Below are positions 1 through 64,000 of a DNA stretch of 64,000 nucleotides, one piece after another (within the stretch, counting starts at the first letter, position 1; each line of letters opens with the position of its first letter). The position numbers were made by a program, and so were the translations under genes. The stretch is from Pyrinomonadaceae bacterium (GTDB taxonomy: Bacteria; Acidobacteriota; Blastocatellia; Pyrinomonadales; Pyrinomonadaceae). Below the pieces are notes generated by a model. The model had not been told where the DNA came from and ran no database searches. It saw nothing but the letters and a program-made list of their open reading frames with translations. The DNA lies in assembly GCA_050250045.1 (NCBI GenBank), contig JBFWPK010000014.1, forward strand, positions 20,841 through 84,840, written 5' to 3'.

Positions 1-172
1 GCGGTGCGGAAAAATACGCGGTTACTGTGAGCAGTTCGCTGTTCGACTGCGAGAGCAGATCTATCTCGCTCCCGAGCGAATCAAGATTGTTGAACGCGAA
101 CTCGGCAGCCTCGACATACTCCGGCGGCACGCTCACCGACACCGCAAACCATTTTTCAGGTTTTGCGTTCAT
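1..172 (-). CDS. partial CDS (first 57 codons, continues past window start); weak resemblance to the N-terminal domain of ribosomal protein L11 methyltransferase (PrmA)
   Basis: Open frame from ATG (172-170) to the window edge: MNAKPEKWFAVSVSVPPEYVEAAEFAFNNLDSLGSEIDLL... The ATG overlaps the era stop codon in an ATGA junction. Confidence 0.35.
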   Translation of the reverse strand, partial: MNAKPEKWFAVSVSVPPEYVEAAEFAFNNLDSLGSEIDLLSQSNSELLTVTAYFSAP

Positions 173-1068
173 TCGTACACGCCCATCTCGTCCAGATTGC
201 GGCCGCTGTTTCGCCAATCGGAAACTACCTTGACGAACAGGTGCAAGAACACCTTTCTGCCGACGATATTCTCGATCGCCAGTCTCGCGTTTGTTCCGAT
301 CTGCTTCAGTTTCGCTCCGCCCTTACCGATAATGATGCCCTTCTGTGTTGGCCGTTCGACGAATATCGCGCAATAGATCTCAACCGAGTTTGGATCGCTG
401 TCGTCGTATTTTTCGGTAACTACGGCGGTGACGTAGGGAATCTCTTCCCCTGTGGTTACGAGAATTTGCTCGCGCACCATCTCCGCAACCAGCGTCCGCA
501 TTGGCTGGTCGGTCAACTCGTCTTCGGAAAAGATCGGAGGGCCTTCGGGGAGATGCTTAACTATCTGTCGCAGCAGGTTATCGACCGCGTCGCCCTTCAA
601 CGCCGAAACCGGAACGATCTCGACGAACTCGTATTCCTTTGCGTAAAGATTGATGAGCGGCAGCAGAGTGGCCTTGTCTTTGATCTTGTCGATCTTGTTC
701 AAGACAAGGACGGACGGTTTTTCCGATTGCTTCACAAGGTCGAGCACGAACCGGTCGCCGTTGCCGGTCGAAACGCTCGCATCGCGCATCAGCACAACAA
801 GGTCCACCGACAAGATCGCGTCATGCACCGCAGCCATCATGCGGCGGTTCAGCAAATAGCCGGGCTTGTGAACTCCCGGCGTATCGACAAAAACGATCTG
901 CCCTTCCGGCAGAGTAACGATCCCCTGGATCTTGTGTCGCGTTGTTTGCGGCTTGTTCGAAACCGCAGCGATCTTCTCGCCGACCAGCTTATTTAAAAGT
1001 GTAGATTTACCGGCATTCGGCCGTCCGATCAGGCCGACATAGCCGCTGCGGAAATTGTCGTTTGGCAT
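169..1068 (-). CDS. era: GTPase Era
   Basis: 299 aa. G1 motif GRPNAGKST, DTPG, NKID, and a C-terminal KH domain (IIIGKGGAKLKQIG). Confidence 0.95.
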   Translation of the reverse strand: MPNDNFRSGYVGLIGRPNAGKSTLLNKLVGEKIAAVSNKPQTTRHKIQGIVTLPEGQIVFVDTPGVHKPGYLLNRRMMAAVHDAILSVDLVVLMRDASVSTGNGDRFVLDLVKQSEKPSVLVLNKIDKIKDKATLLPLINLYAKEYEFVEIVPVSALKGDAVDNLLRQIVKHLPEGPPIFSEDELTDQPMRTLVAEMVREQILVTTGEEIPYVTAVVTEKYDDSDPNSVEIYCAIFVERPTQKGIIIGKGGAKLKQIGTNARLAIENIVGRKVFLHLFVKVVSDWRNSGRNLDEMGVYE

Positions 1069-1169
1069 CGGTTAGAACTTAGCAGATTCGCCCGAGATTC
1101 TCCACAGAGGCGCACGACACACAGAGAGGAGGCAATCACCATACTCTGACTGCTTGCAGTTCAAAAACG

Positions 1170-2975
1170 CTACTGTTCTTTGACCAGCCGGGCCTTAGCC
1201 GTCCGGGCTTCGGCGTAGGCACCGCCGGCGACGGGGCCGAGCTGGATCGCTCTATCGTAGATGGAGGCAGCGTAGGCGTTCTCGTCATAGAACTCGTATA
1301 TCTTGGCCAGGGCAACAAAGGTAAGCGAGAGCAGTGCCCTGTCTGTATTCGGCCCGGCAGTTTTCAGGACATTGTCGTAGGCTTTTTTGGCCTCGATCAA
1401 CGCGGCCTTTTGTTTCGCGGGGTCGGTGATGTTCTCGGCTGATAGGCTGGCAACCCGGCCGATGCTGTAATGTATCCTCGGCTCGGTAGGGTTTTTCTGA
1501 AGCAGGTCCTTTAACTCGGAACTCGCTTGGGAGTAGTTCTTTGCCTCGATCAGCTTCTGTATCTCGACCAGCCGGTTCGTAACTGGATTTTCGACAATTA
1601 TATTGGTTGCGGCCGGATTCTTTTTTCGTTCTCCGCGAGCGGCTTCGGCGCGTTTTCGCGCTTCGGCAAATTGGCCGAGCCGATCGGTTTCCCTTGTACC
1701 GTCAAACGCGACGAGCATGTCCTTTACTGACGAAGCAATGTCGAAACCGGAGCCGCCAAAGCCCTTCAACTGTTCGGCGAAATAAAATGCAAGCAACGCG
1801 CCCTTCTCGTAATCTTCCGAGAGCCGCAGGGCCGTCTCGTCCGCCAGCGAAGCCTTGGTCCGTTCAAGCTCCTGAACGATCGCCCGCTTTTCCTGATCGG
1901 TCTTGACGGCATCGACACGTTCGCGGGCCTGGGCGGTAAGCGCGGTGACACGAGCATACTCGTCCTGTTTCGCGTCGATCGCCGCGGCCAGCGAGCGCGA
2001 GATCGTCAGGTAAACATCGGGCGAGGCGGACGGATCGGCCTTTCTTCGCTCGTCGAGCAGCGTCTTTACAAGCGGCCTGATAGTTTCGATGTCCTGGCTG
2101 TGCGAATAGATCAGCGGATCCACCACAAACTGGAGGAAACCGCGACGCACTTCGGAGGAACTCAGCTTGCGTCCCTCCAATTCAGCAGGCACGATGACGG
2201 AATACTCGTCCTTCACGTTCACGAAATTGACCGTGCCGCGCGGGGCCAGCATCTCAGGCACTATCGTGAACGACCTCTCGCGTTCGCGGATGGCGACGTT
2301 GCTTATTTTGTCTTTCTTGCTGCCGGACTTCTGGGTTTCGGTCTTAACGCGTTCAATTATCACGGTCTGCGGACGCGTGTTCAGGTATGAAAGTATCTCG
2401 CCGACCATCTCGCGGGCCGACGGCCGCAACTGGCCGTCAGCGGCCTTTTGGTACGTTTTGACATATTCGTTCAGGTTCCCGCTAAAGCTCGACCGGCGGT
2501 AAAACTCCCGCACGAGCGGAGCAAAGTCCAGCACATCCAGAAGACTCCCCGGCAGGTCGATCGTCACGACCGGATCTGCCAATTCCGGCGGCGGCGTCAA
2601 CGCGTAGGCCATCGAGATGAACGGGGCCACCAACTCGGCGTCCGTCAGCTTCGGATAACGCTTTTTGTGGGCGATGAGGAAACTCGAGATCTTTTGCCTC
2701 AGATCGGAAGGCAAGGCGGCAAGGTCGCTTTTGAGCAGATCGCGGAACTTGGAGCCCTCGGCCGACAGCGGCGTATTTATAACCGGAACGCTCTCGCCCG
2801 ACACATTGGTCGTCCGGGCAGCCTCAAGGGTCGCAAGAACGATCATCACCCGCTTGTCCGGCTCGATCCGAACGCCGTAATTGGTAAGGTCCATCCCCGA
2901 CTGCACATTCTGAGCATGAACCGGTAACGAAAGAAAACAGATGGCCGCGAAGATAAATGTCTTTAACATCAACAA
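1170..2975 (-). CDS. hypothetical secreted protein with TPR-like C-terminus
   Basis: 601 aa. N-terminal signal peptide (MLMLKTFIFAAICFLSLPVHAQ). C-terminal helical-repeat region. No family recognised. Confidence 0.6.
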   Translation of the reverse strand: MLMLKTFIFAAICFLSLPVHAQNVQSGMDLTNYGVRIEPDKRVMIVLATLEAARTTNVSGESVPVINTPLSAEGSKFRDLLKSDLAALPSDLRQKISSFLIAHKKRYPKLTDAELVAPFISMAYALTPPPELADPVVTIDLPGSLLDVLDFAPLVREFYRRSSFSGNLNEYVKTYQKAADGQLRPSAREMVGEILSYLNTRPQTVIIERVKTETQKSGSKKDKISNVAIRERERSFTIVPEMLAPRGTVNFVNVKDEYSVIVPAELEGRKLSSSEVRRGFLQFVVDPLIYSHSQDIETIRPLVKTLLDERRKADPSASPDVYLTISRSLAAAIDAKQDEYARVTALTAQARERVDAVKTDQEKRAIVQELERTKASLADETALRLSEDYEKGALLAFYFAEQLKGFGGSGFDIASSVKDMLVAFDGTRETDRLGQFAEARKRAEAARGERKKNPAATNIIVENPVTNRLVEIQKLIEAKNYSQASSELKDLLQKNPTEPRIHYSIGRVASLSAENITDPAKQKAALIEAKKAYDNVLKTAGPNTDRALLSLTFVALAKIYEFYDENAYAASIYDRAIQLGPVAGGAYAEARTAKARLVKEQ

Positions 2976-3163
2976 TTTGAGTGCGTAGATCTAAAACTCC
3001 GGCAAACGCCGCGATAGTATCAACCTAAATGATGAATTTTACCGCACCAAAGATGCTTCCACCAGAACAGAAGTGCCAAGTCCCGCGCGCCAGCCACCGC
3101 AGCCCACGGCTTTGCCAACGGGTTCAGCCAGGCCCGATAGCGAGCGTTTTTGCATCAATAGGT

Positions 3164-3685
3164 CTACGCCGCGGAACCTGTGTTCGTCCCGACCGCCGGA
3201 ACGGTGATCGTCTGCTTTGTCACATTACCGTTGTTCACCGAAGCGGTTGAACCGTATTCGTAATCCAGATCGAGCAATCCCGTCCCGCCCTGAGTTGTGC
3301 CGAGGGCGATCTGCGTCGGCTGGAGCCAGGAATTGAACGCGGTCGATTCCCAAGCCCCGTTGCCCAACTGCATCGAAGTGACCGCACCGGCGGCGTTGTA
3401 CGTGAAGTTGTTCGCGTAGGCCCAGTAGCCACTGTTTGCGTTCTTCCGGCTTTGCACCATCTCCAACGACCCATCGGCATCGAGCGTGTTCTTCACCTTC
3501 CGCCCCGACGGATACTGCTGCTCGATCAACTCCCCCGACAAATTATACGCGTAAGTCATCAAGCTGTCCGTCGCCCCGTTGCCGTAGGTTACTCCGTCGG
3601 TTGTCTGCCTGCTCGCCGTCACACGTCCTAAGATGTCGAATGAAGTGTATTCGGTTGTCGAAACGCTCGATTCCACTTTCGTCAA
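3164..3685 (-). pseudogene. vestigial RHS/YD-repeat fragment (internal piece only)
   Basis: The 173-aa frame aligns with an internal part of the large RHS protein: YAYNLSGELIEQQYPSGRKVKNTLDADG versus YKYNLSGGLIEQTYPSGRLVRNFLDSDG. It lacks the N-terminus, the core domain and a toxin tip. Confidence 0.75.
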
Positions 3686-3722
3686 CGCATCCTCATGAAC
3701 CCACTATCCCCTCTCAATTTAT

Positions 3723-4277
3723 TTAAGTTTCGTAAGCCAAATCATATTCCCGTGGAGAATTAGCAATTTGGACTAGCCGCCATCCTTCCTTTAACTTTTC
3801 TTCCGCTTTAGGACCGACATAAAAGACACCGATTCTTCTAAAGTTTTTCTTTATCTTCGAAGAAAGGGGTTTGTAAATTGCCAGGGAAGACTCAGTGTCA
3901 GAAATAGTTGAAACTCGTCCCGCGACAATTACTTTGTTTTTCTTGGTATATACTCCTTTCGGTGCGAATACTATTGTGTCGGGATTCAACTTTTGATCAA
4001 TGAGAAATACGACACCTCCCTTGCTTAGTTCAAATTCTTCTATATTTAAGGTCGAATCCTTGGGCTTGATCAGGTAGCGATGGTCAGGTCCGGCCCAATC
4101 GCCGTAATCTGTGAATCCAAGTTGAGGGATTCTGGTGAATGAGGCGTACGTTTGCGAAGTCTTGAATTCGAATCTTCCCATCACTACATACTCAATTTCA
4201 CATTCCCGTTCTACCGCGTCGAGAATCGGAAATAAATCATCTTCGATTGCAAAGAAAAGCGTTTCACTTGAACCCAT
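3723..4277 (-). CDS. hypothetical protein, candidate immunity protein for the orphan RHS toxin
   Basis: 184 aa, visibly AT-richer than its surroundings. Lies directly downstream of the orphan toxin cassette on the same strand. Confidence 0.5.
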   Translation of the reverse strand: MGSSETLFFAIEDDLFPILDAVERECEIEYVVMGRFEFKTSQTYASFTRIPQLGFTDYGDWAGPDHRYLIKPKDSTLNIEEFELSKGGVVFLIDQKLNPDTIVFAPKGVYTKKNKVIVAGRVSTISDTESSLAIYKPLSSKIKKNFRRIGVFYVGPKAEEKLKEGWRLVQIANSPREYDLAYET

Positions 4278-4445
4278 ATTTTCTATTTCCTCTTTGAAAT
4301 TAGCAATAGATGTTGTCCCGGCCCAATTTGCTTCCGAATTCGCGCGGCGTTTCGACGTTCTCGTGCCGTTGGCGTTGTGCCGTTCTTCAATGTGTCGACT
4401 GTATTTATTCGTATCGTCCCGTATTTCGGGTGAGTAGCCGTAAGG

Positions 4446-5510
4446 TCAACGTAGGAACCTCCCTTTCGGCCGCCCAGCAGCGGCTTTTAAATATTCCTCC
4501 TTATCGCGCCCTCCGCCCCTTTCGATCGTGTAGCCTTTATCAACTAAAGTGTTCGCGATCTCATCGATCTGCTTCCGCGTTGCGTCGCCACCCAGCCTTC
4601 CCGCCCGCCTCGCGATCTTGGCACCATCGAGATAGTTTCCGGCGATTGGAATTAATCCTCCAAGACCCATTAAGCCGCTTAGGTGATCGCCTCTTCCAAA
4701 ATCGATACCCGCACTTAGAAGTCCCGTCGCCTGCGAAGCGATGGGTATCTCGGTCGCTGCAACGCCGTCAAAGAAAAACTGAGTTGCATCAAGCAGTTCT
4801 TCGGCACTTGCCCCGTGCGTTAGGTCTATTATTATTGGGTCCTTGTTGGGCAGGCATTCCAGGCGGGGGGCGCATAAACTTAGCATTCCGCTTGAGCCAC
4901 CCGTTTCGGAACCTGCCGACGCAGGGGCCGCGTTGGAGGCGGCGGCTTGGGCCGCAGTTTGGCCAGCGGTGTTGCTCGTCGCGTCGGCTACGCTACGTCC
5001 TTGCGCGGTAGCTTGGTTTTGCGGTGAGCTCGGGACGACTGTGCGCCTCCCGTCCGGGTGGAAGTACAAAACGCTTCCAACGCCATATTGATTCCCGTTC
5101 GAATCGAGCCCTCCGGATCCCTCGGTTCGCCGGAGTTTCTGGCCGTCAACATTCTCCCATGTTATTCCGCCTTCATCTTTAGGACATGGTTTTCCTTCTC
5201 CTGTGAATCTTGGTTCTCCTTCGTTACTCAGGCACCAAGACAGTCCGCTCGGGTCGGTGTAATTTATTGGATTGTTTCCCGTATATGTATAGCGATTGAA
5301 AGTCTGAGGATTAGTCGCGCTCGCACTCGCGAGCAGCGGATCCACCGCCGTAAACCTTCCATGCTTATTCTGGTACATCCTCGCCTCGGCGAAGTCGAGG
5401 CCGGTCTCGTCGTCCTTTTCGTAGCCGGTGAAGCGCTTTCGCACACAGTCGGTGCCGCCGGTTCAGGGCTTTGGTGCGGTTGCCCACTCCGGCGCCGATC
5501 TCTTATGACT
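4446..5510 (-). CDS. orphan RHS C-terminal cassette (end of RHS core plus alternative toxin domain), no proper start
   Basis: Frame 4446-5444 begins inside the RHS core: RKRFTGYEKDDETGLDFAEARMYQNKHGRFTAVDPLL...NPINYTDPSGL. A unique 250-aa tail follows. Core homology continues upstream to about 5510 in another frame, so it is frameshifted. No ATG or RBS context. Confidence 0.75.
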
Positions 5511-5527
5511 GCTTTCAAAGCGCGAAA

Positions 5528-5884
5528 TCATAAAACGTGAATGCCATCCAGTTCAATTTCTAATTCGTCATTTCCATTATCGTAACACGTCATCTCGATA
5601 CTTAAGTCTGATTCACCTTCCTCTAAGGTCCACAATGGGAAATCGACACTCCACCGCGGAGGGTTTGAATCGATGACCGGAGTAATATCTACGCTTTCAG
5701 GGAACGAAGACGGAGGATTAATAAGCGTACGCCCATACTCGGAGATCGCCTCGCTGATCTGGGTTTCGGTCAACCTCTGATTTTTCGTTATCAGCGCAAT
5801 TTCAGAATATTTTTTCTCTACTAGAAGCCGAACTAATCGTTCTGCCGCCGCCATAATAATGTTGTCCATCGGATTGTTTTGCAT
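5528..5884 (-). CDS. hypothetical protein, candidate immunity protein for the main RHS toxin
   Basis: 118 aa, acidic, AT-rich. Starts 4 nt after the RHS stop codon on the same strand. Confidence 0.55.
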   Translation of the reverse strand: MQNNPMDNIIMAAAERLVRLLVEKKYSEIALITKNQRLTETQISEAISEYGRTLINPPSSFPESVDITPVIDSNPPRWSVDFPLWTLEEGESDLSIEMTCYDNGNDELEIELDGIHVL

Positions 5885-5887
5885 GTT

Positions 5888-8800
5888 TCACCTCCGATTT
5901 CCAGGTATGCGTGTAGGAGTTGTCTTATTCACTCCCAGTCCACCAAAATACGCATCGGCTTTATTGATCGCATTACGCGCCTCGGATCGGGATAATCCTG
6001 CCTTTCTCAAAGCCTTATACCCGATTCTTCTCTCTGCTCCATACGTTCCACCTCCTCTTTGTCTTTGGACCGAAGTGGCGATATTGTGTGGCGTACCTGC
6101 CAAATTCGGAGGGCCGGGTAAATGTACGCCTGGAGCCGCGTTTTTTGAATAACCCGGCAGGTTTTTAACAGCGGCATGCTGAATTGTGTGATGAGCGTCC
6201 TTAAACCCAGCATTTTTCAAAGCGCTGATGGAGTCCATCGCTTTATCTGCTTTTCGGAACCATTTGACGCCCGGTATCAGGTTGGGCAGTTCCGATAAAG
6301 CCTCTCCACCGTTGGCCTGACCGCTCGTGACAAGGATGACAACAGCCGTAGCCGCAACGTTCGCGCCCGGGACCAACTGAAGGAGGCGGGCAGCATCCTT
6401 GATGTCCTCGACCGTTTGCAGCCCTGGGGCAGCCGCCGCGGCATCGGCCAATGTGTTGGACCACAACGGACTCCCGCCCCCACAACTTTCGCACGGAAGC
6501 GGGAGTGCCCCGCGAGGAGCTATGTTCGAGCTGATCTCTGCGGCCGGTGCGGAGCTGATCGCCTCCTGCTCCGCCCGCACCTGAACGCCCTTCTCCGGTG
6601 CCAGGTCCGCGCTCCGCGATGCCGGCACCAACGGAGTGAACGACCCATTCCGGTTCAGGGTGCCGTAATCGCCAACCTGCCCGCCCACGTCCGACCAGTC
6701 CCCGCCCGAAAGCGTGACCGCCTCGCCGTCGACGTTCGCCCACTTGTCCTTCTCCGTATCAGTAGGACACGGTTTCCCCACTCCCGTAAACGTGGTAGCC
6801 CCGCTGTTGCTGCGGCACCACGAGAGCCCGCTTGGGTCTGCGTAGTTCACGGGGTCGTTTCCCGTGTAAATATACCGGTTAAAGGTCTGCGGGTTCACGG
6901 CGCTCGCACTCGCCAGCAGCGGGTCGGGCGCGGTGAATCGGCCGTGCCTGTTCTGGTACATTCGCGCCTCGGCGAAGTCGAGGCCGGTCTCGTCGTCTTT
7001 TTCGTAGCCGGTGAAGCGCTTTCTCACACGGTCGGTGCCGGCGACCGAATACTTCAGGCTCTCCGATCTTGCCCCGACACCGACGCCGATTTCTTCGCCG
7101 AACGGCATAAAGTCGCGGCGGGCGATCACCTGGCCTGAGGCGTCCGTTATCACTCTCGGGCTTCCGAGGTGATCTGTTGTCAAATAGCTTGTTTCGGCTT
7201 CCTCAGCCGGTGCAACCACCGTCGAGTACTCCGCCGCGAGTGCACCTCCGGCGTCGTAAACGAAAATGGTCGTCTCGGTCGCGGTTACCTTCTTGACCCG
7301 CGCACCGCTCCCGTCATAGGAGTACCTTCCGATCACGTTCGCATCGGGGTTCTCCGGCGGCGGCTGGACGTTGAGGTCCCTTATCTCGGTCTGCTTGTCG
7401 TCCCCGTTAAAGACGAAACTCCGGTTCTGGGCATCCAGGATCAAATTCCCGTTGAAATCATAAACGTATCCCTGCCCGGTGGTGAAGCGGTTGTTCGTCT
7501 GATCTATCGTCGGGTGCGTTAGGTTGTTAATCGGAAGCTGAGTGCTTCCGACCGTCTGCGAAAACTGCGTCCGGTTCCCGTATCGGTCATAGCCAAAGGT
7601 TTGCACCCAGTTCTGCGTCGTTCCGGTTTTTTCTACGGCTTCCGTCAGTCGGTTGATCGCGTCATACTTGAACGTCTGAACAAAACTGGTCGTCGGAATA
7701 GTCGTGGTCGTCTTCGCGATCATCCCGATGTTCTTCGCCGTATCGACGGTAACACCGTCCGCGTTCAACTCGCCGTACTCGTAATCGATCTTGAACAGGT
7801 CATTGTTCGTCTGCGAGGTTCCCAGTCCGACCTGCTTCAATTGATTAAGCTCGTCGAAAACGGCGGTTTCCCACAATCCGTTCCCCAGCTTCATCTTTCT
7901 GACAGCACCCGTCGCCGAGTAGTCGAAATCCGAAGCAAGCGGATTCATCATCCCGGTCGCGGTCTTAGTTGCCACCGCACTCAATCCGCCGTCGCTGTCC
8001 AGAAAGTTGCGGACAAGCCTCCCGCTCGGATACGTCTGCTCGATCAGCCCGCCCGAAAGATTGTACTTATAAGTGAAACCGTAAGTCTGCCCATCGGTGA
8101 TCTGCTCACTTGCCAGCAATCGTCCGTGGTTATCAAAACTCGTGAACCGGTCCTCGGAAACGGTGCTGGTGACTTTGGTCAATGCACCTCTCGAGAACGC
8201 AGGTGTCGAAGGCAGCCCTTTTCCGTCGTAGAAAAACTCGACCTGCGGCGTCCCGTCGGAGTATGTCCTTTTTACGGGACGACTCGCTTTGTCGTACAAA
8301 TTCGTGATCGTTATGTTCTTCGCGTCGGTAACACTGAGAACATTTCCGAAATCATCATACGTATAGGCGGCCGTCCACTCGTTGTTGTCGGGATTCCCCG
8401 TCGTCGCAAGGTTTGAGTTTGGCGTTTGCTCGGGCTGTCTGACTTTGATCAAGCGGCCGAGCGAATCGTACATAAAGAATCGATTCTGCCCGCCTTGAGC
8501 GATCTTCACCAACTCGCCCTTAACATTGTAACTATAGAAAGTCGGCTGAGTCGGGTTCGCAAGAGTTCCCAGGTCCTGCTCGGCCGAGCCGCCCTTAGCG
8601 GTCGCTTCGTCGACGCGCATCAAGCCATAGATTCCCGATATTGCCCGTGATTTTCTTCCCGAAGCGTCGGTCGCAACGACGTACGTCCCAATCAGGCCCG
8701 TAAGGTCGGAGATGCCGAACTGGACAGTTCCCAGGCTGATCCCAGTTTGCCCCTCAGGCGCCGGGGCGTAGGTCTCGACGACGCGACTTTGGTGGTCGTA

Positions 8801-11491
8801 TCGGAGTTTAGACCAGTAAACGGTCTCCGTCGGTTCGCCCGCCGCGTTTACCCGGTAAGGATTCGAAGTCTTCTCAACCCGGCCGAAGCTGTCATATTTT
8901 ACCTGCGACATAACGTCGCCTTGCAGGTCCTTCGTACGCGTCTTCCGGACCCGGCCGATATTGTCGTAAAACGTCGTTGTTTCCGCCCAGTTGTTTCCGT
9001 CGATCTGCTGCCGTGATTTGACCCAAGTGCTGTCGGGAGCACTCGACGTATTCGGCACGTCGTTGTAGGCAAATTCAGACACACTCCCGCCCGGTGGAGG
9101 TGTGATCTTCTTCACCCGCAAGCGAGCGTCATACTCCGTCGTCGCCGTCTGCCCATTCGCATCGGTCACGGTCAGTAAAAGCCCCGTATTGAAATCGTAA
9201 GTTCTCGAAATCTCCGAACCTTGTGTCGTGCCATAAACCCCGGTCGGGTCCGGCGCCGGTGCCTTTGTTTTGGTGGGATAGGCGTATTTATAGATCGGAT
9301 CATACTCCGTCTCGATAAACCTTGTCGCATCCCCGCTCGTGTCCCAAATCTTCCGAACGTTCCCGAAATTATCAAACATCGAATGCGATTCGATCCACGT
9401 GCCCGTCTCCTGTTTCCAAGTCCGCGTCGTCGTGACATTCCCCCGAAGATTCGAGTTCGGATTTTCCCAGTTCGTGGTCGTGTAACTATTGTCGAAATAC
9501 GCCGCCTCGTCATAGACGAACTGGCTCTTGGCGAGAACTTCTTCCAGGTCGGTCGGGTTTAGGCTGCGCGTTTCAATTGGTCTCCCCAATATACCGCGCG
9601 CCTTGTAACCTGGGTCGTACGAATAGTCAGTCTCGGAAACCGCGGCAAGATCACCGGCCGTAAACAGAGAACCGATCGATTCTACCGTCCCTGATTGGGC
9701 GGCAGACAAAGTAAGAGTTTTGTAATGGTAAGCCTTAGAGCTTTTCTTGTTAAGGTGTGAAAAATACTCGAAGTCCCCAATGCCGTTCCCGTTATACTCG
9801 ACCTCTGTGAGACTAGCCAGCGCGTTTCCACTTTCAAGAATGACAGCAACCTGCTTCGAAAGCCGCACGTCAGACGGAAGTCCAACCAACGAAACAGATG
9901 TCCATCCCTTAAGCTCACGGGCCAGCAGCGTAGAATCGTCGCTGCCGAAATAGTTCGCTTCGTATTCCCTGCCCTCTAAAACCCCAAGGGCCGTCGTGCT
10001 AAAAATACTGCTACCCGCCGAACTGCCGTAGAAATGATGTGTTTGCCGGGCCAACAGATTATTTCCGTTGTTGAGGGTTTTGATCGTTCTTGTAGAGACC
10101 GGATCTATTGAAGTTGGCGCAATGGATTTGCTAATCGTCGTTCTGATCTCATACGAACTGCCGTTTCCGCCGCTCGGGTATACTCGCTTCTCCAGAACCT
10201 GTCTCGAGATCTCCGGGTAGGCACCAAAATACCCGAATGATTGCAATACACCAGTGTCTGGGCCACCCTCCAAAGAGCCGCCCCAGTCATACTCAAACGC
10301 CGAGCCAGTTGGCGTTTCGACCCTCGCCAACTCTCCGTAACTGTTGTACTTGTAACGAAACTGCCGGTCACCCGGAAACCAAACCGAGGCAACGACCTGA
10401 GGGTTGATCGGCGCAGGATCGGGACAATTTTGAACGCCGGTAGGGCAACCCAGATCGCCGAACAGCTGAACGGAACTTTTCAATGTTTCGCCTGCGCGCA
10501 AAGCACTAGCTAGGGGCGCGTACGATATTCGAATTGCCTGGCTTTGTTGGTCGAACCCCGTATAGCGGACGCGATCATGCAGGCCGTATATGCTGTCCTG
10601 GTTGTTGTAGGAAATGTCGACGACCCGACCGTTCGAATCCGTAACCTCAATTAACTTTGAATCATAGTTTGTCCCATCATAAGTGAACGTCATCCGATTT
10701 CCGTTTCGGTCCTTCATCCAGGAAACTCTTCCAATGTCGATCCGATATTGGGTACCGTTGCTCAAATACAGATATCCCGATGTCAAAAAGTACCCACCCG
10801 AGAACTGCCCGTCAGTGACGATCTGGTCGGAATTGAACCTCACCGCCGACCCGTCGTTACTGACGAACTCGGTACCCCGCGACGATGGGTAGATCGCCGT
10901 AGGATCACCCGACTGACTGCATTGAACAGTAACCGGTAGCGAAGAGGCACCGTGAATTCGGGAAACCAGATTTATTTCCGACCCATCTGCGGTAACGAAG
11001 GAAAGTTGTGTCGTTGCATATAACGTATTCTGAGATTGAGAGGGTGGGCAAAGCGGATCATCAAAATTCCCTTCTAGGGACGAGCGCCCGATCAGTTTAC
11101 CAGGCATATAACGCAACTCCTCCGGCGACCACCATGGATCACGGCTTGCGACGTTATGATCGTTGTATATACCATGCCCGTTCTCATCGATAAATTCGTC
11201 GTGACGATGTTCAAGGATCCATTGCTGGTTTACGCTGAGTGAAATTGTGTACCCGACCTCACCTCGCCCTCCAATACCGAGCAGCGGGATTGTATAGTTC
11301 ATTCGACCGTTGTAGAGGCCGATCGAACCAAAATCGCTAGCGGCGGGGTTGCCCGACGCTGGACTTAGGGCAATTGAGGCTGGCGTCGAACGGTCCGTCA
11401 TCCGAAACTGGCTATAGCTATTTTCCCAAGCAGTCAGGAAAATGAGTGTTCCTATCAGGCTATGGCAAAGGATTTGTGTTCTGCTCAACAT
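5888..11491 (-). CDS. RHS repeat protein with signal peptide and C-terminal polymorphic toxin (AHH-like nuclease candidate)
   Basis: 1867 aa. N-terminal signal-like segment (LIGTLIFLTAWENSYSQ). Dozens of YD/RHS repeats. RHS-associated core ending in NPVNYADPSGL (codons at 6824-6838). The 315-aa tip contains KDAHHTIQ...GVHLP...PHN. Confidence 0.95.
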   Translation of the reverse strand: MLSRTQILCHSLIGTLIFLTAWENSYSQFRMTDRSTPASIALSPASGNPAASDFGSIGLYNGRMNYTIPLLGIGGRGEVGYTISLSVNQQWILEHRHDEFIDENGHGIYNDHNVASRDPWWSPEELRYMPGKLIGRSSLEGNFDDPLCPPSQSQNTLYATTQLSFVTADGSEINLVSRIHGASSLPVTVQCSQSGDPTAIYPSSRGTEFVSNDGSAVRFNSDQIVTDGQFSGGYFLTSGYLYLSNGTQYRIDIGRVSWMKDRNGNRMTFTYDGTNYDSKLIEVTDSNGRVVDISYNNQDSIYGLHDRVRYTGFDQQSQAIRISYAPLASALRAGETLKSSVQLFGDLGCPTGVQNCPDPAPINPQVVASVWFPGDRQFRYKYNSYGELARVETPTGSAFEYDWGGSLEGGPDTGVLQSFGYFGAYPEISRQVLEKRVYPSGGNGSSYEIRTTISKSIAPTSIDPVSTRTIKTLNNGNNLLARQTHHFYGSSAGSSIFSTTALGVLEGREYEANYFGSDDSTLLARELKGWTSVSLVGLPSDVRLSKQVAVILESGNALASLTEVEYNGNGIGDFEYFSHLNKKSSKAYHYKTLTLSAAQSGTVESIGSLFTAGDLAAVSETDYSYDPGYKARGILGRPIETRSLNPTDLEEVLAKSQFVYDEAAYFDNSYTTTNWENPNSNLRGNVTTTRTWKQETGTWIESHSMFDNFGNVRKIWDTSGDATRFIETEYDPIYKYAYPTKTKAPAPDPTGVYGTTQGSEISRTYDFNTGLLLTVTDANGQTATTEYDARLRVKKITPPPGGSVSEFAYNDVPNTSSAPDSTWVKSRQQIDGNNWAETTTFYDNIGRVRKTRTKDLQGDVMSQVKYDSFGRVEKTSNPYRVNAAGEPTETVYWSKLRYDHQSRVVETYAPAPEGQTGISLGTVQFGISDLTGLIGTYVVATDASGRKSRAISGIYGLMRVDEATAKGGSAEQDLGTLANPTQPTFYSYNVKGELVKIAQGGQNRFFMYDSLGRLIKVRQPEQTPNSNLATTGNPDNNEWTAAYTYDDFGNVLSVTDAKNITITNLYDKASRPVKRTYSDGTPQVEFFYDGKGLPSTPAFSRGALTKVTSTVSEDRFTSFDNHGRLLASEQITDGQTYGFTYKYNLSGGLIEQTYPSGRLVRNFLDSDGGLSAVATKTATGMMNPLASDFDYSATGAVRKMKLGNGLWETAVFDELNQLKQVGLGTSQTNNDLFKIDYEYGELNADGVTVDTAKNIGMIAKTTTTIPTTSFVQTFKYDAINRLTEAVEKTGTTQNWVQTFGYDRYGNRTQFSQTVGSTQLPINNLTHPTIDQTNNRFTTGQGYVYDFNGNLILDAQNRSFVFNGDDKQTEIRDLNVQPPPENPDANVIGRYSYDGSGARVKKVTATETTIFVYDAGGALAAEYSTVVAPAEEAETSYLTTDHLGSPRVITDASGQVIARRDFMPFGEEIGVGVGARSESLKYSVAGTDRVRKRFTGYEKDDETGLDFAEARMYQNRHGRFTAPDPLLASASAVNPQTFNRYIYTGNDPVNYADPSGLSWCRSNSGATTFTGVGKPCPTDTEKDKWANVDGEAVTLSGGDWSDVGGQVGDYGTLNRNGSFTPLVPASRSADLAPEKGVQVRAEQEAISSAPAAEISSNIAPRGALPLPCESCGGGSPLWSNTLADAAAAAPGLQTVEDIKDAARLLQLVPGANVAATAVVILVTSGQANGGEALSELPNLIPGVKWFRKADKAMDSISALKNAGFKDAHHTIQHAAVKNLPGYSKNAAPGVHLPGPPNLAGTPHNIATSVQRQRGGGTYGAERRIGYKALRKAGLSRSEARNAINKADAYFGGLGVNKTTPTRIPGNRR

Positions 11492-11569
11492 AGACTAAAC
11501 CTCACAATAGACTCGAATCTGAATAGTAGCGTTCATGTCGGATGTGGCTCCATCCGACCTTCTTGCCGA

Positions 11570-12703
11570 CTATCTCCTAAAAAACGCTGGCACCGGGATA
11601 TCTCCTGATTGGCCCCAGGTTACGGTGCGTTGGGAGTAGTTGCTGGCGGACTGGACGATGTACCAGGTGCCGGTTGAGGGGCGCCAGATGGAGTAGTCGC
11701 AGCGGGCGTCGCCGTCGTAGTCGTTGGGGACGGGGATATCGCCGGACTGGCCCCAGGAGATGGGCGTGGCCGGGTAGGTGCCGCTTATGCTTGAGCGGAT
11801 GTACCATTTGCCGTGGGCGGAGTCATAGACGGCGTGGTCGGCGCGGCCGTCGCCGTCGTAGTCGGAGCTGACGGTTGCCCACGTCGCTCCCGATGGGTTG
11901 AAGTTCGGCTGGATGGTGGCCGTAGAACCGTCGGCGCTGTGCTTTACGCGAAAGGTTCGGTCCGACGGGCGAAAGACGCCGAGGTCGGCGCGGCCGTCGC
12001 CGTCGTAATCGGCGGGGGCCGGGATGTCGCCTGCCGTGCTTTGAGAGTTATCGGTGTAGTAACCGGCGGTGCTTGCGTGGATATACCATGTGCCGTTCGT
12101 CGGCCGGAACACGGCCTCGTCGGTCTTGCCGTCGCCGTCATAGTCGGCCGCGGCCATCAGGTCGCCCGATCCGCCGAATTGGTATGTGTAGAACAGGCCC
12201 GTGCTGCTGTGGATCACGTACCAGGTAAAGTTCGACGGCCGCCAGACGGAATAATCGGTTGTGCCGTCGCCGTCGTAATCGCCGGGCACCGGAACGTCGC
12301 CGGGCTCGCCCCACGCCTGGGTTGCCCAGGACGAACCGGTCGCGGGATTGTACACGTACCAGATGCCTGACGAAGGACGCCAGATCGCAAGGTCGGCCGG
12401 CGGTGCGGCCGTCGCGTTCTTGTCTTCCACCGCCAATAGCCGCGACCCGGCGTAGACGTACTCTTTCGAAAGCTGCGGTGTGGACGAAGGCGGCGGCACC
12501 GCCATCGGGTTCCACGAACTCGGAGCGTTCTTTGCAATTTCCTGTCCAAACCAGCCGTACCGCTTCCCGCTGAACGGATCAGTTCGTGGAAACCAGCCGT
12601 TTGAGGCAAATACGCCCAGAGTGATCAATATCACAACGGCGGATGCGGCAATTCCGTAGAGAAGCCTGCGGCGGCTTTCGGGGTTAGACGGGTGCAAGGG
12701 CAT
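11570..12703 (-). CDS. FG-GAP/VCBS-repeat protein with N-terminal transmembrane anchor
   Basis: 377 aa. TM helix (LLYGIAASAVVILITLGVFA). Five or six repeats of GDxPVPxDYDGDGxxDxxVWRPSxGxWY. Confidence 0.85.
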   Translation of the reverse strand: MPLHPSNPESRRRLLYGIAASAVVILITLGVFASNGWFPRTDPFSGKRYGWFGQEIAKNAPSSWNPMAVPPPSSTPQLSKEYVYAGSRLLAVEDKNATAAPPADLAIWRPSSGIWYVYNPATGSSWATQAWGEPGDVPVPGDYDGDGTTDYSVWRPSNFTWYVIHSSTGLFYTYQFGGSGDLMAAADYDGDGKTDEAVFRPTNGTWYIHASTAGYYTDNSQSTAGDIPAPADYDGDGRADLGVFRPSDRTFRVKHSADGSTATIQPNFNPSGATWATVSSDYDGDGRADHAVYDSAHGKWYIRSSISGTYPATPISWGQSGDIPVPNDYDGDARCDYSIWRPSTGTWYIVQSASNYSQRTVTWGQSGDIPVPAFFRR

Positions 12704-12905
12704 GGGATACTCCTTAAGCTAAGTTGTTAGAACTTGTCGGGAAATTTGATGGGGCGAGAGTAGCATCGTCGGATACGTCCCGGCAAGCCCGGTATGGACA
12801 TAAGCCGGGTGGTCGGGCGATAAGACGCTCGGATCGAGGCAAATGCTGGGATCTGTTGGACCTAAGCTGGCCACTGTGCGGCGCTGCCTTGAGAAAGTAC
12901 GGCTA

Positions 12906-13136
12906 AGAGTGGTCACCTTCAGGCGCAGAGTGACGACTTTCAGGCCCAGAGTGACGACTCTCAGGCCCAGAGTGACGACTCTCAGGCTCAGAGCGACGAC
13001 TCTCAGGCTCAGAGTGACGACTCTCAGGCTCAGAGTGGTCAGTCTCACGCTCAGAGTGACAACTCTCACGCTCAGAGTGGTCAGTCTCGGGCCCAGAGTG
13101 ACGACTCTCAGGCCCAGAGTGACTGTTCTACCAGGC
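12906..13136. repeat. tandem array, 11 units of exactly 21 bp (consensus AGAGTGACGACTCTCAGGCCC)
   Basis: Counted directly. Most units contain the palindrome AGAGT-GACG-ACTCT plus a 7-bp linker. Both strands read as open heptad-repeat ORFs, which is an artefact. Confidence 0.9.
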
Positions 13137-13562
13137 GCGGGACGCATTGGCGGTGGGCCGTGTTCTGTGTCTCTGTAAAAAGTTGTTGCGCAAGACCGTC
13201 AAACTATGCGAAATTAGACATGGCTCAAGAGCGGGCCGCGGACATGTTGGATATATCCGCCTCCTGTCTGCCGGCGGGCGGCTTCAAAATTGCCGCCTGG
13301 TCGAGATTCCTTCCTTAATAACCGCGCATTTTCGGTTAGACACCGAACTCAATCTCAGATCTAACGGGCTTGATCGGCTTCAGACCCTCCGTTATCGCGC
13401 ACTGCGCTCAAACGAGGTCTGTCGATCGACCGCACTTCGAGGGCCGATTGGCGAACTGGCGTTCCGAGCTTCACAGGCTTCTGGTTCTTTGTCGCTTAAG
13501 CTTCTGTGACCGGGCACGCCTGTTCATTACAAGCTTTAAGAAAGCTAAGGAAAAGAAAACTT

Positions 13563-14270
13563 ATGCAGCCATCTAATAAATGGTTTCCTGTGCCGCTCCA
13601 AGAGCGGGCGGCGTGGTTTCAGAATTTTGCGGCGCAGTTCAATCAGATCGGGACCGGGCTTGGGTTTCTGCCGTCCGTATTGACGCAGGTGCAGAACGAC
13701 AACACGGACTTTCAGTTCTGCGCGGACCAGACGGTCGAGGTCGAGGCGTTCGCCAAGGCGTTTCGGCTGTATCGGCAGACGGTGACCGAGGGCCACGTCG
13801 GCGACCCGGCCCCGCAGTACCCGACAAATCCTTCGGCGGCGCCGCCGAGCCAGGTGCCGACCGGCATCTTTGAGCGGCTGGACGATCTCGTCAAACAGAT
13901 CCGAGTCGCCAACACGTACACGCCCGAGATCGGAGCCCTTCTCGGGATAATCCCGGCACCGCCAGGCAACCTTATCCCGCCCGACGAACTCCAGCCGACG
14001 CTCAAGGCGACGACTCTGCCGGGTTCGGTGGTGCAGGTCAAGTTTGTCCGCGGCAGCACCAACGGCGTGATGATCGAAATGAAGCTCGACAACGCGGTTT
14101 CGTGGTCGGATGCGGGCAAGTTCTACTCGTCGCCCGCCCAACTGACAGTCCCTGAAAACGCCGAGAATCTCCCGCGCTCGGTCCAACTCCGCGCCAGATA
14201 TGTCGAAGGCAACGGCCCCGTCGGCCTTTACTCCGATATAGTCGCCACGGTGACGCTCCCGCAAGCCTAG
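13563..14270 (+). CDS. hypothetical protein
   Basis: ATG at 13563 (MQPSNKWFPVPLQERAAWFQNF...) preceded by AGGAAAAGAAAA. 235 aa, no recognised family. The C-terminal half looks like a beta-sandwich. Confidence 0.6.
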   Translation: MQPSNKWFPVPLQERAAWFQNFAAQFNQIGTGLGFLPSVLTQVQNDNTDFQFCADQTVEVEAFAKAFRLYRQTVTEGHVGDPAPQYPTNPSAAPPSQVPTGIFERLDDLVKQIRVANTYTPEIGALLGIIPAPPGNLIPPDELQPTLKATTLPGSVVQVKFVRGSTNGVMIEMKLDNAVSWSDAGKFYSSPAQLTVPENAENLPRSVQLRARYVEGNGPVGLYSDIVATVTLPQA

Positions 14271-14295
14271 CTCGCCGGTTTTGCCTGAAACACTA

Positions 14296-14336
14296 AAACA
14301 GCCGCCCGGCCGTGTTGGCCTTGCGGCTGTTTTGTT
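14296..14336. terminator. bidirectional stem-loop between convergent genes
   Basis: ACAGCCGC (14298-14305) pairs with GCGGCTGT (14323-14330). A-run upstream and TTTGTT downstream. Confidence 0.5.
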
Positions 14337-14349
14337 CGCTGGGCGAAGC

Positions 14350-14697
14350 TTAGTTAAAGCTGCTGAGCGCGGTTGCCTCGTCTTCGTAAACGTCAAAGAC
14401 GGTGAGCAGCTTTGTGATGGCCAGCAGGTCCTGGATCTTTTGGGTCAGGTTGAGAAGCTTGAGCGTGCCGCCCTCTTTGTTGACGGCGGTGAAGCTCGAG
14501 ACGAGCTCGCCGATACCGCTCGAGTCGATGTAGCCGACGCCGCCGAGGTTCATAAGGATCTTGTTCTTGCCGTCGCCCAGCAGCCGGCGGATGGCGCTCC
14601 GCAGGGCCACGCTGCCTTCGCCGATCGTTACCTTGCCGTCAAGATCAAGGATCGTAACATCGCCCGCCTGGCGTTCCGAAATAGTGATATCAGCCAT
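14350..14697 (-). CDS. STAS-domain anti-sigma-factor antagonist (RsbV/SpoIIAA-like)
   Basis: [28 protein letters not shown]...[14 protein letters not shown] at 14697. The longer ORF extension runs through repeats and is rejected. Confidence 0.9.
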
Positions 14698-14764
14698 TTT
14701 TGTCTCCTGTAAGTAATTGCTTCGAATGCAGATTTTAGAACAAAGTACCGTTAAATGTCCACGT

Positions 14765-14947
14765 GTCAGTACCGTCGGCGGTAGCCGATGGTTGAAAGTG
14801 CCGCCAGTATAAGTTTGCGAATCGTCAGGGGGCGGCGTTAAACCAGCGGCTACTGCCGCCGATACTGACAAGCGTAAAACCAGCGGCTACCGCCGCCGGT
14901 ACTGACAAGCGTTAAACCAGCGGCTACCGCCGCCGGTACTGACAAGT
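14765..14947. repeat. repeat family A-prime: one inverted copy (14765-14793) plus 3 tandem 37-bp copies (14837-14873, 14874-14910, 14911-14947)
   Basis: Unit is GTTAAACCAGCGGCTACCGCCGCCGGTACTGACAAGC. The inverted copy is GTCAGTACCGTCGGCGGTAGCCGATGGTT. Related to family A through the CTACCGC core and CTGAC end. Confidence 0.85.
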
Positions 14948-15357
14948 TATTGCCTTTTGGTCATCTTTACGACCATTCCGCCGCCTGCGGCGTTGTGCCA
15001 TTCGACCTCGTCCATGAATGTTTTCATAAAGAGGATGCCGCGGCCGTTTGCTTTGAGCAGGTTTGCCGGGTCGGTCGGGTCGGGGATCTCTTCGGGATGA
15101 AAGCCAGGCCCGAAGTCGCGAACGCGGATCTCGACCCCATCCGACGAATGAAGCAAGGTTACTTCTACCTGCTTGTCGGGGTCGAACTTGTTGCCGTGCT
15201 TTACGGCGTTCGCAACCGATTCGCGGACGGCCAGATCGATCGCCGAGGCAAACTCGTCACCGAGCCCGTTGTCCTTTACAAACGACTCGGCATGCATCGC
15301 CGCCTCGTCGACCGATTCGATACGGCTCGGTAATTTCAGTTCCCGTGTTTCCGACAC
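14947..15357 (-). CDS. anti-sigma regulatory factor, serine-protein kinase (RsbW/SpoIIAB-like, HATPase_c)
   Basis: 136 aa. N-box-like ESVANAVKHGN, and DFGPGF / GRGILFM G-boxes. Confidence 0.85.
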   Translation of the reverse strand: MSETRELKLPSRIESVDEAAMHAESFVKDNGLGDEFASAIDLAVRESVANAVKHGNKFDPDKQVEVTLLHSSDGVEIRVRDFGPGFHPEEIPDPTDPANLLKANGRGILFMKTFMDEVEWHNAAGGGMVVKMTKRQ

Positions 15358-15446
15358 AATTTCGTTTTGAGTTAAGTTATAGGTTAAGTTCTATTGTGTC
15401 AAGTACATTGGAACGGGGTCGCCGTTCAGTTCGAAAGGAGCCGCAT

Positions 15447-15520
15447 GCACAAGCCCGCACGAAGTAAGGGCGATATGTCCAACGTCCTAGATATCGCCCT
15501 TACTTCGTTCGGGCTTATGC
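15447..15520. repeat. family C palindromic element (about 74 bp)
   Basis: GCACAAGCCCGCACGAAGTAAGGGCGATAT ... ATATCGCCCTTACTTCGTTCGGGCTTATGC, a near-perfect inverted repeat in the divergent intergenic region. Confidence 0.85.
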
Positions 15521-15571
15521 AAGAAGTGCCAGGTGAAAGCGCGCATTGGATCGTGAAGAGGCCCATACAAT

Positions 15572-16849
15572 ATGAAGTTACGAGGCGAAATAATTTTGCC
15601 CGGGGATAAGTCGATCTCGCATCGAGCGGCGATACTTGGGGCGTTGAGTGACGGCGATCTGGCGGTCACCAATTTTGGGTCGAGCGCCGATTGTGCCGCT
15701 ACCGTGGACGTCCTGCGCGAGCTCGGCGTCGAGATCGACCGCGACGGCGGGCGGCTTTCTATCCGCGGCGTCGGCAAAGACGGGCTGCGGCGGCCCGAGC
15801 GCGAGTTGAACTGCGAGAACAGCGGCACCACGATGCGGCTGATGGCGGGCGTGCTCGCGGGGCAGGACTTTGCGTCGGTGCTGGTCGGCGATGAGTCGCT
15901 GCAGAAGCGGCCGATGCGGCGGGTAATGGACCCGCTGATCGCGATGGGCGCGGATGTTCGCGGAACTGACGGTCACGCCCCGCTGACGGTCATCGGTCGG
16001 CGGCCGCTTCGGGCCATCGAATATGAGCCAGTCGCCGCTTCGGCCCAGTTGAAATCGTGCGTGCTGCTCGCTGGGTTGAACGCCGACGGGGAAACGTCCG
16101 TTCTCGAACGAACGCCGACCCGTGATCATACCGAGCGGATGCTGCGATGGCTCGGTGCCGATGTACGCGAAGAACCCGGAACCGAAGGCGTGCGCATCTC
16201 CGTGTCGGGTGACGCCCGGCTGCACGCCCGCGACATTCATGTGCCGTCCGATCTTTCGTCGGCCGCCTTCTTTATTGTCGCCGCGGGATTGTTGGACGGG
16301 TCGGAGATCTCCATGCCCGGCGTTGGCGTCAACGGGTCGCGGCGGGCGGTGGTCGATGTGCTTCAGCAGATCGGCGTGGACGTCCGCATCGAGAACGAGC
16401 GGAGCGTGTGCAACGAGCCTGTCGCCGATCTGACGGTCCACGGCCGCGGCGGGATCTCGTCCGCCGGCCGGAATCTCCTGAGCGGCGGCGTCATCGCAAA
16501 CCTGATCGACGAGATCCCGATCCTTGCCATCGCCGGAACGCAGATCGAAGGCGGCCTCGAGGTGAGGGATGCGGGCGAACTGCGGATCAAGGAGTCCGAC
16601 AGGATCGCCGCGGTCGTCGGCAACCTGCGGCTGATGGGCGGCGAGGCCGAGGAGTTTGAGGACGGCTTTCGGGTCGGCCGGTCGGATCTGCACGGCGCGA
16701 AGGTCGATTCGTTCGGCGATCATCGGATAGCGATGGCGTTCGCGGTCGCGGCACTTTTTGCCGAGGGCGAGACCGAGATCGCCGGTGCCGACTGCGCCGC
16801 TGTTTCGTTTCCCGCCTTCTACGAGGAACTTGAGCGGGTGAAGTGCTGA
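15572..16849 (+). CDS. aroA: 3-phosphoshikimate 1-carboxyvinyltransferase (EPSP synthase)
   Basis: 425 aa. LPGDKSISHRAAILGAL, NSGTTMRL, and DHRIAMAFAVAAL motifs. Confidence 0.95.
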   Translation: MKLRGEIILPGDKSISHRAAILGALSDGDLAVTNFGSSADCAATVDVLRELGVEIDRDGGRLSIRGVGKDGLRRPERELNCENSGTTMRLMAGVLAGQDFASVLVGDESLQKRPMRRVMDPLIAMGADVRGTDGHAPLTVIGRRPLRAIEYEPVAASAQLKSCVLLAGLNADGETSVLERTPTRDHTERMLRWLGADVREEPGTEGVRISVSGDARLHARDIHVPSDLSSAAFFIVAAGLLDGSEISMPGVGVNGSRRAVVDVLQQIGVDVRIENERSVCNEPVADLTVHGRGGISSAGRNLLSGGVIANLIDEIPILAIAGTQIEGGLEVRDAGELRIKESDRIAAVVGNLRLMGGEAEEFEDGFRVGRSDLHGAKVDSFGDHRIAMAFAVAALFAEGETEIAGADCAAVSFPAFYEELERVKC

Positions 16850-16873
16850 CCGGCTGCGATCGTGCGATGAACA

Positions 16874-17416
16874 ATGGCGAACCCGGCTAGAACGAGACAA
16901 AACTTTACCACGCGACGCATCGCCCTCACGGGCTTTATGGGCGTGGGGAAAACGAGCGTGTCTCGCCATCTTGCCCGGATGCTTGGCTGCGAGCGGCTTG
17001 ACCTTGACGCGCTGATCGAAGTGAATGAACAGCGGCGCGTGGCCGAGATAATCGACGCCGAAGGGATCGACGGGTACCGGTCGATCGAGACCGAGAACCT
17101 GAAAAAAGCTCTCGCCCGGACCGCCGCACGGATACTTTCGCTCGGCGGCGGGGCGTGGACGGTCGAGGAAAACCGGCGGCTCATCCATGAAGCCGAGGTC
17201 ATGAGCGTTTGGCTTGATGCATCGTTCAATCATTGCTGGAACAACATTCGCCTTTCCCGAAAGGAGCGTCCGCTTGCGCGGGATAAGACGGCGGCAGAAC
17301 GGCTGTTCGATGAGAGGCAGGCCATCTATTGCCTTGCCGATTGGCACTTTGTCGTCCGGCCCGACCAGACATCGTTTGACGTTGCCTCGCAGATCGCCGA
17401 AGAGGTTTTTTCCTAA
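16874..17416 (+). CDS. aroK: shikimate kinase
   Basis: 180 aa. Walker A GFMGVGKTSV. Immediately downstream of aroA. Confidence 0.9.
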   Translation: MANPARTRQNFTTRRIALTGFMGVGKTSVSRHLARMLGCERLDLDALIEVNEQRRVAEIIDAEGIDGYRSIETENLKKALARTAARILSLGGGAWTVEENRRLIHEAEVMSVWLDASFNHCWNNIRLSRKERPLARDKTAAERLFDERQAIYCLADWHFVVRPDQTSFDVASQIAEEVFS

Positions 17417-17591
17417 ATCGCGGTTCGGCGGTTGAAAAAAGCAATTCGATGAAGCAAGATTATCTATCACTTGATCGTCGGCCCTGACCGCAAGCCTAGT
17501 TCTTGCATACTGTTGCAATGGACTCGACAGGTGTTCGCGGCCGATCTCGGAGCCAGGTGACCATAGAACGAAACTCGCCACGGGAGGACAG

Positions 17592-18074
17592 ATGAAGATA
17601 AAAGCACTTACAATTTTGACGATTGCGATCGCTATCGTTGCCGCCGCATGCGGTAAGAGCGACGCGGACCTGCAAAAAGCGGTGCAGGACAAACTGACCG
17701 CAGACAAGGTGACCGGCGTGACCGTTGCCGTCAAGGACGGCGTTGCGACGCTGACCGGCGAAGTTGCGGACGTTACGGTGAGAAGCAAGGCCGAAGCTTC
17801 GGCGAAGTCGGTAGAAGGGATCAAGTCAGTCACAAACAGCCTGACGACGAAGCCGCTGCCGGTGGCAACACCCGCCGCGCCCGATCCCGCATTGACCGGC
17901 AAGATCACGGAAGATCTGAAAAAGGCCGGTTGTACCGGAGCATCAGTAGCAGTCTCGAGCGGCAAGGTGACCGTTACCGGCGAAGTGCCGGCCGCGAAGT
18001 ATGCCGAATGTGTCCAGGTGATCATGCAGTCGGGCATTACCGGCATCGACAACCAGCTTAAGAAGGGCAAATAG
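17592..18074 (+). CDS. BON-domain lipoprotein
   Basis: 160 aa. Lipobox (IVAAAC). Two BON-like repeats (VTVAVKDGVATLTGEV / VAVSSGKVTVTGEV). Confidence 0.8.
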   Translation: MKIKALTILTIAIAIVAAACGKSDADLQKAVQDKLTADKVTGVTVAVKDGVATLTGEVADVTVRSKAEASAKSVEGIKSVTNSLTTKPLPVATPAAPDPALTGKITEDLKKAGCTGASVAVSSGKVTVTGEVPAAKYAECVQVIMQSGITGIDNQLKKGK

Positions 18075-18092
18075 TCCAGGGAGGAAATAGCT

Positions 18093-18476
18093 ATGTCAGC
18101 ACAGGAAAAATATCAATCGCTCCTTGAGCTAGCGAATCAAAACGGAACGACCTACGAACTCAGCGAAGGCGATAACGGGACGCTGGTCGTGACCGGTATC
18201 GCCCCGAGCGCCGAGGCAAAGCAGCAGTTGTGGGATGAATACGAAAGGCTCGACCCCGAATTCAAGGGCGGCGACCTTATTTTGAACATCCAAACCGCCG
18301 ACTCCGCGGCCGCCGGCGGCGGAATGCATACGTATACCGTCGAATCAGGCGACAACCTGTCAAAGATCGGCAGCAAATACGGCATTCAATGGAAGGCCAT
18401 TTGGGACCATAACCGCGACATCCTGAAAGATCCGGACAAGATCTATCCAGGACAGGAACTGAAGATCCCGGTTTAG
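18093..18476 (+). CDS. LysM-domain protein
   Basis: 127 aa. C-terminal LysM: YTVESGDNLSKIGSKYGIQWKAIWDHNRDILKDPDKIYPGQELKIP. Confidence 0.85.
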   Translation: MSAQEKYQSLLELANQNGTTYELSEGDNGTLVVTGIAPSAEAKQQLWDEYERLDPEFKGGDLILNIQTADSAAAGGGMHTYTVESGDNLSKIGSKYGIQWKAIWDHNRDILKDPDKIYPGQELKIPV

Positions 18477-18500
18477 GGATATTCGCAGTTGAATCAAGGC

Positions 18501-18530
18501 AGGCTGCTCGAAAGGGCAGCCTTTTCTTGT
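18501..18530 (+). terminator. rho-independent terminator after the LysM gene
   Basis: AGGCTGC-TCGAAAGG-GCAGCCT followed by TTTCTTGTGTTT. Confidence 0.6.
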
Positions 18531-18899
18531 GTTTAGGCGTGATACGGGCATAGGCTCTTGTCCCACGTGTCCCAGAGGTGTCCCATCATGGCTTGGGACA
18601 GGCTAATTGTTGCATTCACGATCGTTGCGGCCCGAATTGGGCAGTGTCCCACGAGAATTCAAAAAAAAGCGCCACATTGTGCCACAGCTCGTCGTCTTGA
18701 CTCGTCCTGAAAAAAGTTGACACTTTTTGATGGTTCGTCCTCCTATAAGTTTACGTTTTTGGGATAATCCTGGAACTGGTTTACGATCGATGCGGACGCA
18801 CTTCAGATAGATTGTCAAAGAACACTCCGTGAAAGAGTGTATCATACATGGCACACGGAAGGCAACGAATTTGTTCGCTGGGGAATTTCAGGCTGCCTG

Positions 18900-19160
18900 C
18901 TCCAGAGGAGCAGAATGTTTATAGAAACGAACGAAGAAATAAGAACCGAGCCAGCATCAAACACGAACGGATCTACGATATGCCGCTCTCGCGGAACTTC
19001 CGCAGTTTTCGGGCCACGCTTCTATAAACATATCGCTCCGATGGAGCTCACAGCCGCACTTTCTAGAATCACGGCTCTATAAAACATATCGCTCCGATCG
19101 AGCTAACAGCGAAAACTTTGCTGTTCAGTCCGCACTTTTTGGAATCACGGCTCTGAAATA
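18900..19160. repeat. composite repeat region with GCTCC-N3-GGAGC mini-hairpins
   Basis: Module CTCCAGAGGAGCAGAATGTTTATAGAAACGAACGAAGAAATAAGAAC (also at 20270). Two units of ACGGCTCTATAAACATATCGCTCCGATGGAGCTCACAGC. Confidence 0.8.
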
Positions 19161-19289
19161 AGTTGACACTTTTAACCTTCAATGGATTGTCGGAGAACGC
19201 TGACAATGAAAGAATGTGGGATATATGACTCGACCTGCGCAACTCTTATCTTTGCCAACATCGGGGAAGTTTGGTCCCTTAGAATTGCA

Positions 19290-19631
19290 TTAGTTTTCCA
19301 GATCGTTCTTCAGCTTTGTCAGCAATTCGACGTTCGGGGACGCGTATTTATTGATCCAGCGGTCGTAAATGTCGCGGATCGGCGTGACGTCAAGGTAGTT
19401 CCACCGAAATTTTCCTTTCTTTTGCACAATGACTAGGCCCGCTTTTTCAAGGACGCCCAGGTGCTGCATCACGGTGCAGCGGTCGAGGGGCCGGAGTTTG
19501 TCGCACAATTCGCCGGTTGTCTTCGGCTCGTCTTTTAGTAGGTCAAGCATTTTGCGACGGCTTCCGTCCGCAAGCGCTTTGAAAACCTGATCATGCGAAA
19601 TTTTGCTTGACATGTTATAAAAATATAACAT
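19290..19631 (-). CDS. ArsR/SmtB-family winged-helix transcriptional regulator
   Basis: 113 aa. FKALADGSRRKMLDLLKDEPKTTGELCDKL...MQHLGVLEKAGLV. Confidence 0.85.
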   Translation of the reverse strand: MLYFYNMSSKISHDQVFKALADGSRRKMLDLLKDEPKTTGELCDKLRPLDRCTVMQHLGVLEKAGLVIVQKKGKFRWNYLDVTPIRDIYDRWINKYASPNVELLTKLKNDLEN

Positions 19632-19661
19632 ATACTCGGCGCCTGAATCAACAGAAGGAGT

Positions 19662-20159
19662 ATGGACATGGAACTAAAATTTCAAGTACAGACAAAAATT
19701 CAAAGGCCGGTGAACGAGGTTTTCGACGCGGTGTACAACCCCGGGAAACTGAGCGGATATTTCACGAACGGCGGTGCGAGCGCTCCGCTGGATGAAGGTA
19801 CAACGGTCGAGTGGGCCTTTGCCGACAATCCCGGGGACGAGAAGCTCAAGTTCCCGGTGGAAGTAAAAAAGGTCGAAACGAACAAACTGATCGAACTTGG
19901 CTGGGAAGGTGCAAAGGGGTTGAACACCCATGTCGAGATGCAGTTTGAGGCCGACGGCAACGATACTATCGTCCGCATAAGCGAAACCGGCTGGCGGGAA
20001 ACCCAGGCCGACCTGAACAGTTCGTATCTAAATTGTTTTGGATGGGGACAGATGCTTTGCTGCCTAAAGGCGTATGTCGAATACGGAATCGACTTACGAA
20101 AGGGCGCGTACGAAGGACTCTACAAGGCTTCGGAGCACCACGGCACGGCCGGGGCTTAG
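19662..20159 (+). CDS. SRPBCC-domain protein (AHSA1/START-like)
   Basis: 165 aa. Divergent from arsR, the usual ArsR-SRPBCC pairing. VFDAVYNPGKLSGYF motif region. Confidence 0.8.
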   Translation: MDMELKFQVQTKIQRPVNEVFDAVYNPGKLSGYFTNGGASAPLDEGTTVEWAFADNPGDEKLKFPVEVKKVETNKLIELGWEGAKGLNTHVEMQFEADGNDTIVRISETGWRETQADLNSSYLNCFGWGQMLCCLKAYVEYGIDLRKGAYEGLYKASEHHGTAGA

Positions 20160-20269
20160 TTTCGATTACGGACATGGGTGTTTGAAAACCCCGTCAGACA
20201 ATAGTCCTTCCCGCTATGCCTGTCGCCGCGGAGGATGTATGAAAAGTCGCGAACCGAACGACTATCGTT

Positions 20270-20712
20270 CTCCAGAGGAGCAAGATGCTTATAGAAACGA
20301 ATGAAGAAATAAGAACAGAGCCCCAGCGGGGCAACCTGTCTGTAGATACATCCGTCAATCAATGATCAAAGCTCCGAAGGAGCGGCCTGTCCGACCGTGA
20401 TTTGTGCCACATCAGGACGCTCCTACGGAGCTTGCGGGCCGATTTCGTTGCTGGTGCTACAGACAGCACGCTCCGCCGGAGCTAAATCCCCGCTCCGCTG
20501 GAGGTATATCCGCGCTCCGCCAGAGCTAATCCGGCTCTGGGGTTTAGCCTCAGCGGGGCAGCCTGTCTGTAGAGACATCCGTAATCAATGATCAAAGCTC
20601 CGAAGGAGCGGCCTGTCCGATCGTGTTTTTGTGCCAATCAGGACGCTCCTACGGAGCTTGCGGGCCGATTTCGTTGCTGGTGCTACAGACAGCACGCTCC
20701 GCCGGAGCTAAA
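20270..20712. repeat. composite repeat region: 54-bp module shared with 18900, then two 163-bp direct repeats (20324-20486, 20551-20712)
   Basis: The two 163-bp copies are about 95% identical by eye. Each carries GCTCCGAAGGAGC, GCTCCTACGGAGC and GCTCCGCCGGAGC hairpins. Confidence 0.85.
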
Positions 20713-20749
20713 GCCGCTAGAGCTTGAACTCTGAACGCCGTGTGGTACA

Positions 20750-22360
20750 TTGCTTTTAATGTCGCTTGTCACTGACTTTATCGTGATCGGGAGTGGTGTG
20801 GCGGGCTTGCGGGCGTCGATCGCTTTGGCCGAGGCGGGCGGGCGCGTGACGGTGCTGACTAAGGACAAGGCGAGCGAATCGAATACGGAGTATGCTCAGG
20901 GCGGTGTTGCGGTCGTTCTTTCGGATGACGATAACGCGGAGCTTCATGAGGAAGATACGCTGGTCGCGGGTGCGGGGCTGTGCGATCAGGAAGCGGTCGA
21001 AACACTGGTAACAGACGGCACAGAATACATCAAAGAACTCATAGATTGGGGCATTGAATTCGACCGTGAGGGCGGCAAGCTCGCGTTTACGCAGGAGGCC
21101 GCCCATTCTCGTCGGCGGATACTGCACGCACACGGCGATTCGACGGGGAAAGAGATAGTGCGGTCGCTGATAGCACGGGCGGGAAGGCAAAAGGGGATCA
21201 ATCTTTTGCCTTTTGCGAATACCGAAAGCCTGATCGTCGAGGGCGGACAATGCGTTGGGGTAAGATTTCTCGATCCGATCCTGCGGGCTCCGCGCGAGAT
21301 TCGAGCAAGAGCGGTTGTTCTCTGCACGGGCGGTGCCGGACAGCTTTATCAGCACACGACAAATCCGCCGGTAGCAACGGGCGACGGAATGGCAATGGCC
21401 TATTTTGCCGGTGCCGAGATGGCCGACATGGAGTTTGTGCAGTTTCATCCAACCGCTCTGAACATTGAGAACGCTCCGAGATTTTTATTGAGCGAGGCAA
21501 TGCGCGGCGAGGGCGGCGTTTTGCGAAATGTCGAGGGCGAGCGCTTTATGGGCCGTTATGACGAGCGGCTTGAACTGGCCCCGCGGGATATTGTTTCGCG
21601 TTCGATCGTTGCCGAAATGCGGCGGACCGGATCGCGTCACGTCTTTCTTGACATGACGGCGCTGGATGGCGAGTTTCTGCGGGAACGTTTTCCGAAGATC
21701 GACGGAACTTGCAGATTCTACGGCCTGGACATAGCGAACGACCTATTGCCGGTGTCGCCGGCCGCTCACTATTGCATGGGCGGGATCCGCACCGATCTCG
21801 ATGGCCGATCGACAGTTGCGGGATTGTATGCCGCGGGGGAAGTGAGCTGTACCGGAGTTCACGGTGCGAACCGGCTTGCCTCCAACTCTCTTTTGGAAGG
21901 CTTGGTCTTTGGGGCACGCGCGGGCAAGGCGGCGGTCGAGGATAGTCTCAGGTCCAATGTCCAACGTCCAAAGTCTCGCGACCAACGGCCGAATCCCCAC
22001 TCTCGATCAACGGAAATATCTACGGCGGTGAAAAAGCGCGTTAAGCGGGTGATGTGGGAGCGCGTCGGCATCCTGCGTGACCGGGATTCGATACAGAGAG
22101 CAATAGGCGAATTTGAACAGATCGCGTCGTCGAGCCTGGGCACGTCATCGCGGAATTTTGTCACGCTCGGGCTGCTCGTGGCCAAGGCCGCTCTGTGGCG
22201 CGAAGAATCGCGCGGAGCCCATTTTCGAACGGATTTTCCGGAATCAAAAGAAGAATGGCGGCACCACTCGGTCCAGCGCGTAGGTACCGCCGTATTCTCG
22301 GCGGAGCGAATCGACTTTTCGGCAAAGGCTACTCAGGCAGAATTTCGTCAAGGCTCGTGA
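20750..22360 (+). CDS. nadB: L-aspartate oxidase
   Basis: 536 aa. FAD motif VIGSGVAGL. Typical AQGGV, HPTAL and RGEGG motifs. Confidence 0.93.
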   Translation: MLLMSLVTDFIVIGSGVAGLRASIALAEAGGRVTVLTKDKASESNTEYAQGGVAVVLSDDDNAELHEEDTLVAGAGLCDQEAVETLVTDGTEYIKELIDWGIEFDREGGKLAFTQEAAHSRRRILHAHGDSTGKEIVRSLIARAGRQKGINLLPFANTESLIVEGGQCVGVRFLDPILRAPREIRARAVVLCTGGAGQLYQHTTNPPVATGDGMAMAYFAGAEMADMEFVQFHPTALNIENAPRFLLSEAMRGEGGVLRNVEGERFMGRYDERLELAPRDIVSRSIVAEMRRTGSRHVFLDMTALDGEFLRERFPKIDGTCRFYGLDIANDLLPVSPAAHYCMGGIRTDLDGRSTVAGLYAAGEVSCTGVHGANRLASNSLLEGLVFGARAGKAAVEDSLRSNVQRPKSRDQRPNPHSRSTEISTAVKKRVKRVMWERVGILRDRDSIQRAIGEFEQIASSSLGTSSRNFVTLGLLVAKAALWREESRGAHFRTDFPESKEEWRHHSVQRVGTAVFSAERIDFSAKATQAEFRQGS

Positions 22361-22382
22361 GGCTGTGTCAAAACTCAAGATC

Positions 22383-22577
22383 TGTCCCGTAGGGACACCC
22401 GGTAATAGCCCGGCGATTTATCGCTGGGTAAGGCGCGTTGGATTGTGAGTCCCTTGGGGACGGTTGAAGATTCCAATGTTTACGTTGTTTCAGCCATCCC
22501 ATTGGGGACTGGCGCAATCTCCGTCCGTCTTTCCCACCGATGAATCGGTGGGCTATTTTCACACGTCCCTTCGGGAC
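22383..22577. repeat. cluster of short REP-like hairpins (GTCCC-loop-GGGAC class)
   Basis: TGTCCCGTAGGGACA (22383-22397), CCCGGCGATTTATCGCTGGG (22409-22428), GTCCCTTGGGGAC (22449-22461), CCCACCGATGAATCGGTGGG (22533-22552), GTCCCTTCGGGAC (22565-22577). Confidence 0.75.
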
Positions 22578-22771
22578 TCTTTCAGTTTTGACACTGACTC
22601 TAACGGCGTGGCTAGCGAAACCAAGTCTATTCTTATCCACACACTCGCAAAGACTGACCCTCCACGCCTCTGAACGGCGTGCGTTTGCGAAACCGGTGAT
22701 TCCGGTTTGGCAAAGCGCTGTGTTAATCTTTCCGAAAAAATAGTTCGTAGATCGACAACCTAACTAAAAAT

Positions 22772-24370
22772 ATGGAACCAAGAGCAACGACGCTCAATCT
22801 AGCGTCTATCGTCTCGCACCACGCGAATCTTGCCCCGGAAAAAGAAGCGATCGTGTGGAACGACGTTCGAATGACCTACGGCCAGCTTGACGCGATGGCG
22901 AATAAGGTTGCCAACGCGCTCGTAGAACTGGGGATCAGGCACGGCGACAAGGTGGCCCTGGATTGTCCGAACCTGCCTTATTTTCCGATGGTCTATTACG
23001 GGATCATGAAGGCCGGCGCGGTCGTGGTTCCGATCTGCGTACTGTTTACGCCGCGCGAGATCGAGTATCAGCTGAGAGATTCGGACGCAAAGGCGATCTT
23101 CGCATTTCAGGGCACTCCTGAACTGCCGATCGGCCAATCGTGCAAAACGGCGTTCGATGCGGTTGATACGTGCGAACATCTTGTTGTTCTGCCGCTTGAG
23201 CTAACCGCGCCGTCGCCTTTTCCGGAGCATAAAACACTGCCGCAGATAATTGCCGCACAGCCGGACACGTTCGAGACGTATCCGACGGCCCCTGACGATA
23301 CTTGTTCGATCCTTTACACGTCGGGCACGACCGGCCAGCCAAAGGGGGCCGAATTGACCCACTTCAACATTTTCATGAACTCGGCCGCTGCGTGGGGACT
23401 GCATTTTCCGGCGGTCGATTTTACTGAGAATGTACAGCAAACATGCCTGATCACGCTGCCGCTGTTTCACACGACCGGGCAAACCGTGCAGATGAACGCG
23501 AACCTCTATGCCGGAAACCGCGTTGTGCTGATGCCGAGATTCGAGCCGGAGACAACACTGAAGACGATGGCGGCCGAAAAGGTCAATTTCTGGATAGGCG
23601 TGCCGACCATGTACTGGGCGATCTTGAAATACGTTGACGAGACGGGTTTCGACGTTTCCGAGATCGTGAAGAACCTAAAGGTGCCGACATCGGGCGGCGC
23701 ACCGATGCCCGTCGAGGTGATAAAACGTTTCGACGAGGTTTTCGGGCTTCGTATTCTGGAGGGCTATGGGTTGACTGAAACTTCGCCTATCGCTTCGTTC
23801 AATCAATTCGAACGGCCGTCAAAGCCCGGAACTGTCGGACAGCCGTTGTTCGGCGTTGAGATCAAATGCGTCGATGAAAACGACCGCGAAGTTCCGCGAG
23901 GCGAGCGAGGCGAGGTGGTCATTCGCGGCCACCTTGTGATGAAAGGCTATTACAAACGGCCCGAGGCTACGGCCGAGGCCTTTCGCAACGGCTGGTTTCA
24001 TTCGGGCGATATCGGGATAATAGATGATGAAGGATATCTCGCGATAGTGGACCGCAAGAAGGACATGATCCTTCGCGGCGGTTACAATGTTTATCCACGC
24101 GAGCTTGAGGAGATCATTATGACCCATCCGGCCGTGTCGCTTGCCGCGGTGATCGGAGTTCCTGATGAGAAAATGGGCGAAGAGGTGAAGGCGTTTCTTG
24201 TTTTGAAGGAAGGAGCGCAGCTTTCGGATGCCGATTTTATCAGCTGGTGCAAGACGCAGTTTGCGGCGAACAAATATCCGCGATATGTGGAATTTCGCGA
24301 TTCGCTGCCGATCGGGAATACGGGAAAGATATCGAAGCTTTTGCTGCGGGAAGAAGTCAGGGCGGGATGA
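22772..24370 (+). CDS. AMP-dependent acyl-CoA synthetase (long-chain fatty acid-CoA ligase family)
   Basis: 532 aa. AMP-binding motif YTSGTTGQPKGA, plus GYGLTE and GWFHSGD. Confidence 0.9.
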   Translation: MEPRATTLNLASIVSHHANLAPEKEAIVWNDVRMTYGQLDAMANKVANALVELGIRHGDKVALDCPNLPYFPMVYYGIMKAGAVVVPICVLFTPREIEYQLRDSDAKAIFAFQGTPELPIGQSCKTAFDAVDTCEHLVVLPLELTAPSPFPEHKTLPQIIAAQPDTFETYPTAPDDTCSILYTSGTTGQPKGAELTHFNIFMNSAAAWGLHFPAVDFTENVQQTCLITLPLFHTTGQTVQMNANLYAGNRVVLMPRFEPETTLKTMAAEKVNFWIGVPTMYWAILKYVDETGFDVSEIVKNLKVPTSGGAPMPVEVIKRFDEVFGLRILEGYGLTETSPIASFNQFERPSKPGTVGQPLFGVEIKCVDENDREVPRGERGEVVIRGHLVMKGYYKRPEATAEAFRNGWFHSGDIGIIDDEGYLAIVDRKKDMILRGGYNVYPRELEEIIMTHPAVSLAAVIGVPDEKMGEEVKAFLVLKEGAQLSDADFISWCKTQFAANKYPRYVEFRDSLPIGNTGKISKLLLREEVRAG

Positions 24371-24389
24371 TCGGTGCCGGCGAAAAGAG

Positions 24390-24743
24390 ATGTATCGAAG
24401 TAAATTGTTTGTCCTGCTGGTATTTGCGGGATTGGTCGTTTGGGGATGCGCGGGATCGGGAAAGAAGAAGTTTGTGATCGCGGAAAGCAAGTCTTACGAA
24501 GCATCTTTGTTTCGGCAGAACTGCGCGATCTGTCACGGGCCGGAAGCCGAGGGCCGGACGCTTGAGGACGGTAAGGAGATTCCAAATCTGCGACAGGGCC
24601 CGTTCAAGTATGGGACGGACGCTCAGATCTATCAGCATATCGCCGACGGCGGAAACGGAATGGTCCCGTTTCGCGGCCAACTGACCGAACGCGAACTGCA
24701 GATGATGGTCCAGTTTGTCCAGAGAGATCTGCGAGGGAAGTAG
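24390..24743 (+). CDS. c-type cytochrome (lipoprotein signal)
   Basis: MYRSKLFVLLVFAGLVVWGC lipobox. Haem motif CAICHG. About 117 aa. Confidence 0.8.
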   Translation: MYRSKLFVLLVFAGLVVWGCAGSGKKKFVIAESKSYEASLFRQNCAICHGPEAEGRTLEDGKEIPNLRQGPFKYGTDAQIYQHIADGGNGMVPFRGQLTERELQMMVQFVQRDLRGK

Positions 24744-24870
24744 GTCAGAACCGCGTCGAGCGGTAGCGACTGGATTCTTTCATCGCCGCTGCCACAAGAA
24801 CCCAGTCGCTATCGCTCCCGGTTCTGACAATCAAGGGAAGAACCCGGTCGCTGCAGCTTCCGGTTCTGAC
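24744..24870. repeat. three family A elements: inverted (24744-24777), direct (24798-24828), direct (24840-24870)
   Basis: GTCAGAACCGCGTCGAGCGGTAGCGACTGGATTC, then GAACCCAGTCGCTATCGCTCCCGGTTCTGAC, then GAACCCGGTCGCTGCAGCTTCCGGTTCTGAC. They fill the whole intergenic gap. Confidence 0.9.
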
Positions 24871-24876
24871 AAGATC

Positions 24877-25779
24877 ATGAAGATCCTCATCACAGGTGCG
24901 AGCGGGTTGATCGGGACGACGCTTCGGAAATCGTTTGAGGCGCAGGGCCACGATCTTCTGCTTGCGTCACGGAGCGATCCGAAGGACGCGGATCACATCA
25001 AGTGGAACTCGGACACCGGGTTTGCGGACGAGGACCTGCCGCGGCTTGAGGGGTTCGATGCGTTTATCCACCTGGCCGGCGAGAGCATCGGCGGCGGGCT
25101 CCGCTGGAGCGAGGAAAAGAAAAAGGCCATTCGCGACAGCCGAGTGTTTGGAACACGAACGATGATCGAAGCTTTCGCGCGGATCGAGAAAAAGCCGAAG
25201 GTTTTTATCTCAGGCTCGGCCATCGGCTTTTACGGAGATCGCGGTGATGACGTTGTGACCGAGGCCAGCGCGGCCGGCGACACTTTTCTTGCGGAGGTCT
25301 GCAAAGAGTGGGAAGCCGAATCTCGTCGTGCCGAAGACATGGGCATCCGCACCGTTCTTTTGCGAACGGGGATCGTCTTGTCCAAAGACGGCGGAGCGCT
25401 CGCGACAATGCTAACCCCATTCAAACTCGGCGTCGGCGGCGTCGTTGGAAGCGGGAAGCAGTGGATGAGCTGGATCGCGTTGGAAGACGTTATCGGCATA
25501 ATAAACTTCGCTCTCGAAAATGAAAGTTTGCGCGGTGCGGTGAATGTCGTCAGCCCGAGTCCCGCCACGAACGAAGAGTTCACGAAAACGCTCGGCAGCG
25601 TGCTCTATAGGCCGACAATCCTTCCGCTACCCGAATTCGCCGTCAACCTCGTCTTTGGTGAGATGGGCGATGCGTTGCTGCTCGACTCGACGCGCGTCGT
25701 ACCCAAACGACTGTTGGATGCTGGATATGGGTTCAAATTCCCGCACCTCAAGCCTGCTCTGGAAAACGCCTTGTCTTGA
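24877..25779 (+). CDS. TIGR01777-family NAD-dependent epimerase/dehydratase (YfcH-like, DUF1731 C-terminus)
   Basis: MKILITGASGLIGTTL Rossmann start at 24877. The longer ORF from 24715 only reads through repeats. Confidence 0.88.
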   Translation: MKILITGASGLIGTTLRKSFEAQGHDLLLASRSDPKDADHIKWNSDTGFADEDLPRLEGFDAFIHLAGESIGGGLRWSEEKKKAIRDSRVFGTRTMIEAFARIEKKPKVFISGSAIGFYGDRGDDVVTEASAAGDTFLAEVCKEWEAESRRAEDMGIRTVLLRTGIVLSKDGGALATMLTPFKLGVGGVVGSGKQWMSWIALEDVIGIINFALENESLRGAVNVVSPSPATNEEFTKTLGSVLYRPTILPLPEFAVNLVFGEMGDALLLDSTRVVPKRLLDAGYGFKFPHLKPALENALS

Positions 25780-25840
25780 TACAGAATAGGTAACGCCAAA
25801 TCGAAAATGGCCGAGATGATCTCGCTATTTCAGTGGATAG

Positions 25841-26674
25841 TTACAAATGGATAGTGGATAGTGTTTGAGCCAACAGAATCGGGCGGCTTGGAGCACAGTC
25901 GGACTCGAACGGGGCGATCTGGAGGTTCAGCAGGTATTCGCCGTCCGGGACTTCGTTCGGAGCGTAGATCAGTTCGGTAATTGTACTGGTCTTTCTGGTT
26001 TCCGCATTTGTTTCAAAACCCCCTTCGTCAACTTTCCAAAACAGTCGGTGATTTAGGAGCTTGCCGTCATCGAAAATGCGGTCGATCGAAGGCAGATCGG
26101 TGAGCAAATGTTTGATCCCGATCTCGACGATATAACTCATCGCGTCCATCGCAAAATATGGCGGAATATACGACTCGCCGTATTCTCTTGTCAGCTTGGA
26201 ATCGTCGTTTGGAAGCGTGCGGATGACTAAGGCCCTGTCGGTCGCGATGGACTTGTGATCGCCGCGTTCAAAGAACCCAGTCGCTACCGCTCCCGGTTCT
26301 GACAGGGCCGATTCGAGCACCTTTCGGGTTAACACGCTTTCGCCGTCGATCTTTTCTGGTGAGACCGAAACAAGCCGGGCGGGCATTAGCACATCGGGCA
26401 GACAATCGCGGACGGAAATTCGTGCGTGCGTGATGTGGCCGACGCATTCTGTGTGCGTGCCGCTGCAGTGCGGGATGAAAGCGTATTGTTCAAAATTAAC
26501 GCTGCCGCCCCGCCGAGTGTCACCGATCAGCGTTCCGGCTTCGACGGGTTTAGAGGCCGCTCGTTCGACGCCGTAAGCATTCGGCTGCGGCCCGTTGAAA
26601 CGGAGCGGGATCGAGATGTCGATAGGGTCATTCAGATCGTAACTTTTACCGTTGAATTGCAGTGAATTGTTCAT
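25841..26674 (-). CDS. cyclase-family protein, candidate kynurenine formamidase
   Basis: 277 aa. Cyclase-type metal motif region HCSGTHTECVGH. Adjacent to kmo/kynU. Contains a family A repeat in frame. Confidence 0.65.
   Translation of the reverse strand: MNNSLQFNGKSYDLNDPIDISIPLRFNGPQPNAYGVERAASKPVEAGTLIGDTRRGGSVNFEQYAFIPHCSGTHTECVGHITHARISVRDCLPDVLMPARLVSVSPEKIDGESVLTRKVLESALSEPGAVATGFFERGDHKSIATDRALVIRTLPNDDSKLTREYGESYIPPYFAMDAMSYIVEIGIKHLLTDLPSIDRIFDDGKLLNHRLFWKVDEGGFETNAETRKTSTITELIYAPNEVPDGEYLLNLQIAPFESDCAPSRPILLAQTLSTIHL
26283..26313. repeat. family A element inside the cyclase gene
   Basis: GAACCCAGTCGCTACCGCTCCCGGTTCTGAC, translated as SEPGAVATGF. Confidence 0.9.
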
Positions 26675-26755
26675 CAGGAACTTTGCGCATTAGCACCTCA
26701 TACGGACACCGGGGTTTGAGGAGACACTCAGTTTCTGTGATCCAATCTTAGACGT

Positions 26756-27088
26756 CTAAGACTTCAACATCTTCCAGATTTCGGCATCGACTTTTTCCAT
26801 ATCATCATTGGATAGCCTGCCGAGTGTTTTCAGAATTCGTTTCTTGTCAATGGAGCTCATCTGAAAGATCATAACAACGGATGTCAAATCCAAGCCGTTT
26901 TCTGCTGACGGCTCGATCTGAACAGTGAAATTGAAGCGGATCGCGTTTCGGTTTGACGTAATCGGTGCAATCATTAACATCGGTTCGCCTGCGATGTCCG
27001 TCTGAACGGCGACGGCCGGCCGGCGACCGCTTTGTTCGCGCTTGTCACTCGGCGGCAATCCAACGAGTAACACGTCGCCGCGCGCCAT
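26756..27088 (-). CDS. MazF/PemK-family type II toxin
   Basis: MARGDVLLVGLPPSDKREQSGRRPAVAVQTD...MIAPITSN. About 110 aa from the ATG at 27088. Confidence 0.8.
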   Translation of the reverse strand: MARGDVLLVGLPPSDKREQSGRRPAVAVQTDIAGEPMLMIAPITSNRNAIRFNFTVQIEPSAENGLDLTSVVMIFQMSSIDKKRILKTLGRLSNDDMEKVDAEIWKMLKS

Positions 27089-27309
27089 TAATTGTCCTCC
27101 TCCAGAGTTGCTTCGAAGCGGGTATAATCTTGTTCGCTCGCAGCTTCCCATTGGGCGAACTCAGCAAGCATATCTTCGTCCGCGTCAGTCTCTATCGTAA
27201 TGCGGACTCGTTCATGCTCTTTCAGTTCTCGCGGCACGGTGGAAAGCGGTTTGAAAATGCCGTTTTCGTAAATTGCCTCTACCGTAGTCATATTTCCAGA
27301 TTTTATCAT
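27088..27309 (-). CDS. DUF104-type antitoxin
   Basis: MTTVEAIYENGIFKPLSTVPRELKEHERVRITIE. Its stop overlaps the toxin start. The true start may be 27291. Confidence 0.65.
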   Translation of the reverse strand: MIKSGNMTTVEAIYENGIFKPLSTVPRELKEHERVRITIETDADEDMLAEFAQWEAASEQDYTRFEATLEEDN

Positions 27310-27674
27310 AGGTTTTGGTGCTCGTCGTTGGTGATGTTCGTCTGATTTGAGTCGGCTGGATGAGAAAACTCCACGATCAATTCGCTATTGACCTCAAAAA
27401 TTGTTTTTCCATTTAGCGATTCGATTCCCCAAGGCTTTTTTGTATCAACTCGCGTAGTCAGTGGATTCTGCATAGTCGGTTTATTGAGAACTTCGCAACC
27501 AAGGACTCCATCTACGGGATATTCACTATTTCGATCTAAATTTTCAATGGAAAAGATCGCATCTTTGTCACGGAAAACGTCAACAAATCCACTTGCGTCG
27601 CGGAATTCGCACTCAACAAAGCTAGGACCCGTATCGTCAATACATCTGGTTATACTTACTTTTATCCCAAACAT
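27306..27674 (-). CDS. hypothetical protein
   Basis: 122 aa. AT-richer. Overlaps the kmo stop by 13 nt. No family recognised. Confidence 0.45.
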   Translation of the reverse strand: MFGIKVSITRCIDDTGPSFVECEFRDASGFVDVFRDKDAIFSIENLDRNSEYPVDGVLGCEVLNKPTMQNPLTTRVDTKKPWGIESLNGKTIFEVNSELIVEFSHPADSNQTNITNDEHQNL

Positions 27675-29131
27675 TCGTCAATGTCCTTCAAATCTAGAAT
27701 CACTTCTTTGATATCTATTTCAGCCACGCTTTCAGTGTTCGCACAAACCTGCATTAAAAACCGATCCTGAGCGTTTCCTTTTTCTTTCGCTACAGAATAC
27801 GGCAGATCTTCGCGGAATGTGACCATCGAATATTTCGAGAAATAGTCGGGAAAGGTTTGCTCCAGTTTCGTTTCGAGTTCGCGTTTACGTTGGAAAACCG
27901 GGTCGGCGGTGGCATCTCGCATTTCGTAGAAATTTTCCTCGGCCATGTCGGCTATGGCATCCGTATTTATCTTGCGTAGTTGGCCGTACTTTTCGAACAC
28001 AAATTCCCAATCAACTATAGGCCCAGTCGCTACCGCTCCCGGTTGTGACAAGAGCGAGTCGAGCACGCGGACGTCTTCAAAGGCGCAGTTCATCCCCTGT
28101 CCGTAGAACGGAACGACGGCGTGGGCCGAATCGCCGAGGAGCAGCACCTTGCCTTCGACGTTCCACGGCCAGCATTTAACGGTGCCCAGGTTGCCGGTCG
28201 GGTTGGTGAAGAAGTCTTCGACAAGCGTCGGCATGAGCGGAACGGCGTCGGGGAATTCGCGGGTGAAGAACTCTCTCAGCGAAGACTCATCGTTAAGGTC
28301 CTCGAACGACGGCTCGAAGGCGGAAACACGAGCGGTAGTGAGTGTGTCGTCCGCGGGCGACGCAGAAGAGACACCCTCGCTACCGCTCAGGTTTCCGCCT
28401 GTGTGGGCAAGGAACAGCGTGCAGGTGAAGCTGCCGTCGAAATTCGGCAGGGCGATCATCATGAACTTGTGCCGGGGCCAGATGTGGAGGGCGTTTTTTT
28501 CGAGTTGAAATAGATCTTTGTTCGACCCCGGCAGGACGCCGGCGTTCCGGGGAGGAATGTGAAGTTCCTTGTATCCGTGTTCGAGAAAAACCTGCGACCA
28601 CTGAAATTCAGGCAGATCGCGTTCCATCGCATCGCGTACCGCCGAACCGGCGCCGTCGGTCGCGATAACAGTGTCTCCACGGATCGTTCGACCGCTTGCA
28701 AACGACACTTCGCCGCTGGCAAGGTGGAAATCGGTACAGCGTTCGTTAAAAATAAACTGAACATTCGGATATTTCTCGGCCTCATTCATCAGAGCGATAT
28801 TCAGGCCGGCACGTGAGACCGAATTTATGTATTCGCCTTTGCGGCCGCTGTAGGGGAGCAGTTTTGTTTCGCCAGTCAACGTGTGGATCATTCGCCCGTA
28901 CATCGGCACGGCCTCGGCCAGCATGTATTCATCCATCCCGACCGCGCGCAACGCCGCGATGCCGCGGTCGGACAGAGCGAGATTGATCGAACGCCCGGCA
29001 GCAATAGCTTCGGTTCGCATATCAGGCCGCGCCTCAAAGACGTTGACCGCCATGCCGCGACGAGCGAGATAGATCGCGAGCAGCGAACCTGCAAGCCCAG
29101 CACCAATGATAATCACTCTTTGCTCAGGCAT
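27662..29131 (-). CDS. kmo: kynurenine 3-monooxygenase
   Basis: 489 aa. FAD motif IIGAGLAGSLLAIYLARRG, then DGAGSAVR and LLGDSAHAVVPFYGQGMNCAFED. Carries two in-frame repeat insertions. Confidence 0.92.
   Translation of the reverse strand: MPEQRVIIIGAGLAGSLLAIYLARRGMAVNVFEARPDMRTEAIAAGRSINLALSDRGIAALRAVGMDEYMLAEAVPMYGRMIHTLTGETKLLPYSGRKGEYINSVSRAGLNIALMNEAEKYPNVQFIFNERCTDFHLASGEVSFASGRTIRGDTVIATDGAGSAVRDAMERDLPEFQWSQVFLEHGYKELHIPPRNAGVLPGSNKDLFQLEKNALHIWPRHKFMMIALPNFDGSFTCTLFLAHTGGNLSGSEGVSSASPADDTLTTARVSAFEPSFEDLNDESSLREFFTREFPDAVPLMPTLVEDFFTNPTGNLGTVKCWPWNVEGKVLLLGDSAHAVVPFYGQGMNCAFEDVRVLDSLLSQPGAVATGPIVDWEFVFEKYGQLRKINTDAIADMAEENFYEMRDATADPVFQRKRELETKLEQTFPDYFSKYSMVTFREDLPYSVAKEKGNAQDRFLMQVCANTESVAEIDIKEVILDLKDIDECLG
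28020..28049. repeat. family A element inside kmo
   Basis: GGCCCAGTCGCTACCGCTCCCGGTTGTGAC, translated as QPGAVATGPI. Confidence 0.85.
28319..28399. repeat. family B inverted doublet (81 bp) inside kmo
   Basis: GGCGGAAACACGAGCGGTAGTGAGTGTGTC - 22 nt - ACACCCTCGCTACCGCTCAGGTTTCCGCC. Encodes residues 245-271 (GGNLSGSEGVSSASPADDTLTTARVSA). Confidence 0.88.
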
Positions 29132-29140
29132 CGGTATTTA

Positions 29141-29221
29141 GGCAGAAACACGACCGGTAGGGAGTGTGTCGCTTCCTTTTTCGCCGTCACGGGCACACTC
29201 GCTACCGCTCGTGTTTCCGCC
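29141..29221. repeat. family B inverted doublet in the kynU-kmo intergenic spacer
   Basis: GGCAGAAACACGACCGGTAGGGAGTGTGTC (29141-29170) - 23 nt - CACACTCGCTACCGCTCGTGTTTCCGCC (29194-29221). Confidence 0.88.
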
Positions 29222-29226
29222 TCCCA

Positions 29227-30573
29227 TCACACGCATTCTTTAAGAATCTCTGCGAATTTATTTACATCGCCGAAAGAATTATACAGCGGCACGGGCGCGA
29301 CGCGGATAACGTCCGGTTCGCGCCAGTCGGCGAAAACGCCGCGTGCCGTTATCGCGTCGAACAGAGTTTTGTCCGCATTCTTTACGCGGATGGAAAGCTG
29401 ACAGCCGCGTGCCTTTGGGTCGGAGGGCGTGATGATCGAGATCCGTTCATTGCCTATTTCGTTGATCAGCGATTCCAGATAGCCGGTGAGCTTTTCGGAT
29501 TTTGTTCTTAGGGCCGGCATTCCGGCCTCATCGAAGATCTCCAGCGAAGCACGCAGCGCGGCGAGTTGAAAAATTGGTGGATTAGAGATCTGCCAGCCTT
29601 CCGCGCCTTCAAGCGGTTTGAATTCAGGCCCCATCAGAAAGCGCGTTTCCTTGTCGTGTCCCCACCAGCCGGCGAAACGCGGCAAATCGAACGAATGAGC
29701 ATGGCGTTCGTGTACAAAGATGCCAGCGATGCCGCCCGGACCGGCGTTTAGATATTTGTACGAGCACCACGCGGCGAAATCGACGTTCCAATCGTGCAGC
29801 TTCAGTTCGAGATTGCCTGCCGCGTGCGCACAGTCAAAGCCGACGACGCAGCCTTTGCGATGTCCCGCCTCGGTTATCGCCCGCATATCGAATGCCTGGC
29901 CGGTGTAATAATTGACGCCGCCGAGCAGGATCAAGGCGACGGCATCGCCTTCGCGGCCGATAGTTTCGAGTATGTCATCGGTCCGCAATGTCGATTCACC
30001 GTCGCGCGGTGCGAGTTCGATCAACGAGTCAGAACCGGGAACGATGGCGACTGGGTTCCCTGATGGCGTGGAATCGAAAAACCCAGTCGCTATCGCTCCC
30101 GGTCCTGACATGGGCGCCGTCTTGTAGCCGTGGAAGGCCAACTGTGACTCTACGGCGTACTGATCGGAAGGGAACGCGCCTTTTTCGATGATGATCTTGT
30201 AACGCGCGCGCGTTGGTCTATAAAACGAGATCATCAGTAGGTGCAGATTGACCGTCAGTGAATTCATCGCAACGACCTCGCCTGCTTTTGCACCTACAAG
30301 CCGCGCTAACGGTTCGGTGACGAATTCATGATAGGGAAGCCATGGATGCCTGGCATGCAAATGCCCTTCCACCGCAAGTTCTGCCCAGTCATCGAGTTCC
30401 TGTTCGATATAAACGCGTGCTGTTTTGGGCTGGAGGCCAAGGGAGTTGCCGGTTAGGTAAACAGCCTCATTGCCGTCAACTCCGCGCGGAAAGTGAAAAC
30501 GGCTGCGAAAAGGCGCAAGAAGATCGCCGGCGTCCATTTCAGCAGCGGGTTTGAGTATCTGTTCAGGCATCAC
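29227..30573 (-). CDS. kynU: kynureninase
   Basis: 448 aa. YLTGNSLGLQPK and WCSYKYLNAGPG (PLP lysine region). Carries an in-frame family A doublet. Confidence 0.93.
   Translation of the reverse strand: MMPEQILKPAAEMDAGDLLAPFRSRFHFPRGVDGNEAVYLTGNSLGLQPKTARVYIEQELDDWAELAVEGHLHARHPWLPYHEFVTEPLARLVGAKAGEVVAMNSLTVNLHLLMISFYRPTRARYKIIIEKGAFPSDQYAVESQLAFHGYKTAPMSGPGAIATGFFDSTPSGNPVAIVPGSDSLIELAPRDGESTLRTDDILETIGREGDAVALILLGGVNYYTGQAFDMRAITEAGHRKGCVVGFDCAHAAGNLELKLHDWNVDFAAWCSYKYLNAGPGGIAGIFVHERHAHSFDLPRFAGWWGHDKETRFLMGPEFKPLEGAEGWQISNPPIFQLAALRASLEIFDEAGMPALRTKSEKLTGYLESLINEIGNERISIITPSDPKARGCQLSIRVKNADKTLFDAITARGVFADWREPDVIRVAPVPLYNSFGDVNKFAEILKECV
30028..30109. repeat. family A inverted doublet (82 bp) inside kynU
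   Basis: GTCAGAACCGGGAACGATGGCGACTGGGTTC - 20 nt - AAACCCAGTCGCTATCGCTCCCGGTCCTGAC. Translated as GPGAIATGFFDSTPSGNPVAIVPGSD. Confidence 0.9.
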
Positions 30574-30578
30574 GTTAT

Positions 30579-31589
30579 TCAGACGAATTGGGACCGATCC
30601 AGATCAAGCCAGTTGAGCGCCGCTCCGTGGAGCAGCATCGCCTTTGTTTCGTCATCGTACAACATTGAGTCAATAAGCTTTCCCGGTTCGAGCTCGCCAA
30701 GCGGAAAGGGATAGTCCGTGCCGAGCATAACCTGGTCCGCCCCGGCGAGCTTAATCAAAAAATCGAGCGCGGCCGGTTCGTGTACGAGCGAATCGAAAAA
30801 CATACGGCCCAGATATTTGCTGGGCCTGTGCGGGTTGTCGACGGCGCACAGGTCGGGCCGGACGTCGAAGCCGTGATCGATGCGCCCCAGGGTTGCGGGA
30901 AACGATCCGCCGCCGTGGGCGAAGCAGATGCGAAGATTCGGACACTTCTCCAACGTGCCCGAGAATATCAATGAACAGATCGCACGCGAAGTTTCCGCCG
31001 GCATTCCGACAAGCCACGGGAGCCAGTATTTTTGCATTTCAGCCTGGCCCATCATTTCCCACGGATGGACAAAAACAGCCATGCCGAGATCTTCACAGGC
31101 TTTGAAAAATTCAAAAAACTGAGGCTCGCCAAGATTTAGTTGATTGACGTTAGTCCCGATCTGAACGCCCGCCATGCCGATCCGTTTACAGTGCTCAAGC
31201 TCCTTGATAGCGAGTTGAGTGTCCTGCAACGGGACCATTCCAAGCCCGACAAATCGCGTTGGGAATTCGCTGACAGATTCGGCGATATTCTCATTCAGAA
31301 ATCTTGCGATCGCCGCTCCGTCATCCGGTTTCGCCCAGTAGCTGAACATCACGGGCACGGTCGAAAGCACCTGCACATTTACTCCGAAGCCGTCACATTC
31401 CTCGATCCTTTTTCCGGCGCTCCAGCAGTTGTCCTCGATCTCGCGAAAAAAGTGGCCGTCGTCTTTCAGCATCCGCGCGCACCCTGGGCCGGTATGTTCA
31501 AGCTGGATAAATCCGCCGTAACCAAACTTGTCTTTCCAATTCGGAATATCTTTCGGAAGGATGTGCGTATGAACATCGATCTTTAGCAT
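30579..31589 (-). CDS. 2-amino-3-carboxymuconate-6-semialdehyde decarboxylase (amidohydrolase_2 family)
   Basis: 336 aa. MLKIDVHTHILPKDIPNWKDKFGYGGFIQLEH closely mirrors the animal/bacterial ACMSD N-terminus. Confidence 0.88.
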   Translation of the reverse strand: MLKIDVHTHILPKDIPNWKDKFGYGGFIQLEHTGPGCARMLKDDGHFFREIEDNCWSAGKRIEECDGFGVNVQVLSTVPVMFSYWAKPDDGAAIARFLNENIAESVSEFPTRFVGLGMVPLQDTQLAIKELEHCKRIGMAGVQIGTNVNQLNLGEPQFFEFFKACEDLGMAVFVHPWEMMGQAEMQKYWLPWLVGMPAETSRAICSLIFSGTLEKCPNLRICFAHGGGSFPATLGRIDHGFDVRPDLCAVDNPHRPSKYLGRMFFDSLVHEPAALDFLIKLAGADQVMLGTDYPFPLGELEPGKLIDSMLYDDETKAMLLHGAALNWLDLDRSQFV

Positions 31590-31755
31590 TTGATGTATTC
31601 TACCGAAAAAGAAGCGGAAAGAAATCTTGCCGCGAGCAAGAACGAAGTTTTCCCGGGCGATCGGCCCCTAACAATTGCCAGAGCGTTAGCAAATGCGTGC
31701 GCAAGGCGTTATCATGCATTTATCCCGCCAATCAGTATCTATTTAGGAGAGGTCA

Positions 31756-33714
31756 ATGAGAAATTCATTCCGTAAGTATCTCGCATTTGTCGCAGCGGCT
31801 TTTGTTTTAGCTTCGACTGTTTTCGCTCAACCGCCCTCGACGGGCGATGTAGAACTGAGGGCACGGCGAAACGCGATCGAGGCCGAGCTGCAATCGGTAG
31901 CTGTTGTCGAGCGCAAAGTGATGGTGACGATGCGTGACGGGAAGCGGATGCAGGCCGATATCTATCGTCCGAAAGACGAAAGCACGAAATACCCGACGAT
32001 CTTTTCGCGGACGCCGTATAACTTTAATTGGTGGGACGTGCGGCTTGGTGCTCCGCGGGATATGACGACGGTGCTTGATGCGGTGAAGCGCGGCTATGCC
32101 TACGTGATAATGAATGAGCGGGGACACTTTTTCTCCGAGGGGAATTACGACATTCTCGGGCCGCCGCTGACCGACGGCGAGGACGCGATCAGGTACATTA
32201 CGACGCAGCCGTGGTCGAACGGCAAGCTAGGCACGATCGGCTGTTCGTCCACCGCCGAGTGGCAAATGGCCGTCGCCGCTCAGGATGTGCCCGGTTATAC
32301 GGCGATGATCGCGCAAGGGTTCGGCGCTGGTGTCGGGCGCGTTGGGCCGTATTACGAGCAGGGAAATTGGTATCGCGGCGGTGCGGTGCAGATGCTTTTT
32401 ATCGCGTGGATTTACGGCCAGCAGAATCAGGTCCGCCCGATGTTCCCGGCTAACACTTCGCAGGAAGATCTGATCCGAGCGTCAAAATCTTTCGACCTTG
32501 CACAACAGCTTCCCCGCGTTGATTGGTCAAAAGCTCTGCGGCATTTGCCGGTCAAAGACATCATCAAGGCGGTTGACGGGCCGCGCGGGATCTTCGCCGA
32601 CGAGATGCCGGTCGCGACCGGCGGGGCGATGATCAAGCGCGCGCCGAACGATCCGGCGTGGTACAAAGGCGGCCTTTTTCACGACAACATGAAGATCAAC
32701 ATTCCGGGTTTTTGGTTCATGTCGTGGTACGACGTTTCGACCGGACCAAACCTCGCCTTGTATAACCATGTTCGAAAAACCGCGCGGCCAGAGATCGCAG
32801 ACCAGCAATACGCCGTCATCGCTCCGACGCTGCATTGCAGCTACACGCGGGCGACCGAGAACACGGTCGTCGGCGAGCGGAGCATGGGCGATGCCCGACT
32901 CAATTACAGCGAGCTGACCTATGGCTGGTTCGATTATTTTCTGAAGGGCCACAGCGAAGGCAACGACATTAAGGCATGGCCAAAGGTGCGTTATTTTACG
33001 ATGGGCAGCAACAAATGGCAGGCCGCCGAGCAATGGCCGCCGGCTGGAGCCGAGCCGATGACGTTCTACCTTTCAAGCGGCGGTAAGGCGAACAGCCTGA
33101 AGGGTGACGGAGCGTTGGCTGCCGCACCGCCTGCTTCGGACGCTCCTGACCGGTTTACTTACGACCCGATGGACCCTGTCCCGTCATACGGCGGAAACGT
33201 TTGCTGCACCGGCAACGCGGTCCAGGGTGGTGCGTTCGACCAGACAAAGATGGAAGAACGCAGCGACATCCTGGTTTACACGACGGACGTTTTGAAGGAA
33301 GGATTCGAACTTAGCGGCCCGATCGATGTAACGCTCTTTGTTTCATCGAGCGCGAAAGATACTGATTTCACCGTAAAGCTTATCGATGTGGACGAGAACG
33401 GCAAGGCATGGAACCTCGACGAGACCATCCAGCGTATGCGTTACCGCGACGGCTACGACAAACCGCTCGCGTGGATGGAGCCAAATAAGGTCTATAAATT
33501 CAAGTTCCAGCCGATGACCACAAGCAACTACTTCGCCGCCGGCCACCGTCTACGGATCGAAATATCATCAAGCAATTTCCCCCGCTTTGACCGCAATATG
33601 AACACCGGCGGCGACAATTACAGCGAGACAAAAGGCATCATCGCGAACAACGCGGTACATCACTCGAAGCAATATCCATCGTCGGTGACGATATCTGTTG
33701 TGAAGAAGAAATAA
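31756..33714 (+). CDS. CocE/NonD-family hydrolase (S15 X-Pro dipeptidyl-peptidase-like), secreted
   Basis: 652 aa. Signal peptide. [23 protein letters not shown] and GCSSTAEW nucleophile elbow. Confidence 0.88.
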
Positions 33715-33722
33715 AAAGATTT

Positions 33723-33796
33723 TGCAGAAGCCCGCACGAAGTAAGGGCGAAATGCGAGGTTGAACGTATCGCCCTTACTTCGTGCGGGCTTCTGCA
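33723..33796. repeat. family C palindromic element
   Basis: TGCAGAAGCCCGCACGAAGTAAGGGCGAAAT ... TATCGCCCTTACTTCGTGCGGGCTTCTGCA, 9 nt after the CocE stop. Could act as a terminator. Confidence 0.85.
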
Positions 33797-33957
33797 TCGC
33801 TGACTTTTAAATGGTCTTGCGCTCGGTTATTCGACGAGATCATTCTATTGTCGGATTCGATTTTTGCTTTCCTCAAAGCAAGACACAGATCGCGCAGGTC
33901 GCTTGAACGTCGCAATCGTCGGGTAACCGCCTCAGATGACATATCAACGTTTTTCAT
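33775..33957 (-). CDS. small hypothetical protein, possible partner of the nucleotidyltransferase
   Basis: 60 aa. Overlaps the upstream gene by 14 nt. Its 3-prime end runs into the family C element. Confidence 0.35.
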   Translation of the reverse strand: MKNVDMSSEAVTRRLRRSSDLRDLCLALRKAKIESDNRMISSNNRAQDHLKVSDAEARTK

Positions 33958-34399
33958 TTTCCAACCTGTCGATGTCTGCCAGATCCTGCGGACGCGCGGA
34001 TTGTTTTTTCATCTTTATCAACCCTTCTCGTGAAACAACATAGAGCGAAAGTCCCATAAAGTCTATATGTTCGCGAGTGCTCCACACATCTTCGACGTGG
34101 GGCGTGACGAGAAGAAGGTCAAGCGAGATCACTTCACCGCCAACTACGGCAGAAACACGGCGAATCTCGACGGTCCGCTCCTTAAATGATATATCAAGAC
34201 CACGAATGTCGTAACCCACTTCCGCAGCAGCCGCGTAAGCCTGCTCGAGAGTTTCTTCGCGGATCAGAAAGTCGATGTCTTCGGTCGCCCTAATGAGGCC
34301 ATGAGCGGAAACCGCCAGGCCTCCGCAAAGCGCGAATTCGATCTCGTTCCTGTTAAACGATTCCACGATCAGCTGAAGTTGTTCGAAAATTACGGACAT
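33944..34399 (-). CDS. nucleotidyltransferase-fold protein (TA/Abi-like)
   Basis: 151 aa. FALCGGLAVSAHGLIRATEDIDFLI (G[GS]-x-DxD NTase signature). Confidence 0.6.
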   Translation of the reverse strand: MSVIFEQLQLIVESFNRNEIEFALCGGLAVSAHGLIRATEDIDFLIREETLEQAYAAAAEVGYDIRGLDISFKERTVEIRRVSAVVGGEVISLDLLLVTPHVEDVWSTREHIDFMGLSLYVVSREGLIKMKKQSARPQDLADIDRLENEKR

Positions 34400-34496
34400 C
34401 CCTGATCAGCTTATAACCGGTGCCGGCCCCATCACTGAACCGCATCGTTTCGAGTGCGAAGATGATCGGTGCCGTAGAATTGCGCATTCAAGCGAC

Positions 34497-34823
34497 TTAG
34501 ACCCCTTTCAGACTCTGCTTCAGTCGGCGAAGGATCTTTTTGTCCTTTAGCAGTTTTTCAATAGGATCATCCATGGGCATTGGGGTATCGATCTTTTCGC
34601 GTAGCGCCTGATTGATAAGTGTTTGATATCCTACCGAACCATTCTTTGTCTGCTTTTTGAAGTGGTCAACGATGTCCGCATCCAGGTAGATGGTGATGCG
34701 GTTCTTGCTTTTCCTGACGACTTTATCTACGAAAGCCGGCCGCGTGATCCGCCTTAGGCCTCGATCAGCAGCCTCCTTTGAAGTTTCGAGATATTTGTAG
34801 TCCCTACTTTTTGTATCGCTCAT
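34497..34823 (-). CDS. BrnA-type antitoxin (CopG/RHH C-terminus)
   Basis: 108 aa. Overlaps the brnT-like gene by 20 nt. RITIYLDADIVDHFK...GYQTLINQALRE. Confidence 0.75.
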   Translation of the reverse strand: MSDTKSRDYKYLETSKEAADRGLRRITRPAFVDKVVRKSKNRITIYLDADIVDHFKKQTKNGSVGYQTLINQALREKIDTPMPMDDPIEKLLKDKKILRRLKQSLKGV

Positions 34824-35031
34824 ACTCTTTCTTCATCCAATTTTCGGCCTTCCGGGCTGTGATCAGGCGAATATCGGTGTTCTCATATATGAATGTTACA
34901 TAGACCAAGCCATACTGAGATGAAAACGCGATAAGGTCAAATCGTGTCTCCTCATCGGTCGAATGTATTACGTCCTCGAAATAAACGCCATAAGCGTCGT
35001 CAAAAGCGTCGGTCAGCAGAGCAAAATCCAC
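34804..35031 (-). CDS. BrnT-type ribonuclease toxin (DUF497)
   Basis: GVYFEDV...RFDLIAF...IRLITARKA. Homology (FVWDKAKRQRVIREHRV) continues upstream of the GVG-annotated GTG to about 35073 with no ATG. Confidence 0.7.
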   Translation of the reverse strand: MDFALLTDAFDDAYGVYFEDVIHSTDEETRFDLIAFSSQYGLVYVTFIYENTDIRLITARKAENWMKKEYERYKK

Positions 35032-35119
35032 ACGATGCTCTCTGATGACTCTTTGGCGTTTTGCCTTGTCCCATACAAACAGAGGTTATATGTATAATAT
35101 ATGTATGTCAAGATAATTA

Positions 35120-35641
35120 TTAGCTAACAACAGGTGGCGGCTCCATGACTGAGCCGCATTGTTTGCAGGTGCGAAGTTCTGGAGAGCCGTAGAATGTTTT
35201 GAAAACTCCCTGGAACTGCGTAGTGATGTCGGTTAGTTGGAAGTATTCTTCGTACAGTTTTTCATTGCAGTTCTCGCAGAACCACAAAAGGCCGTCGAGT
35301 TCGCCGGGGCGACGTTTGCGTTCGATGACGAGGCCGACGGTATTTGCTCCGCGGATCGGGTTGTGCGGGACGCGGGGCGGCAGCAGGAACATTTCGCCTT
35401 CGCGGATCGGCACTTCGACGGCTTTTCCGTTCTCTTGGATGAGAACCTTTATGTCGCCTTCGAGCTGGTAGAAAAGCTCTTCACCCTCGTCCCAGTGATA
35501 ATCTTTCCGCGAATTCGGCCCGCCTACGACCATTACGATAAAATCGTCATCATCATAAACGCACTGATTCCCAACCGGCGGTATGAGCAGGTGCCGATGC
35601 TCGTCGATCCATTGCTTGAAGTTGAAGGGACGTCGAATCAT
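35120..35641 (-). CDS. 3-hydroxyanthranilate 3,4-dioxygenase
   Basis: 173 aa cupin. DYHWDEGEELFYQLEGD and PPRVPHNP. C-terminal CxxC...CxxC rubredoxin-like site. Confidence 0.9.
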   Translation of the reverse strand: MIRRPFNFKQWIDEHRHLLIPPVGNQCVYDDDDFIVMVVGGPNSRKDYHWDEGEELFYQLEGDIKVLIQENGKAVEVPIREGEMFLLPPRVPHNPIRGANTVGLVIERKRRPGELDGLLWFCENCNEKLYEEYFQLTDITTQFQGVFKTFYGSPELRTCKQCGSVMEPPPVVS

Positions 35642-36258
35642 TTTAGACCGATTGCTGAGATAGTGCAGTTTTGTCCTTTTTCTTTGAATTCCTTGGTGAT
35701 CGAGTTAAGTAAAGTAGCTACTGCGTTACAGCCAACAGCAGTATCACTCACGCCTTCACCCTTTTCGAAGAGGGCCTTGTTCAACCATGGCGCTTCACCG
35801 ATATTCGATGCGTATCCGATGTGAATTTTCTTATCTTTCACGGAAAAGGTGAAGTACTTCAGTTCGAGAAGGTACCTATCCCAATAACCGAATGATGCCA
35901 CAAAGGTTCTTTCATATTTAGTGTTAATATCCATAACCAAAGGGTTCTTGACCAACTTCCATTGGAATTCATCGCTAGAAACACCGGAAAAGTGTTTCTC
36001 AATGGCTTTCTTAATCGGTGTATCCACGAACCCCCCTGATGGAACGGCAACGAACACGAAAAGCGGATCGTCACTCTCCTTTAGGCGAAACAACCGGATT
36101 TCCGCATCTACGTCTGGGAGCTTCACAAAGCCTTGCGGACATGAAAAAGCCGTCGTCCCAATACGGCAGGAACTGGTTTTCTGACCAAGAATGGGCAATA
36201 AAAATACCGCGATCAGCAATGCCGGACCTAAGCTACTTACGATTCTATTCGTTCTCAT
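35638..36258 (-). CDS. hypothetical secreted protein
   Basis: 206 aa. Signal peptide (LGPALLIAVFLLPILGQ). No family recognised. Confidence 0.5.
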   Translation of the reverse strand: MRTNRIVSSLGPALLIAVFLLPILGQKTSSCRIGTTAFSCPQGFVKLPDVDAEIRLFRLKESDDPLFVFVAVPSGGFVDTPIKKAIEKHFSGVSSDEFQWKLVKNPLVMDINTKYERTFVASFGYWDRYLLELKYFTFSVKDKKIHIGYASNIGEAPWLNKALFEKGEGVSDTAVGCNAVATLLNSITKEFKEKGQNCTISAIGLK

Positions 36259-36621
36259 TTAAACAAGACCAACACTGATCTTCAGTGCTATATCACACCG
36301 CTTCAGGGTAAATGCATTCACGCGTCCGAGTTTCTTCACAAGACGGCCTTTATCAATGGTTCTAATTTGGTCAAATACAACAACCGAATCCTGTTTAAGC
36401 CCGGCTTCTCCTTGTTCGATCAACACTTCAGTCGGGTATAGTTTGTCATCGAATTTCGAAGTGACGGCGGCAACGATCGTTACCGGGCTAAAACGATTCG
36501 CAGTATCATTTTGAATAATGACGGCCGGGCGCGTTTTCTTTATCTCAGATCCGACGGCCGGGTCAAACTCGACCAGATAGATCTCGCCACGCAAGACAAT
36601 TTTTACAGGTACTTTTGCCAC
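36259..36621 (-). CDS. MazF/PemK-family toxin endoribonuclease
   Basis: 120 aa. GEIYLVEFDPAVGSEIKKTRPAVIIQND...VTIVAAVTS. Confidence 0.85.
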   Translation of the reverse strand: MAKVPVKIVLRGEIYLVEFDPAVGSEIKKTRPAVIIQNDTANRFSPVTIVAAVTSKFDDKLYPTEVLIEQGEAGLKQDSVVVFDQIRTIDKGRLVKKLGRVNAFTLKRCDIALKISVGLV

Positions 36622-36857
36622 ACTTCATCCTCAAGCTGTGACCATTCACTGGCCATTTTAAGGTTTCGTTCGGCACGGGCGATGGCACCTTCCTTTAACT
36701 GCTCGTTCAAGGTCTTCTGCTTCAGATTCTTGACATAGAGTCTGACCGCGTCGTTGATCAGTCTGCTGCGACTACCCTTATCTACCACACTTTCAAGCAA
36801 GGCGACGGTTGATTCAGGCAGTGTAATGTTAATCCTTTTATGTACGGCTTTACTCAT
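36603..36857 (-). CDS. ribbon-helix-helix (CopG-like) antitoxin
   Basis: 84 aa. KRINITLPESTVALLE. Overlaps the toxin start. Confidence 0.7.
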   Translation of the reverse strand: MSKAVHKRINITLPESTVALLESVVDKGSRSRLINDAVRLYVKNLKQKTLNEQLKEGAIARAERNLKMASEWSQLEDEVWQKYL

Positions 36858-36939
36858 AGCTCAATCATACACATCAATTATACACATCGTCAATGTGCCT
36901 GGAGTTCCGACAGCTTTTCCACCGAAAGTTCATAAGTCA

Positions 36940-37278
36940 CTATACGTCGAGGAGTATTCTGAGAATGTCTTCAATATGACCCATTGTAACTGACTCAATA
37001 TACCCCAAGGGTTTTGTGAGACGCTCCTTGCTTATCGACCGCATCGCCTCGCACATTGCGTAACTTGGCAGTGTTAAACCGCCTTCTGGAGGCAATATCT
37101 CGACGTGCGAGCGAATATTCTTTTTCTTCGAGGTGATCGGAATAGCGAAGATCAGTTGCGCCGCGCTTTGATTGAATAGGTCACTCGAAACAATAAGGAT
37201 CGGCCGCGTTCCGGCTTGTTCGCGGCCAACCGTCGGACTCAAGTTGGCCAACCAAACCTCACCGCGCCTGATTTTCAT
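36940..37278 (-). CDS. MazF/PemK-family toxin endoribonuclease
   Basis: 112 aa. RGEVWLANLSPTVGREQAGTRPILIVSSD...AIPITS. Confidence 0.85.
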   Translation of the reverse strand: MKIRRGEVWLANLSPTVGREQAGTRPILIVSSDLFNQSAAQLIFAIPITSKKKNIRSHVEILPPEGGLTLPSYAMCEAMRSISKERLTKPLGYIESVTMGHIEDILRILLDV

Positions 37279-37513
37279 CGTCTAGCCCATCCGCAACAGT
37301 CGATTCCCACTCGGATCTTTCCTCTTGATAAGAATTCCATTCCTTTCTGTCTCTCTGCAAAGCCTGAAAATCCTCATTGAGACCGCGCAAAAAGGAGCTT
37401 CGACGGTACTCTTCGACGGCCCTGTCGATGATCTCCTGCATTGGCTTGCCCGCCTCACTAGCGAGCGTCCTCAGAAGTTCATGGGTGTTTGGGCTTACTC
37501 TTACTTGTGACAT
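37259..37513 (-). CDS. antitoxin partner of the second MazF
   Basis: 84 aa. Overlaps the toxin start by 20 nt. Acidic C-terminus. Confidence 0.6.
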   Translation of the reverse strand: MSQVRVSPNTHELLRTLASEAGKPMQEIIDRAVEEYRRSSFLRGLNEDFQALQRDRKEWNSYQEERSEWESTVADGLDDENQAR

Positions 37514-37561
37514 ACGTTCAGGTTACACAAATGTCAACTGTTGTGTCAACAAGGTCGTCGG

Positions 37562-38110
37562 CTATAGATCTGCAAGCTTTTCTACCGTGCGCCAGTTACG
37601 GGCGGTGATCGCGATCTTTAACTTTCTTTCGAAGATGCCGCGGCCGAGGTAGCTGTCGGCGACGCCCATCGGCAGGTGGCAATAGATCTCGCGGCCGCGG
37701 ACGGCGAACCGTTCGGGAGGCGGGACATTTTCGGCAAGAAATGCCTTGGCTTCTTCGGTCACGTTGTCATTTAGAAAAAGCACGTGCATTTCTTTGTGAC
37801 TCTCGAATTGGCCGTCAAAGGGATTGTTGAGCAGTATTCGCTTTATCTCGGCCTGTTCGCGGACCATCACACTGATCGGTTTGCCGGCGAGTTTCTCCAA
37901 GACAGGTGCGATCTTGTCGATGAATTCTTTCTCCGTAGCCGAGCCCTTACTCACGTGCGGGCTACTGACATCAAACGCCACGTTGCCGCTGTTGATATAT
38001 GTGACGACGTTCTCAAATCCGAGCGCTTCGAGCGCCGCCTTGAGTTCCGTCATCTTTATCATGTTGCTGCCGGAGACATTGATGCCTCGCGGCAGTGCCA
38101 GGTAACGCAT
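37562..38110 (-). CDS. DUF1697-domain protein
   Basis: MRYLALPRGINVSGSNMIKMTELKAALEALGFENVVTYINSGNVAF, the typical DUF1697 N-terminus. ATG at 38110. Confidence 0.8.
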   Translation of the reverse strand: MRYLALPRGINVSGSNMIKMTELKAALEALGFENVVTYINSGNVAFDVSSPHVSKGSATEKEFIDKIAPVLEKLAGKPISVMVREQAEIKRILLNNPFDGQFESHKEMHVLFLNDNVTEEAKAFLAENVPPPERFAVRGREIYCHLPMGVADSYLGRGIFERKLKIAITARNWRTVEKLADL

Positions 38111-38161
38111 AAGAAATGATTGCCCACGAAACACACGAAAAACACGAAAAGAAGAAAGGCT

Positions 38162-38538
38162 TTAAACTACGATCCTTTCATACTCGACCTTTGGATGGTG
38201 TCCAAAATTCACCAGCAAACAGAGGCGAAATTTAGTCGCGTGAAGATAGTTTAACGCCTGCTCTCGATGTTCGTCGACAAGTCTGGACAGAGCTTTTAAT
38301 TCGAGAACAATGAGCCGAAACAAACGAAATCGGGCTTGAAATACTGCTGAAGTTTCGTGCCTTTATATTCCAAATCCAAAATTGCTTGAGCAACGAATGG
38401 GATTCCTTGCCTTTGAAATTCCAGTTGGAGACATTCCTGATAAACAGGCTCAGTAAATCCGCAGCCTTTCTCCTTATAGGCGTCAAAACAGGCTCCCATT
38501 ATCTTGTACGATTCTTCCCTAAGGATGATCTCAGGCAT
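38162..38538 (-). pseudogene. GxxExxY-family (PD-(D/E)XK-like) gene with a frameshift
   Basis: N-part in one frame (..GCGFTEPVYQECL...KPDFVCFG). The canonical C-part LIVLELKALSRLVDEHREQALNYLHATKFRLCLLVNFGHHPKVEYERIVV is in another frame. The shift is near 38300. Confidence 0.7.
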
Positions 38539-38608
38539 ATCAATCGACTTTCGTGCTTTTCGCGTGTTTCGTGGGCAACCGATCTTGCCGAGCGAACTGG
38601 CCCGCCGC

Positions 38609-39667
38609 TCACGCAGCGGGTTCTGACATATCGATCACGAACCGATATCGCACATCAGACCTGATCGTCCGGTCGTAGGCTTCTTCGATGCGGCTTGGGT
38701 CAATAACTTCGACATCGGATGTGATGTTATGTTCGGCGCAGAAATCGAGCATTTCCTGGGTTTCGGGAATGCCGCCGATCAGCGAGCCCGAAAGCGTTTT
38801 ATTTCCGAATATCAGCGAAAGATTGTGGACGGCGTTTGGGCTCGGCGGCACGCCTACAACGACCATCGCGCCGTTTAGGCCGAGGAGGTTGATGTACGGA
38901 TTGACATCATGATCGGCTGAAACCGTGTCGAGGATCATATTGAAAGTTCCGGCAAGCGGCGCAAGATTGGCCGGATCGCTAGTGACGACAAAATGGTCGG
39001 CCCCAAGTGCCTTCGCGTCGGCTTCTTTTGACGGTGATGTGCTGAAGATCGTCACCTCGGCTCCCATAGCTTTTGCGATCTTTACGCCCATGTGCCCAAG
39101 GCCGCCGAGGCCGACGATGCCGACCTTCTGTCCCGGCCCGACTTTGAATCGTTTCAACGGCGAATATGTCGTAATGCCCGCACACATCAGCGGAGCAATG
39201 CCCGAAAGGTCACCTTCGGCCTTGACCTTTAGGGCATAATTCTCATCTATCACGTAATTATTCGAATACCCGCCATACGTTTTCGTCACGCGGTCCATCT
39301 CAGTGCCGTTGTAGGTATATGCGGCCTGTTTAGCGCAAAACTGTTCCTGGCCACCCTTGCAGCTCGGGCACTCGCGGCACGAATCGATAAAACATCCGAT
39401 GCCGGCAATGTCGCCAACCTCAAATTTTGTGACCTCGCTGCCAACCTGCGTGACCTTCCCGACAATTTCATGTCCCGGAACGAGCGGATAATTTGTCGGC
39501 ATCGAATCTTTCCATTCGTTTCTTGCCTGATGAATGTCGGAATGACATATCCCTGCGTACTCAATATCGATCAATATATCGTGCGGCCCGACCGCTCGGC
39601 GTTGAAAATCAAATGGCACAAAGTCACTTCCTGCTTCGTGGACCGCATAACCTTTAGTTTCTATCAT
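38609..39667 (-). CDS. zinc-dependent NAD(P) alcohol dehydrogenase (cinnamyl-ADH/YahK-like)
   Basis: 352 aa. GICHSDIH, the structural-zinc CxxCxxCxxxxxxxC block, and GLGGLGH. Confidence 0.9.
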   Translation of the reverse strand: MIETKGYAVHEAGSDFVPFDFQRRAVGPHDILIDIEYAGICHSDIHQARNEWKDSMPTNYPLVPGHEIVGKVTQVGSEVTKFEVGDIAGIGCFIDSCRECPSCKGGQEQFCAKQAAYTYNGTEMDRVTKTYGGYSNNYVIDENYALKVKAEGDLSGIAPLMCAGITTYSPLKRFKVGPGQKVGIVGLGGLGHMGVKIAKAMGAEVTIFSTSPSKEADAKALGADHFVVTSDPANLAPLAGTFNMILDTVSADHDVNPYINLLGLNGAMVVVGVPPSPNAVHNLSLIFGNKTLSGSLIGGIPETQEMLDFCAEHNITSDVEVIDPSRIEEAYDRTIRSDVRYRFVIDMSEPAA

Positions 39668-39684
39668 AGTGGTTGTTTTTTTCC

Positions 39685-40149
39685 TTAGAGTTTGAATTCC
39701 ATCAGCGGCAGCACGCGAGGTGGTCCGTCAATTTCCGATCTGCGTTCGCCAATCCGGATCGCTCCCATCGCAGCGTAAAATCCTTCGGCATTCGGATCAG
39801 ATTCTATACGCAGGGCAGACGCCTTTGCTTCTCTTGCCGCGGCGATCGCATGTTCGAAAAGGAGACGGCCGAAGCCTTGACCAATAAACGGCGGGTCGAG
39901 CCACAAATGTTCGACCCAAAGTACGCCTGCATTGCTGCGAAGCATATAAAACCCGACGATCTCGCTCCCGATTGAAAGCTTAACGACTGTTTCGTTCGCA
40001 ATGTCACTTTTACTAAGTGTAAGCTGCGGCCGCCATTTCTCAAGCCACTCAGTCGGATATCGCCAATACGCTTTGGCTGAAAAGGCTATTTTAGACAAAC
40101 GCGCCGCATCGGCCGCCTTCGCCGGGCCAAAACTCAAATTGTCGTTCAT
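39685..40149 (-). CDS. GNAT-family N-acetyltransferase
   Basis: MNDNLSF start at 40149. WLDPPFIGQGFGRLLFEHAI (acetyl-CoA motif A). Confidence 0.8.
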   Translation of the reverse strand: MNDNLSFGPAKAADAARLSKIAFSAKAYWRYPTEWLEKWRPQLTLSKSDIANETVVKLSIGSEIVGFYMLRSNAGVLWVEHLWLDPPFIGQGFGRLLFEHAIAAAREAKASALRIESDPNAEGFYAAMGAIRIGERRSEIDGPPRVLPLMEFKL

Positions 40150-40151
40150 CG

Positions 40152-40595
40152 TTAGATGGTCGCGATCACTTTTAACTCGATTGCGATCGGTGTCGGCAGA
40201 GCGCCGACCTCGACCGTCGTCCGGCATGGCCGGTTGTCGGTGAAGTACTCGGCGTAGATTTTATTGTACGCCGCAAAATCCCTCTTCATATTTGTCAAGA
40301 AAACTGTTACGTCAACGATGTTTTCCCAGGCTGAGCCTGCGTCTTCGAGAATGTATCGGACGTTCTGAAACACCGAGCGACATTGGGTCTCAATGTCGTA
40401 AGAGACAATGGCCCCGCTCGCATCCAATTCGACGCCGGGAATCGCGCCCGCGCCCCGTTTGCGGGGACCGACCCCGGACAAAAAAAGGAGGTTGCCCGCG
40501 CGCAAAGCGTGCGGATACGGCCCGACCGGTTCGGGGGCCCGGTACGAATCAAACGCGTCAGCCATCATGCGATATTTTATCGCAAGAACGGACAA
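40152..40595 (-). CDS. RidA/YjgF-family deaminase (candidate 2-aminomuconate deaminase)
   Basis: APEPVGPYPHALRAGNLLFLSG...RTTVEVGALP. The true start may be the MMADAF methionines at about 40568. Confidence 0.85.
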   Translation of the reverse strand: MSVLAIKYRMMADAFDSYRAPEPVGPYPHALRAGNLLFLSGVGPRKRGAGAIPGVELDASGAIVSYDIETQCRSVFQNVRYILEDAGSAWENIVDVTVFLTNMKRDFAAYNKIYAEYFTDNRPCRTTVEVGALPTPIAIELKVIATI

Positions 40596-40705
40596 TTCAC
40601 AGAATCAAGGGCGCGAAAAGAGGAAAGAAATCCCCGCGGATCATGTGTTCACTAGCTCCGAAGGCTTGGCGCGACGGAGCGGCCGTCGCCCCAAGCCGAC
40701 AAAGT

Positions 40706-41572
40706 TCAGACTCTTGTGCAGCACGGACTCGCTTTTATCTGAGCCACCTGCCGGTCGGTGAGAACCGGCGTGGTGGAGAAGTGAAGCACGTCGGCCATCA
40801 TCAAATTTCGGTTCGAAGCCACGTGCGTCGGGTTGAAGCTTGACGTGAGCAGAACATGGCCAACCTCGTGGGCTGTTGCCCAGCGGGTCACGTTCGCCGC
40901 TACCGTACACGCCGGCCGCCCAACCATATGACCGCCGCACCCGCCGGCATCCGAAAGTGCTCTAACGTAAAACACGCCGATATCCACCTGGGGAATGGCC
41001 GGTCCCATCTGGTGCAGCCTAGCGTATTCACCGTCAGTTATAGTCCAGGTGCATGCGTCGTCGACAACCGCAAAGTCCGCCTCTTCCTGCGCCGTAAGCA
41101 TCAAAGACATGCCGGAGGCAAATTCGATCTTGATGCCGTATTGTCCGTAGACGATCTCCGCGTCCGAAAGACCACGCTCGAAGGGGACATTGTTTTCGGC
41201 AAGGCTCCGGAAATGGAGCCGCACGCGGTGGGTATAATTTCTGCAGAGCCGGTCGAGGACCTGGATGGTAGCACGGTCGATCGCCCCGGTCGGTGGAATA
41301 CGGTTGGCATTCTGGAATGCGATCAGCTTGTCACGGGTCTCGTTACCGAAAACGCCGTCCGGGCTGTATCTGGGGTTGGTCGTTGACCGCGGCATCGGGT
41401 AACCCAGATCGATCAAGGCCATCTGGACCAGATGAACGTGACGTCCGCTAGCGCCCGCTCTTATCGTGAGCCCTGCCTCGGCCTGCACCAGCTTTCGGCT
41501 GCTCCGGAATCTCGGGGATTGTAAAGCCATTTTTTCTTCCTCCTGTGTTTTCAAGTACTTACGCAGCCGCAA
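40706..41572 (-). CDS. peptidoglycan-binding-domain protein with HExxH metalloprotease-like C-terminus
   Basis: PG_binding_1-like region (VHLVQMALIDLGY...DGVFGNETRDKLIAFQ). HEVGH motif near the C-terminus. Confidence 0.65.
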   Translation of the reverse strand: MRLRKYLKTQEEEKMALQSPRFRSSRKLVQAEAGLTIRAGASGRHVHLVQMALIDLGYPMPRSTTNPRYSPDGVFGNETRDKLIAFQNANRIPPTGAIDRATIQVLDRLCRNYTHRVRLHFRSLAENNVPFERGLSDAEIVYGQYGIKIEFASGMSLMLTAQEEADFAVVDDACTWTITDGEYARLHQMGPAIPQVDIGVFYVRALSDAGGCGGHMVGRPACTVAANVTRWATAHEVGHVLLTSSFNPTHVASNRNLMMADVLHFSTTPVLTDRQVAQIKASPCCTRV

Positions 41573-41706
41573 GGCTACGACGATCCCCTACAAGCGGAGC
41601 AGGACCATATGATTCGAACGCACATTTCGCGTCATTTTGCGTAACAAGCCCCGCGCAGAGTCCTACGCGGGGCCCGTTGATCGATAAGGTTAATTGGATT
41701 GAAGAT

Positions 41707-43023
41707 CTACCTACCCTTCTCGGCCCATATTTGCACAAGGTTCACGAGGGTTGCGGTCGATCCTTCAAGGCCTTTTCGCGAATTGAATTCGAGCTTTCCG
41801 TGAAAATTGTGGCCGCCGGTGAACAGGTTTGGCGTAGGAAGGCCGCGTGCCGTCAACCGCGAGCCGTCCGTGCCGCCGCGGATGGGCCGCAACTCGGCCT
41901 TGATGCCGGCTCGTTTCGCGGCCTCGATGGCGTAGTCGGTAAGCTGCGGATAATCTTTGAGCACCTCTTTCATATTCAGGTAGCCAAGTTCACTTTTATA
42001 TTCGGCCTTGACCTGCGGGTACTTTTTCATCGTTTCGGCCATGAGGTCCTTGACCTTTTGCTCAAGGACAGTAAAACCTTCGATATCAAAATCACGAAGC
42101 AGTATCTTTATTTCAGAAGTTTCGATATCGAGTTTTGCGGTGTATGGGTGGATATAACTCTCACGACCCGCGGTCGTTTCCGGGCGATTAGGTACCTCTG
42201 CCGGAAACCGCGCGAGAAAATCGCCCGCCGCGTACATTGAGTTGATCAATATGCCTTTTGCCGTTCCCGGATGGGTCGATAGGCCGCGGAATGTAACGGT
42301 CGCCGTGCGGGCGGAGAATGTTTCATTCGAAATATCCCCGAGATGCTCGCCGTCCACGGTATAGGCGTACTTCGCTCCCCAGCCCTTGATGTCGAAAAGG
42401 TCCATCGGCCCGCCGACCTCTTCGTCCGGCGTAAACGCGATCGCAACATTTCCATGCTTGATCGATGGGTTCTGCCTCAGAATGTCGATCATGGTCATGA
42501 TCTCCGCAAGGCCCGACTTGTCGTCCGAACCGAGTAGCGTCGTTCCGTCGGCGGTGATGATGTCGTCGCCGATCAGGTTTTTCAGATCGGGGTTCTGGGC
42601 GACCGTTATTACCTGTGTTCTATCATTCGGCAAAACAATATCGCCGCCCTGATAGTTCTTGTGAATTATCGGATTTACATTCGCACCCGAAACCGCCGGC
42701 GAGGTGTCCATGTGCGCGATAAACCCGATCGTCGGAACCTTTGAGTTGTCCGGCAAATTGCCGGGGACCATTCCGTAGACAATGCCCTCATTGCTGATGC
42801 GAACGTTCTGTACGCCGAGAGCTTTCAACTCATTCTCAAGCAGCCGGGCCAACACAAGCTGCTTCTCCGTACTCGGAAATTTCCCGGCATCCTCAGCCGA
42901 CTGCGTGTCGATCTTTACATAACGAAGAAAACGCGACATCGCCGTCTCGGATGGCGGCTTTTGCTGAGCCATGGACGTAACAACAAGAAAGAAGAGTGTA
43001 AGGAATGCGGTAAAAACTTTCAT
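41707..43023 (-). CDS. pepT: peptidase T (M20B tripeptide aminopeptidase) with signal peptide
   Basis: 438 aa. FLRYVKIDTQS, GFIAHMDT, GSDDKSG, and TPDEE motifs. Confidence 0.9.
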   Translation of the reverse strand: MKVFTAFLTLFFLVVTSMAQQKPPSETAMSRFLRYVKIDTQSAEDAGKFPSTEKQLVLARLLENELKALGVQNVRISNEGIVYGMVPGNLPDNSKVPTIGFIAHMDTSPAVSGANVNPIIHKNYQGGDIVLPNDRTQVITVAQNPDLKNLIGDDIITADGTTLLGSDDKSGLAEIMTMIDILRQNPSIKHGNVAIAFTPDEEVGGPMDLFDIKGWGAKYAYTVDGEHLGDISNETFSARTATVTFRGLSTHPGTAKGILINSMYAAGDFLARFPAEVPNRPETTAGRESYIHPYTAKLDIETSEIKILLRDFDIEGFTVLEQKVKDLMAETMKKYPQVKAEYKSELGYLNMKEVLKDYPQLTDYAIEAAKRAGIKAELRPIRGGTDGSRLTARGLPTPNLFTGGHNFHGKLEFNSRKGLEGSTATLVNLVQIWAEKGR

Positions 43024-43029
43024 ATGTTT

Positions 43030-43524
43030 CTAAGGTTCAAGCGGGAGTTCTCGATCAAGAATAATACGCAAAAATTCGTCTGGTCTGACAATCGTAAGAT
43101 GCCGCAATCGCTGTCGGAACTGCTTGCTTTCGACGTCAATTCCCGTCATTAGATCGAGCAAGTCGCGATCGGATGTGACGAGATATGCAGCTTCAATCGC
43201 AGCCGCGAGGTTCAGGTATGGTTCGTCATCCGAATCCCGCGGGAGAGTTGCAACCGATGGGACTTTCTTGACTAGCGTTGATTCGGAAATAATCTGTCTG
43301 ACAAAGTCTTTCGCATTCTCAGAAGAATAGTTCGGAAACCTCGCGAGCGTCTCTTCCCGCGTCAGAACATCGAGAAGTTCCTCGACAGTTTCCGTGCTGA
43401 CGAAATGTTCGACTAATTTGTCCTGTATCAGCCGCCGGCATTCACTTCCTAACCCGTTTCCAAAAAAGAACGCTCGCCAAAGTACGTTGCAATCATAGAC
43501 TACCCGAAATCTATGTTCCGCCAT
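43030..43524 (-). CDS. PIN-domain toxin (PIN_3/TIGR00305-like)
   Basis: 164 aa. VVYDCNVL...RDSDDEPYLNLAAAIEAAYLVTSDRDLL. Confidence 0.75.
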   Translation of the reverse strand: MAEHRFRVVYDCNVLWRAFFFGNGLGSECRRLIQDKLVEHFVSTETVEELLDVLTREETLARFPNYSSENAKDFVRQIISESTLVKKVPSVATLPRDSDDEPYLNLAAAIEAAYLVTSDRDLLDLMTGIDVESKQFRQRLRHLTIVRPDEFLRIILDRELPLEP

Positions 43525-43784
43525 TAATCTTCACGGCGAGCATCGCTACGCTCCTTACGTACCTGCCGAAGTACTCCGTTCATGAATGTATCCAACTCCT
43601 CCTCGGAAATCCCGCTCTCAGAAACGGTACGTCTCAAAGGCTCTAGCTGCTCGTCAAGCGAGCGTCGTCGAACATCGCGTTTGATCAGGGACTGAAGATA
43701 CACATCCAACTCGACACCCTCCAAAGAGGCGGCTTTTCGCAAGAGTTCTTCAGTTTGCGGGTCAAGGTCAACAGCTACAGTCAT
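43524..43784 (-). CDS. putative antitoxin of the PIN toxin
   Basis: 86 aa. Its stop overlaps the toxin start (ATGA-type junction). Confidence 0.5.
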   Translation of the reverse strand: MTVAVDLDPQTEELLRKAASLEGVELDVYLQSLIKRDVRRRSLDEQLEPLRRTVSESGISEEELDTFMNGVLRQVRKERSDARRED

Positions 43785-43804
43785 AATCGCGATTATAGCC
43801 TATA

Positions 43805-43935
43805 TTTTGGCACAAGCGTCCTTTCCTTCCATAAAATACCTCAAGTTCGCGTCCGGGGCCGTGTCCTTTATGCCTACGAAGATGGTTCGCATACACGAGG
43901 AGCCAGCAGTGTGCTCAGACGATGCCGGATTCGAA
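43805..43935 (-). pseudogene. relic of an aldehyde dehydrogenase 3-prime end
   Basis: About 80% nucleotide match to 44085-44215. Translates as AFESGIV*AHCWLL...GPGRE versus ALESGIIWINCWLL...GLGREGG in the intact gene. Confidence 0.55.
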
Positions 43936-44050
43936 AGCGCAAATGGAAACTGACAAACAGAGCAGGTTCATCAACGCTATTATTGTCTTCATATTTCACA
44001 AGTCGCCCGGTCGCATTCTTTTGGACCGGCTTTATCGGATTCAAATATCG

Positions 44051-45592
44051 TCAGATGCCTGTCAGTTTGACGCAAACGTTCTTTTCTTCCGTGAAAAATC
44101 TCAATGCCTCGAAGCCGCCTTCGCGGCCGAGGCCGCTGTCTTTCATGCCGCCGAACGGGGTTCGCAGGTCGCGGAGGAGCCAGCAGTTTATCCAGATGAT
44201 GCCGGATTCGAGTGCGGCTGATACGCGGTGTGCGCGCGAAAGGTTTTCGGTCCAAACGGTTGCCGACAGGCCGTAGCGGACGCTGTTTGCGTAGCCCAGG
44301 ACCTCGTCTTCGGTGTCGAAGGGCATTATTGTGACGACCGGGCCAAAGATCTCTTCGAGGTTTGTACGGCAATCGTGCGGAAGATCTTCTATCACGGTGG
44401 GTTGGATGAACCAGCCGGTGAGTCGTGACTGCTCATCGGGCACACTCCCTACCGGTCGTGTTTCCGCCTTTTTTTCTCTGCGTCTTTGCGACTCTGCGGG
44501 AAGATCTACCGCTTTCCCGCCGCACAATATTGTGCCGCCTTCGCTCTTTGCAAGTTCGATGCATGACGTTATCTTGTCAAAGTGCTGCTTTGAAACTATC
44601 GCACCGACATCGGTGTCGGCATCAAGAGGATCGCCGACTTTTAAGGAAGCAACGCGTTCGACAAAATCGCGTTTGAATTTTTCATATATCGGCCGCTCGA
44701 CAAATATCCGCGAACCGCAGAGACAGATCTCGCCTTGATTTGAGAACGATGAGCGGACGGTAGTCGATAGCATTTGCTCATAATCGCAGTCGGCGAAGAT
44801 AATATTCGGATTCTTGCCGCCGAGTTCGAGCGAAAGTTTCTTGAACATCGGAGCCGCCGTGCGGGCGATCTCCTCGCCGGTCTTTGTGCCGCCTGTGAAT
44901 GAGATCGCCTTGATATCCTTATGAGCAACGATCGCCGAGCCGACCTTTGGGCCCGTGCCGTGGACGATATTCAAAACGCCCTCTGGGAGACCGGCCTCGA
45001 TGCACAGCTTAGACAGCATATAAGCCGTCATCGGCGTGACCTCGCTCGGTTTGGCGACGACCGTGCATCCGGCCGCCAGAGCCGGTGCAATCTTCCACGT
45101 AAAGAGATAGAGCGGCAGATTCCACGGCGAGATGCAGCCGGCGACGCCCATTGGCTGGCGAAGTGTGTAGTTGATCGCCTTAACACCGCCGGGCAGTGAA
45201 GTATCGTGTGATTCGTTTGCCACGTGTATCGCGGCGGTTGCATAAAATCGGAAATTCGCCAGTGCACGCGGAATATCGACAGAGCGCGCCAGCGAAACCG
45301 GCTTGCCGTTATCGACACTTTCGGCCATGGCCAGATCGTCCAGATCACGCTCGATCAGCGTTACCAGTCGCATCAGCGTTTCAAATCGATGTTCAGGCGG
45401 CGTAGCGGCCCACGCCGGAAACGCGGCCCGGGCGGCATCGGCCGCGAGATTGACGTCGCGATCGTCCGAGTCAGGGATCAGTGAATAGACGCGGCCGGTG
45501 GCCGGCTCAAAATTGTCCAGATATTCCGCGGAAGCCGGCGACACGAGTTCGCCGCCAATATAATTTTCGATCGTGAGCATATTTTGAAGCAA
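44051..45592 (-). CDS. NAD-dependent aldehyde dehydrogenase (candidate 2-aminomuconate-6-semialdehyde dehydrogenase)
   Basis: 513 aa. ELGGKNP and FSNQGEICLCGSR catalytic-Cys region. Contains an in-frame family B repeat insertion. Confidence 0.88.
   Translation of the reverse strand: MLQNMLTIENYIGGELVSPASAEYLDNFEPATGRVYSLIPDSDDRDVNLAADAARAAFPAWAATPPEHRFETLMRLVTLIERDLDDLAMAESVDNGKPVSLARSVDIPRALANFRFYATAAIHVANESHDTSLPGGVKAINYTLRQPMGVAGCISPWNLPLYLFTWKIAPALAAGCTVVAKPSEVTPMTAYMLSKLCIEAGLPEGVLNIVHGTGPKVGSAIVAHKDIKAISFTGGTKTGEEIARTAAPMFKKLSLELGGKNPNIIFADCDYEQMLSTTVRSSFSNQGEICLCGSRIFVERPIYEKFKRDFVERVASLKVGDPLDADTDVGAIVSKQHFDKITSCIELAKSEGGTILCGGKAVDLPAESQRRREKKAETRPVGSVPDEQSRLTGWFIQPTVIEDLPHDCRTNLEEIFGPVVTIMPFDTEDEVLGYANSVRYGLSATVWTENLSRAHRVSAALESGIIWINCWLLRDLRTPFGGMKDSGLGREGGFEALRFFTEEKNVCVKLTGI
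44441..44468. repeat. family B element inside the aldehyde dehydrogenase gene
   Basis: CACACTCCCTACCGGTCGTGTTTCCGCC. It lies within an extra segment of about 24 aa (ESQRRREKKAETRPVGSVPDEQS) just before the conserved GWFIQPTV. Confidence 0.85.
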
Positions 45593-45827
45593 CGCCGTCC
45601 TTGTTTGTTATATCGCGGTTGTCCGCAATTCGCCTAGTTTGATCCAGTCGTCGGGTAATCCATGGTGGCCCACGCCCCGTGATGCCAAGGAGTTTGCGTC
45701 CGCAGCAAACTGAATATTCGTTCGGATTTCGTCTTTTATTCAGATACCGGCCGAGGAATCCGGATGAGCGCGTGAAAATGGTCGCGCAAAAGGCCGTTCG
45801 CGAGCGGGCCGAAGGCCCCGAATGGCG

Positions 45828-46002
45828 GATCAGTGGGTAGTGGGTCAGTTTGAAATCGAAATTGGTTCAACTGCACAAGCCCGCACGCAGTAAGGGCGAT
45901 GTCCGGAACGTTGAGTGTATCGCCCTTACTGCGTGCGGGCTTGTGCACTATCCATTCTTTCCAAAATCCGCGAATTGATTTCAAGCTGACCCACTACCGA
46001 TC
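45828..46002. mobile_element. MITE-like 175-bp long inverted repeat with a family C palindrome (45872-45947) at its centre
   Basis: The outer arm GGTAGTGGGTCAGTTTGAAATCGAAATT matches the reverse complement of the other arm, AATTGATTTCAAGCTGACCCACTACC. The inner arm is TGCACAAGCCCGCACGCAGTAAGGGCGAT. Confidence 0.7.
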
Positions 46003-46147
46003 AGCGAGATTGCTTTCAATATTCGAGGATTTGGCTTATAGTAGCAGCACTATCAAAATGCGGTTGAGCCTGGCAATTGGACGATTCACATTTCCGAACG
46101 AGACATTCACACTCGCGTTTTGACCACTTCCTTTCGCCCTTACGATT

Positions 46148-46603
46148 ATGACCAAGACTTGCCCGAATTGTCAGCAGGCCAATCCGCCCGACGCCGCATT
46201 CTGCCTAAACTGTTCGACCCCGATCGGGCCGACGGTGGGCGGGACCGGTTATCAGCAGCAGAGCCCGCCGTTTGTCGGAGGACAGGCGCCATATGTCGGC
46301 GCACCGCCGCAGCAGTATCGGTCACCGCAGGGTGGAGGCTCGGCCGGCGGCGCGAGTGGGCGAGCGATCGGGGCGGCAATTCTTGCCGGGGTGACGCTTA
46401 TTCTGTGCTGCGGCCCGTTCACTGGGATCCCGGCGGCAATTTTGGGCTGGCTGGAACTAGAGGCCATCAAGAGCGGCCAGGCTCCTGAGGCAGGGCGTAT
46501 TTGGGCCCAGATCGGATTGTGGGGCGGCATTGCGGCGACGATCATTTCGTCGATAGCTGCGCTCTTCTTCATGCTGCTAGGCATGGTCCCAGTGGGGATG
46601 TAG
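46148..46603 (+). CDS. zinc-ribbon protein with C-terminal DUF4190-like membrane domain
   Basis: CPNCQQANPPDAAFCLNC. G/Q/P-rich linker. Two TM helices. Confidence 0.75.
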   Translation: MTKTCPNCQQANPPDAAFCLNCSTPIGPTVGGTGYQQQSPPFVGGQAPYVGAPPQQYRSPQGGGSAGGASGRAIGAAILAGVTLILCCGPFTGIPAAILGWLELEAIKSGQAPEAGRIWAQIGLWGGIAATIISSIAALFFMLLGMVPVGM

Positions 46604-46614
46604 GATCGCGAATT

Positions 46615-48045
46615 ATGTCTGACCAAAGCCGGGTAAAGTGCAGCAATGGCCACGAGCAGCCGCAGGCGGGCTCAAAATTTTGTATCTACTGCGGCGTTGC
46701 GGTAGTTATTGTTGCCCCGCCTGTGCAGAACCCGTTTCATCAGCCGCATCAGGCGAGTCAAGGCCCAACGCCCCAGTACGGCAACTACCAACAGCAGCAG
46801 CCGCCTGGAAATCAGTATCAGAATTATCAGGCGAATCAGCAGCAGTACTATCAGCAGCCGCAGTATCAGCCGTTTCCGCCGCAACCGGCCGGCTGCCGAA
46901 CGTGCGGGGGCAACCCGGCTGGTTTGCCGGATAAGGTTGTGATCTGTCGTGAGTGTCGATCTCTCAAACCTCTTGTTCCGGGATACACGGTAGACAATTC
47001 GGCCTACGCCTGGGCAGCGGACGCAAAGGCAATGTCCACGCTTCGTTCGCTGACGCCTCTGAATGCTGCCGCAAAAGCAGTCTCGGAAAAGGTCGGCCGG
47101 CGCTGGATCGAAGTTACATTCAATGGGGTCAGGCTTAGTGAACGGCAAATGCCCCACGTCTACGGACAGGCGGTTCGAGCGGCGAGGATCCTCGGGATGT
47201 CGCATATGCCCGACGTTTATCTTTCGGGTGAACGCCCGTGGGATATGCTTACGTTCGGCACCGACAAAGACTCATTCATCGTCGTCGGCTCAGCTCTTGC
47301 GGGAAATTTCCAGGGTGTCGATATGTTGTTCCTGCTCGCACGCGAGATGGGCCACTGCAAGTCGGGGCATGCGCTCTGGAAAACCGTTATCCGGTTCTTT
47401 CTTGGTGAGCAGGGGCCGTCAAAGGGTTTTATGGCGGGCGGGATCTTCGCGGCCTTGAGTCCGAGCGCTCTGCTCAGCGGCGCGATCGAGATGCCGCTGC
47501 TTGGCTGGGCACGCCAAGCTGAGATCACTGCGGACAGGGCGGGCTTGTTGACGGTCGGGAACGAGGACGTCGCCCGCCGGGTTCTATTGTCGTGGTCGTT
47601 GAAATCATCGTTCATCTATAAGCAAATAAACATCGAATCCTGGCTGGAGCAGCAATCCGTTGAGGACGATTCGTACATCAAGCTTTCCGAATTGACTACG
47701 ACCTCAACTCCTTACATCGGGCCGCGGCTCAAGCTTTTGGCCGATTTTGCCCGGAGTCCGGAATTGCAAAGTTCGCTCAGGATAATCTCGGATACGATAA
47801 AGCGCGCCGCACCGCCAACTAAGCCGAAGCCCCCAGCTGACGCCGAAGTACTGCGATTTAAATGTTCGACGTGCGGGGCAGCAATAAAGATCCCGCGGCA
47901 GGCCCTGACGGGGAAAACGGTGCTTCCAGTCAAGTGTCCCAACGCAAAATGCGGCGCAATCACGCGTCTTAAGAAAAACGCAAAAGCCGGCCGTGGCAAA
48001 CCACAAAGGCCGAGTAGACAGGAGAATCTGAACTATGGCGATTGA
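46615..48045 (+). CDS. zinc-ribbon / Q-rich / M48-like domain protein with degenerate HExxH and C-terminal zinc ribbon
   Basis: ATG at 46615. CSNGH...CIYCG, then a QQ-rich linker. M48-like LFLLAREMGHCKSGH (REMGH instead of HExxH) and ARQAEITADRAG. C-terminal CSTCG...CPNAKCG. Confidence 0.7.
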   Translation: MSDQSRVKCSNGHEQPQAGSKFCIYCGVAVVIVAPPVQNPFHQPHQASQGPTPQYGNYQQQQPPGNQYQNYQANQQQYYQQPQYQPFPPQPAGCRTCGGNPAGLPDKVVICRECRSLKPLVPGYTVDNSAYAWAADAKAMSTLRSLTPLNAAAKAVSEKVGRRWIEVTFNGVRLSERQMPHVYGQAVRAARILGMSHMPDVYLSGERPWDMLTFGTDKDSFIVVGSALAGNFQGVDMLFLLAREMGHCKSGHALWKTVIRFFLGEQGPSKGFMAGGIFAALSPSALLSGAIEMPLLGWARQAEITADRAGLLTVGNEDVARRVLLSWSLKSSFIYKQINIESWLEQQSVEDDSYIKLSELTTTSTPYIGPRLKLLADFARSPELQSSLRIISDTIKRAAPPTKPKPPADAEVLRFKCSTCGAAIKIPRQALTGKTVLPVKCPNAKCGAITRLKKNAKAGRGKPQRPSRQENLNYGD

Positions 48046-49483
48046 AGACAACATGACCATTACCGAGACGGGGCCCGATGGCACGGAAACGGAATTTGAG
48101 ATCACAACCGGGACCGTCGATGAGCTGGCGGGCGAAGACCAGGGCTTTGCCGAAGAAGCCGTCGCCGCGATGTTTGACGATGCGTCGACAGATCAGGAAG
48201 CGTCATATATCGATTACGACGGTGACGGTAAATTGGATACCGCCGCCGCCGATACGGATGGAGACGGACTTGCTGATACGGCGGTTGCCGATACTGATGG
48301 TGATGGCAAGATCGACGCCATGGGACAGGACACCGATGGCGACGGGAACCTGGATGTAGCTGTCTTTGATACCGATGGCGACGGCGTGGCGGATGCATCG
48401 ATGCAGGATACTGACGGAGACGGGGAGATGGACGTTGTCGATATTGACGGTGACGGCGACGTTGATTTTACGACCGAGGCGTCTGAAGGATTGCCGACCG
48501 AAGAAGAGATCTCGACCAACTCGGTCGAATTCACGGTCGGGGACGACGGTTTCCCGATCTCTGATACCGCTGAAGCCGAAACCACCTCGGATTTCGAGGA
48601 GGCCGCATTCGAAACGCCGGTTGAATTTGGTGCCGAGCCGGTAGTCGATACGGTGGCGGACCCGACGATCGACACAGGCTATTCGAGCGAAACCGACAAC
48701 GCGACGGCGACCGCTGAGGCTGATGCTGCCGAGGCGGCGGCTGAACAGGCACACGCCGACGCTGCCGCTGAGGCACAGGCAGCGGCCGATGAGTTCGTCG
48801 CGGAGGGTGACTATGCGGCTGCGGCGGATGCCCGCGAGACTGCCGAGAACGAGGCGTATCAAGCAGGAGATTCGTCAATGCTGGGCGGTTCGGATTCCAC
48901 CGATCTCGAGGGCGCGGCGTGGAAGCAGGAGGTCGCGGAAGATTATCAGGCGCAGCAGCAGGAGCATATCGAGGAAGGCGATTACGAGGCGGCGAAGGAG
49001 GACGCGCAAAACGCGGGTTATGCGACGGGTGATGCCGATTTCCTCGCGGGTGGTGACGATCATACCGGTCAGTCGGACAACGACGTATCTAACCTCGATA
49101 ACGCGGTCTATAACGAAAAGGCTGCTGAGTCTTTTGAGAAGGATGCCGAGTGGTATGCCGAGGCGGGCAGTGAGGATGCTGCCGACGCCGCCGCCGCGAA
49201 TGCCGACGCCTACCAGGCCTCGGCCGACGAGTCCGCATCGCGGGCGGACGAGGAAAGTTACAACTACGATGACGACCCGTCTGCGGCGGTCGAGACCGGC
49301 GGGACATACGATCCCGGAACGTACGACGCGGGTACATATGATGCCGGCGGTTATGACGCAGGAGCGTATGATGCCGGCGGTTATGATGCGTCCGTGGATT
49401 CCGTAGATACAGGTATCGATACGAGCGTAGATACAAGCGTTGCGTCCACTTACGATACGACGATCGACGACGGGACCGTTTGA
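48035..49483 (+). CDS. hyper-acidic repeat protein with DTDGDG calcium-binding-type repeats
   Basis: 482 aa. About 8 DxDGDGxxD repeats. A/E/D-rich helical middle. GTYDAGxYDAG tail. Overlaps the upstream stop by 11 nt. Confidence 0.65.
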   Translation: MAIEDNMTITETGPDGTETEFEITTGTVDELAGEDQGFAEEAVAAMFDDASTDQEASYIDYDGDGKLDTAAADTDGDGLADTAVADTDGDGKIDAMGQDTDGDGNLDVAVFDTDGDGVADASMQDTDGDGEMDVVDIDGDGDVDFTTEASEGLPTEEEISTNSVEFTVGDDGFPISDTAEAETTSDFEEAAFETPVEFGAEPVVDTVADPTIDTGYSSETDNATATAEADAAEAAAEQAHADAAAEAQAAADEFVAEGDYAAAADARETAENEAYQAGDSSMLGGSDSTDLEGAAWKQEVAEDYQAQQQEHIEEGDYEAAKEDAQNAGYATGDADFLAGGDDHTGQSDNDVSNLDNAVYNEKAAESFEKDAEWYAEAGSEDAADAAAANADAYQASADESASRADEESYNYDDDPSAAVETGGTYDPGTYDAGTYDAGGYDAGAYDAGGYDASVDSVDTGIDTSVDTSVASTYDTTIDDGTV

Positions 49484-49517
49484 CGTTCCGCGGACCAGAA
49501 TGAACGGACCGTTCGGC

Positions 49518-50768
49518 CTATTTGATCTTTCCGTACTTACGCAGGACCTTCAGCGTCGGTTCGAGAGGCAGGGCTTCGACGGTCCGGTTTTCTTTGCCCG
49601 TAACGGTTCGAGCTCGGAACAACGAATTATAGATCGCCTCCTCGCTTGCTTCGATCACCGCGAGGAACAGCGGTGAGATCGCGTCGTTGGCAACAACGCT
49701 TGTGCTTCGTGTTCTCGTTCCGGCCGCGAGCGGTTTGATGCGGTTTTCGGCGGCGGTTGAAAATGCTATGGCGTAGTCTCCACTGCCGTTGGTCATTGCC
49801 GAACCGGTCCGGGCGAGGCCGGCCATTGACCGTTCGGCCAGGCGATCGAGCTGCCGATGATCCAACGGCGCGTCGGTCGCGATCACGATTATGATCGAAC
49901 CATCAGCTTTGTCAGAACCGGGAGCGATAGCGACCGGGTTCTTTTCCGGCGAAGAATTGAACCCATGCCCGCGCTCGGGTTTCTGCACCGCTTCCTTTAA
50001 GTAAAACTTACCCAATTCCTCACCGACAGGTGCTCCGTTTATCGTCAAAACACCGCCAAAATTGGACTGAACAAGTACGCCGACCGTGTAGCCTCCGAGC
50101 GATGCCGGCAACTTCCGCGACGCCGTGCCGATGCCGCCTTTCCAGCCGAATGCGACAGTGCCGGTTCCGGCCCCGACCGCACCCTCTTCGACCGGCCCGC
50201 TTTTGGCATTTTTCAGAGCCGCAAATACGTCGTCACGGGTGATGTGCCGTCCGCGGATATCATTCAAAAAGCCATCGTTCGTCTCCGCCACGACCGGATT
50301 TATCGATTGAACATTTTCATTGCCGGGCAGGGCGAGCATGTAATCGAGCAGGAAATCAGCGGTCCGTGGAACGGCCAGTGTTGATGTGAGGATGATCGGA
50401 GTTTCGATCTCGCCGAGTTCATTGACTTGCGTCGATCCGGCGAGTTTGCCGAACCCGTTTCCAACAAATACCGCTCCCGGTACCTTCTCCTGGAACAAGT
50501 TGCCGCCGTGCGGAACTATCGCGGTCACGCCGGTGCGGATGTTCTCGCCCTTTACTATTGTCGTGTGGCCGACCGCTACGCCCACAACATCGGTGATCGA
50601 ATTTAGCGGGCCGGTCGGAAGAACTCCGACGTTCAGGCCGATGTCTCGGGCTCGCGGGCGAGCTTGGGGTTCCAGCCTAAGCTGGCCAGCCGCCGGCGGA
50701 ACAAGTGCCGCAAATAGCAGGCCGACGATCAGAATGATCGCTCCGGCGACGTTCGTCATAATTCTCAT
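49518..50768 (-). CDS. P1/DmpA-family aminopeptidase (Peptidase_S58)
   Basis: 416 aa. Signal peptide. GVAVGHTT and DGSIIIVIATDAPL. Contains a family A repeat in frame. Confidence 0.85.
   Translation of the reverse strand: MRIMTNVAGAIILIVGLLFAALVPPAAGQLRLEPQARPRARDIGLNVGVLPTGPLNSITDVVGVAVGHTTIVKGENIRTGVTAIVPHGGNLFQEKVPGAVFVGNGFGKLAGSTQVNELGEIETPIILTSTLAVPRTADFLLDYMLALPGNENVQSINPVVAETNDGFLNDIRGRHITRDDVFAALKNAKSGPVEEGAVGAGTGTVAFGWKGGIGTASRKLPASLGGYTVGVLVQSNFGGVLTINGAPVGEELGKFYLKEAVQKPERGHGFNSSPEKNPVAIAPGSDKADGSIIIVIATDAPLDHRQLDRLAERSMAGLARTGSAMTNGSGDYAIAFSTAAENRIKPLAAGTRTRSTSVVANDAISPLFLAVIEASEEAIYNSLFRARTVTGKENRTVEALPLEPTLKVLRKYGKIK
49911..49941. repeat. family A element inside the DmpA-like gene
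   Basis: GTCAGAACCGGGAGCGATAGCGACCGGGTTC, translated as NPVAIAPGSD. Confidence 0.9.
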
Positions 50769-50803
50769 GCTCGTATTGGCGGCTAAACGCGAAACGGAAA
50801 TCT

Positions 50804-51397
50804 CTAGACCTTTGCAAAGGTCAGGCCCGTTTGGCCCTGATATTTACCGCCGCGGTCTTCGTAGGAAACGGCGCAATCTTCGTCGGACTCGAAGAAAAGT
50901 ATTTGCCCGATGCCTTCGTTGACATAAACGCGCAGCGGAAGATTGGCAAGATTCGCGATCTCGACTACCAGCCGTCCCGTCCACCCGGCCTCGAGCGGAG
51001 TGGTGTTCACAAGAAGCCCGGCCCGTGCGTAAGTCGATTTGCCAAGCGCGACGCCCGTCACGTTTCGCGGCATTTTGAAGGTCTCGACCGTTACGCCGAG
51101 GCCATAATGATGGCCCGGAAGTATGTAATATCGCGATCCGTCGTTGGCCGTTTGTATCTCGGGCTCGATCAGCGAGTATTGCTCGTCGAAGCGTTTTGGG
51201 TCGATCTCTTTCCCGTGGACCGAGGAAAATATGCGAAATCCGTCGTCCGCCAGCCGCATGTCGTATCCGTAACTTGATGCACCGGCGGAAATGATCCGTG
51301 TTCCGTTGGCCTCACGCACAAGCTCTGGCAGGAAAGGATCGATCATCGCGTGCTCTGACGCCATTCGGCGGAGCCATATGTCTGATTTAATGGTCAT
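50804..51397 (-). CDS. dcd: dCTP deaminase
   Basis: MTIKSDIWLRRMASEHAMIDPF...SSYGYDMRL. ATG at 51397. Confidence 0.9.
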   Translation of the reverse strand: MTIKSDIWLRRMASEHAMIDPFLPELVREANGTRIISAGASSYGYDMRLADDGFRIFSSVHGKEIDPKRFDEQYSLIEPEIQTANDGSRYYILPGHHYGLGVTVETFKMPRNVTGVALGKSTYARAGLLVNTTPLEAGWTGRLVVEIANLANLPLRVYVNEGIGQILFFESDEDCAVSYEDRGGKYQGQTGLTFAKV

Positions 51398-51459
51398 AAA
51401 AAAGGCGATAAGAAAACTTAACTTATCACCTTCAGAAATCAATTTCCAACCGGTTGCGG

Positions 51460-52311
51460 CTACTCTGGCCTTTCAACCTGATCGATCTTGAGGGCACCAT
51501 CGCCGACGGTGAATTTTAGGGAAATGCCGCCGTTGCCCGCCCGTGCGGCGATCAACTTGTCGGTAAACGCTCCTTTTCGGATCCTCGGCTGCAAATTTGG
51601 ATAGCTGTTCTCGATACTCCCTGTCCGCAACACGCTGGCGTCAACTTCGGCGTTGAGGCCCGGCGGCAGGTGGACGTTCATCGTGCCCATGGTCAGAGCA
51701 ATGTCCACGGTACGCCCGCGCCAGTTTCGGGCCGGTATGGTGACATCAACGATCCCGGTGCCGATAGTCGCCAGGATCACACCGCCGATTAGATCGAGCT
51801 TTGCGTTGGATTCGAGAAAATTGACCCGTATCACACCGTCGACACCGGAAATGCTCAGGTCGCCGTTTCCGCCGTCGATCTGGAGGTCGGAATAACGCGG
51901 AACTTTAATGACATAATCGATCCTGAAGGGAAGCCCGAGGAGTTCCTTTGGAAATTTTTTCGCGACGCGCTTCATGTAACGCTTATCGTGCGTGCCTACG
52001 CTGGTGATAGAGGTGTGGCCGATACTTTCATCGAGGACAAATCCGGTCACTTTTGCGAGCTCATCCAGCTCGAGTGAGGTCCGGCCGCTAAGCTCTATCT
52101 CGGCATCGATCTGAATACGGTTATTGTTCCAGCCTTCGACACTGATTGAACCAACCGGAGTCCCCTTAATGGAAACCGTCCCGCCAGATCCGAAGTCGAA
52201 GGAATCCGATTTGAACAAAGTGCGCTTTGCAAGCTCCTGGGCCGAGGCCGCGGGGGCGAGACAAAATGACAGCGCAAGAAACAACGCAGCGAGCAGGTGA
52301 CTTGTTCTCAT
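51460..52311 (-). CDS. DUF4097-domain (putative adhesin / LiaG-like) secreted protein
   Basis: 283 aa. Signal peptide. Repetitive beta-strand units (GDLSISGVDGVIRV...). Confidence 0.7.
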   Translation of the reverse strand: MRTSHLLAALFLALSFCLAPAASAQELAKRTLFKSDSFDFGSGGTVSIKGTPVGSISVEGWNNNRIQIDAEIELSGRTSLELDELAKVTGFVLDESIGHTSITSVGTHDKRYMKRVAKKFPKELLGLPFRIDYVIKVPRYSDLQIDGGNGDLSISGVDGVIRVNFLESNAKLDLIGGVILATIGTGIVDVTIPARNWRGRTVDIALTMGTMNVHLPPGLNAEVDASVLRTGSIENSYPNLQPRIRKGAFTDKLIAARAGNGGISLKFTVGDGALKIDQVERPE

Positions 52312-52408
52312 GACTTTTCAGGTGCGGTCGGGGAGCGAGGCCATAACTATCTTAAGGCCCGGAGAGGCGGAGGTCAACATTTTCCTGAAGGACGTGCGTC
52401 TTTTGCAC

Positions 52409-53185
52409 CTAACGCCGGATAAATGCGATGCTGCCGCGATGGTTGGTGATGGTAAGAGTCGAGGCACCTTCGCCGGCCCGCCCAGCGACGCGTTGGCCGT
52501 CGCTTACAAACCGCATATTAGCACCGCGAAACGGCCCGAGGTCGATATTTCGCGTAGACGGAGCGGTCGCTACAAGGCGGAAAGAGGATTCGAACGGGAT
52601 CCTTAAATTTATGTTGCCTCGCATGGACGTAAAGCGATACTGTCCGCCGGGACGCATCTCACCATCAAAAAAGATGTCGCCGATCCCGTTCTGTGCGTCA
52701 ACGGCACTTGCCGCGATATTCGTAAGTGTGATGTCACCCTCAGTCGTGACAACCGCCCGGACCAGTCCTCCCGAAATATTGGTAACACTCAGGTTCCCGA
52801 TGCGGGTTTCAATATCGACCACGCACGACCTGGGGACACGGATCAGAAAGTTTACATTGCCTACGTTGCGGCCCTGGTTCTCTTTTACAAGGTCCAGGAT
52901 GATGGTCCCGCTCATGCTGTGCGGCGCAAGGGTCGCGGATGGAGCTTCAAGGTACGCGGAGATACTTATTTCCTGCCGGTCCCAGCCTTGAACTTCGACA
53001 GTGCCCGAACGGTTTAGGAGCTGAAGACGGACATTCCTGGTTGCCGGATACGTGCGGGAGAAGCGCTTTTGGCCAAAGGCAAACTCCGCCCCGACGCCAA
53101 AGAAAAGAACTACGTTCATCAATATCAGAATCGTAGTTCTTCGGGCGTTGAGATTGCGCGAAAAGTTAAAACGACTATGGGCCAT
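52409..53185 (-). CDS. DUF4097-domain membrane-anchored protein
   Basis: 258 aa. N-terminal TM. Repeats GNLSVTNISGGLVRAVVTTEGDITLTNI. Confidence 0.7.
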   Translation of the reverse strand: MAHSRFNFSRNLNARRTTILILMNVVLFFGVGAEFAFGQKRFSRTYPATRNVRLQLLNRSGTVEVQGWDRQEISISAYLEAPSATLAPHSMSGTIILDLVKENQGRNVGNVNFLIRVPRSCVVDIETRIGNLSVTNISGGLVRAVVTTEGDITLTNIAASAVDAQNGIGDIFFDGEMRPGGQYRFTSMRGNINLRIPFESSFRLVATAPSTRNIDLGPFRGANMRFVSDGQRVAGRAGEGASTLTITNHRGSIAFIRR

Positions 53186-53200
53186 CAGAAAAATCAGCCA

Positions 53201-53965
53201 TTACAATTCGGAAAACGCGCGAAGAAGGTTCATTTTTTCATCCAACGCAGAATCAAGCATCTCGCTCGAAAGATCATCCTGCGGGTCCTTCTCAAGAATA
53301 ACGGTGTATTCCGTGACCGCCCTATCGATCTCGATCAGGTTGCGGTCAAACGCGTCACGCATTTTCGAGTCCCACTGAGATCGGCGCTCCTGTACACGTT
53401 TATTCCAGTATGCAATGGCAGCCCGCTGTTCCTCAAAACGCTTCAATTTCGCTTCCTGCGGCGATTCGATCAGCCCGGCCTTCGTAAGTACCTTCTCAAA
53501 GGTTGTTTGGGTCTCGGCGGACCGGCTGGTGTGATCTTCGCCCGACGGCTCGAAGTAATTCCTTACGCCGACGATGGTCAGAAGGGAACTGATCAACGCG
53601 ATGCCAACTACCGCCGACGCCATCTGCGAAAAAGTGAACCCGCGGTTGAACCAGCCCTTTCGTTTTTCCTCGACAACGGGTTCGGGCTTGCTCTCGGCTT
53701 CGATAATATTGTTGATGCGGCACCACATTGCCTGCGAATTCGGCGGAATCGGGTCGGCGGCAAGATCAGGGTCGCAGGAATCCAGGATCAACGCAAAGTC
53801 TTCGCAAACCTTCGAACAGTCGACACAGAACGACAAGTGTGTCTGGACCGCCAGGGACCTTTCGTCCTCCAGCTCATTGTCCAGAAACGGGCTAATATTC
53901 TCTTGACATTCCTCGCAGGTCATTTTCACATGCTTCGCCTTACCAAACGAAGGAAATAGCTTCAT
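53201..53965 (-). CDS. anti-sigma factor (zf-HC2) with TM segment
   Basis: CEECQENISPFLDNELEDERSLAVQTHLSFCVDC. Central TM (VVGIALISSLLTIVGV). Confidence 0.75.
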   Translation of the reverse strand: MKLFPSFGKAKHVKMTCEECQENISPFLDNELEDERSLAVQTHLSFCVDCSKVCEDFALILDSCDPDLAADPIPPNSQAMWCRINNIIEAESKPEPVVEEKRKGWFNRGFTFSQMASAVVGIALISSLLTIVGVRNYFEPSGEDHTSRSAETQTTFEKVLTKAGLIESPQEAKLKRFEEQRAAIAYWNKRVQERRSQWDSKMRDAFDRNLIEIDRAVTEYTVILEKDPQDDLSSEMLDSALDEKMNLLRAFSEL

Positions 53966-54017
53966 TTAGTATATGATCAAACTAGATAGATTAAGCGATA
54001 ACGGCGATGGTTGCCTA

Positions 54018-54692
54018 TCAAGCAGAAGATTTTTGCTCACTTTCCCTGATAAGCAAACCACGAAGCTTGAGGCGGGCCTTGTGCAGCTGCGATTTTGAAG
54101 TGCCCACCGAAATTTTCAGCATTCTGGCGACCTCTTCATGCTCGTAACCTTCAACGTCGTGAAGTACGAAGACGTTTCTGTACCCGTTCGGGAGCTCGGA
54201 AATGGCATTTTTCAACGCAATTCGGTCAACCACCTGCATTTTCCGTGGATTCGCTGAACCTGTGACCATCTGCTCAGGCAGCTCGCCGTCATCGGAAGTT
54301 TTCTCGTTCTTCACGCTGCGGCGGCGAAAGTGCATCAATACCTGATTTACCGTCAGGCGGTGGAGCCACGTCGAAAATGCCGAATCACCGCGGAAACTGC
54401 CAACTTTGCGGAACAACTGGATAAAAACTTCCTGGGTCAGATCTTCAGCCTCGGTTTGGCTGTTGGTCATGCGGAGCGTCAGGCTGTATGTGCGGCGATG
54501 ATAGCGCTGGTAAATTATCTCAAAGGCCGGTATGTTCCCGTTCGCGGCAAGCCGGCACAATTCAAGATCGGGTGTGCTCGCGTCAAACGCGGCAACCTCG
54601 GTCGTGGATGAACGCGGAACAAACGACAGTTCAACGTTGTTCTCATAACCAAAGGGAAGATCCTGCTCGACCGCCGCAGAGGTTGAATCCAT
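54018..54692 (-). CDS. ECF-type RNA polymerase sigma-70 factor
   Basis: 224 aa. Region 2 ([36 protein letters not shown]) and region 4 ([34 protein letters not shown]). Confidence 0.9.
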
Positions 54693-54998
54693 GCTAACTC
54701 CTCGAAAATTGCCGGAATTTAGGAAATCGTCGCTTGCTATGATGCGTTACCTCCAGGAACTGGTTGCTTCGGCCGGATGCGAATGTGTCCTTACATGGCG
54801 CGGTCCGATAGACTTCCGATTCTATGACGAAAGGCGGAAAAGGTAAAGCAAATTCTTGAGCCAGTTGAACTTTTGTCCAACCGGCACAATGAGAAACTTT
54901 GCTGTTATCACGTCCCGCGAACGCCGCTTTTAGCTTTTTGGGGGAATTGGGCTAAACTGCAAAAGAATTTCGGACGCCCGGATAAAACCAGAGAACCT

Positions 54999-56567
54999 AT
55001 GCTCTTCCTCACGCAGTCGGCCGCCGTCTACGGGATCGACGCCCTGATCGTCGACATCGAGGTAAACCTTCAGCCGGTAGCCGGTGAGGCTGATATTGCT
55101 CCTCCTTTTATAATTGTGGGCCTTCCCGACACGGCGATCCGCGAGTCGCGCGAGCGCATCCGGGCGGCTATCAAGAATAGCGGTTTCTTTTTCCCGTTTC
55201 ACAAGACCACGGTAAACCTGGCACCCGCGGATGTGAGGAAAGAGGGGGCGAGTTTCGACCTGCCCGTAGCCCTGGGGATATTGGGTGCCAATGGGGATTT
55301 CGGAAGTGCCGAAAACGCAGGAAATACGCTCAGCATTGGCGAGCTTTCCCTTGACGGCCGCGTAAGGCCCGTTCGCGGAGCTCTTTCGATAGCTCTGGCG
55401 GCGCGGGAGAATGGCATCCAGAATCTGCTCGTCCCCGAAGAAAACGCGACCGAGGCCGCGGTTGTCCAGGAACTGAGCGTTTATCCCGTCCGCGATCTTC
55501 GCGAAGCGGTCCAATTGGTGACAGATCTCTCGGCGGCCCAACCGACGCTGATCCCTCCATTAAAGCTCGATTTGACCGAGTTCAAATCCGCCGTCCAGAG
55601 ATATGGCGTTGATTATTCGGACGTGCGCGGTCAGCAGACAGCAAAACGCGCTCTCGAAGTGGCGAGCGCGGGCGGGCACAACATTTTATTTATCGGGCCG
55701 CCCGGTTCCGGCAAGACGATGCTTGCCAAGCGGCTTGCGACGATCCTGCCGCCGTTGGAATTTGAGGAAGCGCTGGAAATAACAAAGATCCATTCGGTTG
55801 CCGGCCTGACCGGCAGATCGGGATTGATCCGCGAGAGGCCTTTCAAATCGCCGCACCACACCGTATCTCACGCCGGGCTGATCGGCGGAGGCTCGATCCC
55901 GCGTCCGGGCGAGGTTTCGCTGGCACATTTGGGCGTTCTGTTCCTCGACGAACTCCCTGAGTTTGACCGGAGCGTGCTCGAGGTCCTGCGCCAGCCGATG
56001 GAAGACAAGCAGGTAACGATCTCAAGGGCCGCAAGCTCGCTGACCTTTCCGGCAAACTTCACTTTGGTTGCGTCGATGAATCCGTGCCCGTGCGGCTACT
56101 TTGGATCGGGCCGCGAGTGCAAATGCTCGCCTATGCAGATCCAGCGATACGTTGGAAAGATCTCGGGCCCGCTGATGGACAGGATCGACATTCACATCGA
56201 CGTTCCGGCGGTAAAGTTCAAGGAACTTCGCGGCAAGAATACGGAAACTCCCGAAACCTCGGGCGAGGTCCGAAAACGCGTGATCGCCGCGCGCGAAATG
56301 CAGATAAACCGCCTGGGACGCGACGGCGTTTATTCAAACTCGGCGATGTCGTCGAAGCAGATCAGGGAATTTTGCGTGCTCGATGCCGAGTGCGAAACGC
56401 TCCTCGAACGGGCCATGCATCGCCAGGGACTCTCAGCAAGAGCTCACGACCGGATCTTGAAAGTTTCCCGGACAATTGCCGATCTTTCCAACTCTGAAAA
56501 GATCGCCGCGGCACACATTAGCGAAGCGATAAATTACCGCTCGCTTGATAGAAATTACTGGGCGTGA
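54999..56567 (+). CDS. comM: YifB/ComM-family Mg-chelatase-like AAA+ ATPase
   Basis: ATG at 54999. Lon-like N-domain, Walker [10 protein letters not shown], and [10 protein letters not shown]. Confidence 0.92.
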
Positions 56568-56611
56568 ACCGAAACTCTCACTGTGCGGTCCGCGGACGAG
56601 TTTCCCGGTCC

Positions 56612-57397
56612 TTATTTTCGTTTCGACTTTTGTTTCAACGCCGCGCGGATAGCGGCCTCGGCCAGCGGGGCCATCACCTCGTAGCCCGCTGCGTTCGGGT
56701 GGAGCCCGTCGTACGCAAGATCGGGCTTTAGAAATCCGTCGGCGTCCACGCTCGGCGTAAAATAGTCCAGATAGACGAGATCCATTTCCTCGCAGTACTT
56801 CCGCAGCCATTCATTCAGCTCACGGATCTTCTCGGGCGGCCGCCGGACGGTTTGGACGATCTTGCCGCCATCGCGGTTCGTGTTGTAGTCGCTGACAGGG
56901 AGCACCGAGGCAAGCACGGCCCTGATCCCATTCGCGCGGGCGAGCTCGGCCATTGATTCGATGTTGTCGGCGATCGCCTGAACGCTGATCGGCCCCGTAT
57001 TGCCGGCGATATCATTTGTCCCGGCAAGAATGACGACCACCTTTGGTTTCAACGCGATCACGTCGGGCCGAAATCTGATCAACATTTGCGATGTCGTTTG
57101 CCCGCTGATCCCGCGATTGACGTAGGGTTTGCCGGGAAAATATTCGGCAAGTTTCCAACTGTCCGTGATCGAATCGCCGAGAAACACAACGCGGTCCTCG
57201 CCTTTTTTAGGCGGCGGAAGCTCGGCGTTGGCCTCGCGGTAGCGGGCATAGTTCGCGTAGTTAAAATAACGCTGCTGAAACATATCGGCACGCTTCTTTT
57301 CGGCCTCGGCATTCAGCGGCGAGGGTGACGGCGTTTGTCCGAGCAGGGTAATGCTCGACAGAAGTATGGCCAGGATCGGTATAGCGATGGTTTTCAT
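56612..57397 (-). CDS. SGNH/GDSL hydrolase, secreted
   Basis: MKTIAIPILAILLSS signal. FLGDSITD block I, GTND, and DGLHPN block V. Confidence 0.85.
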   Translation of the reverse strand: MKTIAIPILAILLSSITLLGQTPSPSPLNAEAEKKRADMFQQRYFNYANYARYREANAELPPPKKGEDRVVFLGDSITDSWKLAEYFPGKPYVNRGISGQTTSQMLIRFRPDVIALKPKVVVILAGTNDIAGNTGPISVQAIADNIESMAELARANGIRAVLASVLPVSDYNTNRDGGKIVQTVRRPPEKIRELNEWLRKYCEEMDLVYLDYFTPSVDADGFLKPDLAYDGLHPNAAGYEVMAPLAEAAIRAALKQKSKRK

Positions 57398-57594
57398 GAG
57401 CAACAGGCCTTCCTGAGAATCTGCTTTCGGCGGTTTGATTATACGCGAGACCGGCGGGAAAGAAAGCGGCGGCTCGCGACAACTTTTGCCACCCGCGGCG
57501 GCTTGCCATAGAATGGTGATGGCACTCAAAAAAATGCGGGCCGCGTTCAAACCGCGTGTGCCGGCATTGTCCGCCTGGCCGCGAGACTTCTCAA

Positions 57595-59004
57595 ATGCTT
57601 ACAAAAAACTCCTACCTCGAATATTTGCGCTGTCCGCAAGAGTTTTGGCTCAATTTTCATCACCCTGCGGAAACTGAAAAGGAACTGACGCTTGAGCAGG
57701 AAGATCGCCGCCAGGCCGGATTTGAAGTCTTGCAGCTTGCGAAAAAGATGTCGATCTTCAGCGGATCGAACGGCCTTGTCGAATTTCACCGCATCTTCGC
57801 GACCGAGCACATCAAAACCAGCACCGACATCACCGTAACCGATCGCGCGACCCGCGACCTTTCTATCTATGAGGTGAAGTCCGGTGCGAGCGTTAAGGAC
57901 GAGCACGTTGACGATGTCGCTTTCCAGAAAATGGCGGCTGAAATGCTCGGGCACACGGTCGCAAAAACTTATGTGATCACGGTGGACACCGCCTACACCA
58001 GAAACGGCGAGATCGATCCTGACAGGCTGTTAAAAATCCACGACGTCACCAGCGAGGTTGCGGCAAAGCACGACGAGACGATCAAAAACACAAAAGCGGC
58101 GATCGATCATCTAAAAACTCAGCCCGGGCCCGAGCTAAAACTCCATTGCGCGGAGAAACTCGATTGCGGATTTATCCGATATCATTTTGCCGATATTCCG
58201 GTTTATAACGTAACGCACATTGCGCGCCTAAAGCATGAAAAATGCGCCGACTTGATCGGCCGCGGCATTCTTGACATCCGCGACGTTCCCGCGGATTTTC
58301 CGCTGACCGGCAACCAGCGAAAACAGGTCGAGGCGGCACGAGCGGCCGAGCCCGCAATTGACCGCGCGGGCATCCGAAGTGAATTGGACAGCCTGACATA
58401 TCCGCTCCATTTTCTCGATTACGAAAGTTTCATGCACGCCGTGCCCAAATTCGACGGCACGCGGCCGTATCAGCAGATGGTGTTCCAATATTCGCTCCAC
58501 ACCATCGAACAGCCGGGTGCGGAGCCTGTGCACAGCTTTCACCTTTCAAGAAACGACGGCGCATTCCCGCCGCGCGAGATCGCCGAAAGCCTGCACCAAC
58601 GCCTCGCCGGCCAGCTCGGCACGGTCGTCGTCTGGAACGCATCTTTCGAAAGAAAACGGAACGAGGAAATGGCCGTAATGTTCCCCGATCTCGCCGATCT
58701 GTTCCTGGAGATGAACGACAACCTCTTCGATCTGGAAACGATCTTTTCAAAAGGCCTCTATCTCCACGCGGGTTTCCTCGGCAAGACTTCGATAAAGAAC
58801 GTCCGGCCCGTCCTCTATCCCAAAGCCTCCTACCGCGACCTCGATATTCCCGACGGCACCACCGCCGCCATCCGCTGGTACCAAATGGCCGCCAAACACG
58901 TCAACGCCCCCGAAGCCCAAAACATCTACGACGCCCTCTGCCAATACTGCCACCTCGACACACTCGCCATGGTCGAAATATTCAACGTCCTGCGAGATCT
59001 CTGA
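57595..59004 (+). CDS. DUF2779-domain protein (PD-(D/E)XK plus exonuclease-like)
   Basis: MLTKNSYLEYLRCPQEFWL N-terminus is typical of DUF2779. IYEVKSG nuclease-like motif. C-terminal YCHLDTLAMVEIF. Confidence 0.7.
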   Translation: MLTKNSYLEYLRCPQEFWLNFHHPAETEKELTLEQEDRRQAGFEVLQLAKKMSIFSGSNGLVEFHRIFATEHIKTSTDITVTDRATRDLSIYEVKSGASVKDEHVDDVAFQKMAAEMLGHTVAKTYVITVDTAYTRNGEIDPDRLLKIHDVTSEVAAKHDETIKNTKAAIDHLKTQPGPELKLHCAEKLDCGFIRYHFADIPVYNVTHIARLKHEKCADLIGRGILDIRDVPADFPLTGNQRKQVEAARAAEPAIDRAGIRSELDSLTYPLHFLDYESFMHAVPKFDGTRPYQQMVFQYSLHTIEQPGAEPVHSFHLSRNDGAFPPREIAESLHQRLAGQLGTVVVWNASFERKRNEEMAVMFPDLADLFLEMNDNLFDLETIFSKGLYLHAGFLGKTSIKNVRPVLYPKASYRDLDIPDGTTAAIRWYQMAAKHVNAPEAQNIYDALCQYCHLDTLAMVEIFNVLRDL

Positions 59005-59008
59005 CCCT

Positions 59009-59249
59009 TGCAAAAGCCCGCTTAAGGTGCAAAAGCCCGCTTAAGGTGCAAAAGCCCGCACGAAGTAAGGGCGAAACATTCAACGCCATGCAGAAGCCCG
59101 CACAAGTAAGGGCGAAACATTCAACGCCACGCAGCGGCCCCGCACGAAGTAGGGCGAAACATTCAACGCCATGCAGAAGCCGCGCACGAAGTAAGCGGCG
59201 AAATATTCAACGTTTCGATCAAGACCTTACTACGTGCGGGCCTGAGCAT
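59009..59249. repeat. tandem array of family C half-elements closed by one inverted arm
   Basis: Two truncated units and four full units of TGCA(A/G)AAGCCCGCACGAAGTAAGGGCGAAACATTCAACGCCA (about 43-bp period), then ..CCTTACTACGTGCGGGCCTGAGCA. Confidence 0.85.
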
Positions 59250-59324
59250 CCCGTCTTCACGGGCCTCCGCAAGTCCCGCGCCCGCGACTCCCGAAGCTCA
59301 AAATCCCACCCCAAGCCTTCCCAG

Positions 59325-59555
59325 AACCATTCTCAGTTAACTAAAACTCATTCCCACAATTGTGAAACTCTTCTGAGAACTCAAAAAGTCACCCTCACAA
59401 CTCCAAAACCCGCTCTCACAATTGTGAAAGCCATTCTCAGTCAACCAAAAGTCGTTCTCAGTTAACCAAAAGCCATTCTCACAATTGTCAGAATCATTTT
59501 CAGTTAACCAAGAGTCATTCCTAGAACTTCAAAAGTCCTTCTCACAGGTCAAAAC
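59325..59555. repeat. tandem array, 11 units of exactly 21 bp (AT-rich; TTCTCA core)
   Basis: Example units are GCCATTCTCAGTCAACCAAAA and CCCGCTCTCACAATTGTGAAA. Units alternate between palindromes TCACAATTGTGA and AGTTAACT. Confidence 0.88.
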
Positions 59556-59598
59556 TCGGCACTTTTGTCCAAACACCCCGCTTCTTGCCGTTCGCCAC

Positions 59599-62319
59599 CT
59601 ACTTGAATTCACGAAAGGATTCGAGAATGGCCCCGAAAGTACTTGGGTTGTGTTTTTCAAAGCCTTCTTGATCGATGTATACAAAGTCGTAACTCGTCTC
59701 CGACCGGGCCGCGTTGACATCAGAGCACCACTGCTTCAAGCGGGCCATTTTCTGGGGTAGATCGATCTCTTCGCGGCCCTTTGTCTCTACGATCACGATC
59801 AGGTCGCAGCGGACCTTTACAAGAAAATCAGGATAATAGTTCGAGATATCGCCGTCGGCCTTCACGTAATCCAGTTTGAAATTCACCGCAAAGTAGTTTT
59901 TTGCAAAAGATATTATGTCGTCGCAGCCTTCGAGAAATGTCGCGAATCCAAGCTCGAATCCTTGATCACCAATGATCCGATTAAAAACGCTTTTCTTCGG
60001 GACAAGATACGGCTGGCTTTTTGCGACGAACGGCCTTACATTCCTTAGTTTAATCGAGTCCCGTATCTCAGCCTCGCCTTTGTCTCTGACGGTAAGTTCG
60101 TTGATCCCTTTCTTGAATGCATCCAATGTCGTCTTTGTTGCGGGCATCTCCGAAAGATTGCGCAGTGTGTTCGGATGCTCCAGATCGACGGTTTTTCCGA
60201 AAAGCTGTTCTCCGACAAATGCCTTTACTTTCGGGTACAACGCGTCATATCCACTTACGAGTTTAAGATCTTTCATAACCGTATGTGCAAGGTAGCCGAT
60301 GACACTGCGATAGTCCGCGATCCCGGCTGTGTCGAGCACGACCGTGTGATTGACTTCGCCGGTTGTCATCTTTTTGAAAACGATCTCTCGCTGTTCTTCT
60401 TCTGAGAACTCGTGATATTGAACGATCTCATGGCCTAACCTTGAAACATCGAGTTCCGACAGGTTTTTGTATTCACGATAAACGCGCGGTGAGAGCACAG
60501 GAATTTCGATATCCAATTCGTCGAGGTCCTTTTTCTCGTTTTCCCGGTCAACCTCGACGACTATCGGCTTTCCGCCCTCGCCTCCTTCGCCCATCGGTTT
60601 CCGTTCAAATACAACACCCTCGGCCTGGATCGACTCAACAAAATCCATAAAGGCCTCAGTCCCGATAACGCTAACTTCTTCGTCCGTTTCGCCGGAGTAC
60701 ATTTTCCGAAGTCCGCGGCCAAGCGTTTGTTCGGGCAATATTTTGCTCGTCGCGGCGTATGGCCGAAGCCCGACGATCGTTGTTACGTTCTTAACGTCCC
60801 AGCCTTCTTTAAGCATCATCACCGAAACGATCGCCTTCGCCGGCGAATCCCAACCGTCAATGTTGTTTGCTTGTTCTCGGAGAAGTTTAAGTTCTTCGGC
60901 GCTTCTGCCGCTCGCGGATTCAGATATCTCGCCGTTGCTCTTGGTGTGAATAACGAACGTCGCGTCGCCCGCGAGTTCAGGGCACGTTCCGCGAAGATAT
61001 TCGGCAACGTCGTCGCAGTTCTTCGTATCGTCAGTCATTACGAAAAGTATCGCTTTTTTGCCGGCCTTTTCGTGCTCGTCATACGCTTTTTTCCACTCGA
61101 TGACGCCGAGATCGAGATAATCCGAATACTTCTCGGTATATTTTGCGGTCTGCTTTTCTTGCAGTTTCGCGCGACTCGCGGCGTCGGGCAGGACCGGATG
61201 TTTAACGACATTCTGCGAGATGGCCTCGACAAGAGGATAGTCTGAAATTGTCTGAACAAATATCGCGCCGTTATTGTGTTTGGGCGTCGCGGTCACATCG
61301 ATCTGCAGTGACAGCGCGTCGTCTTTTTGCAGCAGCTTGTTATGAATGTCCTGGATCGATTTGAACCACGCCATCCGCTCGTCGTGAATATGGTGCGCCT
61401 CATCGTTCAGCACCATCAATTCATCGATATCTCGGACGATCATCCCGAGATCGACCTTCGAATCCGTAGTTTTTCCCGTTGGACGAGGGCCGAGAAAATA
61501 GTCCATCGTGTTCTCGTCGTCAAACGACGGCGCCACGTCATCGCCGGAATAAACTCGATGAATGTTTGTCAAAAAAATATTCCCTGTCGGGCGAACGACC
61601 CTCACTTCATCCTGTACGTGAAGCGTAAGCTGAAAATCATCTCGCCAATTTTTGCCGTCATACCCATTGTTCGGCAGAACCGGATCGTGAAAAAAGATAT
61701 CGAGTCCCTTAAAGTCTTTGTAAATACGATCGAGAACGATGATGTTCGGGGCGATGACCAGAAAATTTCGTGACAGCCGCGAATCCGCCTCGTATGTCTT
61801 ATTAAAGAAACTCCACGCCAGAGCAAGGCTCAAAACCTTTGTCTTTCCCGCGCCCGTCGCCATCTTGACGACATAACGCTGCCACGTTTCGGGAAACATC
61901 TGCGCAGTCAGCGGCGCGCTTGGCGCCAACGCCATCAGATCGAATGCGCTTCTTGCCTTCAGAACTTCGTAAAGATAAACGATCGTCTCCAGAGATTCCC
62001 GCTGGGCAAAGTAATACTGAAACTCGAATGCTGGTGCATTTACCTTTTCGATCAGATGCGGTTCGTTGAACCACCAGTTCAATAAACTTCTGCTCGTGTC
62101 CGTCGCTCCCGTATATCCGCTATCGCGAAATTCTTTCACGCGTTTGCGCAATTCCGGAACGAGCGGCGGCATCAATTTCTCCATTGATGTATCGCGCAAG
62201 GTTTCGTCCGCCGGAAACCAGCGGATCGCGGGATCGAGTATCGCGTGCGGCGATTTTGGAAAATCAGGGTGTAATGCCATAGCTGGTATCGGTTCCGTCC
62301 CTGAAAGGGACATATTCAA
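59599..62319 (-). CDS. type III restriction enzyme Res subunit (SF2 helicase plus C-terminal PD-(D/E)XK)
   Basis: Walker A MATGAGKTKV, DEAH-type LNDEAHH, C-terminal YYPDFLV...IVETKG. The true start is possibly MALHPDF at 62280, because the first 13 codons lie in a REP hairpin. Confidence 0.88.
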   Translation of the reverse strand: MNMSLSGTEPIPAMALHPDFPKSPHAILDPAIRWFPADETLRDTSMEKLMPPLVPELRKRVKEFRDSGYTGATDTSRSLLNWWFNEPHLIEKVNAPAFEFQYYFAQRESLETIVYLYEVLKARSAFDLMALAPSAPLTAQMFPETWQRYVVKMATGAGKTKVLSLALAWSFFNKTYEADSRLSRNFLVIAPNIIVLDRIYKDFKGLDIFFHDPVLPNNGYDGKNWRDDFQLTLHVQDEVRVVRPTGNIFLTNIHRVYSGDDVAPSFDDENTMDYFLGPRPTGKTTDSKVDLGMIVRDIDELMVLNDEAHHIHDERMAWFKSIQDIHNKLLQKDDALSLQIDVTATPKHNNGAIFVQTISDYPLVEAISQNVVKHPVLPDAASRAKLQEKQTAKYTEKYSDYLDLGVIEWKKAYDEHEKAGKKAILFVMTDDTKNCDDVAEYLRGTCPELAGDATFVIHTKSNGEISESASGRSAEELKLLREQANNIDGWDSPAKAIVSVMMLKEGWDVKNVTTIVGLRPYAATSKILPEQTLGRGLRKMYSGETDEEVSVIGTEAFMDFVESIQAEGVVFERKPMGEGGEGGKPIVVEVDRENEKKDLDELDIEIPVLSPRVYREYKNLSELDVSRLGHEIVQYHEFSEEEQREIVFKKMTTGEVNHTVVLDTAGIADYRSVIGYLAHTVMKDLKLVSGYDALYPKVKAFVGEQLFGKTVDLEHPNTLRNLSEMPATKTTLDAFKKGINELTVRDKGEAEIRDSIKLRNVRPFVAKSQPYLVPKKSVFNRIIGDQGFELGFATFLEGCDDIISFAKNYFAVNFKLDYVKADGDISNYYPDFLVKVRCDLIVIVETKGREEIDLPQKMARLKQWCSDVNAARSETSYDFVYIDQEGFEKHNPSTFGAILESFREFK

Positions 62320-62378
62320 TAGCGTCGGGTATCACCCGACGAAAGATGTCAAAAAAGGGTTCCGTCCCTGAAAGGGAC
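62297..62378. repeat. REP-like hairpins downstream of the Y1 transposase gene
   Basis: GTCCCTGAAAGGGAC (62297-62311), GTCGGGTATCACCCGAC (62324-62340), GTCCCTGAAAGGGAC (62364-62378). Confidence 0.85.
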
Positions 62379-62382
62379 GAAC

Positions 62383-62835
62383 TTAATCCCAAATATATTT
62401 CTCGTCAAATTCGATCTCGTACTTCTTAAAGAAAACTCGCATTTCGTCCTCAAACAATTTTTTTCGATGGTGCTCCAATTGATCCTCGATATATCGTTCG
62501 ACGTCTCGAACTTGCGTGTGCCCAACTGTGAATGCTGCATAACCGTCCTGCCATGCAAATTTTGTCAACATTCCACCGCCAGTTTTCATCCACTTTGAAG
62601 AATCCCGCTTGATGGCACCGACCAGATCCGGGATCAGGAAATTCTTGCCGACGGAGATCAAAAGATGAATATGATTAGCCGTGCCTCCTGCTTTGAGCAA
62701 TCTGCCTCCAAAGTTGCGGACGATACCGCCGATATAGGCAAACAACTCCGCCTGTTTCTCGGTAGGGATCAGATCAACACGATTCTTCGTTGAGAACACG
62801 ATGTGAAAATACGCGTTGAATATCGTTTGGGCCAT
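62383..62835 (-). mobile_element. IS200/IS605-family Y1 (HUH) transposase, RAYT-like
   Basis: MAQTIFNAYFHIVFSTKNR. HUH motif ANHIHLL. Catalytic Tyr context VERYIEDQ. ATG at 62835. Flanked by hairpin repeats. Confidence 0.85.
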
Positions 62836-62848
62836 CGGTTTTGTGATT

Positions 62849-63151
62849 GTCCCTGAAAGGGAGTCATTCAATAGCGTCGGGTCCAACCCGACGCTAACCA
62901 ATCATAACGCCCGCACGTCCCTGAAGGGGACGAACGGAACGGCGGTGTTATTCGTCCCTTACAGGGACGCGTCTCTCTGTTCCGTCGTGTCGTCGGGATG
63001 CTCCCGACGTTTAAAGATCATAACTCCCGCACGTCCCTGAAGGGGACGAACGGAAACGCCGTGTCGTGTGTCCCTTACAGGGACGCGTCTCTCTGTTGCA
63101 TCGTGTCGTCGGGATGCTCCCGACGCTATTAACTTTGTCCCCGTTGGGGAC
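62849..63151. repeat. REP-like hairpin array upstream of the Y1 transposase gene, including two 116-bp tandem units
   Basis: GTCCCTGAAAGGGAG + GTCGGGTCCAACCCGAC repeats the left flank in direct orientation. Units at 62910-63009 and 63026-63125 each hold GTCCCTGAAGGGGAC, GTCCCTTACAGGGAC and GTCGGGATGCTCCCGAC. GTCCCCGTTGGGGAC is at 63137-63151. Confidence 0.88.
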
Positions 63152-63157
63152 GATGTC

Positions 63158-64000
63158 TCAAACACTCACCTCAACGATCGTCATCGTATCGTTGCCAAAA
63201 ATATCGACGACCTTTACGGCGATCTTCCTGCGGCCGGGTTCGCATTCATGGAACACCGATTTCAATTCGATCGAACGGTCGCGTTTTGTGCGGAATGACT
63301 GCCATTCATTCTCAAATATATAATCGCCCGTCCAGACATCTTCATATTCGACCAGTGCCTGTTGATCCGCTTCCATACCCGGCAGTTTGTCGTCGGAGAT
63401 CAAAGGCTTTCGAATCGTTTCTTTTTTGCTTTCGTAATTAAAATCCACCGACCAATAATCAACCCAATCGGTCCATTTTTCGGTCAGAACCTCGCGGGTA
63501 ACTATTCCGTCCTTGTCTTTTGAGACCTTTATTATCTTTCCGGCTTCGACGACGATCTTCGATGCTTTATTTTTCAGCGACTGCTCGGCGTTTGCGACCG
63601 AATCCTGTGAATAAAAGACCGAAAAATCCGTGAGCTCTATCGCGACGGTTCTGCCCTTTATATGCGGCCTTACTTCTATATAAGAAACGTCGTGGAAAAC
63701 GACCTGATTCTTTTCGACAGCGCGTTTGTCGAATACTTCGGCGGGAATGTATTTTAACGAAAGGTCTATGCCAAGCGCCGCAGGGTCGATAACGGTAACC
63801 TCTTCTTTTTCATCCTTGTCCGTTTTTCGTTTACGTCGAATGGACGGGACAAGGCCCATTTCGAATTCAAAGCCGAGAATATCGATGCGGGTGATATGTT
63901 TTTGGACGCACTCACCCAGCACCTCTTCGACAAAGAGCCTCGATACCGGCAAATTGACCGGGCCGATCGCGACGAGGCGGCCGGCCTTTTTTCCCTGGAA
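63158..64000 (-). CDS. C-terminal part of a DNA methyltransferase (type III Mod-like), continues past window end
   Basis: The frame is open to position 64000 (FQGKKAGRLVAIGPVNLPVS...). The C-terminal tail ...VVDIFGNDTMTIVEVSV resembles what I recall of N6/N4 methylases paired with Res helicases. Catalytic motifs are outside the window. Confidence 0.6.
   Translation of the reverse strand, partial: FQGKKAGRLVAIGPVNLPVSRLFVEEVLGECVQKHITRIDILGFEFEMGLVPSIRRKRKTDKDEKEEVTVIDPAALGIDLSLKYIPAEVFDKRAVEKNQVVFHDVSYIEVRPHIKGRTVAIELTDFSVFYSQDSVANAEQSLKNKASKIVVEAGKIIKVSKDKDGIVTREVLTEKWTDWVDYWSVDFNYESKKETIRKPLISDDKLPGMEADQQALVEYEDVWTGDYIFENEWQSFRTKRDRSIELKSVFHECEPGRRKIAVKVVDIFGNDTMTIVEVSV

What the first reader, a model, noticed from the sequence alone, without database searches (positions are those of the whole stretch)
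12906..13136. Eleven exactly 21-bp-phased tandem repeats, each a 14-bp palindrome, upstream of the RHS operon
The unit is AGAGTGACGACTCTCAGGCCC. In at least 7 of 11 units AGAGT-N4-ACTCT forms a 5+4+5 palindrome followed by a 7-bp linker. A 21-bp period equals two helical turns, so all palindromes lie on one DNA face. This is the geometry of operator or iteron arrays and of plasmid centromere-like (parC-type) sites bound cooperatively by dimeric proteins. The array starts about 200 bp upstream of the FG-GAP/rhs operon start and about 430 bp upstream of the divergent hypothetical gene at 13563. Both strands are open across the array, but this is a heptad-translation artefact. The array could be a regulatory platform or a slippage-prone contingency locus controlling toxin expression.
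Basis: partly seen in the sequence, partly recalled or inferred. Interest (0 to 1): 0.7.

Follow-up and report, generated by a model that had tools for sequence, protein, structure and literature searches.

The report
Phased 21-bp array upstream of promoter
The eleven 21-bp repeats are real, but they belong to the promoter of the neighbouring unknown gene rather than to the RHS toxin operon: relatives keep a strictly 21-bp-spaced array at the same place with quite different repeat sequences, which suggests a docking platform for an unidentified regulator.

Summary
The array is real. It spans window 12906-13136 as 11 units on an exact 21-bp lattice with no indels; 9 units are good and the 2 edge units are degenerate.

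The source is a Pyrinomonadaceae MAG (Acidobacteriota). The array is not coding. It is not tied specifically to the RHS operon. About 20 of roughly 28 loci encoding homologues of the divergent 235-aa gene (13563-14270) carry a 21-bp-lattice array upstream of that gene. In most of these loci a conserved sigma70-type promoter follows. In the window this is -35 TTGCGC at 13186, TG plus -10 GAAATT at 13207-13215. A leader, the gene and a terminator come next.

Unit sequences differ between lineages, but the lattice is kept even in degenerate arrays, with zero indels. In the most distant relative the lattice carries invariant palindromic arms (ATGTATC-N8-GATACAT) around variable centres and spacers, and the last site overlaps the -35.

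Best reading (confidence about 0.5): a helically phased binding platform (UAS or operator) for an unidentified oligomerising regulator. Curvature, coding, iteron and centromere readings found no support. I class it as a new variant of a known kind, of moderate interest.

The parts
12906..13136 (.). Array of 11 units on an exact 21-bp lattice. Consensus AGAGTGACGACTCTCAGGC[C/T]C. Units at 12906 and 13116 are degenerate.
   Evidence: No indels. Motif found only here in the window.
12927..13115 (.). The nine well-conserved units. Positions 1-6 (AGAGTG), 14 and 21 are invariant or nearly so. Positions 7-9, 11, 17 and 20 are variable.
   Evidence: per-position conservation string ****9*7759798*987994*.
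13177..13181 (+). A-tract (GTAAAAAG) just upstream of the -35. It aligns with the conserved A-rich, UP-like block (GGAAAAAA) of related loci.
13186..13191 (+). -35 element TTGCGC. The TTG is invariant in 11 aligned loci.
   Evidence: alignment A6, invariant T22 T23 G24.
13207..13215 (+). Extended -10: TG (13207-13208) plus hexamer GAAATT (13210-13215). The G, the A at hexamer position 2 and the T at position 6 are invariant across loci.
   Evidence: invariant G44, A47, T51. By E. coli consensus this promoter is weak; one search found none at its threshold.
13221..13562 (+). Predicted transcribed leader (inferred TSS about 13221). Its first ~20 nt (TGGCTC...) are conserved in long-leader relatives. 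It has no Rfam match.
   Evidence: (fold z -2.6). The TSS is inferred, not measured.
13563..14270 (+). Gene for a 235-aa protein of unknown function: N-terminal helical hairpin, Pro-rich linker, C-terminal FnIII-like beta-sandwich. It is the only gene that co-occurs with the arrays across loci.
14307..14339 (+). Intrinsic-terminator-like hairpin and T-run after the gene, making the unit monocistronic.
11570..12703 (-). Divergent neighbour: the FG-GAP repeat protein gene, first gene of the FG-GAP/RHS operon (RHS ORF 5888-11491). This is context, not part of the conserved module.
   Evidence: RHS or FG-GAP is the divergent neighbour in 6 of about 28 loci.

Best explanation
The array is the upstream control region of a sigma70-type promoter. 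That promoter transcribes a leader and a monocistronic gene for a 235-aa FnIII-domain protein.

The array works as a helically phased lattice of binding sites, one per two turns of the helix and so all on one DNA face. An oligomerising or cooperatively binding DNA-binding protein, not identified here, occupies the lattice and from there activates or represses the adjacent promoter.

Shown:
- the array and its lattice;
- its conserved position next to a conserved promoter in relatives;
- selection on the 21-bp phase;
- clustering of the conserved positions within units;
- an operator-like pattern in the most distant relative.

Inferred: that a protein binds, the sign of regulation, and the transcription start.

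Any effect on the divergent FG-GAP/RHS operon would be secondary.
For: 1. Association with the gene. Period-21 arrays of at least 3 copies give 19 TRF rows in 22.4 kb of 1.1-kb zones upstream of homologues of the 235-aa gene. Elsewhere there are 3 rows in 190 kb, one of which is the L008 upstream array displaced by inserted repeats. This is about 80-fold enrichment. Phased printouts show 4-15 units per locus. L031 and L028 add two more loci.

2. The 235-aa gene is the only gene shared by the loci. There is no recurrent neighbour family.

3. A conserved promoter follows most arrays: an A-rich block, TTGCAT, a 17-18 nt spacer, then TG-n-TAAATT. The TTG, the extended -10 G, and the -10 A2 and T6 are invariant. 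In 11 of the 19 loci scored the -35 lies from -7 to +90 bp from the array end. A terminator follows the gene.

4. The phase is under constraint. Degenerate arrays differ from their consensus at 115/315 (L017), 57/231 (L018), 53/168 (L021) and 64/189 (L011) positions, yet contain no indel. Blocks of different unit variants stay on one lattice with conserved anchor columns.

5. Conserved positions within units are clustered. Circular autocorrelation is z +4.9 and +2.8 at lags 1-2, z -3.0 and -2.6 at lags 5-6, and back to about 0 at lags 9-10. This fits patches about one helical turn apart.

6. L028 (34% protein identity) has 8 sites ATGTATC-N8-GATACAT on the 21-bp lattice. The arms are invariant in 6 of 6 full units, while the centres and 20-bp spacers vary. 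The last site overlaps the -35.

7. Precedents:
- LytTR regulators bind direct or inverse repeats of 9-11 nt separated by 11-13 nt, without a common consensus (PMC4847170).
- RemA binds poorly conserved periodic repeats upstream of promoters and is proposed to wrap the DNA (PMC8481266).
- BldC multimerises head-to-tail on direct repeats (PMC5859096).
Against: - No binder was found. The 235-aa protein has more acidic than basic residues by my count from its sequence, and has no DNA-binding domain by Pfam, NCBIfam, PDB sequence search or fold search. No transcription factor recurs near the loci.
- Unit sequences differ even between close relatives. L004 and L005 share 84% identity in promoter plus leader, but their units match at 10 of 21 positions, about chance level. 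Paralogous loci in one genome also differ (L009 vs L015, L019 vs L023). This would require several fast co-evolving regulators or a shape reader.
- No shared motif is significant (z 1.3-2.5).
- Arrays are absent upstream of the gene in L010, L013, L016 and L029/L030.
- L024 is partly period 41.
- No further copies of the window's unit occur in the 64-kb window or in the JGI metagenomes.
- A second 21-bp array in the window (59318-59560) lies between convergent genes with no promoter nearby.
Confidence: 0.5

Rival explanations
1. Sequence-independent structural element. Any unit repeated every two helical turns adds up its small intrinsic bends, or can form slipped structures under supercoiling. 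On this view the array acts as curved or supercoil-responsive DNA upstream of the promoter, or as a phase-neutral spacer, without a sequence-specific binder.
For: - The period is conserved while the sequence is not.
- The array sits directly upstream of an A-rich, UP-like block and the promoter.
- Model bends of about 2-36 degrees per unit accumulate to about 8-174 degrees over an array.
Against: - Units are not more bent than shuffled units. The mean percentile is 0.47-0.50 in two wedge models whose parameters I recalled from memory. The window unit bends 12.8 degrees with a twist sum 22 degrees off 720.
- Only period 21 and its multiples occur, never 10, 11, 31 or 32, which curvature would allow equally.
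- Conserved positions cluster in patches.
- The invariant palindrome arms in L028 point to base-specific reading.
- The hairpin or cruciform potential of the window array is ordinary.
Confidence: 0.15
2. A functionless minisatellite. An ancestral 21-bp array next to this gene has been kept by chance. Its period is inherited through unequal exchange, and its sequence drifts by concerted evolution.
For: - Unit turnover is faster than in the flanking non-coding DNA.
- Higher-order periods of 42 and 63 are typical of unequal exchange.
- The arrays are dispensable in some loci.
- These genomes carry many other tandem repeats, including another 21-bp array.
Against: - The arrays persist at the same place down to 34% protein identity of the neighbouring gene.
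- There are zero indels in strongly diverged arrays.
- Conservation within units is non-random.
- The L028 pattern is operator-like.
- Enrichment is about 80-fold over the rest of the sequence held.
Confidence: 0.15
3. The array is an operator or contingency locus that controls the divergent FG-GAP/RHS toxin operon, for example through copy-number slippage.
For: - The array lies 203 bp upstream of the FG-GAP start.
- An RHS or FG-GAP gene is the divergent neighbour of the 235-aa gene in the window, L008, L009, L016, L029 and L031.
- A bidirectional control region is possible in these loci.
Against: - Most loci with arrays have no RHS or FG-GAP neighbour.
- L029 and L016 have RHS but no array.
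- No promoter-like site lies between the array and the FG-GAP start.
- The conserved promoter next to the array points the other way.
- There are no copy-number data.
Confidence: 0.1
4. Plasmid-type iterons or a parC-like centromere: an origin or partition site bound by a Rep or ParR-type protein.
For: Direct repeats at about two helical turns upstream of a gene resemble iteron and centromere arrays (established knowledge). The unit sequence differs between systems, as it does for iterons.
Against: - No Rep, ParA, ParM or RHH gene is nearby. The adjacent protein is an FnIII-domain protein without a DNA-binding domain.
- The context is chromosomal housekeeping genes (aroA, aroK).
- The gene has no homologue on known plasmids or phages.
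Confidence: 0.03
5. Coding heptad repeat. The array is part of a small protein, for example in the SDDSQAQ frame, where the most variable unit position (20) is a wobble position.
For: Four of six frames are open. In the +2 frame the C/T/G changes at position 20 and the T-to-C change at position 5 are synonymous (my reading).
Against: - The SDDSQAQ frame has a TGA at 12890 and no start codon before 13160.
- No gene is called here in the deposited annotation.
- The translations have no credible Pfam match; the best is a sub-threshold DEFB136 hit, E 0.0043.
- The related arrays of L017 and L021 have stops in all six frames, and the units share no peptide.
Confidence: 0.02

Closest known systems
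LytTR-type response-regulator operators (AgrA, ComE, YpdB, BtsR)
   Same: - Repeats of 9-11 nt separated by 11-13 nt give a period of about 21 bp.
- The repeats can be direct or inverse.
- There is no common consensus between systems.
- The sites lie just upstream of the -35 (PMC4847170).
- The L009 unit contains CGCATTTCAT, a 9 of 10 match to the YpdB motif GGCATTTCAT (PMC4847170).
   Different: - Known LytTR sites have two repeats (PMC4847170), not 5-15.
- No LytTR gene was found in the window's transcription-factor-sized ORFs or next to the loci.
- The motif similarity is post hoc.
RemA and BldC-type multimeric binding to periodic, poorly conserved repeats upstream of promoters
   Same: Several phased sites upstream of a promoter, modest sequence conservation, cooperative or oligomeric occupancy, and possible DNA wrapping (PMC8481266, PMC5859096).
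   Different: Those sites repeat every helical turn (about 10 bp), with 4-6 sites. Here the period is two turns, with up to 15 units that are near-identical within one array.
Plasmid iterons (about 22-bp period) and parC-type centromeres
   Same: Tandem direct repeats at about two helical turns next to the regulated gene, with unit sequence specific to each system.
   Different: There is no initiator or partition gene, the context is chromosomal, and the adjacent gene encodes an FnIII-domain protein.
Tandem palindromic operators at 21-bp spacing (ARG boxes: 18 bp plus 3 bp; my own knowledge)
   Same: In the window each unit holds a short palindrome, and centres are 21 bp apart on one face. L028 and L024 have 6-8-6 palindromes on the lattice.
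   Different: ARG boxes come in pairs and share an AT-rich consensus. Here only about half of the arrays are palindromic, and the sequences differ.
Promoter-proximal simple-sequence contingency loci (for example the 7-bp repeats in Haemophilus hmw promoters; my own knowledge)
   Same: A tandem repeat in a promoter region that could change copy number.
   Different: The unit is 21 bp and imperfect. It lies upstream of the -35, so copy changes keep spacing and helical phase. No polymorphism data exist.

Membership tests
Phased operator/UAS array (generic) | Repeated sites at an integral number of helical turns, adjacent to or overlapping a promoter | tested here: met
   Exact 21-bp lattice. Conserved promoter within -7 to +90 bp of the array end in 11 of 19 loci scored, 49 bp in the window.
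Phased operator/UAS array (generic) | Base-specific conservation of contact positions, with free spacer positions | tested here: inconclusive
   Conserved positions cluster. The pattern is clear in L028. In the window array variation is limited and partly in blocks.
Phased operator/UAS array (generic) | An identified cognate DNA-binding protein | not testable with these tools
   No candidate was found nearby. The neighbouring protein lacks a DNA-binding domain.
LytTR operator | 9-11-nt repeats separated by 11-13 nt (PMC4847170) | tested here: met
   The period is 21 in all arrays.
LytTR operator | A LytTR-domain regulator in the genome that binds the site | not tested
   Only 20 transcription-factor-sized ORFs of the window were scanned, and none is LytTR. 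The whole genome was not available.
Plasmid iterons | Adjacent rep gene encoding a winged-helix initiator | tested here: not met
   The adjacent protein has no Pfam, NCBIfam or PHROG hit, and its fold is a helical hairpin plus FnIII.
Plasmid iterons | Located on a plasmid or other replicon origin | tested here: not met
   The 122-kb contig carries aroA, aroK and other housekeeping genes. The gene has no homologue in PLSDB or in phage records.
parC-type centromere | Array upstream of a parMR or parFG-type operon with an RHH adaptor | tested here: not met
   No such genes occur in 94 neighbouring ORFs of 21 loci or in the window flank.
Contingency locus (phase variation by repeat slippage) | Copy-number polymorphism within a species that changes expression | not testable with these tools
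   The only second sample of this sequence is a unitig that ends in the array. The metagenome scan gave one unrelated singleton.
Contingency locus (phase variation by repeat slippage) | Repeat lies within an ORF or between promoter elements, so that unit changes alter frame or spacing | tested here: not met
   The array ends 49 bp upstream of the -35 and is not in a called gene.
Protein-coding heptad repeat | A conserved open frame with a start codon, and a homologous peptide in relatives | tested here: not met
   Stops occur in all six frames in L017 and L021.
CRISPR array | Repeats separated by unique spacers | tested here: not met
   Units are head-to-tail without spacers.
Known RNA family | Match to an Rfam covariance model | tested here: not met
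   Nothing below E = 6.8 in 12400-13900. Nothing on the arrays or leaders in 18 loci.

The most novel reading that the evidence does not exclude
Pyrinomonadaceae may have a class of promoter-upstream elements in which the conserved, selected property is a strict 21-bp lattice rather than any sequence. Two mechanisms could read such a lattice. One is a periodicity- or shape-sensing oligomer that wraps or coats any homogeneous two-turn repeat. The other is a set of operator-regulator pairs that co-evolve unusually fast, so that even paralogous loci in one genome have private arrays. The second 21-bp array in the window (59318-59560) would be another member outside a promoter context.
Probability: 0.2. 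Interest if true: 0.8.

Novelty: new variant of a known kind. Interest (0 to 1): 0.6.

Why it matters
If a protein does read these arrays, two questions follow.

- How can an operator array be replaced wholesale between close relatives while its geometry stays fixed?
- What does a regulator need from its site: sequence or lattice?

The finding also gives a handle on an uncharacterised gene module (promoter, leader, FnIII-domain protein) in Pyrinomonadaceae and related Blastocatellia.

For annotation, it shows that intergenic tandem repeats in these MAGs are not all assembly noise. It also shows that short-read contigs break systematically at a functional promoter region.

Tried and rejected
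1. Coding. Frames were translated, and Pfam was run on three ORFs across the array. There is no start codon in the best frame, and there are stops in all six frames in L017 and L021.

2. Palindrome as the defining feature. Dyad tests on 19 units gave a mean equal to shuffles. Ten units have arms of at least 5 nt and nine have arms of at most 3 nt (Fisher P 0.065). The window unit gives P 0.12-0.13.

3. Hidden common motif. Best-rotation comparison and an EM-like search at widths 6, 8 and 10 gave z 1.3-2.5. Only L007 and L009 are clearly related (18/21), and L019 and L024 match in inverted orientation (17/21).

4. Intrinsic curvature. Two wedge models were used, with parameters recalled from memory. 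Units are no more bent than shuffles.

5. Cruciform or hairpin potential. The fold z-score is -1.4.

6. RNA family. Rfam gave nothing on the array or on the leaders. RNAalifold on eight leader 5' regions gave no consensus pairs because the alignment is too divergent.

7. The neighbouring protein as binder. It has no DNA-binding domain. An RHH-like N-terminus was considered but found no support from Pfam at E up to 10, a PDB profile search or a fold search.

8. Complementarity between the array unit and its own leader or gene. The self-locus score equals the cross-locus score.

9. A regulator encoded nearby. Ninety-four neighbouring ORFs and 20 window ORFs were scanned. No recurrent transcription factor and no LytTR protein was found.

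10. Copy-number variation and further genomic sites. The window search and the metagenome scan found nothing usable.

11. Sigma-54 promoter near the gene. I considered GGCACG-N4-TTCA at about 13512 from reading the sequence. I dropped it because the motif is not conserved in L004 and L005.

12. Plasmid or phage origin. There is no homologue.

13. Literature. No paper describing such arrays was found.

Full report
**Observation**

The window holds a head-to-tail array at 12906-13136. Tandem Repeats Finder gives 12919-13123, period 21, 9.8 copies, 85% matches and no indels. Printed in phase, there are 11 units. Nine are good copies of AGAGTGACGACTCTCAGGC[C/T]C. The first and last units are degenerate.

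The 14-mer AGAGTGACGACTCT with up to 2 mismatches occurs nine times, all in the array. Shuffles give 0.25.

Four more have one mismatched pair. Such a 5-nt inverted repeat is not unusual for a 21-mer (P about 0.13). The array as a single strand folds no better than shuffles (z -1.4).

The stated distances are right: 203 bp to the FG-GAP start at 12703, and 427 bp to the ATG at 13563.

**Source and context**

The FG-GAP protein and the 235-aa protein are found with exactly these sequences on a 122-kb contig of a Pyrinomonadaceae MAG, GCA_050185915.1 (Acidobacteriota). No gene is called over the array.

- On one side lies FG-GAP, then an RHS toxin with a Tox-SHH end, then a DUF7668 gene.
- On the other side lies the 235-aa gene, followed by STAS and anti-sigma-kinase genes, aroA and aroK.

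A short-read unitig of the same sequence ends inside the array. The copy number therefore rests on the MAG assembly.

**Not coding**

Four of six frames are open. In the SDDSQAQ frame the most variable unit position is a wobble position. That frame, however, has a stop at 12890 and no start codon until 13160. The translations have no credible Pfam match; the best is a sub-threshold DEFB136 hit (E 0.0043, below the curated cut-off). The corresponding arrays of two relatives have stops in all six frames.

**The comparative result**

Homologues of the 235-aa protein (83 in the protein collection; the four that carry a source name are Pyrinomonadaceae MAGs) were traced to their DNA. About 20 of roughly 28 loci carry a tandem array of period exactly 21 upstream of the gene, usually 60-600 bp away. 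Arrays have 4-15 units, never an indel, and a different unit sequence in nearly every lineage.

In all the sequence held, period-21 arrays of at least 3 copies give 19 TRF rows in 22.4 kb of upstream zones. Elsewhere there are 3 rows in 190 kb, and one of those is an upstream array displaced by inserted repeats.

The 235-aa gene is the only gene shared by the loci. Ninety-four neighbouring ORFs show no recurrent family. An RHS or FG-GAP gene is the divergent neighbour in six loci: the window, L008, L009, L016, L029 and L031. Of these, L016 and L029 have no array. The array therefore goes with the 235-aa gene, not with the RHS operon.

**What lies next to the array**

In most loci a conserved promoter follows the array. 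It consists of an A-rich block, TTGCAT, a 17-18 nt spacer and TG-n-TAAATT. The TTG, the G of the extended -10, and the -10 A2 and T6 are invariant in 11 aligned loci.

In the window the elements are:

- -35 TTGCGC at 13186-13191;
- TG at 13207-13208;
- -10 GAAATT at 13210-13215.

By E. coli standards this is weak (one search found none), but it is positionally homologous to the conserved promoter. The inferred start is near 13221.

Long-leader loci share the first nucleotides of the transcript (TGGCTC...). The window leader folds somewhat better than shuffles (z -2.6). No Rfam family matches, and I could not establish a consensus structure. The gene ends at a terminator. In short-leader loci (L014, L015, L017, L020, L022) the array abuts the gene's own promoter.

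**What is conserved in the arrays**

Not the sequence. The best-rotation similarity of units is barely above shuffles (9.45 vs 9.21). Only L007/L009 (18 of 21) and L019/L024 (17 of 21, inverted) are clearly related. A motif search gives z 1.3-2.5. L004 and L005 are 84% identical in promoter and leader, but their units match at 10 of 21 positions.

Not dyad symmetry. About half the units have arms of at least 5 nt and half have none.

Not curvature magnitude. In two wedge models, with parameters taken from memory, units are no more bent than their shuffles.

What is conserved is the lattice:

- Arrays whose units differ from their consensus at a quarter to a third or more of positions still have no indel.
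- Blocks of different unit variants stay in one phase with conserved anchor columns.
- Within units, conserved positions cluster: positive autocorrelation at lags 1-2, negative at lags 5-6, and back to zero at lags 9-10.
- In the most distant relative, L028 (34% protein identity), eight sites ATGTATC-N8-GATACAT sit on the 21-bp lattice, mostly 42 bp apart. The arms are invariant and the centres and spacers are variable. The last site overlaps the -35. This is the pattern of a protein-binding operator.

**Mechanism**

I conclude that the array is most likely a helically phased binding platform for an oligomerising regulator that acts on the adjacent promoter. This step is an inference.

The binder is unknown. 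The 235-aa protein has more acidic than basic residues by my count from its sequence. It consists of a helical hairpin and an FnIII-like domain, and has no hit to DNA-binding families or folds. No regulator gene recurs nearby.

The weakest point of this reading is the fast turnover of unit sequence, even between paralogous loci of one genome (L009/L015, L019/L023). It would require either several co-evolving regulators or a reader of shape and periodicity.

The geometry has published precedents:

- LytTR regulators bind repeats of 9-11 nt separated by 11-13 nt, direct or inverse, without a common consensus (PMC4847170).
- RemA binds periodic, poorly conserved repeats upstream of promoters and is proposed to wrap DNA (PMC8481266).
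- BldC binds direct repeats as head-to-tail multimers (PMC5859096).

None of these has 5-15 near-identical units at two-turn spacing.

**Rivals**

- A purely structural element or a neutral minisatellite cannot be excluded. Each explains the phase constraint, the clustered conservation and the L028 pattern less well.
- Control of the RHS operon may occur in the six loci with that neighbour, but it is not the conserved relationship.
- The iteron, centromere, CRISPR and coding readings fail their defining features.

**Verdict**

The feature is real. The palindrome and the RHS link are not the essence.

This is a new variant of a known kind: a phased operator or UAS array. It has an unusual evolutionary signature, namely a conserved lattice with replaceable sequence. 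Interest is moderate to fairly high because the binder and the logic of the turnover are open and testable.

Noticed in passing
window 59318-59560: A second strictly 21-bp-phased array of about 12 units, with core CAAAAG.C.TTCTCA and alternating variable parts. It lies between convergent genes: a 482-aa ORF ending at 59004 and a 906-aa ORF ending at 59599. There is no homologue of the 235-aa gene and no obvious promoter nearby. It shares the hexamer TCTCAG with the first array.
   Followed up: partly
window 13165-13562; L004-L009, L011, L024, L025, L031: A conserved promoter (A-rich block, TTGCAT, TG-n-TAAATT) is followed by a 250-420-nt leader whose first ~20 nt (TGGCTCRRAG...) are conserved. 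The leader has no Rfam match. Changes in a short ATG-initiated frame between L004 and L005 look non-coding. It is either an uncharacterised cis-regulatory leader or a small RNA.
   Followed up: partly
window 13563-14270: A 235-aa protein family of Pyrinomonadaceae and related Blastocatellia MAGs, with one or two copies per genome. The N-terminal helical hairpin has no structural match. The C-terminal domain is FnIII-like. There is no Pfam, NCBIfam, PHROG or PADLOC hit. The family is repeatedly found divergent from RHS or FG-GAP genes (6 loci).
   Followed up: partly
L028 2629-2923: Eight palindromic sites ATGTATC-N8-GATACAT on a 21-bp lattice upstream of the most distant homologue. The arms are invariant, and the last site overlaps the -35 (TTGTAT-N18-TAAAAT). 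This is a ready-made operator for finding the binder.
   Followed up: yes
L009 3264-3521 and L007 1-147: The unit GTTGGGCTTCACGCATTTCAT contains CGCATTTCAT at 21-bp spacing. This is a 9 of 10 match to the E. coli YpdB (LytTR) motif GGCATTTCAT, which is itself repeated with an 11-bp spacer. It may be coincidence (roughly P 0.03 over all units, post hoc).
   Followed up: no
window 59009-59212; L008 3088-3480 and 4891-5305; L019 about 4250-4300; L023 4800-5081; L025 1315-1502: A REP-like hairpin element, AAGCCCGCACG(A/T)AGTAAGGGC, in tandem or inverted copies (periods 19, 42, 39, 62, 98, 174). It is spread through Pyrinomonadaceae intergenic regions. In L008 it has been inserted between the 21-bp array and the promoter.
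   Followed up: no
window 14835-14946; L008 3769-3848; L006 about 410-450: Three 37-bp repeats (GCGTTAAACCAGCGGCTACCGCCGCCGGTACTGACAA) lie between the anti-sigma-kinase-like and STAS genes. A related element, CCGGTCGCTA..GCTC.CGGTTCTGACAG, occurs in the leaders of L006 and L008.
   Followed up: no
L004 1225-1249, L010 4704-4747, L018 1797-1829, L021 4709-4744, L022 4708-4787, L026 349-591, L007 498-532, L009 3860-3951, L028 5115-5441: Heptanucleotide (or 8-nt) tandem repeats are common. They often form the two arms of long hairpins just after the stop codon of the 235-aa gene or in its leader. They recall the cyanobacterial STRR heptamer repeats (my own knowledge).
   Followed up: no
window 62901-63125: Two copies of a 116-bp repeat containing GTCCCTGAAGGGGAC-type hairpins.
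   Followed up: no
window 5528-11491 (minus strand): An RHS protein with a C-terminal Tox-SHH domain, followed by a DUF7668 gene, presumably the immunity gene. Two or three unannotated small ORFs (3164-5441) lie downstream and could be orphan toxin or immunity cassettes.
   Followed up: no
L029 2403-2960 and L030 90-650: Upstream of one homologue the array and promoter are missing. A degraded FG-GAP coding remnant runs up to about 60 bp from the start codon, next to an RHS gene. This is a natural 'array-less' variant.
   Followed up: partly
window 26756-27148, 36259-36618, 36940-37275, 33944-34820: Three MazF/PemK-like toxin genes, an AbiEii-like nucleotidyltransferase and a BrnA-like antitoxin lie within 11 kb, forming a toxin-antitoxin-rich stretch.
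   Followed up: no
L015 8001-8129; L019 1558-1602: A c-di-AMP riboswitch (60.6 bits) and an Acido-Lenti-1 RNA (39.7 bits) in related loci. Neither is related to the arrays.
   Followed up: no

Follow-up and report, generated by a model that had tools for sequence, protein, structure and literature searches.

The repeats found inside several enzyme genes of a 64-kb stretch of Pyrinomonadaceae DNA (the window) are, when the best explanation is judged as a whole, very probably non-autonomous mobile elements of the REP/REPIN kind. This applies to the repeat called family A as well as to its relative, family B. Directly observed were the identity of the repeats, the covariation of their hairpins, the architecture of the doublets, their absence from orthologues, the usage of reading frames and the association with Y1 transposase genes.

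Repeat copies and host genes

Searching the window with the family A consensus GAACCCAGTCGCTACCGCTCCCGGTTCTGAC revealed five copies with at most three mismatches, starting at 24798(+), 26273(+), 30028(-), 30079(+) and 49911(-), compared to none expected from 100 shuffles. Two extra copies, at 28019(+) and 24840(+), appeared when the tolerance was raised to four mismatches, and another one (24744-24777(-)) carries a 3-nt indel. The window thereby contains eight family A units, five of which are intragenic, four units of subfamily A', a relative of family A, and five units of family B (Table 1). The intragenic sites number six and are located in the genes for the cyclase, KMO (two sites), kynureninase, 2-aminomuconate-semialdehyde dehydrogenase and an S58 peptidase. 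The intergenic family A cluster has a cytochrome-c-like ORF on one side and an epimerase/DUF1731 gene (start 24877) on the other.

Table 1. Repeat units in the window and the genes of the kynurenine branch that contain them.
Feature	Position	Strand	Remarks
Intergenic cluster of four A' units	14764-14946		foot GTCAGTA; perfect hairpin CCGGCGGC-GGTA-GCCGCTGG
Intergenic cluster of three family A units	24744-24870		24744-24777(-), 24798-24828(+), 24840-24870(+); first two form a doublet
Putative cyclase/kynurenine formamidase-like gene (PF04199)	25841-26674	-	host gene
Family A singlet in cyclase gene	26273-26303	+	exact consensus match; LSEPGAVATGF, frame r2
Kynurenine 3-monooxygenase (KMO) gene	27662-29131	-	host gene; E 2e-84 to PDB KMO
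Family A singlet in KMO	28019-28049	+	4 mismatches; SQPGAVATGPI, frame r2
Family B inverted doublet in KMO	28318-28400		arms 28318-28346 and 28372-28400; TGGNLSGSEGVSSASPADDTLTTARVSAF
Intergenic family B doublet	29140-29222		between kynU and KMO; DNA fold z -7.2
Kynureninase (kynU) gene	29227-30573	-	host gene; E 4e-131 to human KYNU
Family A inverted doublet in kynU	30028-30109		arms 30028-30058(-) and 30079-30109(+), 20-nt spacer; SGPGAIATGFFDSTPSGNPVAIVPGSD, frames r2 then f2; DNA fold z -5.9/-6.9
Family B unit in 2-aminomuconate-6-semialdehyde dehydrogenase gene	44441-44469	+	gene 44051-45592(-); KAETRPVGSV
Family A unit in Peptidase_S58 (DmpA-like) gene	49911-49941	-	gene 49518-50768(-); KNPVAIAPGSD, frame f2

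An initial annotation had described a 31-bp repeat lying in frame in the cyclase, KMO and kynU genes and also in intergenic DNA (24744-24870), and the copy search confirms this. Its coordinates, including the 20-nt spacer, are correct apart from a slip of 10 nt in the cyclase copy, which had been placed at 26283-26313. The translations given for the three genes and the statement that the ORFs stay open agree with our reading of the sequence. The kynurenine pathway as the sole target had to be given up, since the S58 peptidase and 2-aminomuconate-semialdehyde dehydrogenase genes of the window and many housekeeping genes of other genomes also hold copies; sucD, PEP carboxylase and methionine synthase are examples from central metabolism.

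An exact 24-mer of the repeat was found in more than 114 stretches, all of them from genomes of Pyrinomonadaceae/Blastocatellia-type Acidobacteriota, and several of the genomes sampled gave more than one locus. Contigs tend to break at these hairpin repeats. The kynU insert is not an assembly artefact, because the identical protein was found in two independent read-set assemblies.

Structure of units and doublets

The family A unit is an imperfect 8-bp hairpin, which is backed by covariation. It comprises about 29 nt, and its hairpin strand, GTCAGAACCGGGAGCG[G/A]TAGCGAC[C/T]GGGT, is the reverse complement of the consensus used in the initial annotation. A 5' foot GT-CAGA-A is followed by the stem, which encloses a GGTA loop and has two central (tandem) G.A mismatches in family A. 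The foot contains CAGA in family A and CGGA in family B. The canonical REP foot GT[AG]G is missing from the unit, and GTAG is present only across the junction of loop and stem (GGTAGC).

Across the subfamilies the foot GTCAG[AT]A remains constant, while the stems are swapped with compensating changes (CCGGGAGC/GCGACCGG, CCACCTGC/GCGGGTGG, CCGCCTGC/GCGGGCGG and CCGGCGGC/GCCGCTGG). Both sides are altered in seven of eight pairs. In the covariation test 77% of the cells were paired; shuffles gave 62%, and sliding of the partner gave 24-44%.

All 16 close pairs of units are inverted in the same sense (-,+), and their spacers range from 7 to 98 nt. Such a doublet consists of two inverted units with their feet outward, measures 80-130 nt and folds into a long hairpin. 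The term palindromic, as used initially, has to be qualified. The lone unit folds no better than its shuffles under standard nearest-neighbour energies (z about -1.4), and its hairpin is supported by covariation; the DNA of the doublets folds strongly in the energy model (z -5.9 to -7.2 against shuffles, and -5.8 for the family B doublet of KMO).

Comparison with orthologues and structures

The repeat site of kynU is empty in all orthologue loci of 63% identity or less, in L115 and in every distant orthologue, and residues 152-182 of the query have no counterpart in human kynureninase (PDB alignment). The family A site of KMO corresponds to an 8-residue gap in the PDB alignment with the P. fluorescens enzyme; only the window carries family A there, and other relatives are empty or contain other families. 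The family B doublet accounts for about 22 extra residues compared to PDB KMO, and is common to four close relatives and missing from all distant orthologues. The residues encoded by the cyclase repeat are missing in most orthologues, including all distant ones; the L115 cyclase has an A-like doublet at the site of the family A unit of the window. The copy in the S58 peptidase lies within query residues 254-286, a stretch without counterpart in PDB 2drh, and the dehydrogenase unit lies within an insertion of about 21 residues relative to PDB 7bzv and to each of the 12 homologues that the retrieved loci contain.

Close orthologues are polymorphic for presence and absence of the inserts, and no distant orthologue carries homologous residues at the repeat positions. 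Judged from these alignments the repeat-encoded residues are derived insertions, because they are missing from all distant and many close orthologues. That the repeats are mobile and do not represent native coding sequence, as had been proposed, is supported by these missing residues, by the gaps in the PDB alignments, by the pairing of units into inverted doublets and by the Y1 genes that the units flank (see below).

In the AF2 model of kynU, which has a mean pLDDT of only 72.5, residues 153-180 show pLDDT values of 28-41 (<50) and no secondary structure, and the insert sits between H135-147 and E184-187. For both kynU and KMO the alignment gaps at the repeats fall between conserved blocks of the solved homologues. 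The kynU insert is modelled as a disordered loop, and the in-frame hairpins probably add surface loops to the enzymes.

Usage of reading frames

As stated in the initial annotation, two frames of the 31-mer contain stops (f1, TGA; r3, TAG); the remaining four are open. The claim that only two frames are used holds for family A within the window (r2 and f2), but not for other genomes, where r1 (VRTGSGSDWV) is in use as a third one. Among 133 copies sampled from other genomes 41 (31%) are located within ORFs of at least 200 codons, 24 of them in frame r2, nine in f2, eight in r1 and none in f3. The r1 hosts are well-supported genes in seven of eight cases, including SucD, PEP carboxylase and ABC-F. 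The frames used encode small residues, and the spacers of intragenic doublets follow a mod-3 rule that keeps both arms in open frames. Of the copies outside long ORFs at most 3 of 92 resemble gene disruptions. Because of the frame and mod-3 constraints, and because stop-containing frames are absent within intact genes, the copies within genes appear to be translated through, and the inserts should be present in the mature proteins.

Association with a Y1 transposase

In the loci L045 and L080, the ORFs that have family A units on either side match Pfam Y1_Tnp with 23.6 and 32.6 bits, respectively (cut-off 23). The L080 protein comprises 171 aa and contains the motifs NHVHVVV, SPWAD and YVNNEQ; NHVHCVV and YVINGQ are found in that of L045. 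Five further homologues from other genomes (L200-L204) have a unit 20-50 nt upstream and an inverted copy 5-115 nt downstream, and the most diverged one (L203, 64% identity) is flanked by a unit that has diverged with it. In all seven related genomes examined a Y1 gene thus lies between units made up of the foot GT-CAGA-A and a hairpin; no Y1 gene is present within the 64-kb window. The association refers to family A only and does not cover families B, C and others at the same loops. In NCBIfam the Y1 proteins reach 25-28 bits for REP_Tyr_transpos (cut-off 80) and 23-31 bits for IS200 (cut-off 55), and are below the cut-off in both cases. The homologues are labelled 'RayT' by JGI.

Class 3 TnpA-Y1 proteins were described by Quentin et al. 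2018 (PMC6006769) as proteins of about 178 aa with the HuH motif NHVH, W[TA] and a Y-motif Y----Q (YV[VI][AENY]EQ). Their genes are found in Acidobacteria. Several hairpins of weak and atypical structure, each with a CnGA foot at the 5' side, surround the gene, and the repeats are also abundant in other parts of the genome, with about 600 copies in Solibacter usitatus, for example. The Y1 protein found here fits this class by its motifs, its length of 171 aa, the CnGA foot of the weak flanking hairpins and the phylum, although the third residue of the Y-motif in L080 deviates from the published consensus. In-frame intragenic copies, doublets and the Pyrinomonadaceae family are absent from the class 3 section of that account, which is brief and based on a few complete genomes.

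We infer that the units were moved by the Y1 protein, most likely as single-stranded DNA and by a HuH-Y1 transposase of 171 aa of the class 3 TnpA-Y1 type; such a transposition would leave no target-site duplication. Insertions would land anywhere. Intragenic survivors would be those that lengthen the gene by a multiple of 3 nt, whose frame is free of stops and encodes small flexible residues, and whose target is a surface loop that tolerates extra sequence; after transcription and translation they would contribute 8-30 additional residues. Random insertion and selection give no obvious account of the single-loop bias in kynU or of the insert-free ACMSD.

Recurrent occupation of the same loops and alternative explanations

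Many REP-like families of the Pyrinomonadaceae may be actively channelled into few protein loops, beyond mere tolerance, which we regard as a tentative idea. The elements would home to few sites, where families succeed one another, either by insertion beside or into resident hairpins or by a Y1 target that is retained after excision. It is suggestive that among 120 close homologues of kynU the loop at one site is extended in 75, with at least eight peptide motif classes, and that almost no insertions are found elsewhere in the protein. At the two sites of KMO and at that of the cyclase the family varies from relative to relative, hybrid or nested inserts occur (A plus A' in L123, PPYEGGV plus A in P0002), and the neighbouring ACMSD gene has no inserts in 19 close relatives. 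However, the point at which an insert begins on its left side shifts by several nucleotides or codons from family to family, no strong target motif was seen in the flanks of 131 units, and a loop that is very permissive could yield the same picture if the flux of insertions is high. We regard targeted insertion or replacement as less likely than random insertion with selection.

It is improbable that the copies are kept for their usefulness, be it that they provide flexible linkers or that they form hairpins in the mRNA which tune translation or stability of kynurenine-pathway genes. Five of the six intragenic sites of the window are in kynurenine-branch genes, the family B doublet of KMO is kept in five relatives, and the small residues encoded by the frames used would suit such a role; the enrichment in the window is however a post hoc observation, numerous unrelated genes as well as intergenic DNA contain the same units, close relatives differ greatly in whether a unit is present or absent, and one family can stand in for another at a given site.

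The doublets, with their 80-130 nt, also resemble elements of the type TIR-spacer-TIR, which could point to classical MITEs mobilised by a DDE transposase acting on terminal inverted repeats of about 30 nt, with the Y1 association being incidental. In contrast to DDE-type MITEs, the inverted arms are not accompanied by a target-site duplication around any of the 16 doublets (the flanks share only 0-1 nt). Each arm consists of a conserved foot and a hairpin, as Y1 enzymes require, and the units flank seven of seven Y1 genes examined, with co-divergence in L203, which makes the MITE explanation very unlikely. Removal of the segments before the mature protein, in the manner of introns or inteins, or pseudogene status of the hosts can practically be dismissed: nothing was found in favour, the frame and mod-3 constraints and the lack of stop frames within intact genes speak against both, the host ORFs are not truncated and, apart from the insert, share 70-85% identity with their orthologues, and the units are far too short and featureless for self-splicing.

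Relation to known repeat families

The REP/REPIN-like mobile elements preferred here share with the REP/REPIN-RAYT systems of E. coli and Pseudomonas the short imperfect palindromes, the inverted doublets that form long hairpins, the position of units around a Y1 transposase gene, the several families per genome and the lack of a target duplication. They differ in the foot (CnGA instead of GT[AG]G), in a Y1 protein scoring below the NCBIfam cut-offs for RAYT and IS200, and in about one third of the sampled copies being intragenic, whereas REPs/REPINs are predominantly extragenic.

In-frame intragenic monomers and dimers of GTAG/CGTC REPs are already known, as are different REPs at about the same site of Xanthomonas recB (Di Nocera et al. 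2013, PMC3733652). Like these and the Rickettsia palindromic elements (RPEs), the present repeats insert about 10-30 residues in frame into unrelated known enzymes whose orthologues lack them, and in all cases the inserts are thought to reside in loops or linkers. The sequence families and the phylum are different. RPE-1 is longer (about 100-150 bp, compared to 29-nt units and 80-130-nt doublets) and is found in reduced intracellular genomes, while the hosts here are apparently free-living and derive from soil and comparable samples. Recurrence at the same loop on the present scale, with at least eight motif classes in one kynureninase loop, is not reported for intragenic REPs or RPEs.

Rickettsia palindromic elements and REPIN doublets, named initially as the closest precedents, are thus upheld as such by the in-frame inserts, the inverted doublets and the Y1 flanks. 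The claim of novelty has to be narrowed, since in-frame intragenic REPs (PMC3733652) and Acidobacteria-type Y1 repeats (PMC6006769) are published; it stands for the lineage. In the literature searched, in-frame hairpin inserts were not found for the Pyrinomonadaceae lineage or at the present frequency. The new aspects are the lineage, the large share of copies that lie within genes, and the fact that different repeat families have repeatedly settled in the same protein loops.

In-frame selfish DNA is best known from Rickettsia, where it is often tied to the weakness of selection in populations that are small and intracellular. In the present case it is seen at large scale in genomes which mostly come from soil and other environmental metagenomes, and the repeats come with a plausible mobilising enzyme of the barely characterised class 3 TnpA-Y1. 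For annotation and alignment of Acidobacteriota this is a warning, as many apparent lineage-specific inserts are repeat DNA. The inserts offer natural experiments on protein loops that tolerate 10-30 extra residues, and a test bed for the target choice of Y1 transposases. If the channelling into few loops were true, it would imply a mechanism of targeting or replacement, such as Y1 peel-and-paste into or beside resident hairpins, and repeat turnover would rank among the major causes of variation in loop length across the proteome, perhaps with a focus on certain pathways.

Family A copies and other repeats in the window

Five copies of the 31-mer GAACCCAGTCGCTACCGCTCCCGGTTCTGAC, which defines the REP-like family A, are present in the window with at most three mismatches, and none is expected by chance (100 shuffles). 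Two further copies appear when the threshold is relaxed to four mismatches, and one more carries a 3-nt indel. The initial annotation had described in-frame copies in a cyclase/formamidase gene and in the genes of kynurenine 3-monooxygenase (KMO) and kynureninase (kynU). The cyclase copy is indeed present, however its position had been given as 26283-26313 and is 10 nt off (correct 26273-26303), while the remaining coordinates, the 20-nt spacer of the inverted doublet in kynU and all quoted peptides were correct. As described, the three host ORFs, all on the minus strand, stay open through the repeats. The kynU insert is not an assembly artefact, since the identical kynureninase protein is found in two independent read-set assemblies.

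Features identified in the window
Feature	Position	Strand	Remarks
Family A copies, at most 3 mismatches	24798, 26273, 30079	+	26273 in cyclase; 30079 in kynU
Family A copies, at most 3 mismatches	30028, 49911	-	30028 in kynU; 49911 in frame in Peptidase_S58 gene, reads KNPVAIAPGSD
Family A copies, 4 mismatches	28019, 24840	+	28019 in KMO
Family A copy, 3-nt indel	24744-24777	-	
Cyclase/formamidase-like ORF	25841-26674	-	PF04199
KMO ORF	27662-29131	-	E 2e-84 against solved KMOs
Kynureninase ORF	29227-30573	-	E 4e-131 against human KYNU
ACMSD gene	30579-31589		
Aldehyde dehydrogenase gene	44051-45592		in-frame family B unit, reads KAETRPVGSV
Family B inverted doublet in KMO	28318-28400		arm CACACTCGCTACCGCTCGTGTTTCCGCCT; adds about 22 residues
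Family B doublet, intergenic	29140-29222		
Family C inverted doublets	15446-15521, 33723-33796, 45872-45947, 59047-59180		arm TGCACAAGCCCGCACGAAGTAAGGGCGAT; last one a tandem cluster
Unit with GTCAGAA foot	38601-38628		hairpin CCCGCTGC-GTGA-GCGGCGGG
Dispersed repeat	18891-19055, 20270-20322, 20357-20715		CTCCAGAGGAGCAGAATGTTTATAGAAACG with inverted partner
21-nt unit array	59330-59537		TTCTCAGTTAACCAAAAGTC-like; internal inverted symmetry
21-nt tandem array, 10 copies	12859-13152		inside ORF 12719-13198 (-)
Five 135-147-nt modules	11657-12291		in ORF neighbouring 12719-13198 (-)
Toxin-antitoxin genes	26756-27151	-	
Acido-Lenti-1 sRNA matches	22383-22428, 22533-22578	-, +	41 and 53 bits; gathering score 37

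The family B doublet in KMO is common to four close relatives and missing from distant ones. The aldehyde dehydrogenase has its closest match in 2-aminomuconate-6-semialdehyde dehydrogenase (E 1.5e-140), and its repeat as well as that of the Peptidase_S58 gene sit in stretches without counterpart in solved homologues. The near-perfect doublets of the third family C are all intergenic, directly 3' of genes and terminator-like; unlike A and B, this family has no intragenic copy in the window. The unit at 38601-38628 shares the foot of family A and differs in its hairpin, which makes it another subfamily within this superfamily.

Other repeats were also seen. The dispersed repeat lies in a region of short ORFs, which also contains a 133-nt direct pair of 93% identity. 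The array upstream of the gene 59599-62331 (-) could represent a series of binding sites, and the arrays within the two neighbouring ORFs look like repetitive protein domains not related to the hairpin repeats. An Rfam scan of the whole window gave no match at the repeats; its sole hits are the two Acido-Lenti-1 matches elsewhere, which are oppositely oriented with about 100 nt between them.

The repeats are derived insertions in the host genes

Residues 152-182 of the kynureninase, which correspond to the doublet, have no counterpart in the alignment with human KYNU, and solved KMO structures show an 8-residue gap at QPGAVATG. In the syntenic relative L115, whose kynU is 84% identical, the site is empty (FHGYD-KDGLIEL). 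Among 64 kynU loci all orthologues of 63% identity or less carry the short loop FHG[FY]DPxxSLIEL, and the insertions are limited to close, Pyrinomonadaceae-like relatives. The same holds for the two KMO sites and the cyclase site. Homologous residues in distant orthologues would have spoken against the proposed foreign nature of the inserts; the distant orthologues are empty, and the proposal holds. In an AlphaFold2 model of the kynureninase of moderate quality (mean pLDDT 72.5), residues 153-180 have pLDDT values of 28-41 and no predicted secondary structure, and lie between helix 135-147 and strand 184-187.

Recurrent insertion at the same loops

The best 120 kynureninase homologues (71-100% identity) are almost free of insertions except for one site, at which the loop is lengthened in 75 of them. 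The motifs found there fall into at least eight classes, including the A-type GAVATG/PVATAPG, PPYEGGV/GGVAAASADGVV, NYSWPL, PPAxAGG, PPEGGT, PAKAGT, YNKLKF and AETQRR. Those inserts which could be read as DNA belong to different hairpin or doublet families, some of them hybrid, such as A plus the related subfamily A' in the locus L123. The occupant family also varies between relatives at both KMO sites and at the cyclase site.

Such recurrence could come from targeting to resident hairpins or from replacement at a retained target. We consider this less likely: the insert junctions vary between families by a few nucleotides up to a few codons, and the flanks show weak A/T preferences and no strong target motif. 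On these grounds a high insertion flux, combined with a selection filter at very permissive loops, is favoured.

Genes of the kynurenine branch hold five of the six intragenic sites in the window (cyclase, KMO twice, kynU and 2-aminomuconate-semialdehyde dehydrogenase), a nominal enrichment of P about 1e-4 in a post hoc test against a length-proportional null. Specificity for this pathway as a general rule is ruled out by the many other hosts, and the enrichment remains a local one. The ACMSD gene contains no repeats, neither here nor in 19 close relatives. Toxin-antitoxin genes (PemK/MazF; PhD/PIN; PIN_3) occur in between the kynurenine-pathway genes, and their positions in the window differ from those in L115 (6307-6669, 9344-9983 and 13475-13969).

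Reading frames and translation

Our survey of other genomes covered loci of about 0.77 Mb in total with 133 copies of family A; the loci were selected for a perfect 24-mer, so that older, decayed copies are under-represented. Of these copies 41 (31%), a few of them orthologous duplicates, lie in ORFs that run for 200 codons or more without a stop. The unit has four open frames and two with stops, the latter as the initial annotation had it. Its statement that only two frames are used is true for the window, but not in general: 24 of the 41 copies are read in r2 (SEPGAVATGF), nine in f2 (NPVATAPGSD) and eight in r1 (VRTGSGSDWV). The Leu/Pro-rich f3 (TQSLPLPVL) is open, yet it is the avoided frame, with no copy at all. 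That the r1 cases are antisense shadow ORFs of f2 is ruled out by two r1+f2 doublets inside single ORFs and by strong Pfam matches in the r1 frame for seven of the eight hosts (radical SAM, PEP carboxylase, ABC-F, succinyl-CoA ligase alpha, beta-lactamase family, M14 peptidase and NamZ).

For both arms of a doublet to be open the spacer has to follow a mod-3 rule, and the intragenic doublets comply: spacers are 2 mod 3 for r2+f2 (17 and 20 nt) and 1 mod 3 for r1+f2 (19 and 61 nt). Outside long ORFs lie 92 copies; for only four of these does deletion of the unit recreate a long ORF, and one of the four simply comes after a stop codon, leaving three to four possible gene disruptions. Judged from sequence, this pattern of frames and spacers together with the few disruptions implies that the repeats are translated, and it opposes the view that the hosts are pseudogenes or that the repeats are removed at the RNA level.

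Structure of the unit

An alignment of 131 copies from other genomes gave sharp boundaries and a conserved unit of about 29 nt, which on the strand complementary to the consensus of the initial annotation reads GTCAGAACCGGGAGCG[G/A]TAGCGAC[C/T]GGGT. It comprises a 5' foot GT-CAGA-A, a stem CCGG-GA-GC / GC-GA-C[C/T]GG with two central G.A mismatches, and a GGTA loop. In standard energy models a single unit folds no better than shuffles (z about -1.4). Between subfamilies the foot is constant and the stem is swapped with compensating changes (CCACCTGC/GCGGGTGG, CCGCCTGC/GCGGGCGG and CCGGCGGC/GCCGCTGG); the family B stem ACACGAGC/GCGAGTGT behind a CGGA foot is also such a swap. Among 21 distinct variants both sides change in seven of eight pairs, and 77% of the cells are paired versus 62% in shuffles and 24-44% with the partner slid, the hairpin structure tested being derived from the same sequences. 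The hairpin is thus backed by covariation; folding energy by itself gives no such backing.

Doublets fold strongly (z -5 to -7). Their feet point outward in 16 of 16 cases, with spacers of 7-98 nt, and no target-site duplication surrounds them. The orientation of 82 singleton units does not follow local GC skew (40 versus 42), giving no sign of a replication-strand bias. At the loci L004, L028 and L006/L063 the DNA directly outside both feet of A doublets is itself an inverted repeat, e.g. GGCGACAGAA[...]TTGTGTCGCC; either the arms are longer in some subfamilies, or insertion took place into pre-existing palindromes.

Association with a Y1 transposase

An exact 24-mer search of a collection of species-representative genomes revealed more than 114 stretches, all from Pyrinomonadaceae, Blastocatellia or Acidobacteriota labelled 'Chloracidobacterium'. 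At two of these loci a 171-aa ORF with a Pfam Y1_Tnp match above cut-off lies between inverted family A units. A protein search gave 2,893 homologues, nearly all of 169-171 aa, many of which carry the JGI label 'REP element-mobilizing transposase RayT'. In all five homologues studied on long contigs of other genomes a unit precedes the start codon by 20-50 nt, and an inverted copy follows 5-115 nt past the stop. The flanking unit of the most diverged of these genes (64% identity) has co-diverged (GTCAGAACCGGGAACG[C/T]AGTGACCGGGT). Altogether, seven of seven Y1 genes examined are flanked by units. This association, which concerns family A only, suggests that the Y1 enzyme would move the family A units.

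The Y1 protein scores below the NCBIfam cut-offs for IS200 transposase and for RAYT, and a sequence search for related solved structures gave chance matches only. Neither Pfam on the ORFs adjoining repeat clusters nor tblastn with the Y1 protein found a Y1/RAYT gene in the window. At the locus L204 (1400-2120) a Y1 gene together with the A unit before it and the inverted A unit behind it is situated inside a DUF2200 gene, at its 5' end. The start of the DUF2200 gene (MxxHRIFATSFAGV...) is duplicated on either side over about 40 nt, and the downstream copy now starts MSEKNPVATAPGSDKYKRVFAMSFASVYP. This duplication may be the footprint of an autonomous element moving.

Comparison with known systems

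That repeats insert in frame into protein genes is well documented for the Rickettsia palindromic elements (review PMC10969869). For GTAG and CGTC REPs, intragenic copies in Opitutus, Thauera, Xanthomonas and further bacteria were listed by Di Nocera et al. 2013 (PMC3733652); these include dimers that contribute 20-30 residues, and in recB different REPs occupy roughly one site. REPs in frame within RAYT genes were reported by Quentin et al. 2018 (PMC6006769), who also described the class 3 TnpA-Y1 of Planctomycetes and Acidobacteria (about 178 aa; motifs NHVH, W[TA] and Y----Q). Class 3 genes have weak, atypical hairpins at their flanks, with CnGA as the 5' foot, and Solibacter usitatus has about 600 such structures. 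The family A-linked Y1 protein matches this class. A canonical REP/RAYT system is ruled out, since the GT[AG]G foot is missing and the transposase stays under the RAYT cut-off, and a DDE-type MITE is ruled out by the absent target duplication.

Full-text literature searches found nothing on in-frame repeat insertions for Pyrinomonadaceae. The phenomenon as such is known; what distinguishes it here, in a lineage known mainly from soil and other environmental metagenomes, is the link to a class 3 Y1 transposase, the high intragenic fraction and the scale of recurrence at the same loops.

Follow-up and report, generated by a model that had tools for sequence, protein, structure and literature searches.

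The question raised by this locus is why nearly the same inverted repeat stands twice in a kynurenine operon of a Pyrinomonadaceae bacterium, once inside the intact gene for kynurenine 3-monooxygenase (KMO, kmo) and once in the spacer between kmo and the kynureninase gene, kynU. The DNA analysed here is a stretch of 64,000 nucleotides, hereafter the window. The original prediction described the repeats as 81-bp doublets of a family B, related to a family A, one of them encoding exactly 27 extra residues in a KMO loop. The coordinates and sequences it gave for both doublets proved correct, and the spacer copy is a genuine relative of the kmo copy, the arms of the two being identical at 27–29 of 30 positions and their 21-nt spacers unrelated. 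It contained neither an identification of the repeats as a REP/REPIN-RAYT system, nor the third copy of the window, nor the hot-spot behaviour of the sites. We herein assign family B to the REP elements and its doublets to REPIN-like dimers, a reading to which we give a probability of about 80%.

Features of the window discussed in the text (positions counted from its first letter)
Feature	Position	Strand	Remarks
kmo (kynurenine 3-monooxygenase)	27662-29131	(-)	intact; hosts B doublet and family A arm
Family A arm in kmo	28019-28049	(-)	reads SQPGAVATG; second hot-spot loop of KMO
B doublet in kmo (REPIN-like inverted dimer of two REP arms)	28319-28399		arms 28319-28348(+) and 28370-28399(-); 21-nt spacer
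B doublet filling the kynU-kmo spacer	29141-29221		arms 29141-29170(+) and 29192-29221(-)
kynU (kynureninase)	29227-30573	(-)	TIGR01814, E = 1e-139; upstream gene, same operon as kmo
Family A inverted doublet in kynU, in frame	30028-30109		B-like hairpin architecture, GCGGTAGC apex
Aldehyde dehydrogenase gene (aminomuconate / hydroxymuconate semialdehyde dehydrogenase type)	44051-45592	(-)	hosts third B copy
Single B arm, variant C14-G21, in aminomuconate-semialdehyde dehydrogenase gene	44439-44468	(-)	

Scanned with the 30-nt arm consensus at up to three mismatches, the window holds five B arms (5 per 64 kb), while shuffled sequences lead one to expect 0.00. Four of these arms form the two doublets, each built as 30 + 21 + 30 = 81 bp, and the fifth stands alone in the aldehyde dehydrogenase gene. 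On the mRNA strand the kmo doublet folds at −57.7 kcal/mol (z = −8.5) and the spacer doublet at −51.4 kcal/mol (z = −7.9), the doublet hairpins of the window lying between −48 and −58 kcal/mol. Rfam at its gathering threshold gave no match for the repeats, only two Acido-Lenti-1 matches elsewhere, and no tRNAs were found in the window.

The doublet itself, which had been taken as the element, is not the unit. The unit is a 30-nt REP-like stem-loop of ten codons with the consensus GGC-RGAA-ACNC-GA-S-CGGTAG-S-GA-GNGT-GYC, in which CGGTAG forms the apical loop; its edges are sharp at about 30 nt and its flanks are unconserved. Across 101 distinct arms the eight pairs of the stem are paired in 92.8% of cases, and two of them covary, namely pair 10/25 (A-U in 59 sequences, C-G in 34, G-C in 2) and pair 14/21 (C-G in 48, G-C in 37). 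Double-sided changes number 76, compared with 32.5 ± 3.5 in shuffles, of which 0/500 reach the observed value, and the covariation score of 0.328 compares with at most 0.066 for slid partners. Independent MFE folding yields the same structure; the hairpin of a single arm has little thermodynamic stability (−4.6 to −5.3 kcal/mol, z not significant), and the written strand has many G-U pairs (2/29 GU 55; 1/30 GU 28; 11/24 UG 10).

A pattern scan of species representatives recovered at least 109 stretches with B arms, nearly all from Pyrinomonadaceae, ‘Chloracidobacterium sp.’ or Blastocatellia MAGs, the comparison genomes all being MAGs. Among the matches listed, 100 arms are single and 42 pairs are inverted doublets with spacers of 8 to 75 nt. 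These 42 doublets span 68–135 bp, a range that disposes of 81 bp as a fixed length, also in the sense of a fixed MITE length. Tandem arrays occur at three loci (L098, L062 and L194); CRISPR was rejected for them on account of spacers of only 8–12 nt, and DNA uptake sequences were rejected because the unit is 30 nt long, with a covarying hairpin and a cognate transposase. B arms often lie within mosaics, with (CGCAGAGA)n upstream and (GATTTTG)n or (GATTGCG)n downstream, both in spacers and in the aldehyde dehydrogenase loop, and no target-site duplications were found at B junctions. The 30-mer is near-identical in many species whose KMO proteins are only 68–77% identical to that of the window. 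Since third-codon-position identity reaches 0.85 within the arm versus 0.49–0.52 in the flanking invariant protein blocks, the arm is not a decaying relic.

A candidate mobilising enzyme accompanies the family. At 6/6 loci examined, in six other genomes (L098, L064, L194-L197), a Y1 (IS200-like, “RayT”) gene is bracketed by inverted B arms in the manner of a REPtron, with plus-oriented arms upstream and minus-oriented arms downstream. At L098 the gene is a 194-aa ORF with HUH and Tyr motifs, preceded by six tandem B arms and followed by inverted arms right after the stop codon. The L064 protein matches PF01797 (Y1_Tnp, E = 7e-9), homologues carry the JGI label ‘REP element-mobilizing transposase RayT’, and the NCBIfam match to NF033573 (IS200) is weak, at 23.5 bits versus an equivalog cut-off of 55 bits. 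Gene order is conserved among different MAGs as argG-RAYT-methyltransferase (4 loci) or RAYT-FAA hydrolase (2 loci), which fits vertical inheritance. Two RAYT paralogues exist, each with its own REP variant. Judged from this arrangement, B arms would be moved by the cognate, probably single-copy, syntenic Y1/HUH RAYT that they themselves bracket; tblastn with the B-associated RAYTs found no such gene in the 64-kb window. Two further loci were set aside: the gene between the inverted arm clusters of L062 is a MoeA-like housekeeping gene, and the RAYT-like gene of L039 (found by a HUH + Y..NP regular expression) is flanked by a different REP, GCCGGCAGGATGCCGGC. The assignment of family B to the REPs, and of its doublets to REPIN-like dimers, thus rests on a bounded and covarying stem-loop, on its occurrence as singlets, dimers and arrays, and on inverted arms flanking a Y1 transposase gene.

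Families A and B had been proposed to share a core, and this holds: both form hairpins with the apex [C/G]CGGTAG[G/C], and each has relatives that flank RAYT genes paralogous to one another. The common 12-mer GAGCGGTAGCGA has nine occurrences at up to one mismatch, where 0.31 are expected, and the family A doublet in kynU folds at −60.9 kcal/mol. The apical motif common to both families is that of paralogous RAYT systems. The idea of exchangeable arms, on the other hand, was not borne out, as the lower stems have diverged by compensatory changes around an unchanged apical loop.

Among known systems, the REP/REPIN-RAYT elements of E. coli and Pseudomonas (PMC3116915, PMC5581495) are like family B in being short imperfect palindromes that occur as singlets, as inverted doublets with long hairpins and as clusters, in having a Y1/HUH gene with its own REPs, inverted, on either side, in the synteny of that gene, as expected of vertically inherited single-copy RAYTs, and in the pairing of two RAYT paralogues with a REP variant each. 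They differ in that their hosts are Proteobacteria, whereas the host clade of family B is acidobacterial (Acidobacteriota, Pyrinomonadaceae), and REPINs have been described as strongly extragenic, whereas about 40% of B copies lie inside ORFs. Furthermore, the spacers of B dimers are very variable (8–75 nt), and the 30-mer is near-identical across many species despite the divergence of their KMOs.

The GTAG REPs of Opitutus terrae, Thauera and Xanthomonas recB (PMC3733652) have in common with family B a conserved GTAG, the singlet, dimer and cluster forms, G-T stem pairs, in-frame intragenic dimers encoding 20–30 residues, and a predominance of copies downstream of genes, in convergent or co-directional spacers, with few in divergent ones. 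Intragenic REP dimers encoding 20–30 residues and GTAG-dependent RAYT cleavage have been documented (PMC3733652), and so has a case in which orthologous recB genes carry different REPs at nearly the same position (Di Nocera et al., 2013, PMC3733652). However, GTAG stands immediately 5′ of the stem in those elements, whereas in family B a nearly invariant GTAG (columns 17–20) occupies the apical loop, closed by pair 14–21; it is apical, and not at the 5′ foot, in families A and A-like too. Recurrence at one loop is also far larger in the B setting (115/120 orthologues, at least five families), and the reading phase separates the B variants. No account of these repeats in Acidobacteria, Blastocatellia or Pyrinomonadaceae was found in the literature searched.

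Three other systems bear a partial resemblance. With IS200/IS605 the B system shares the enzyme family PF01797 and DNA hairpins as ends, but its gene, instead of being multi-copy with fixed ends, keeps a syntenic position and is bracketed by variable numbers of REPs. The BIMEs of E. coli, for which binding of IHF or gyrase is known, likewise form mosaics with other mini-repeats, although the partner motifs differ. Rickettsia palindromic elements (RPE) are, like B, in-frame palindromes in many unrelated intact genes, tolerated in surface loops and found between genes as well; yet RPE-1 units measure roughly 100–150 bp and RPE hosts have reduced intracellular genomes, whereas B is a 30-nt unit with a cognate RAYT in an acidobacterium. 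The shorter RPE-4 and RPE-6 have been equated with CGTC-type REPs, a type found without an associated transposase (PMC3733652).

How such an element came to stand within KMO can be read from relatives. The window KMO is intact and well modelled (E = 2e-84 to P. fluorescens KMO; TM 0.90 to 5x6p). On the minus strand the doublet is read in frame as residues 245–271, GGNLSGSEGVSSASPADDTLTTARVSA, and in the AF2 model residues 250–269 have a pLDDT below 50 and lie in a coil between strand 235–242 and the next helix. Most of the KMOs recovered by scanning metagenomes for KMO loci were distant ones, and they served as outgroups instead of enlarging the set of filled sites. Some 60 outgroup KMOs lack the insert, with a constant 40–41-residue segment and a loop of 4–5 residues at the site. 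The site is also empty in the orthologues P0011, P0095 and P0076, and with the unoccupied sites of orthologues (HK-GENS-F) taken as reference, the insertion has brought in about 28 codons or has replaced 3. The suggested insertion into a normally short loop is therefore well founded, and empty sites in relatives exist for both doublets. Of 120 orthologues, 115 have the loop filled, either by B or by a member of at least four further repeat families, and five have it empty. Peptides of the type GGNxSGSEGx...TLPTGRVSA recur in 54/120, where they too are accompanied by the nucleotide repeat; unrelated families (Y, P and Q types) occupy the same loop elsewhere. On the KMO tree the loop states are intermingled (47 Fitch changes versus a shuffled mean of 60), and a single ancient insertion in KMO was rejected on this intermingling, on composite inserts and on synonymous-site conservation.

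Details of the junctions vary. Right junctions differ among orthologues (..VSA|FD.., ..VSA|SDPAF.., ..VSA|FEPSF..), and the right arm of the window kmo dimer is G14-C21, as in the same-genome spacer copy, the orthologues having C14-G21. Exactly at the junction, the native DNA of the empty site, AAAGGCGAGAAC, agrees with the start of the arm, AAAGGCGGAAAC, in 10/12 positions. The proposed course is that an inverted dimer entered KMO in the short, solvent-exposed loop behind the beta-strand FTCTLFLAH, and in the sole phase whose translation is free of stops and made up of small hydrophilic residues, for which reason it would have been tolerated and translated as a 27-residue disordered insert. 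B inserts are probably near-neutral for host proteins, and recurrence at the same KMO loop probably reflects, in the main, survivorship in a few permissive sites; the tight recurrence at one loop, taken together with the 10/12 terminus match, could nevertheless point to targeting rather than pure survivorship.

The second doublet can be followed in a similar manner. At two related loci (L001 and L002) there is no repeat, and kynU and kmo share 13 nt of overlap; the window junction is longer by about 100 nucleotides, and reading on from the old ATG leads through the doublet to a TAA. A second dimer would thus have parted two formerly overlapping genes, with the kmo start moved to a new ATG 8 nt past the spacer dimer; no target/arm-terminus similarity of the KMO-loop kind was found at this junction. 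In the aldehyde dehydrogenase, a single arm would have landed in a loop that in orthologues either stands empty or is taken up by other repeat families. The arm, translated in phase 2 as (K)AETRPVGSVP, follows a CGCAGAG-type mini-repeat encoding ESQRRREKK.

Copies inside genes follow rules of frame and strand. Among the matches listed, 110/184 B arms lie outside long ORFs, so about 40% lie inside; the 58 arm-bearing long ORFs fall into at least 32 unrelated groups without a common position. ORF-internal arms use only stop-free frames, mostly in sense, the TAG-containing phase being nearly unused (1/53 sense arms), and phase-0 arms avoid Cys by way of the C10-G25 variant (Fisher p = 4e-9). The length of coding doublets is a multiple of three in 13/16 cases, whereas non-coding doublets fall in all residue classes modulo 3 (9:6:11). 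Hence the 27 in-frame codons of kmo stand as described, whereas “exactly 27” reflects survivorship and is no property of the element. Single arms are sense-biased both in ORFs (38:6, p = 9e-7) and in co-directional spacers (18:3, p = 0.0015), an orientation bias compatible with single-strand targets as in IS200/IS605. Intergenic singlets are found in 21 co-directional, 11 convergent and 2 divergent spacers, and intergenic doublets in 11, 5 and 2, respectively. Hairpins of coding dimers are modestly weaker than those of non-coding ones (medians −48 versus −59 kcal/mol, p = 0.04) and have more arm-arm mismatches.

Several other explanations have to be weighed against a REP origin. It is conceivable that the sense-strand hairpin serves the host as a domesticated RNA element, in mRNA 3′-end protection, differential expression of the kynurenine operon or translation pausing, the kmo and spacer copies being regulatory. 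Such a role, which can coexist with a REP/RAYT origin, would agree with the sense bias of single arms in ORFs and co-directional spacers, with their rarity between divergent genes, with G-U pairs on the written strand that become A-C mismatches on the other, with arm nucleotides conserved far above synonymous sites, and with a dimer between two cistrons of one operon. We consider it improbable, however: the arms occupy at least 32 unrelated ORF groups without a common position, the same loop in orthologues is empty or carries unrelated families, and the weaker hairpins of coding dimers suggest, if anything, selection against hairpins in ORFs. Lower still is the probability we give to homology-driven copying instead of transposition, in which template switching or gene conversion among short stretches of similar sequence would spread and refresh the arms, and the KMO loop would be a repeated target owing to the likeness of its native DNA to the arm terminus. 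The 10/12 match, the variable right junctions expected of imprecise events, the G14-C21 arm shared with the spacer copy and the third-position conservation can all be accommodated in this way; yet terminus similarity is lacking at the kynU-kmo junction, the Y, P and Q families that occupy the KMO loop are unrelated, and a dedicated, arm-flanked RAYT is present at 6/6 loci examined.

That the insert is instead a functional, anciently acquired segment of KMO, held by protein-level selection and only secondarily copied into the spacer, might be suggested by the peptides recurring in 54/120 orthologues. This view is already contradicted and very improbable, as the same 30-mer stands in non-coding DNA and in other frames of unrelated genes, five orthologues are empty and at least four other families use the site, the states are scattered over the KMO tree (47 changes vs 60 shuffled), some 60 outgroup KMOs have no insert and the segment is predicted to be disordered; nor can selection on the protein explain conserved synonymous positions. 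Scarcely credible, finally, is a classical MITE, derived by deletion from an insertion sequence of the DDE-transposase type and bounded by terminal inverted repeats. It would account for an inverted-repeat structure of about 80 bp in several copies, but arms are more often single than paired, spacers run from 8 to 75 nt, the junctions examined have no target-site duplications, every arm has its own covarying hairpin and acts as an independent unit, and the associated gene is of the Y1/HUH type and not a DDE transposase.

Given a REP origin of family B, one may go further and suppose that the Pyrinomonadaceae REPIN-RAYT system moved its niche from intergenic DNA into genes, by means of a 10-codon unit, two stop-free and disorder-friendly sense frames, insertion in sense, and variants that keep the hairpin and change the peptide; together with sister families it would colonise and recolonise the same permissive loops, possibly guided by similarity between target and arm terminus. 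We put this forward as a speculation that is rather unlikely to hold. If true, the system would be a continuous source of loop-length polymorphism and intragenic RNA hairpins proteome-wide, not of occasional accidents.

Intragenic REP insertion has precedents; in Pyrinomonadaceae it is encountered unusually often and repeatedly. REP/REPIN-RAYT systems have been studied mainly in Proteobacteria and regarded as extragenic; here a well-defined family and RAYT paralogues are found in abundant, little-studied soil Acidobacteria, with about 40% of B copies translated inside genes, as read from the ORFs, and with two KMO loops and one aldehyde dehydrogenase loop reoccupied by different repeat families. 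Selection is visible at once on the peptide, as Cys avoidance, and on the hairpin, as the compensatory pair. Such inserts inflate apparent protein divergence, burden alignments, and the models trained on these, with spurious “lineage-specific motifs”, break MAG assemblies, and can uncouple overlapping genes such as kynU and kmo. On the other hand, the B system provides a natural map of insertion-tolerant enzyme loops, and with it the RAYT-type choice of target and strand becomes directly testable.

Five copies of the family B arm, a 30-nt repeat with a GTAG apex, were found in the window with at most three mismatches to the consensus, and none in shuffled sequences. Four of these form two doublets, each of two inverted arms and a spacer, in kmo and in the kynU–kmo spacer; what the original prediction described from the sequence is confirmed, and its interpretation is upheld in part. 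Between the two doublets, the arms are identical at 27–29 of 30 positions and the 21-nt spacers show no relationship; folded as the mRNA strand, the kmo doublet reaches −57.7 kcal/mol and the spacer doublet −51.4 kcal/mol (z ~ −8). The window KMO is 100% identical to a Pyrinomonadaceae MAG protein, and the window also contains Acido-Lenti-1 RNAs, which places the organism in the Blastocatellia, among the acidobacteria. The right arm of the kmo dimer is of the G14-C21 type, as in the spacer copy of the same genome, and that of the orthologues is of the C14-G21 type, consistent with this lineage having had an independent or refreshed event.

Repeats and genes located in the window
Feature	Position	Strand	Remarks
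kmo	27662-29131	minus	489-codon ORF
kynU	29227-30573		upstream of kmo
Amidohydrolase (ACMSD-like) gene			upstream of kynU
B doublet in kmo	arms 28319-28348 and 28370-28399		in frame, residues 245-271
B doublet in spacer	arms 29141-29170 and 29192-29221
Fifth B arm, single	44439-44468		in aldehyde dehydrogenase gene; missed by the original prediction
Family A arms	24758-24887, 26273-26303, 28019-28049, 30028-30109, 49911-49941
A-like family	14761-14947		37-nt tandem x3 and one inverted copy
Third hairpin family (TGCA.AAGCCCGCACGAAGTAAGGGCGA, loop, complement)	15446-15521, 33723-33796, 45872-45947, 59009-59212		arms 94-100% complementary over 28-31 nt; last entry a tandem block
Other tandem repeats	12919-13123; 59399-59546; 62291-63125		21-nt unit x9.8; 21/63-nt units; 116-nt unit x1.9 with GTCCCTGAAAGGGAC hairpins close by
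Acido-Lenti-1 RNA (RF01687)	22383-22428 and 22533-22578	minus; plus	41 and 53 bits; inverted, ~105 nt apart

A degenerate B-arm pattern, run on a single genome for each species, matched at least 109 stretches, and nearly all matches listed belong to Pyrinomonadaceae, 'Chloracidobacterium sp.', Blastocatellia or unclassified Acidobacteriota MAGs. Together with the window, the matches listed contain 184 arms, with 100 singlets and 42 inverted doublets of 68–135 bp; tandem direct arrays are also present. Aligned singlets reveal a sharply bounded unit, (A)GGCRGAAAC...GTGYY, within flanks devoid of conservation. Among distinct arms, pair 10/25 is A-T (59), C-G (34) or G-C (2), and pair 14/21 is C-G (48) or G-C (37). 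Double-sided changes number 76 versus 32.5 ± 3.5 after shuffling (none of 500 shuffles reaches 76), and the covariation score is 0.328 versus at most 0.066 with slid partners. Since the two pairs occur in every one of their four combinations, this pattern does not reflect a single subfamily split. An independent MFE fold returned the covarying structure, in which a lower GGC/GCC stem is followed by a 4-nt bulge, then by ACNC/GNGT, a tandem G-A and the pair that closes the CGGTAG apex. A lone arm is thermodynamically weak, and the case for the predicted hairpin rests on covariation. B arms often stand in mosaics, with the mini-repeats (CGCAGAGA)n lying 5' of the arm and (GATTTTG)n or (GATTGCG)n lying 3' of it. 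Such mosaics occur at window 44470-44500 and at many loci, among them L012, L036 and L062, and within genes the mini-repeats translate as TAETQRRGE and NPQSAIRNPQ/PKSKIQNPKS.

Family B also brackets genes for a RAYT, the Y1/HUH transposase cognate to REPs (short palindromic repeats, whose inverted dimers are REPINs). In the related locus L098, six tandem B arms stand ahead of an ORF of 194 residues that has an HUH motif (NHLHSVV) and, at the C-terminus, a Tyr motif (DYTLNQQ); inverted B arms come directly past the stop codon of this ORF. The homologue in L064 is bracketed in the same way and matches Pfam Y1_Tnp (PF01797) above cut-off (E = 7e-9). A homologue search returned 2,700 relatives, many named 'REP element-mobilizing transposase RayT' by JGI, and four further homologues from independent assemblies all have plus arms upstream and minus arms downstream (4/4). 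These loci show the REPtron arrangement of REP/REPIN-RAYT systems, a RAYT bracketed by inverted REPs (PMC3116915, PMC5581495, PMC3733652). The gene lies after argG in L098, L194, L195 and L197, with a methyltransferase gene next in L098, L195 and L197, and upstream of an FAA-hydrolase gene in L196 and L064. These two RAYT lineages are 63% identical; the argG-linked one is flanked by the C10-G25 arm variant only and the FAA-hydrolase-linked one by the A10-T25 variant, which suggests co-divergence of enzyme and hairpin. No RAYT gene occurs in the 64-kb window, and we infer that this organism's genome carries one. L039 has a gene for a 236-aa Y1_Tnp/RAYT-like protein (5126-5836, minus) with hairpins of another repeat, GCCGGCAGGATGCCGGCGTTCC, on its flanks, indicating that several REP-RAYT systems coexist in the clade. 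Anatomy, distribution and a Y1 transposase bracketed by its arms identify B as a REP family with REPIN-like doublets.

The kmo doublet is a real insertion, and the claim that it lies where other KMOs have a short loop is upheld by outgroups, empty sites and a model. P. fluorescens KMO aligns across the whole window KMO (E = 2e-84), and the insert faces a gap. In about 60 distant metagenome KMOs the segment from PNxDGSF to FPD is constant at 40–41 residues, with a loop of 4–5 residues, typically GENS. The site is essentially empty in the clade's orthologues P0011, P0095, P0076, P0086 and P0119; empty-site DNA (L002) reads CAC AAA GGC GAG ACA TCA TTT, and filled orthologues have B arms at that place. 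An AlphaFold model built on 61 orthologues (mean pLDDT 83.7) superposes on P. fluorescens KMO structures (TM 0.90) and predicts residues 250–269 as coil (pLDDT < 50) between strand 235–242 and the following helix.

The spacer doublet has empty sites as well: at the kynU–kmo junction the genes overlap by 13 nt in L001 and L002, and the window has ~100 extra nt there, nearly all of them doublet. The ancestral kmo ATG now reads M-R-V-M-GGNTSGSECA...TLPTGRVSA-stop, and kmo restarts 8 nt past the doublet; thus two translationally coupled genes were separated by the doublet. Gene order near kmo is variable within the clade. In L004 (3473-4640), the kynU call consists of two ORFs (254 aa Aminotran_5 and 114 aa KYNU_C), and an extra gene lies between kynU and kmo.

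Counting as coding any arm whose frame stays open for 60 or more codons in each direction, 74 of the 184 arms (matches listed plus window) are coding, in 58 host ORFs from 32 unrelated groups. Only stop-free phases are used, bar one TAG-phase arm among 53 sense arms: phase 0 yields GGN[PLT]SGSEG[VA], with ..TLPTGRVSA from the inverted partner, and phase 2 yields [KQE]AETRPVGSV[PS]. The original prediction of exactly 27 codons does not hold as a property of the element; doublet length is a multiple of 3 in 13 of 16 coding doublets, whereas non-coding ones split 9:6:11, so that the exact fit is a filter on survivors. The element's own contribution is its arm length of 10 codons. In phase 0, position 25 sets Cys (TGT) or Gly (GGT), and pair 10/25 is C-G or G-C in 23 of 28 arms, versus A-T in 83 of 110 non-coding and 24 of 25 phase-2 arms (Fisher p = 4e-9); selection acts on the peptide, and the pairing is preserved. 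Single arms favour the sense orientation in ORFs (38:6, p = 9e-7) and between co-directional genes (18:3, p = 0.0015), and are rare between divergent genes. Taken with the many G-U pairs that the written strand forms, this bias suggests that the sense strand is under constraint or is the target of insertion. Coding doublets fold somewhat more weakly than non-coding ones (medians −48 vs −59 kcal/mol, p = 0.04), and the kmo doublet of the window ranks with the strongest of the coding set.

Across 120 KMO orthologues (68–77% identical), the loop holds B-type peptides in 54, the SSPPYEGGVAAASADGVV type in 20, the SEPPASAGG..PPAHAGG type in 13, the GENSFEEISRGFTQMNAD type in 5, a family A doublet in 1 and decayed or composite inserts in 22, and is empty in 5. 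These states are interspersed on the KMO tree (47 Fitch changes vs a shuffled mean of 60); P0033 and P0062 have a single arm only, and P0029 and P0044 have composites. A second KMO loop (residues ~360–372, window about 28010-28060) recurrently receives family A and others, its empty form being LIEKHG-TDW. The loop before GWFIEPTV (window about 44400-44510) in the aldehyde dehydrogenase that hosts the single B arm is likewise occupied by different families; empty orthologues read GGNQVALEGRCSGGWFIEPTV, and filled ones have either mosaics (for example TAETQRRGE + ETRPVGSVP + NPQSAIRNPQ) or peptides of A, P or Y type. In six B-bearing KMO genes, third-codon identity is 85% in the arm versus 49–52% in flanking invariant protein blocks; the arms are therefore no old neutral relics but are recent, homogenised or constrained as nucleic acid. 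Native loop DNA at empty KMO sites (L122, L129, L131), AAAGGCGAGAAC, agrees with the beginning of the arm, AAAGGCGGAAAC, in 10 of 12 positions, and the agreement falls precisely at the arm's location; no such likeness is present at the kynU–kmo junction, and the match may be target preference or chance.

Family A arms (GTCAGAACCGGGAGCGGTAGCGACTGGGTTC) fold like B, with apex GCGGTAGC. In L102, a third RAYT paralogue, 46% identical to the L098 RAYT, is bracketed by an A-like family (GTCAGAACCACCTGCGGTAGCGGGTGGTT). The core shared by A and B is therefore an apical loop conserved between sister REP families, putatively served by paralogous RAYTs. The proposed kinship of A and B is supported in that the core is indeed shared; the lower stems have diverged, and no evidence of the suggested arm exchange was seen. 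One family A arm lies in frame within a cyclase-like ORF (25841-26674; orthologues annotated PF04199 Cyclase) and another in kmo, and kynU contains a family A doublet (−60.9 kcal/mol). The third hairpin family, with one copy that begins 9 nt past the stop codon ending ORF 31756-33714, resembles a further family of REP/REPIN or terminator type.

GTAG is the motif required by the E. coli RAYT for cleavage (PMC3733652). In-frame REP dimers encoding 20–30 residues are already known from Opitutus, Thauera, Xanthomonas and Rickettsia (RPEs), and different REPs have been reported at the same site of orthologous recB genes in one case (PMC3733652). Searches of the Acidobacteria literature turned up no account of these repeats. 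Family B differs from classical REP families in its host clade, in the location of its GTAG in the loop, in an intragenic share of ~40%, in a 30-mer conserved across many species, and in its recurrence at given loops on a much larger scale.
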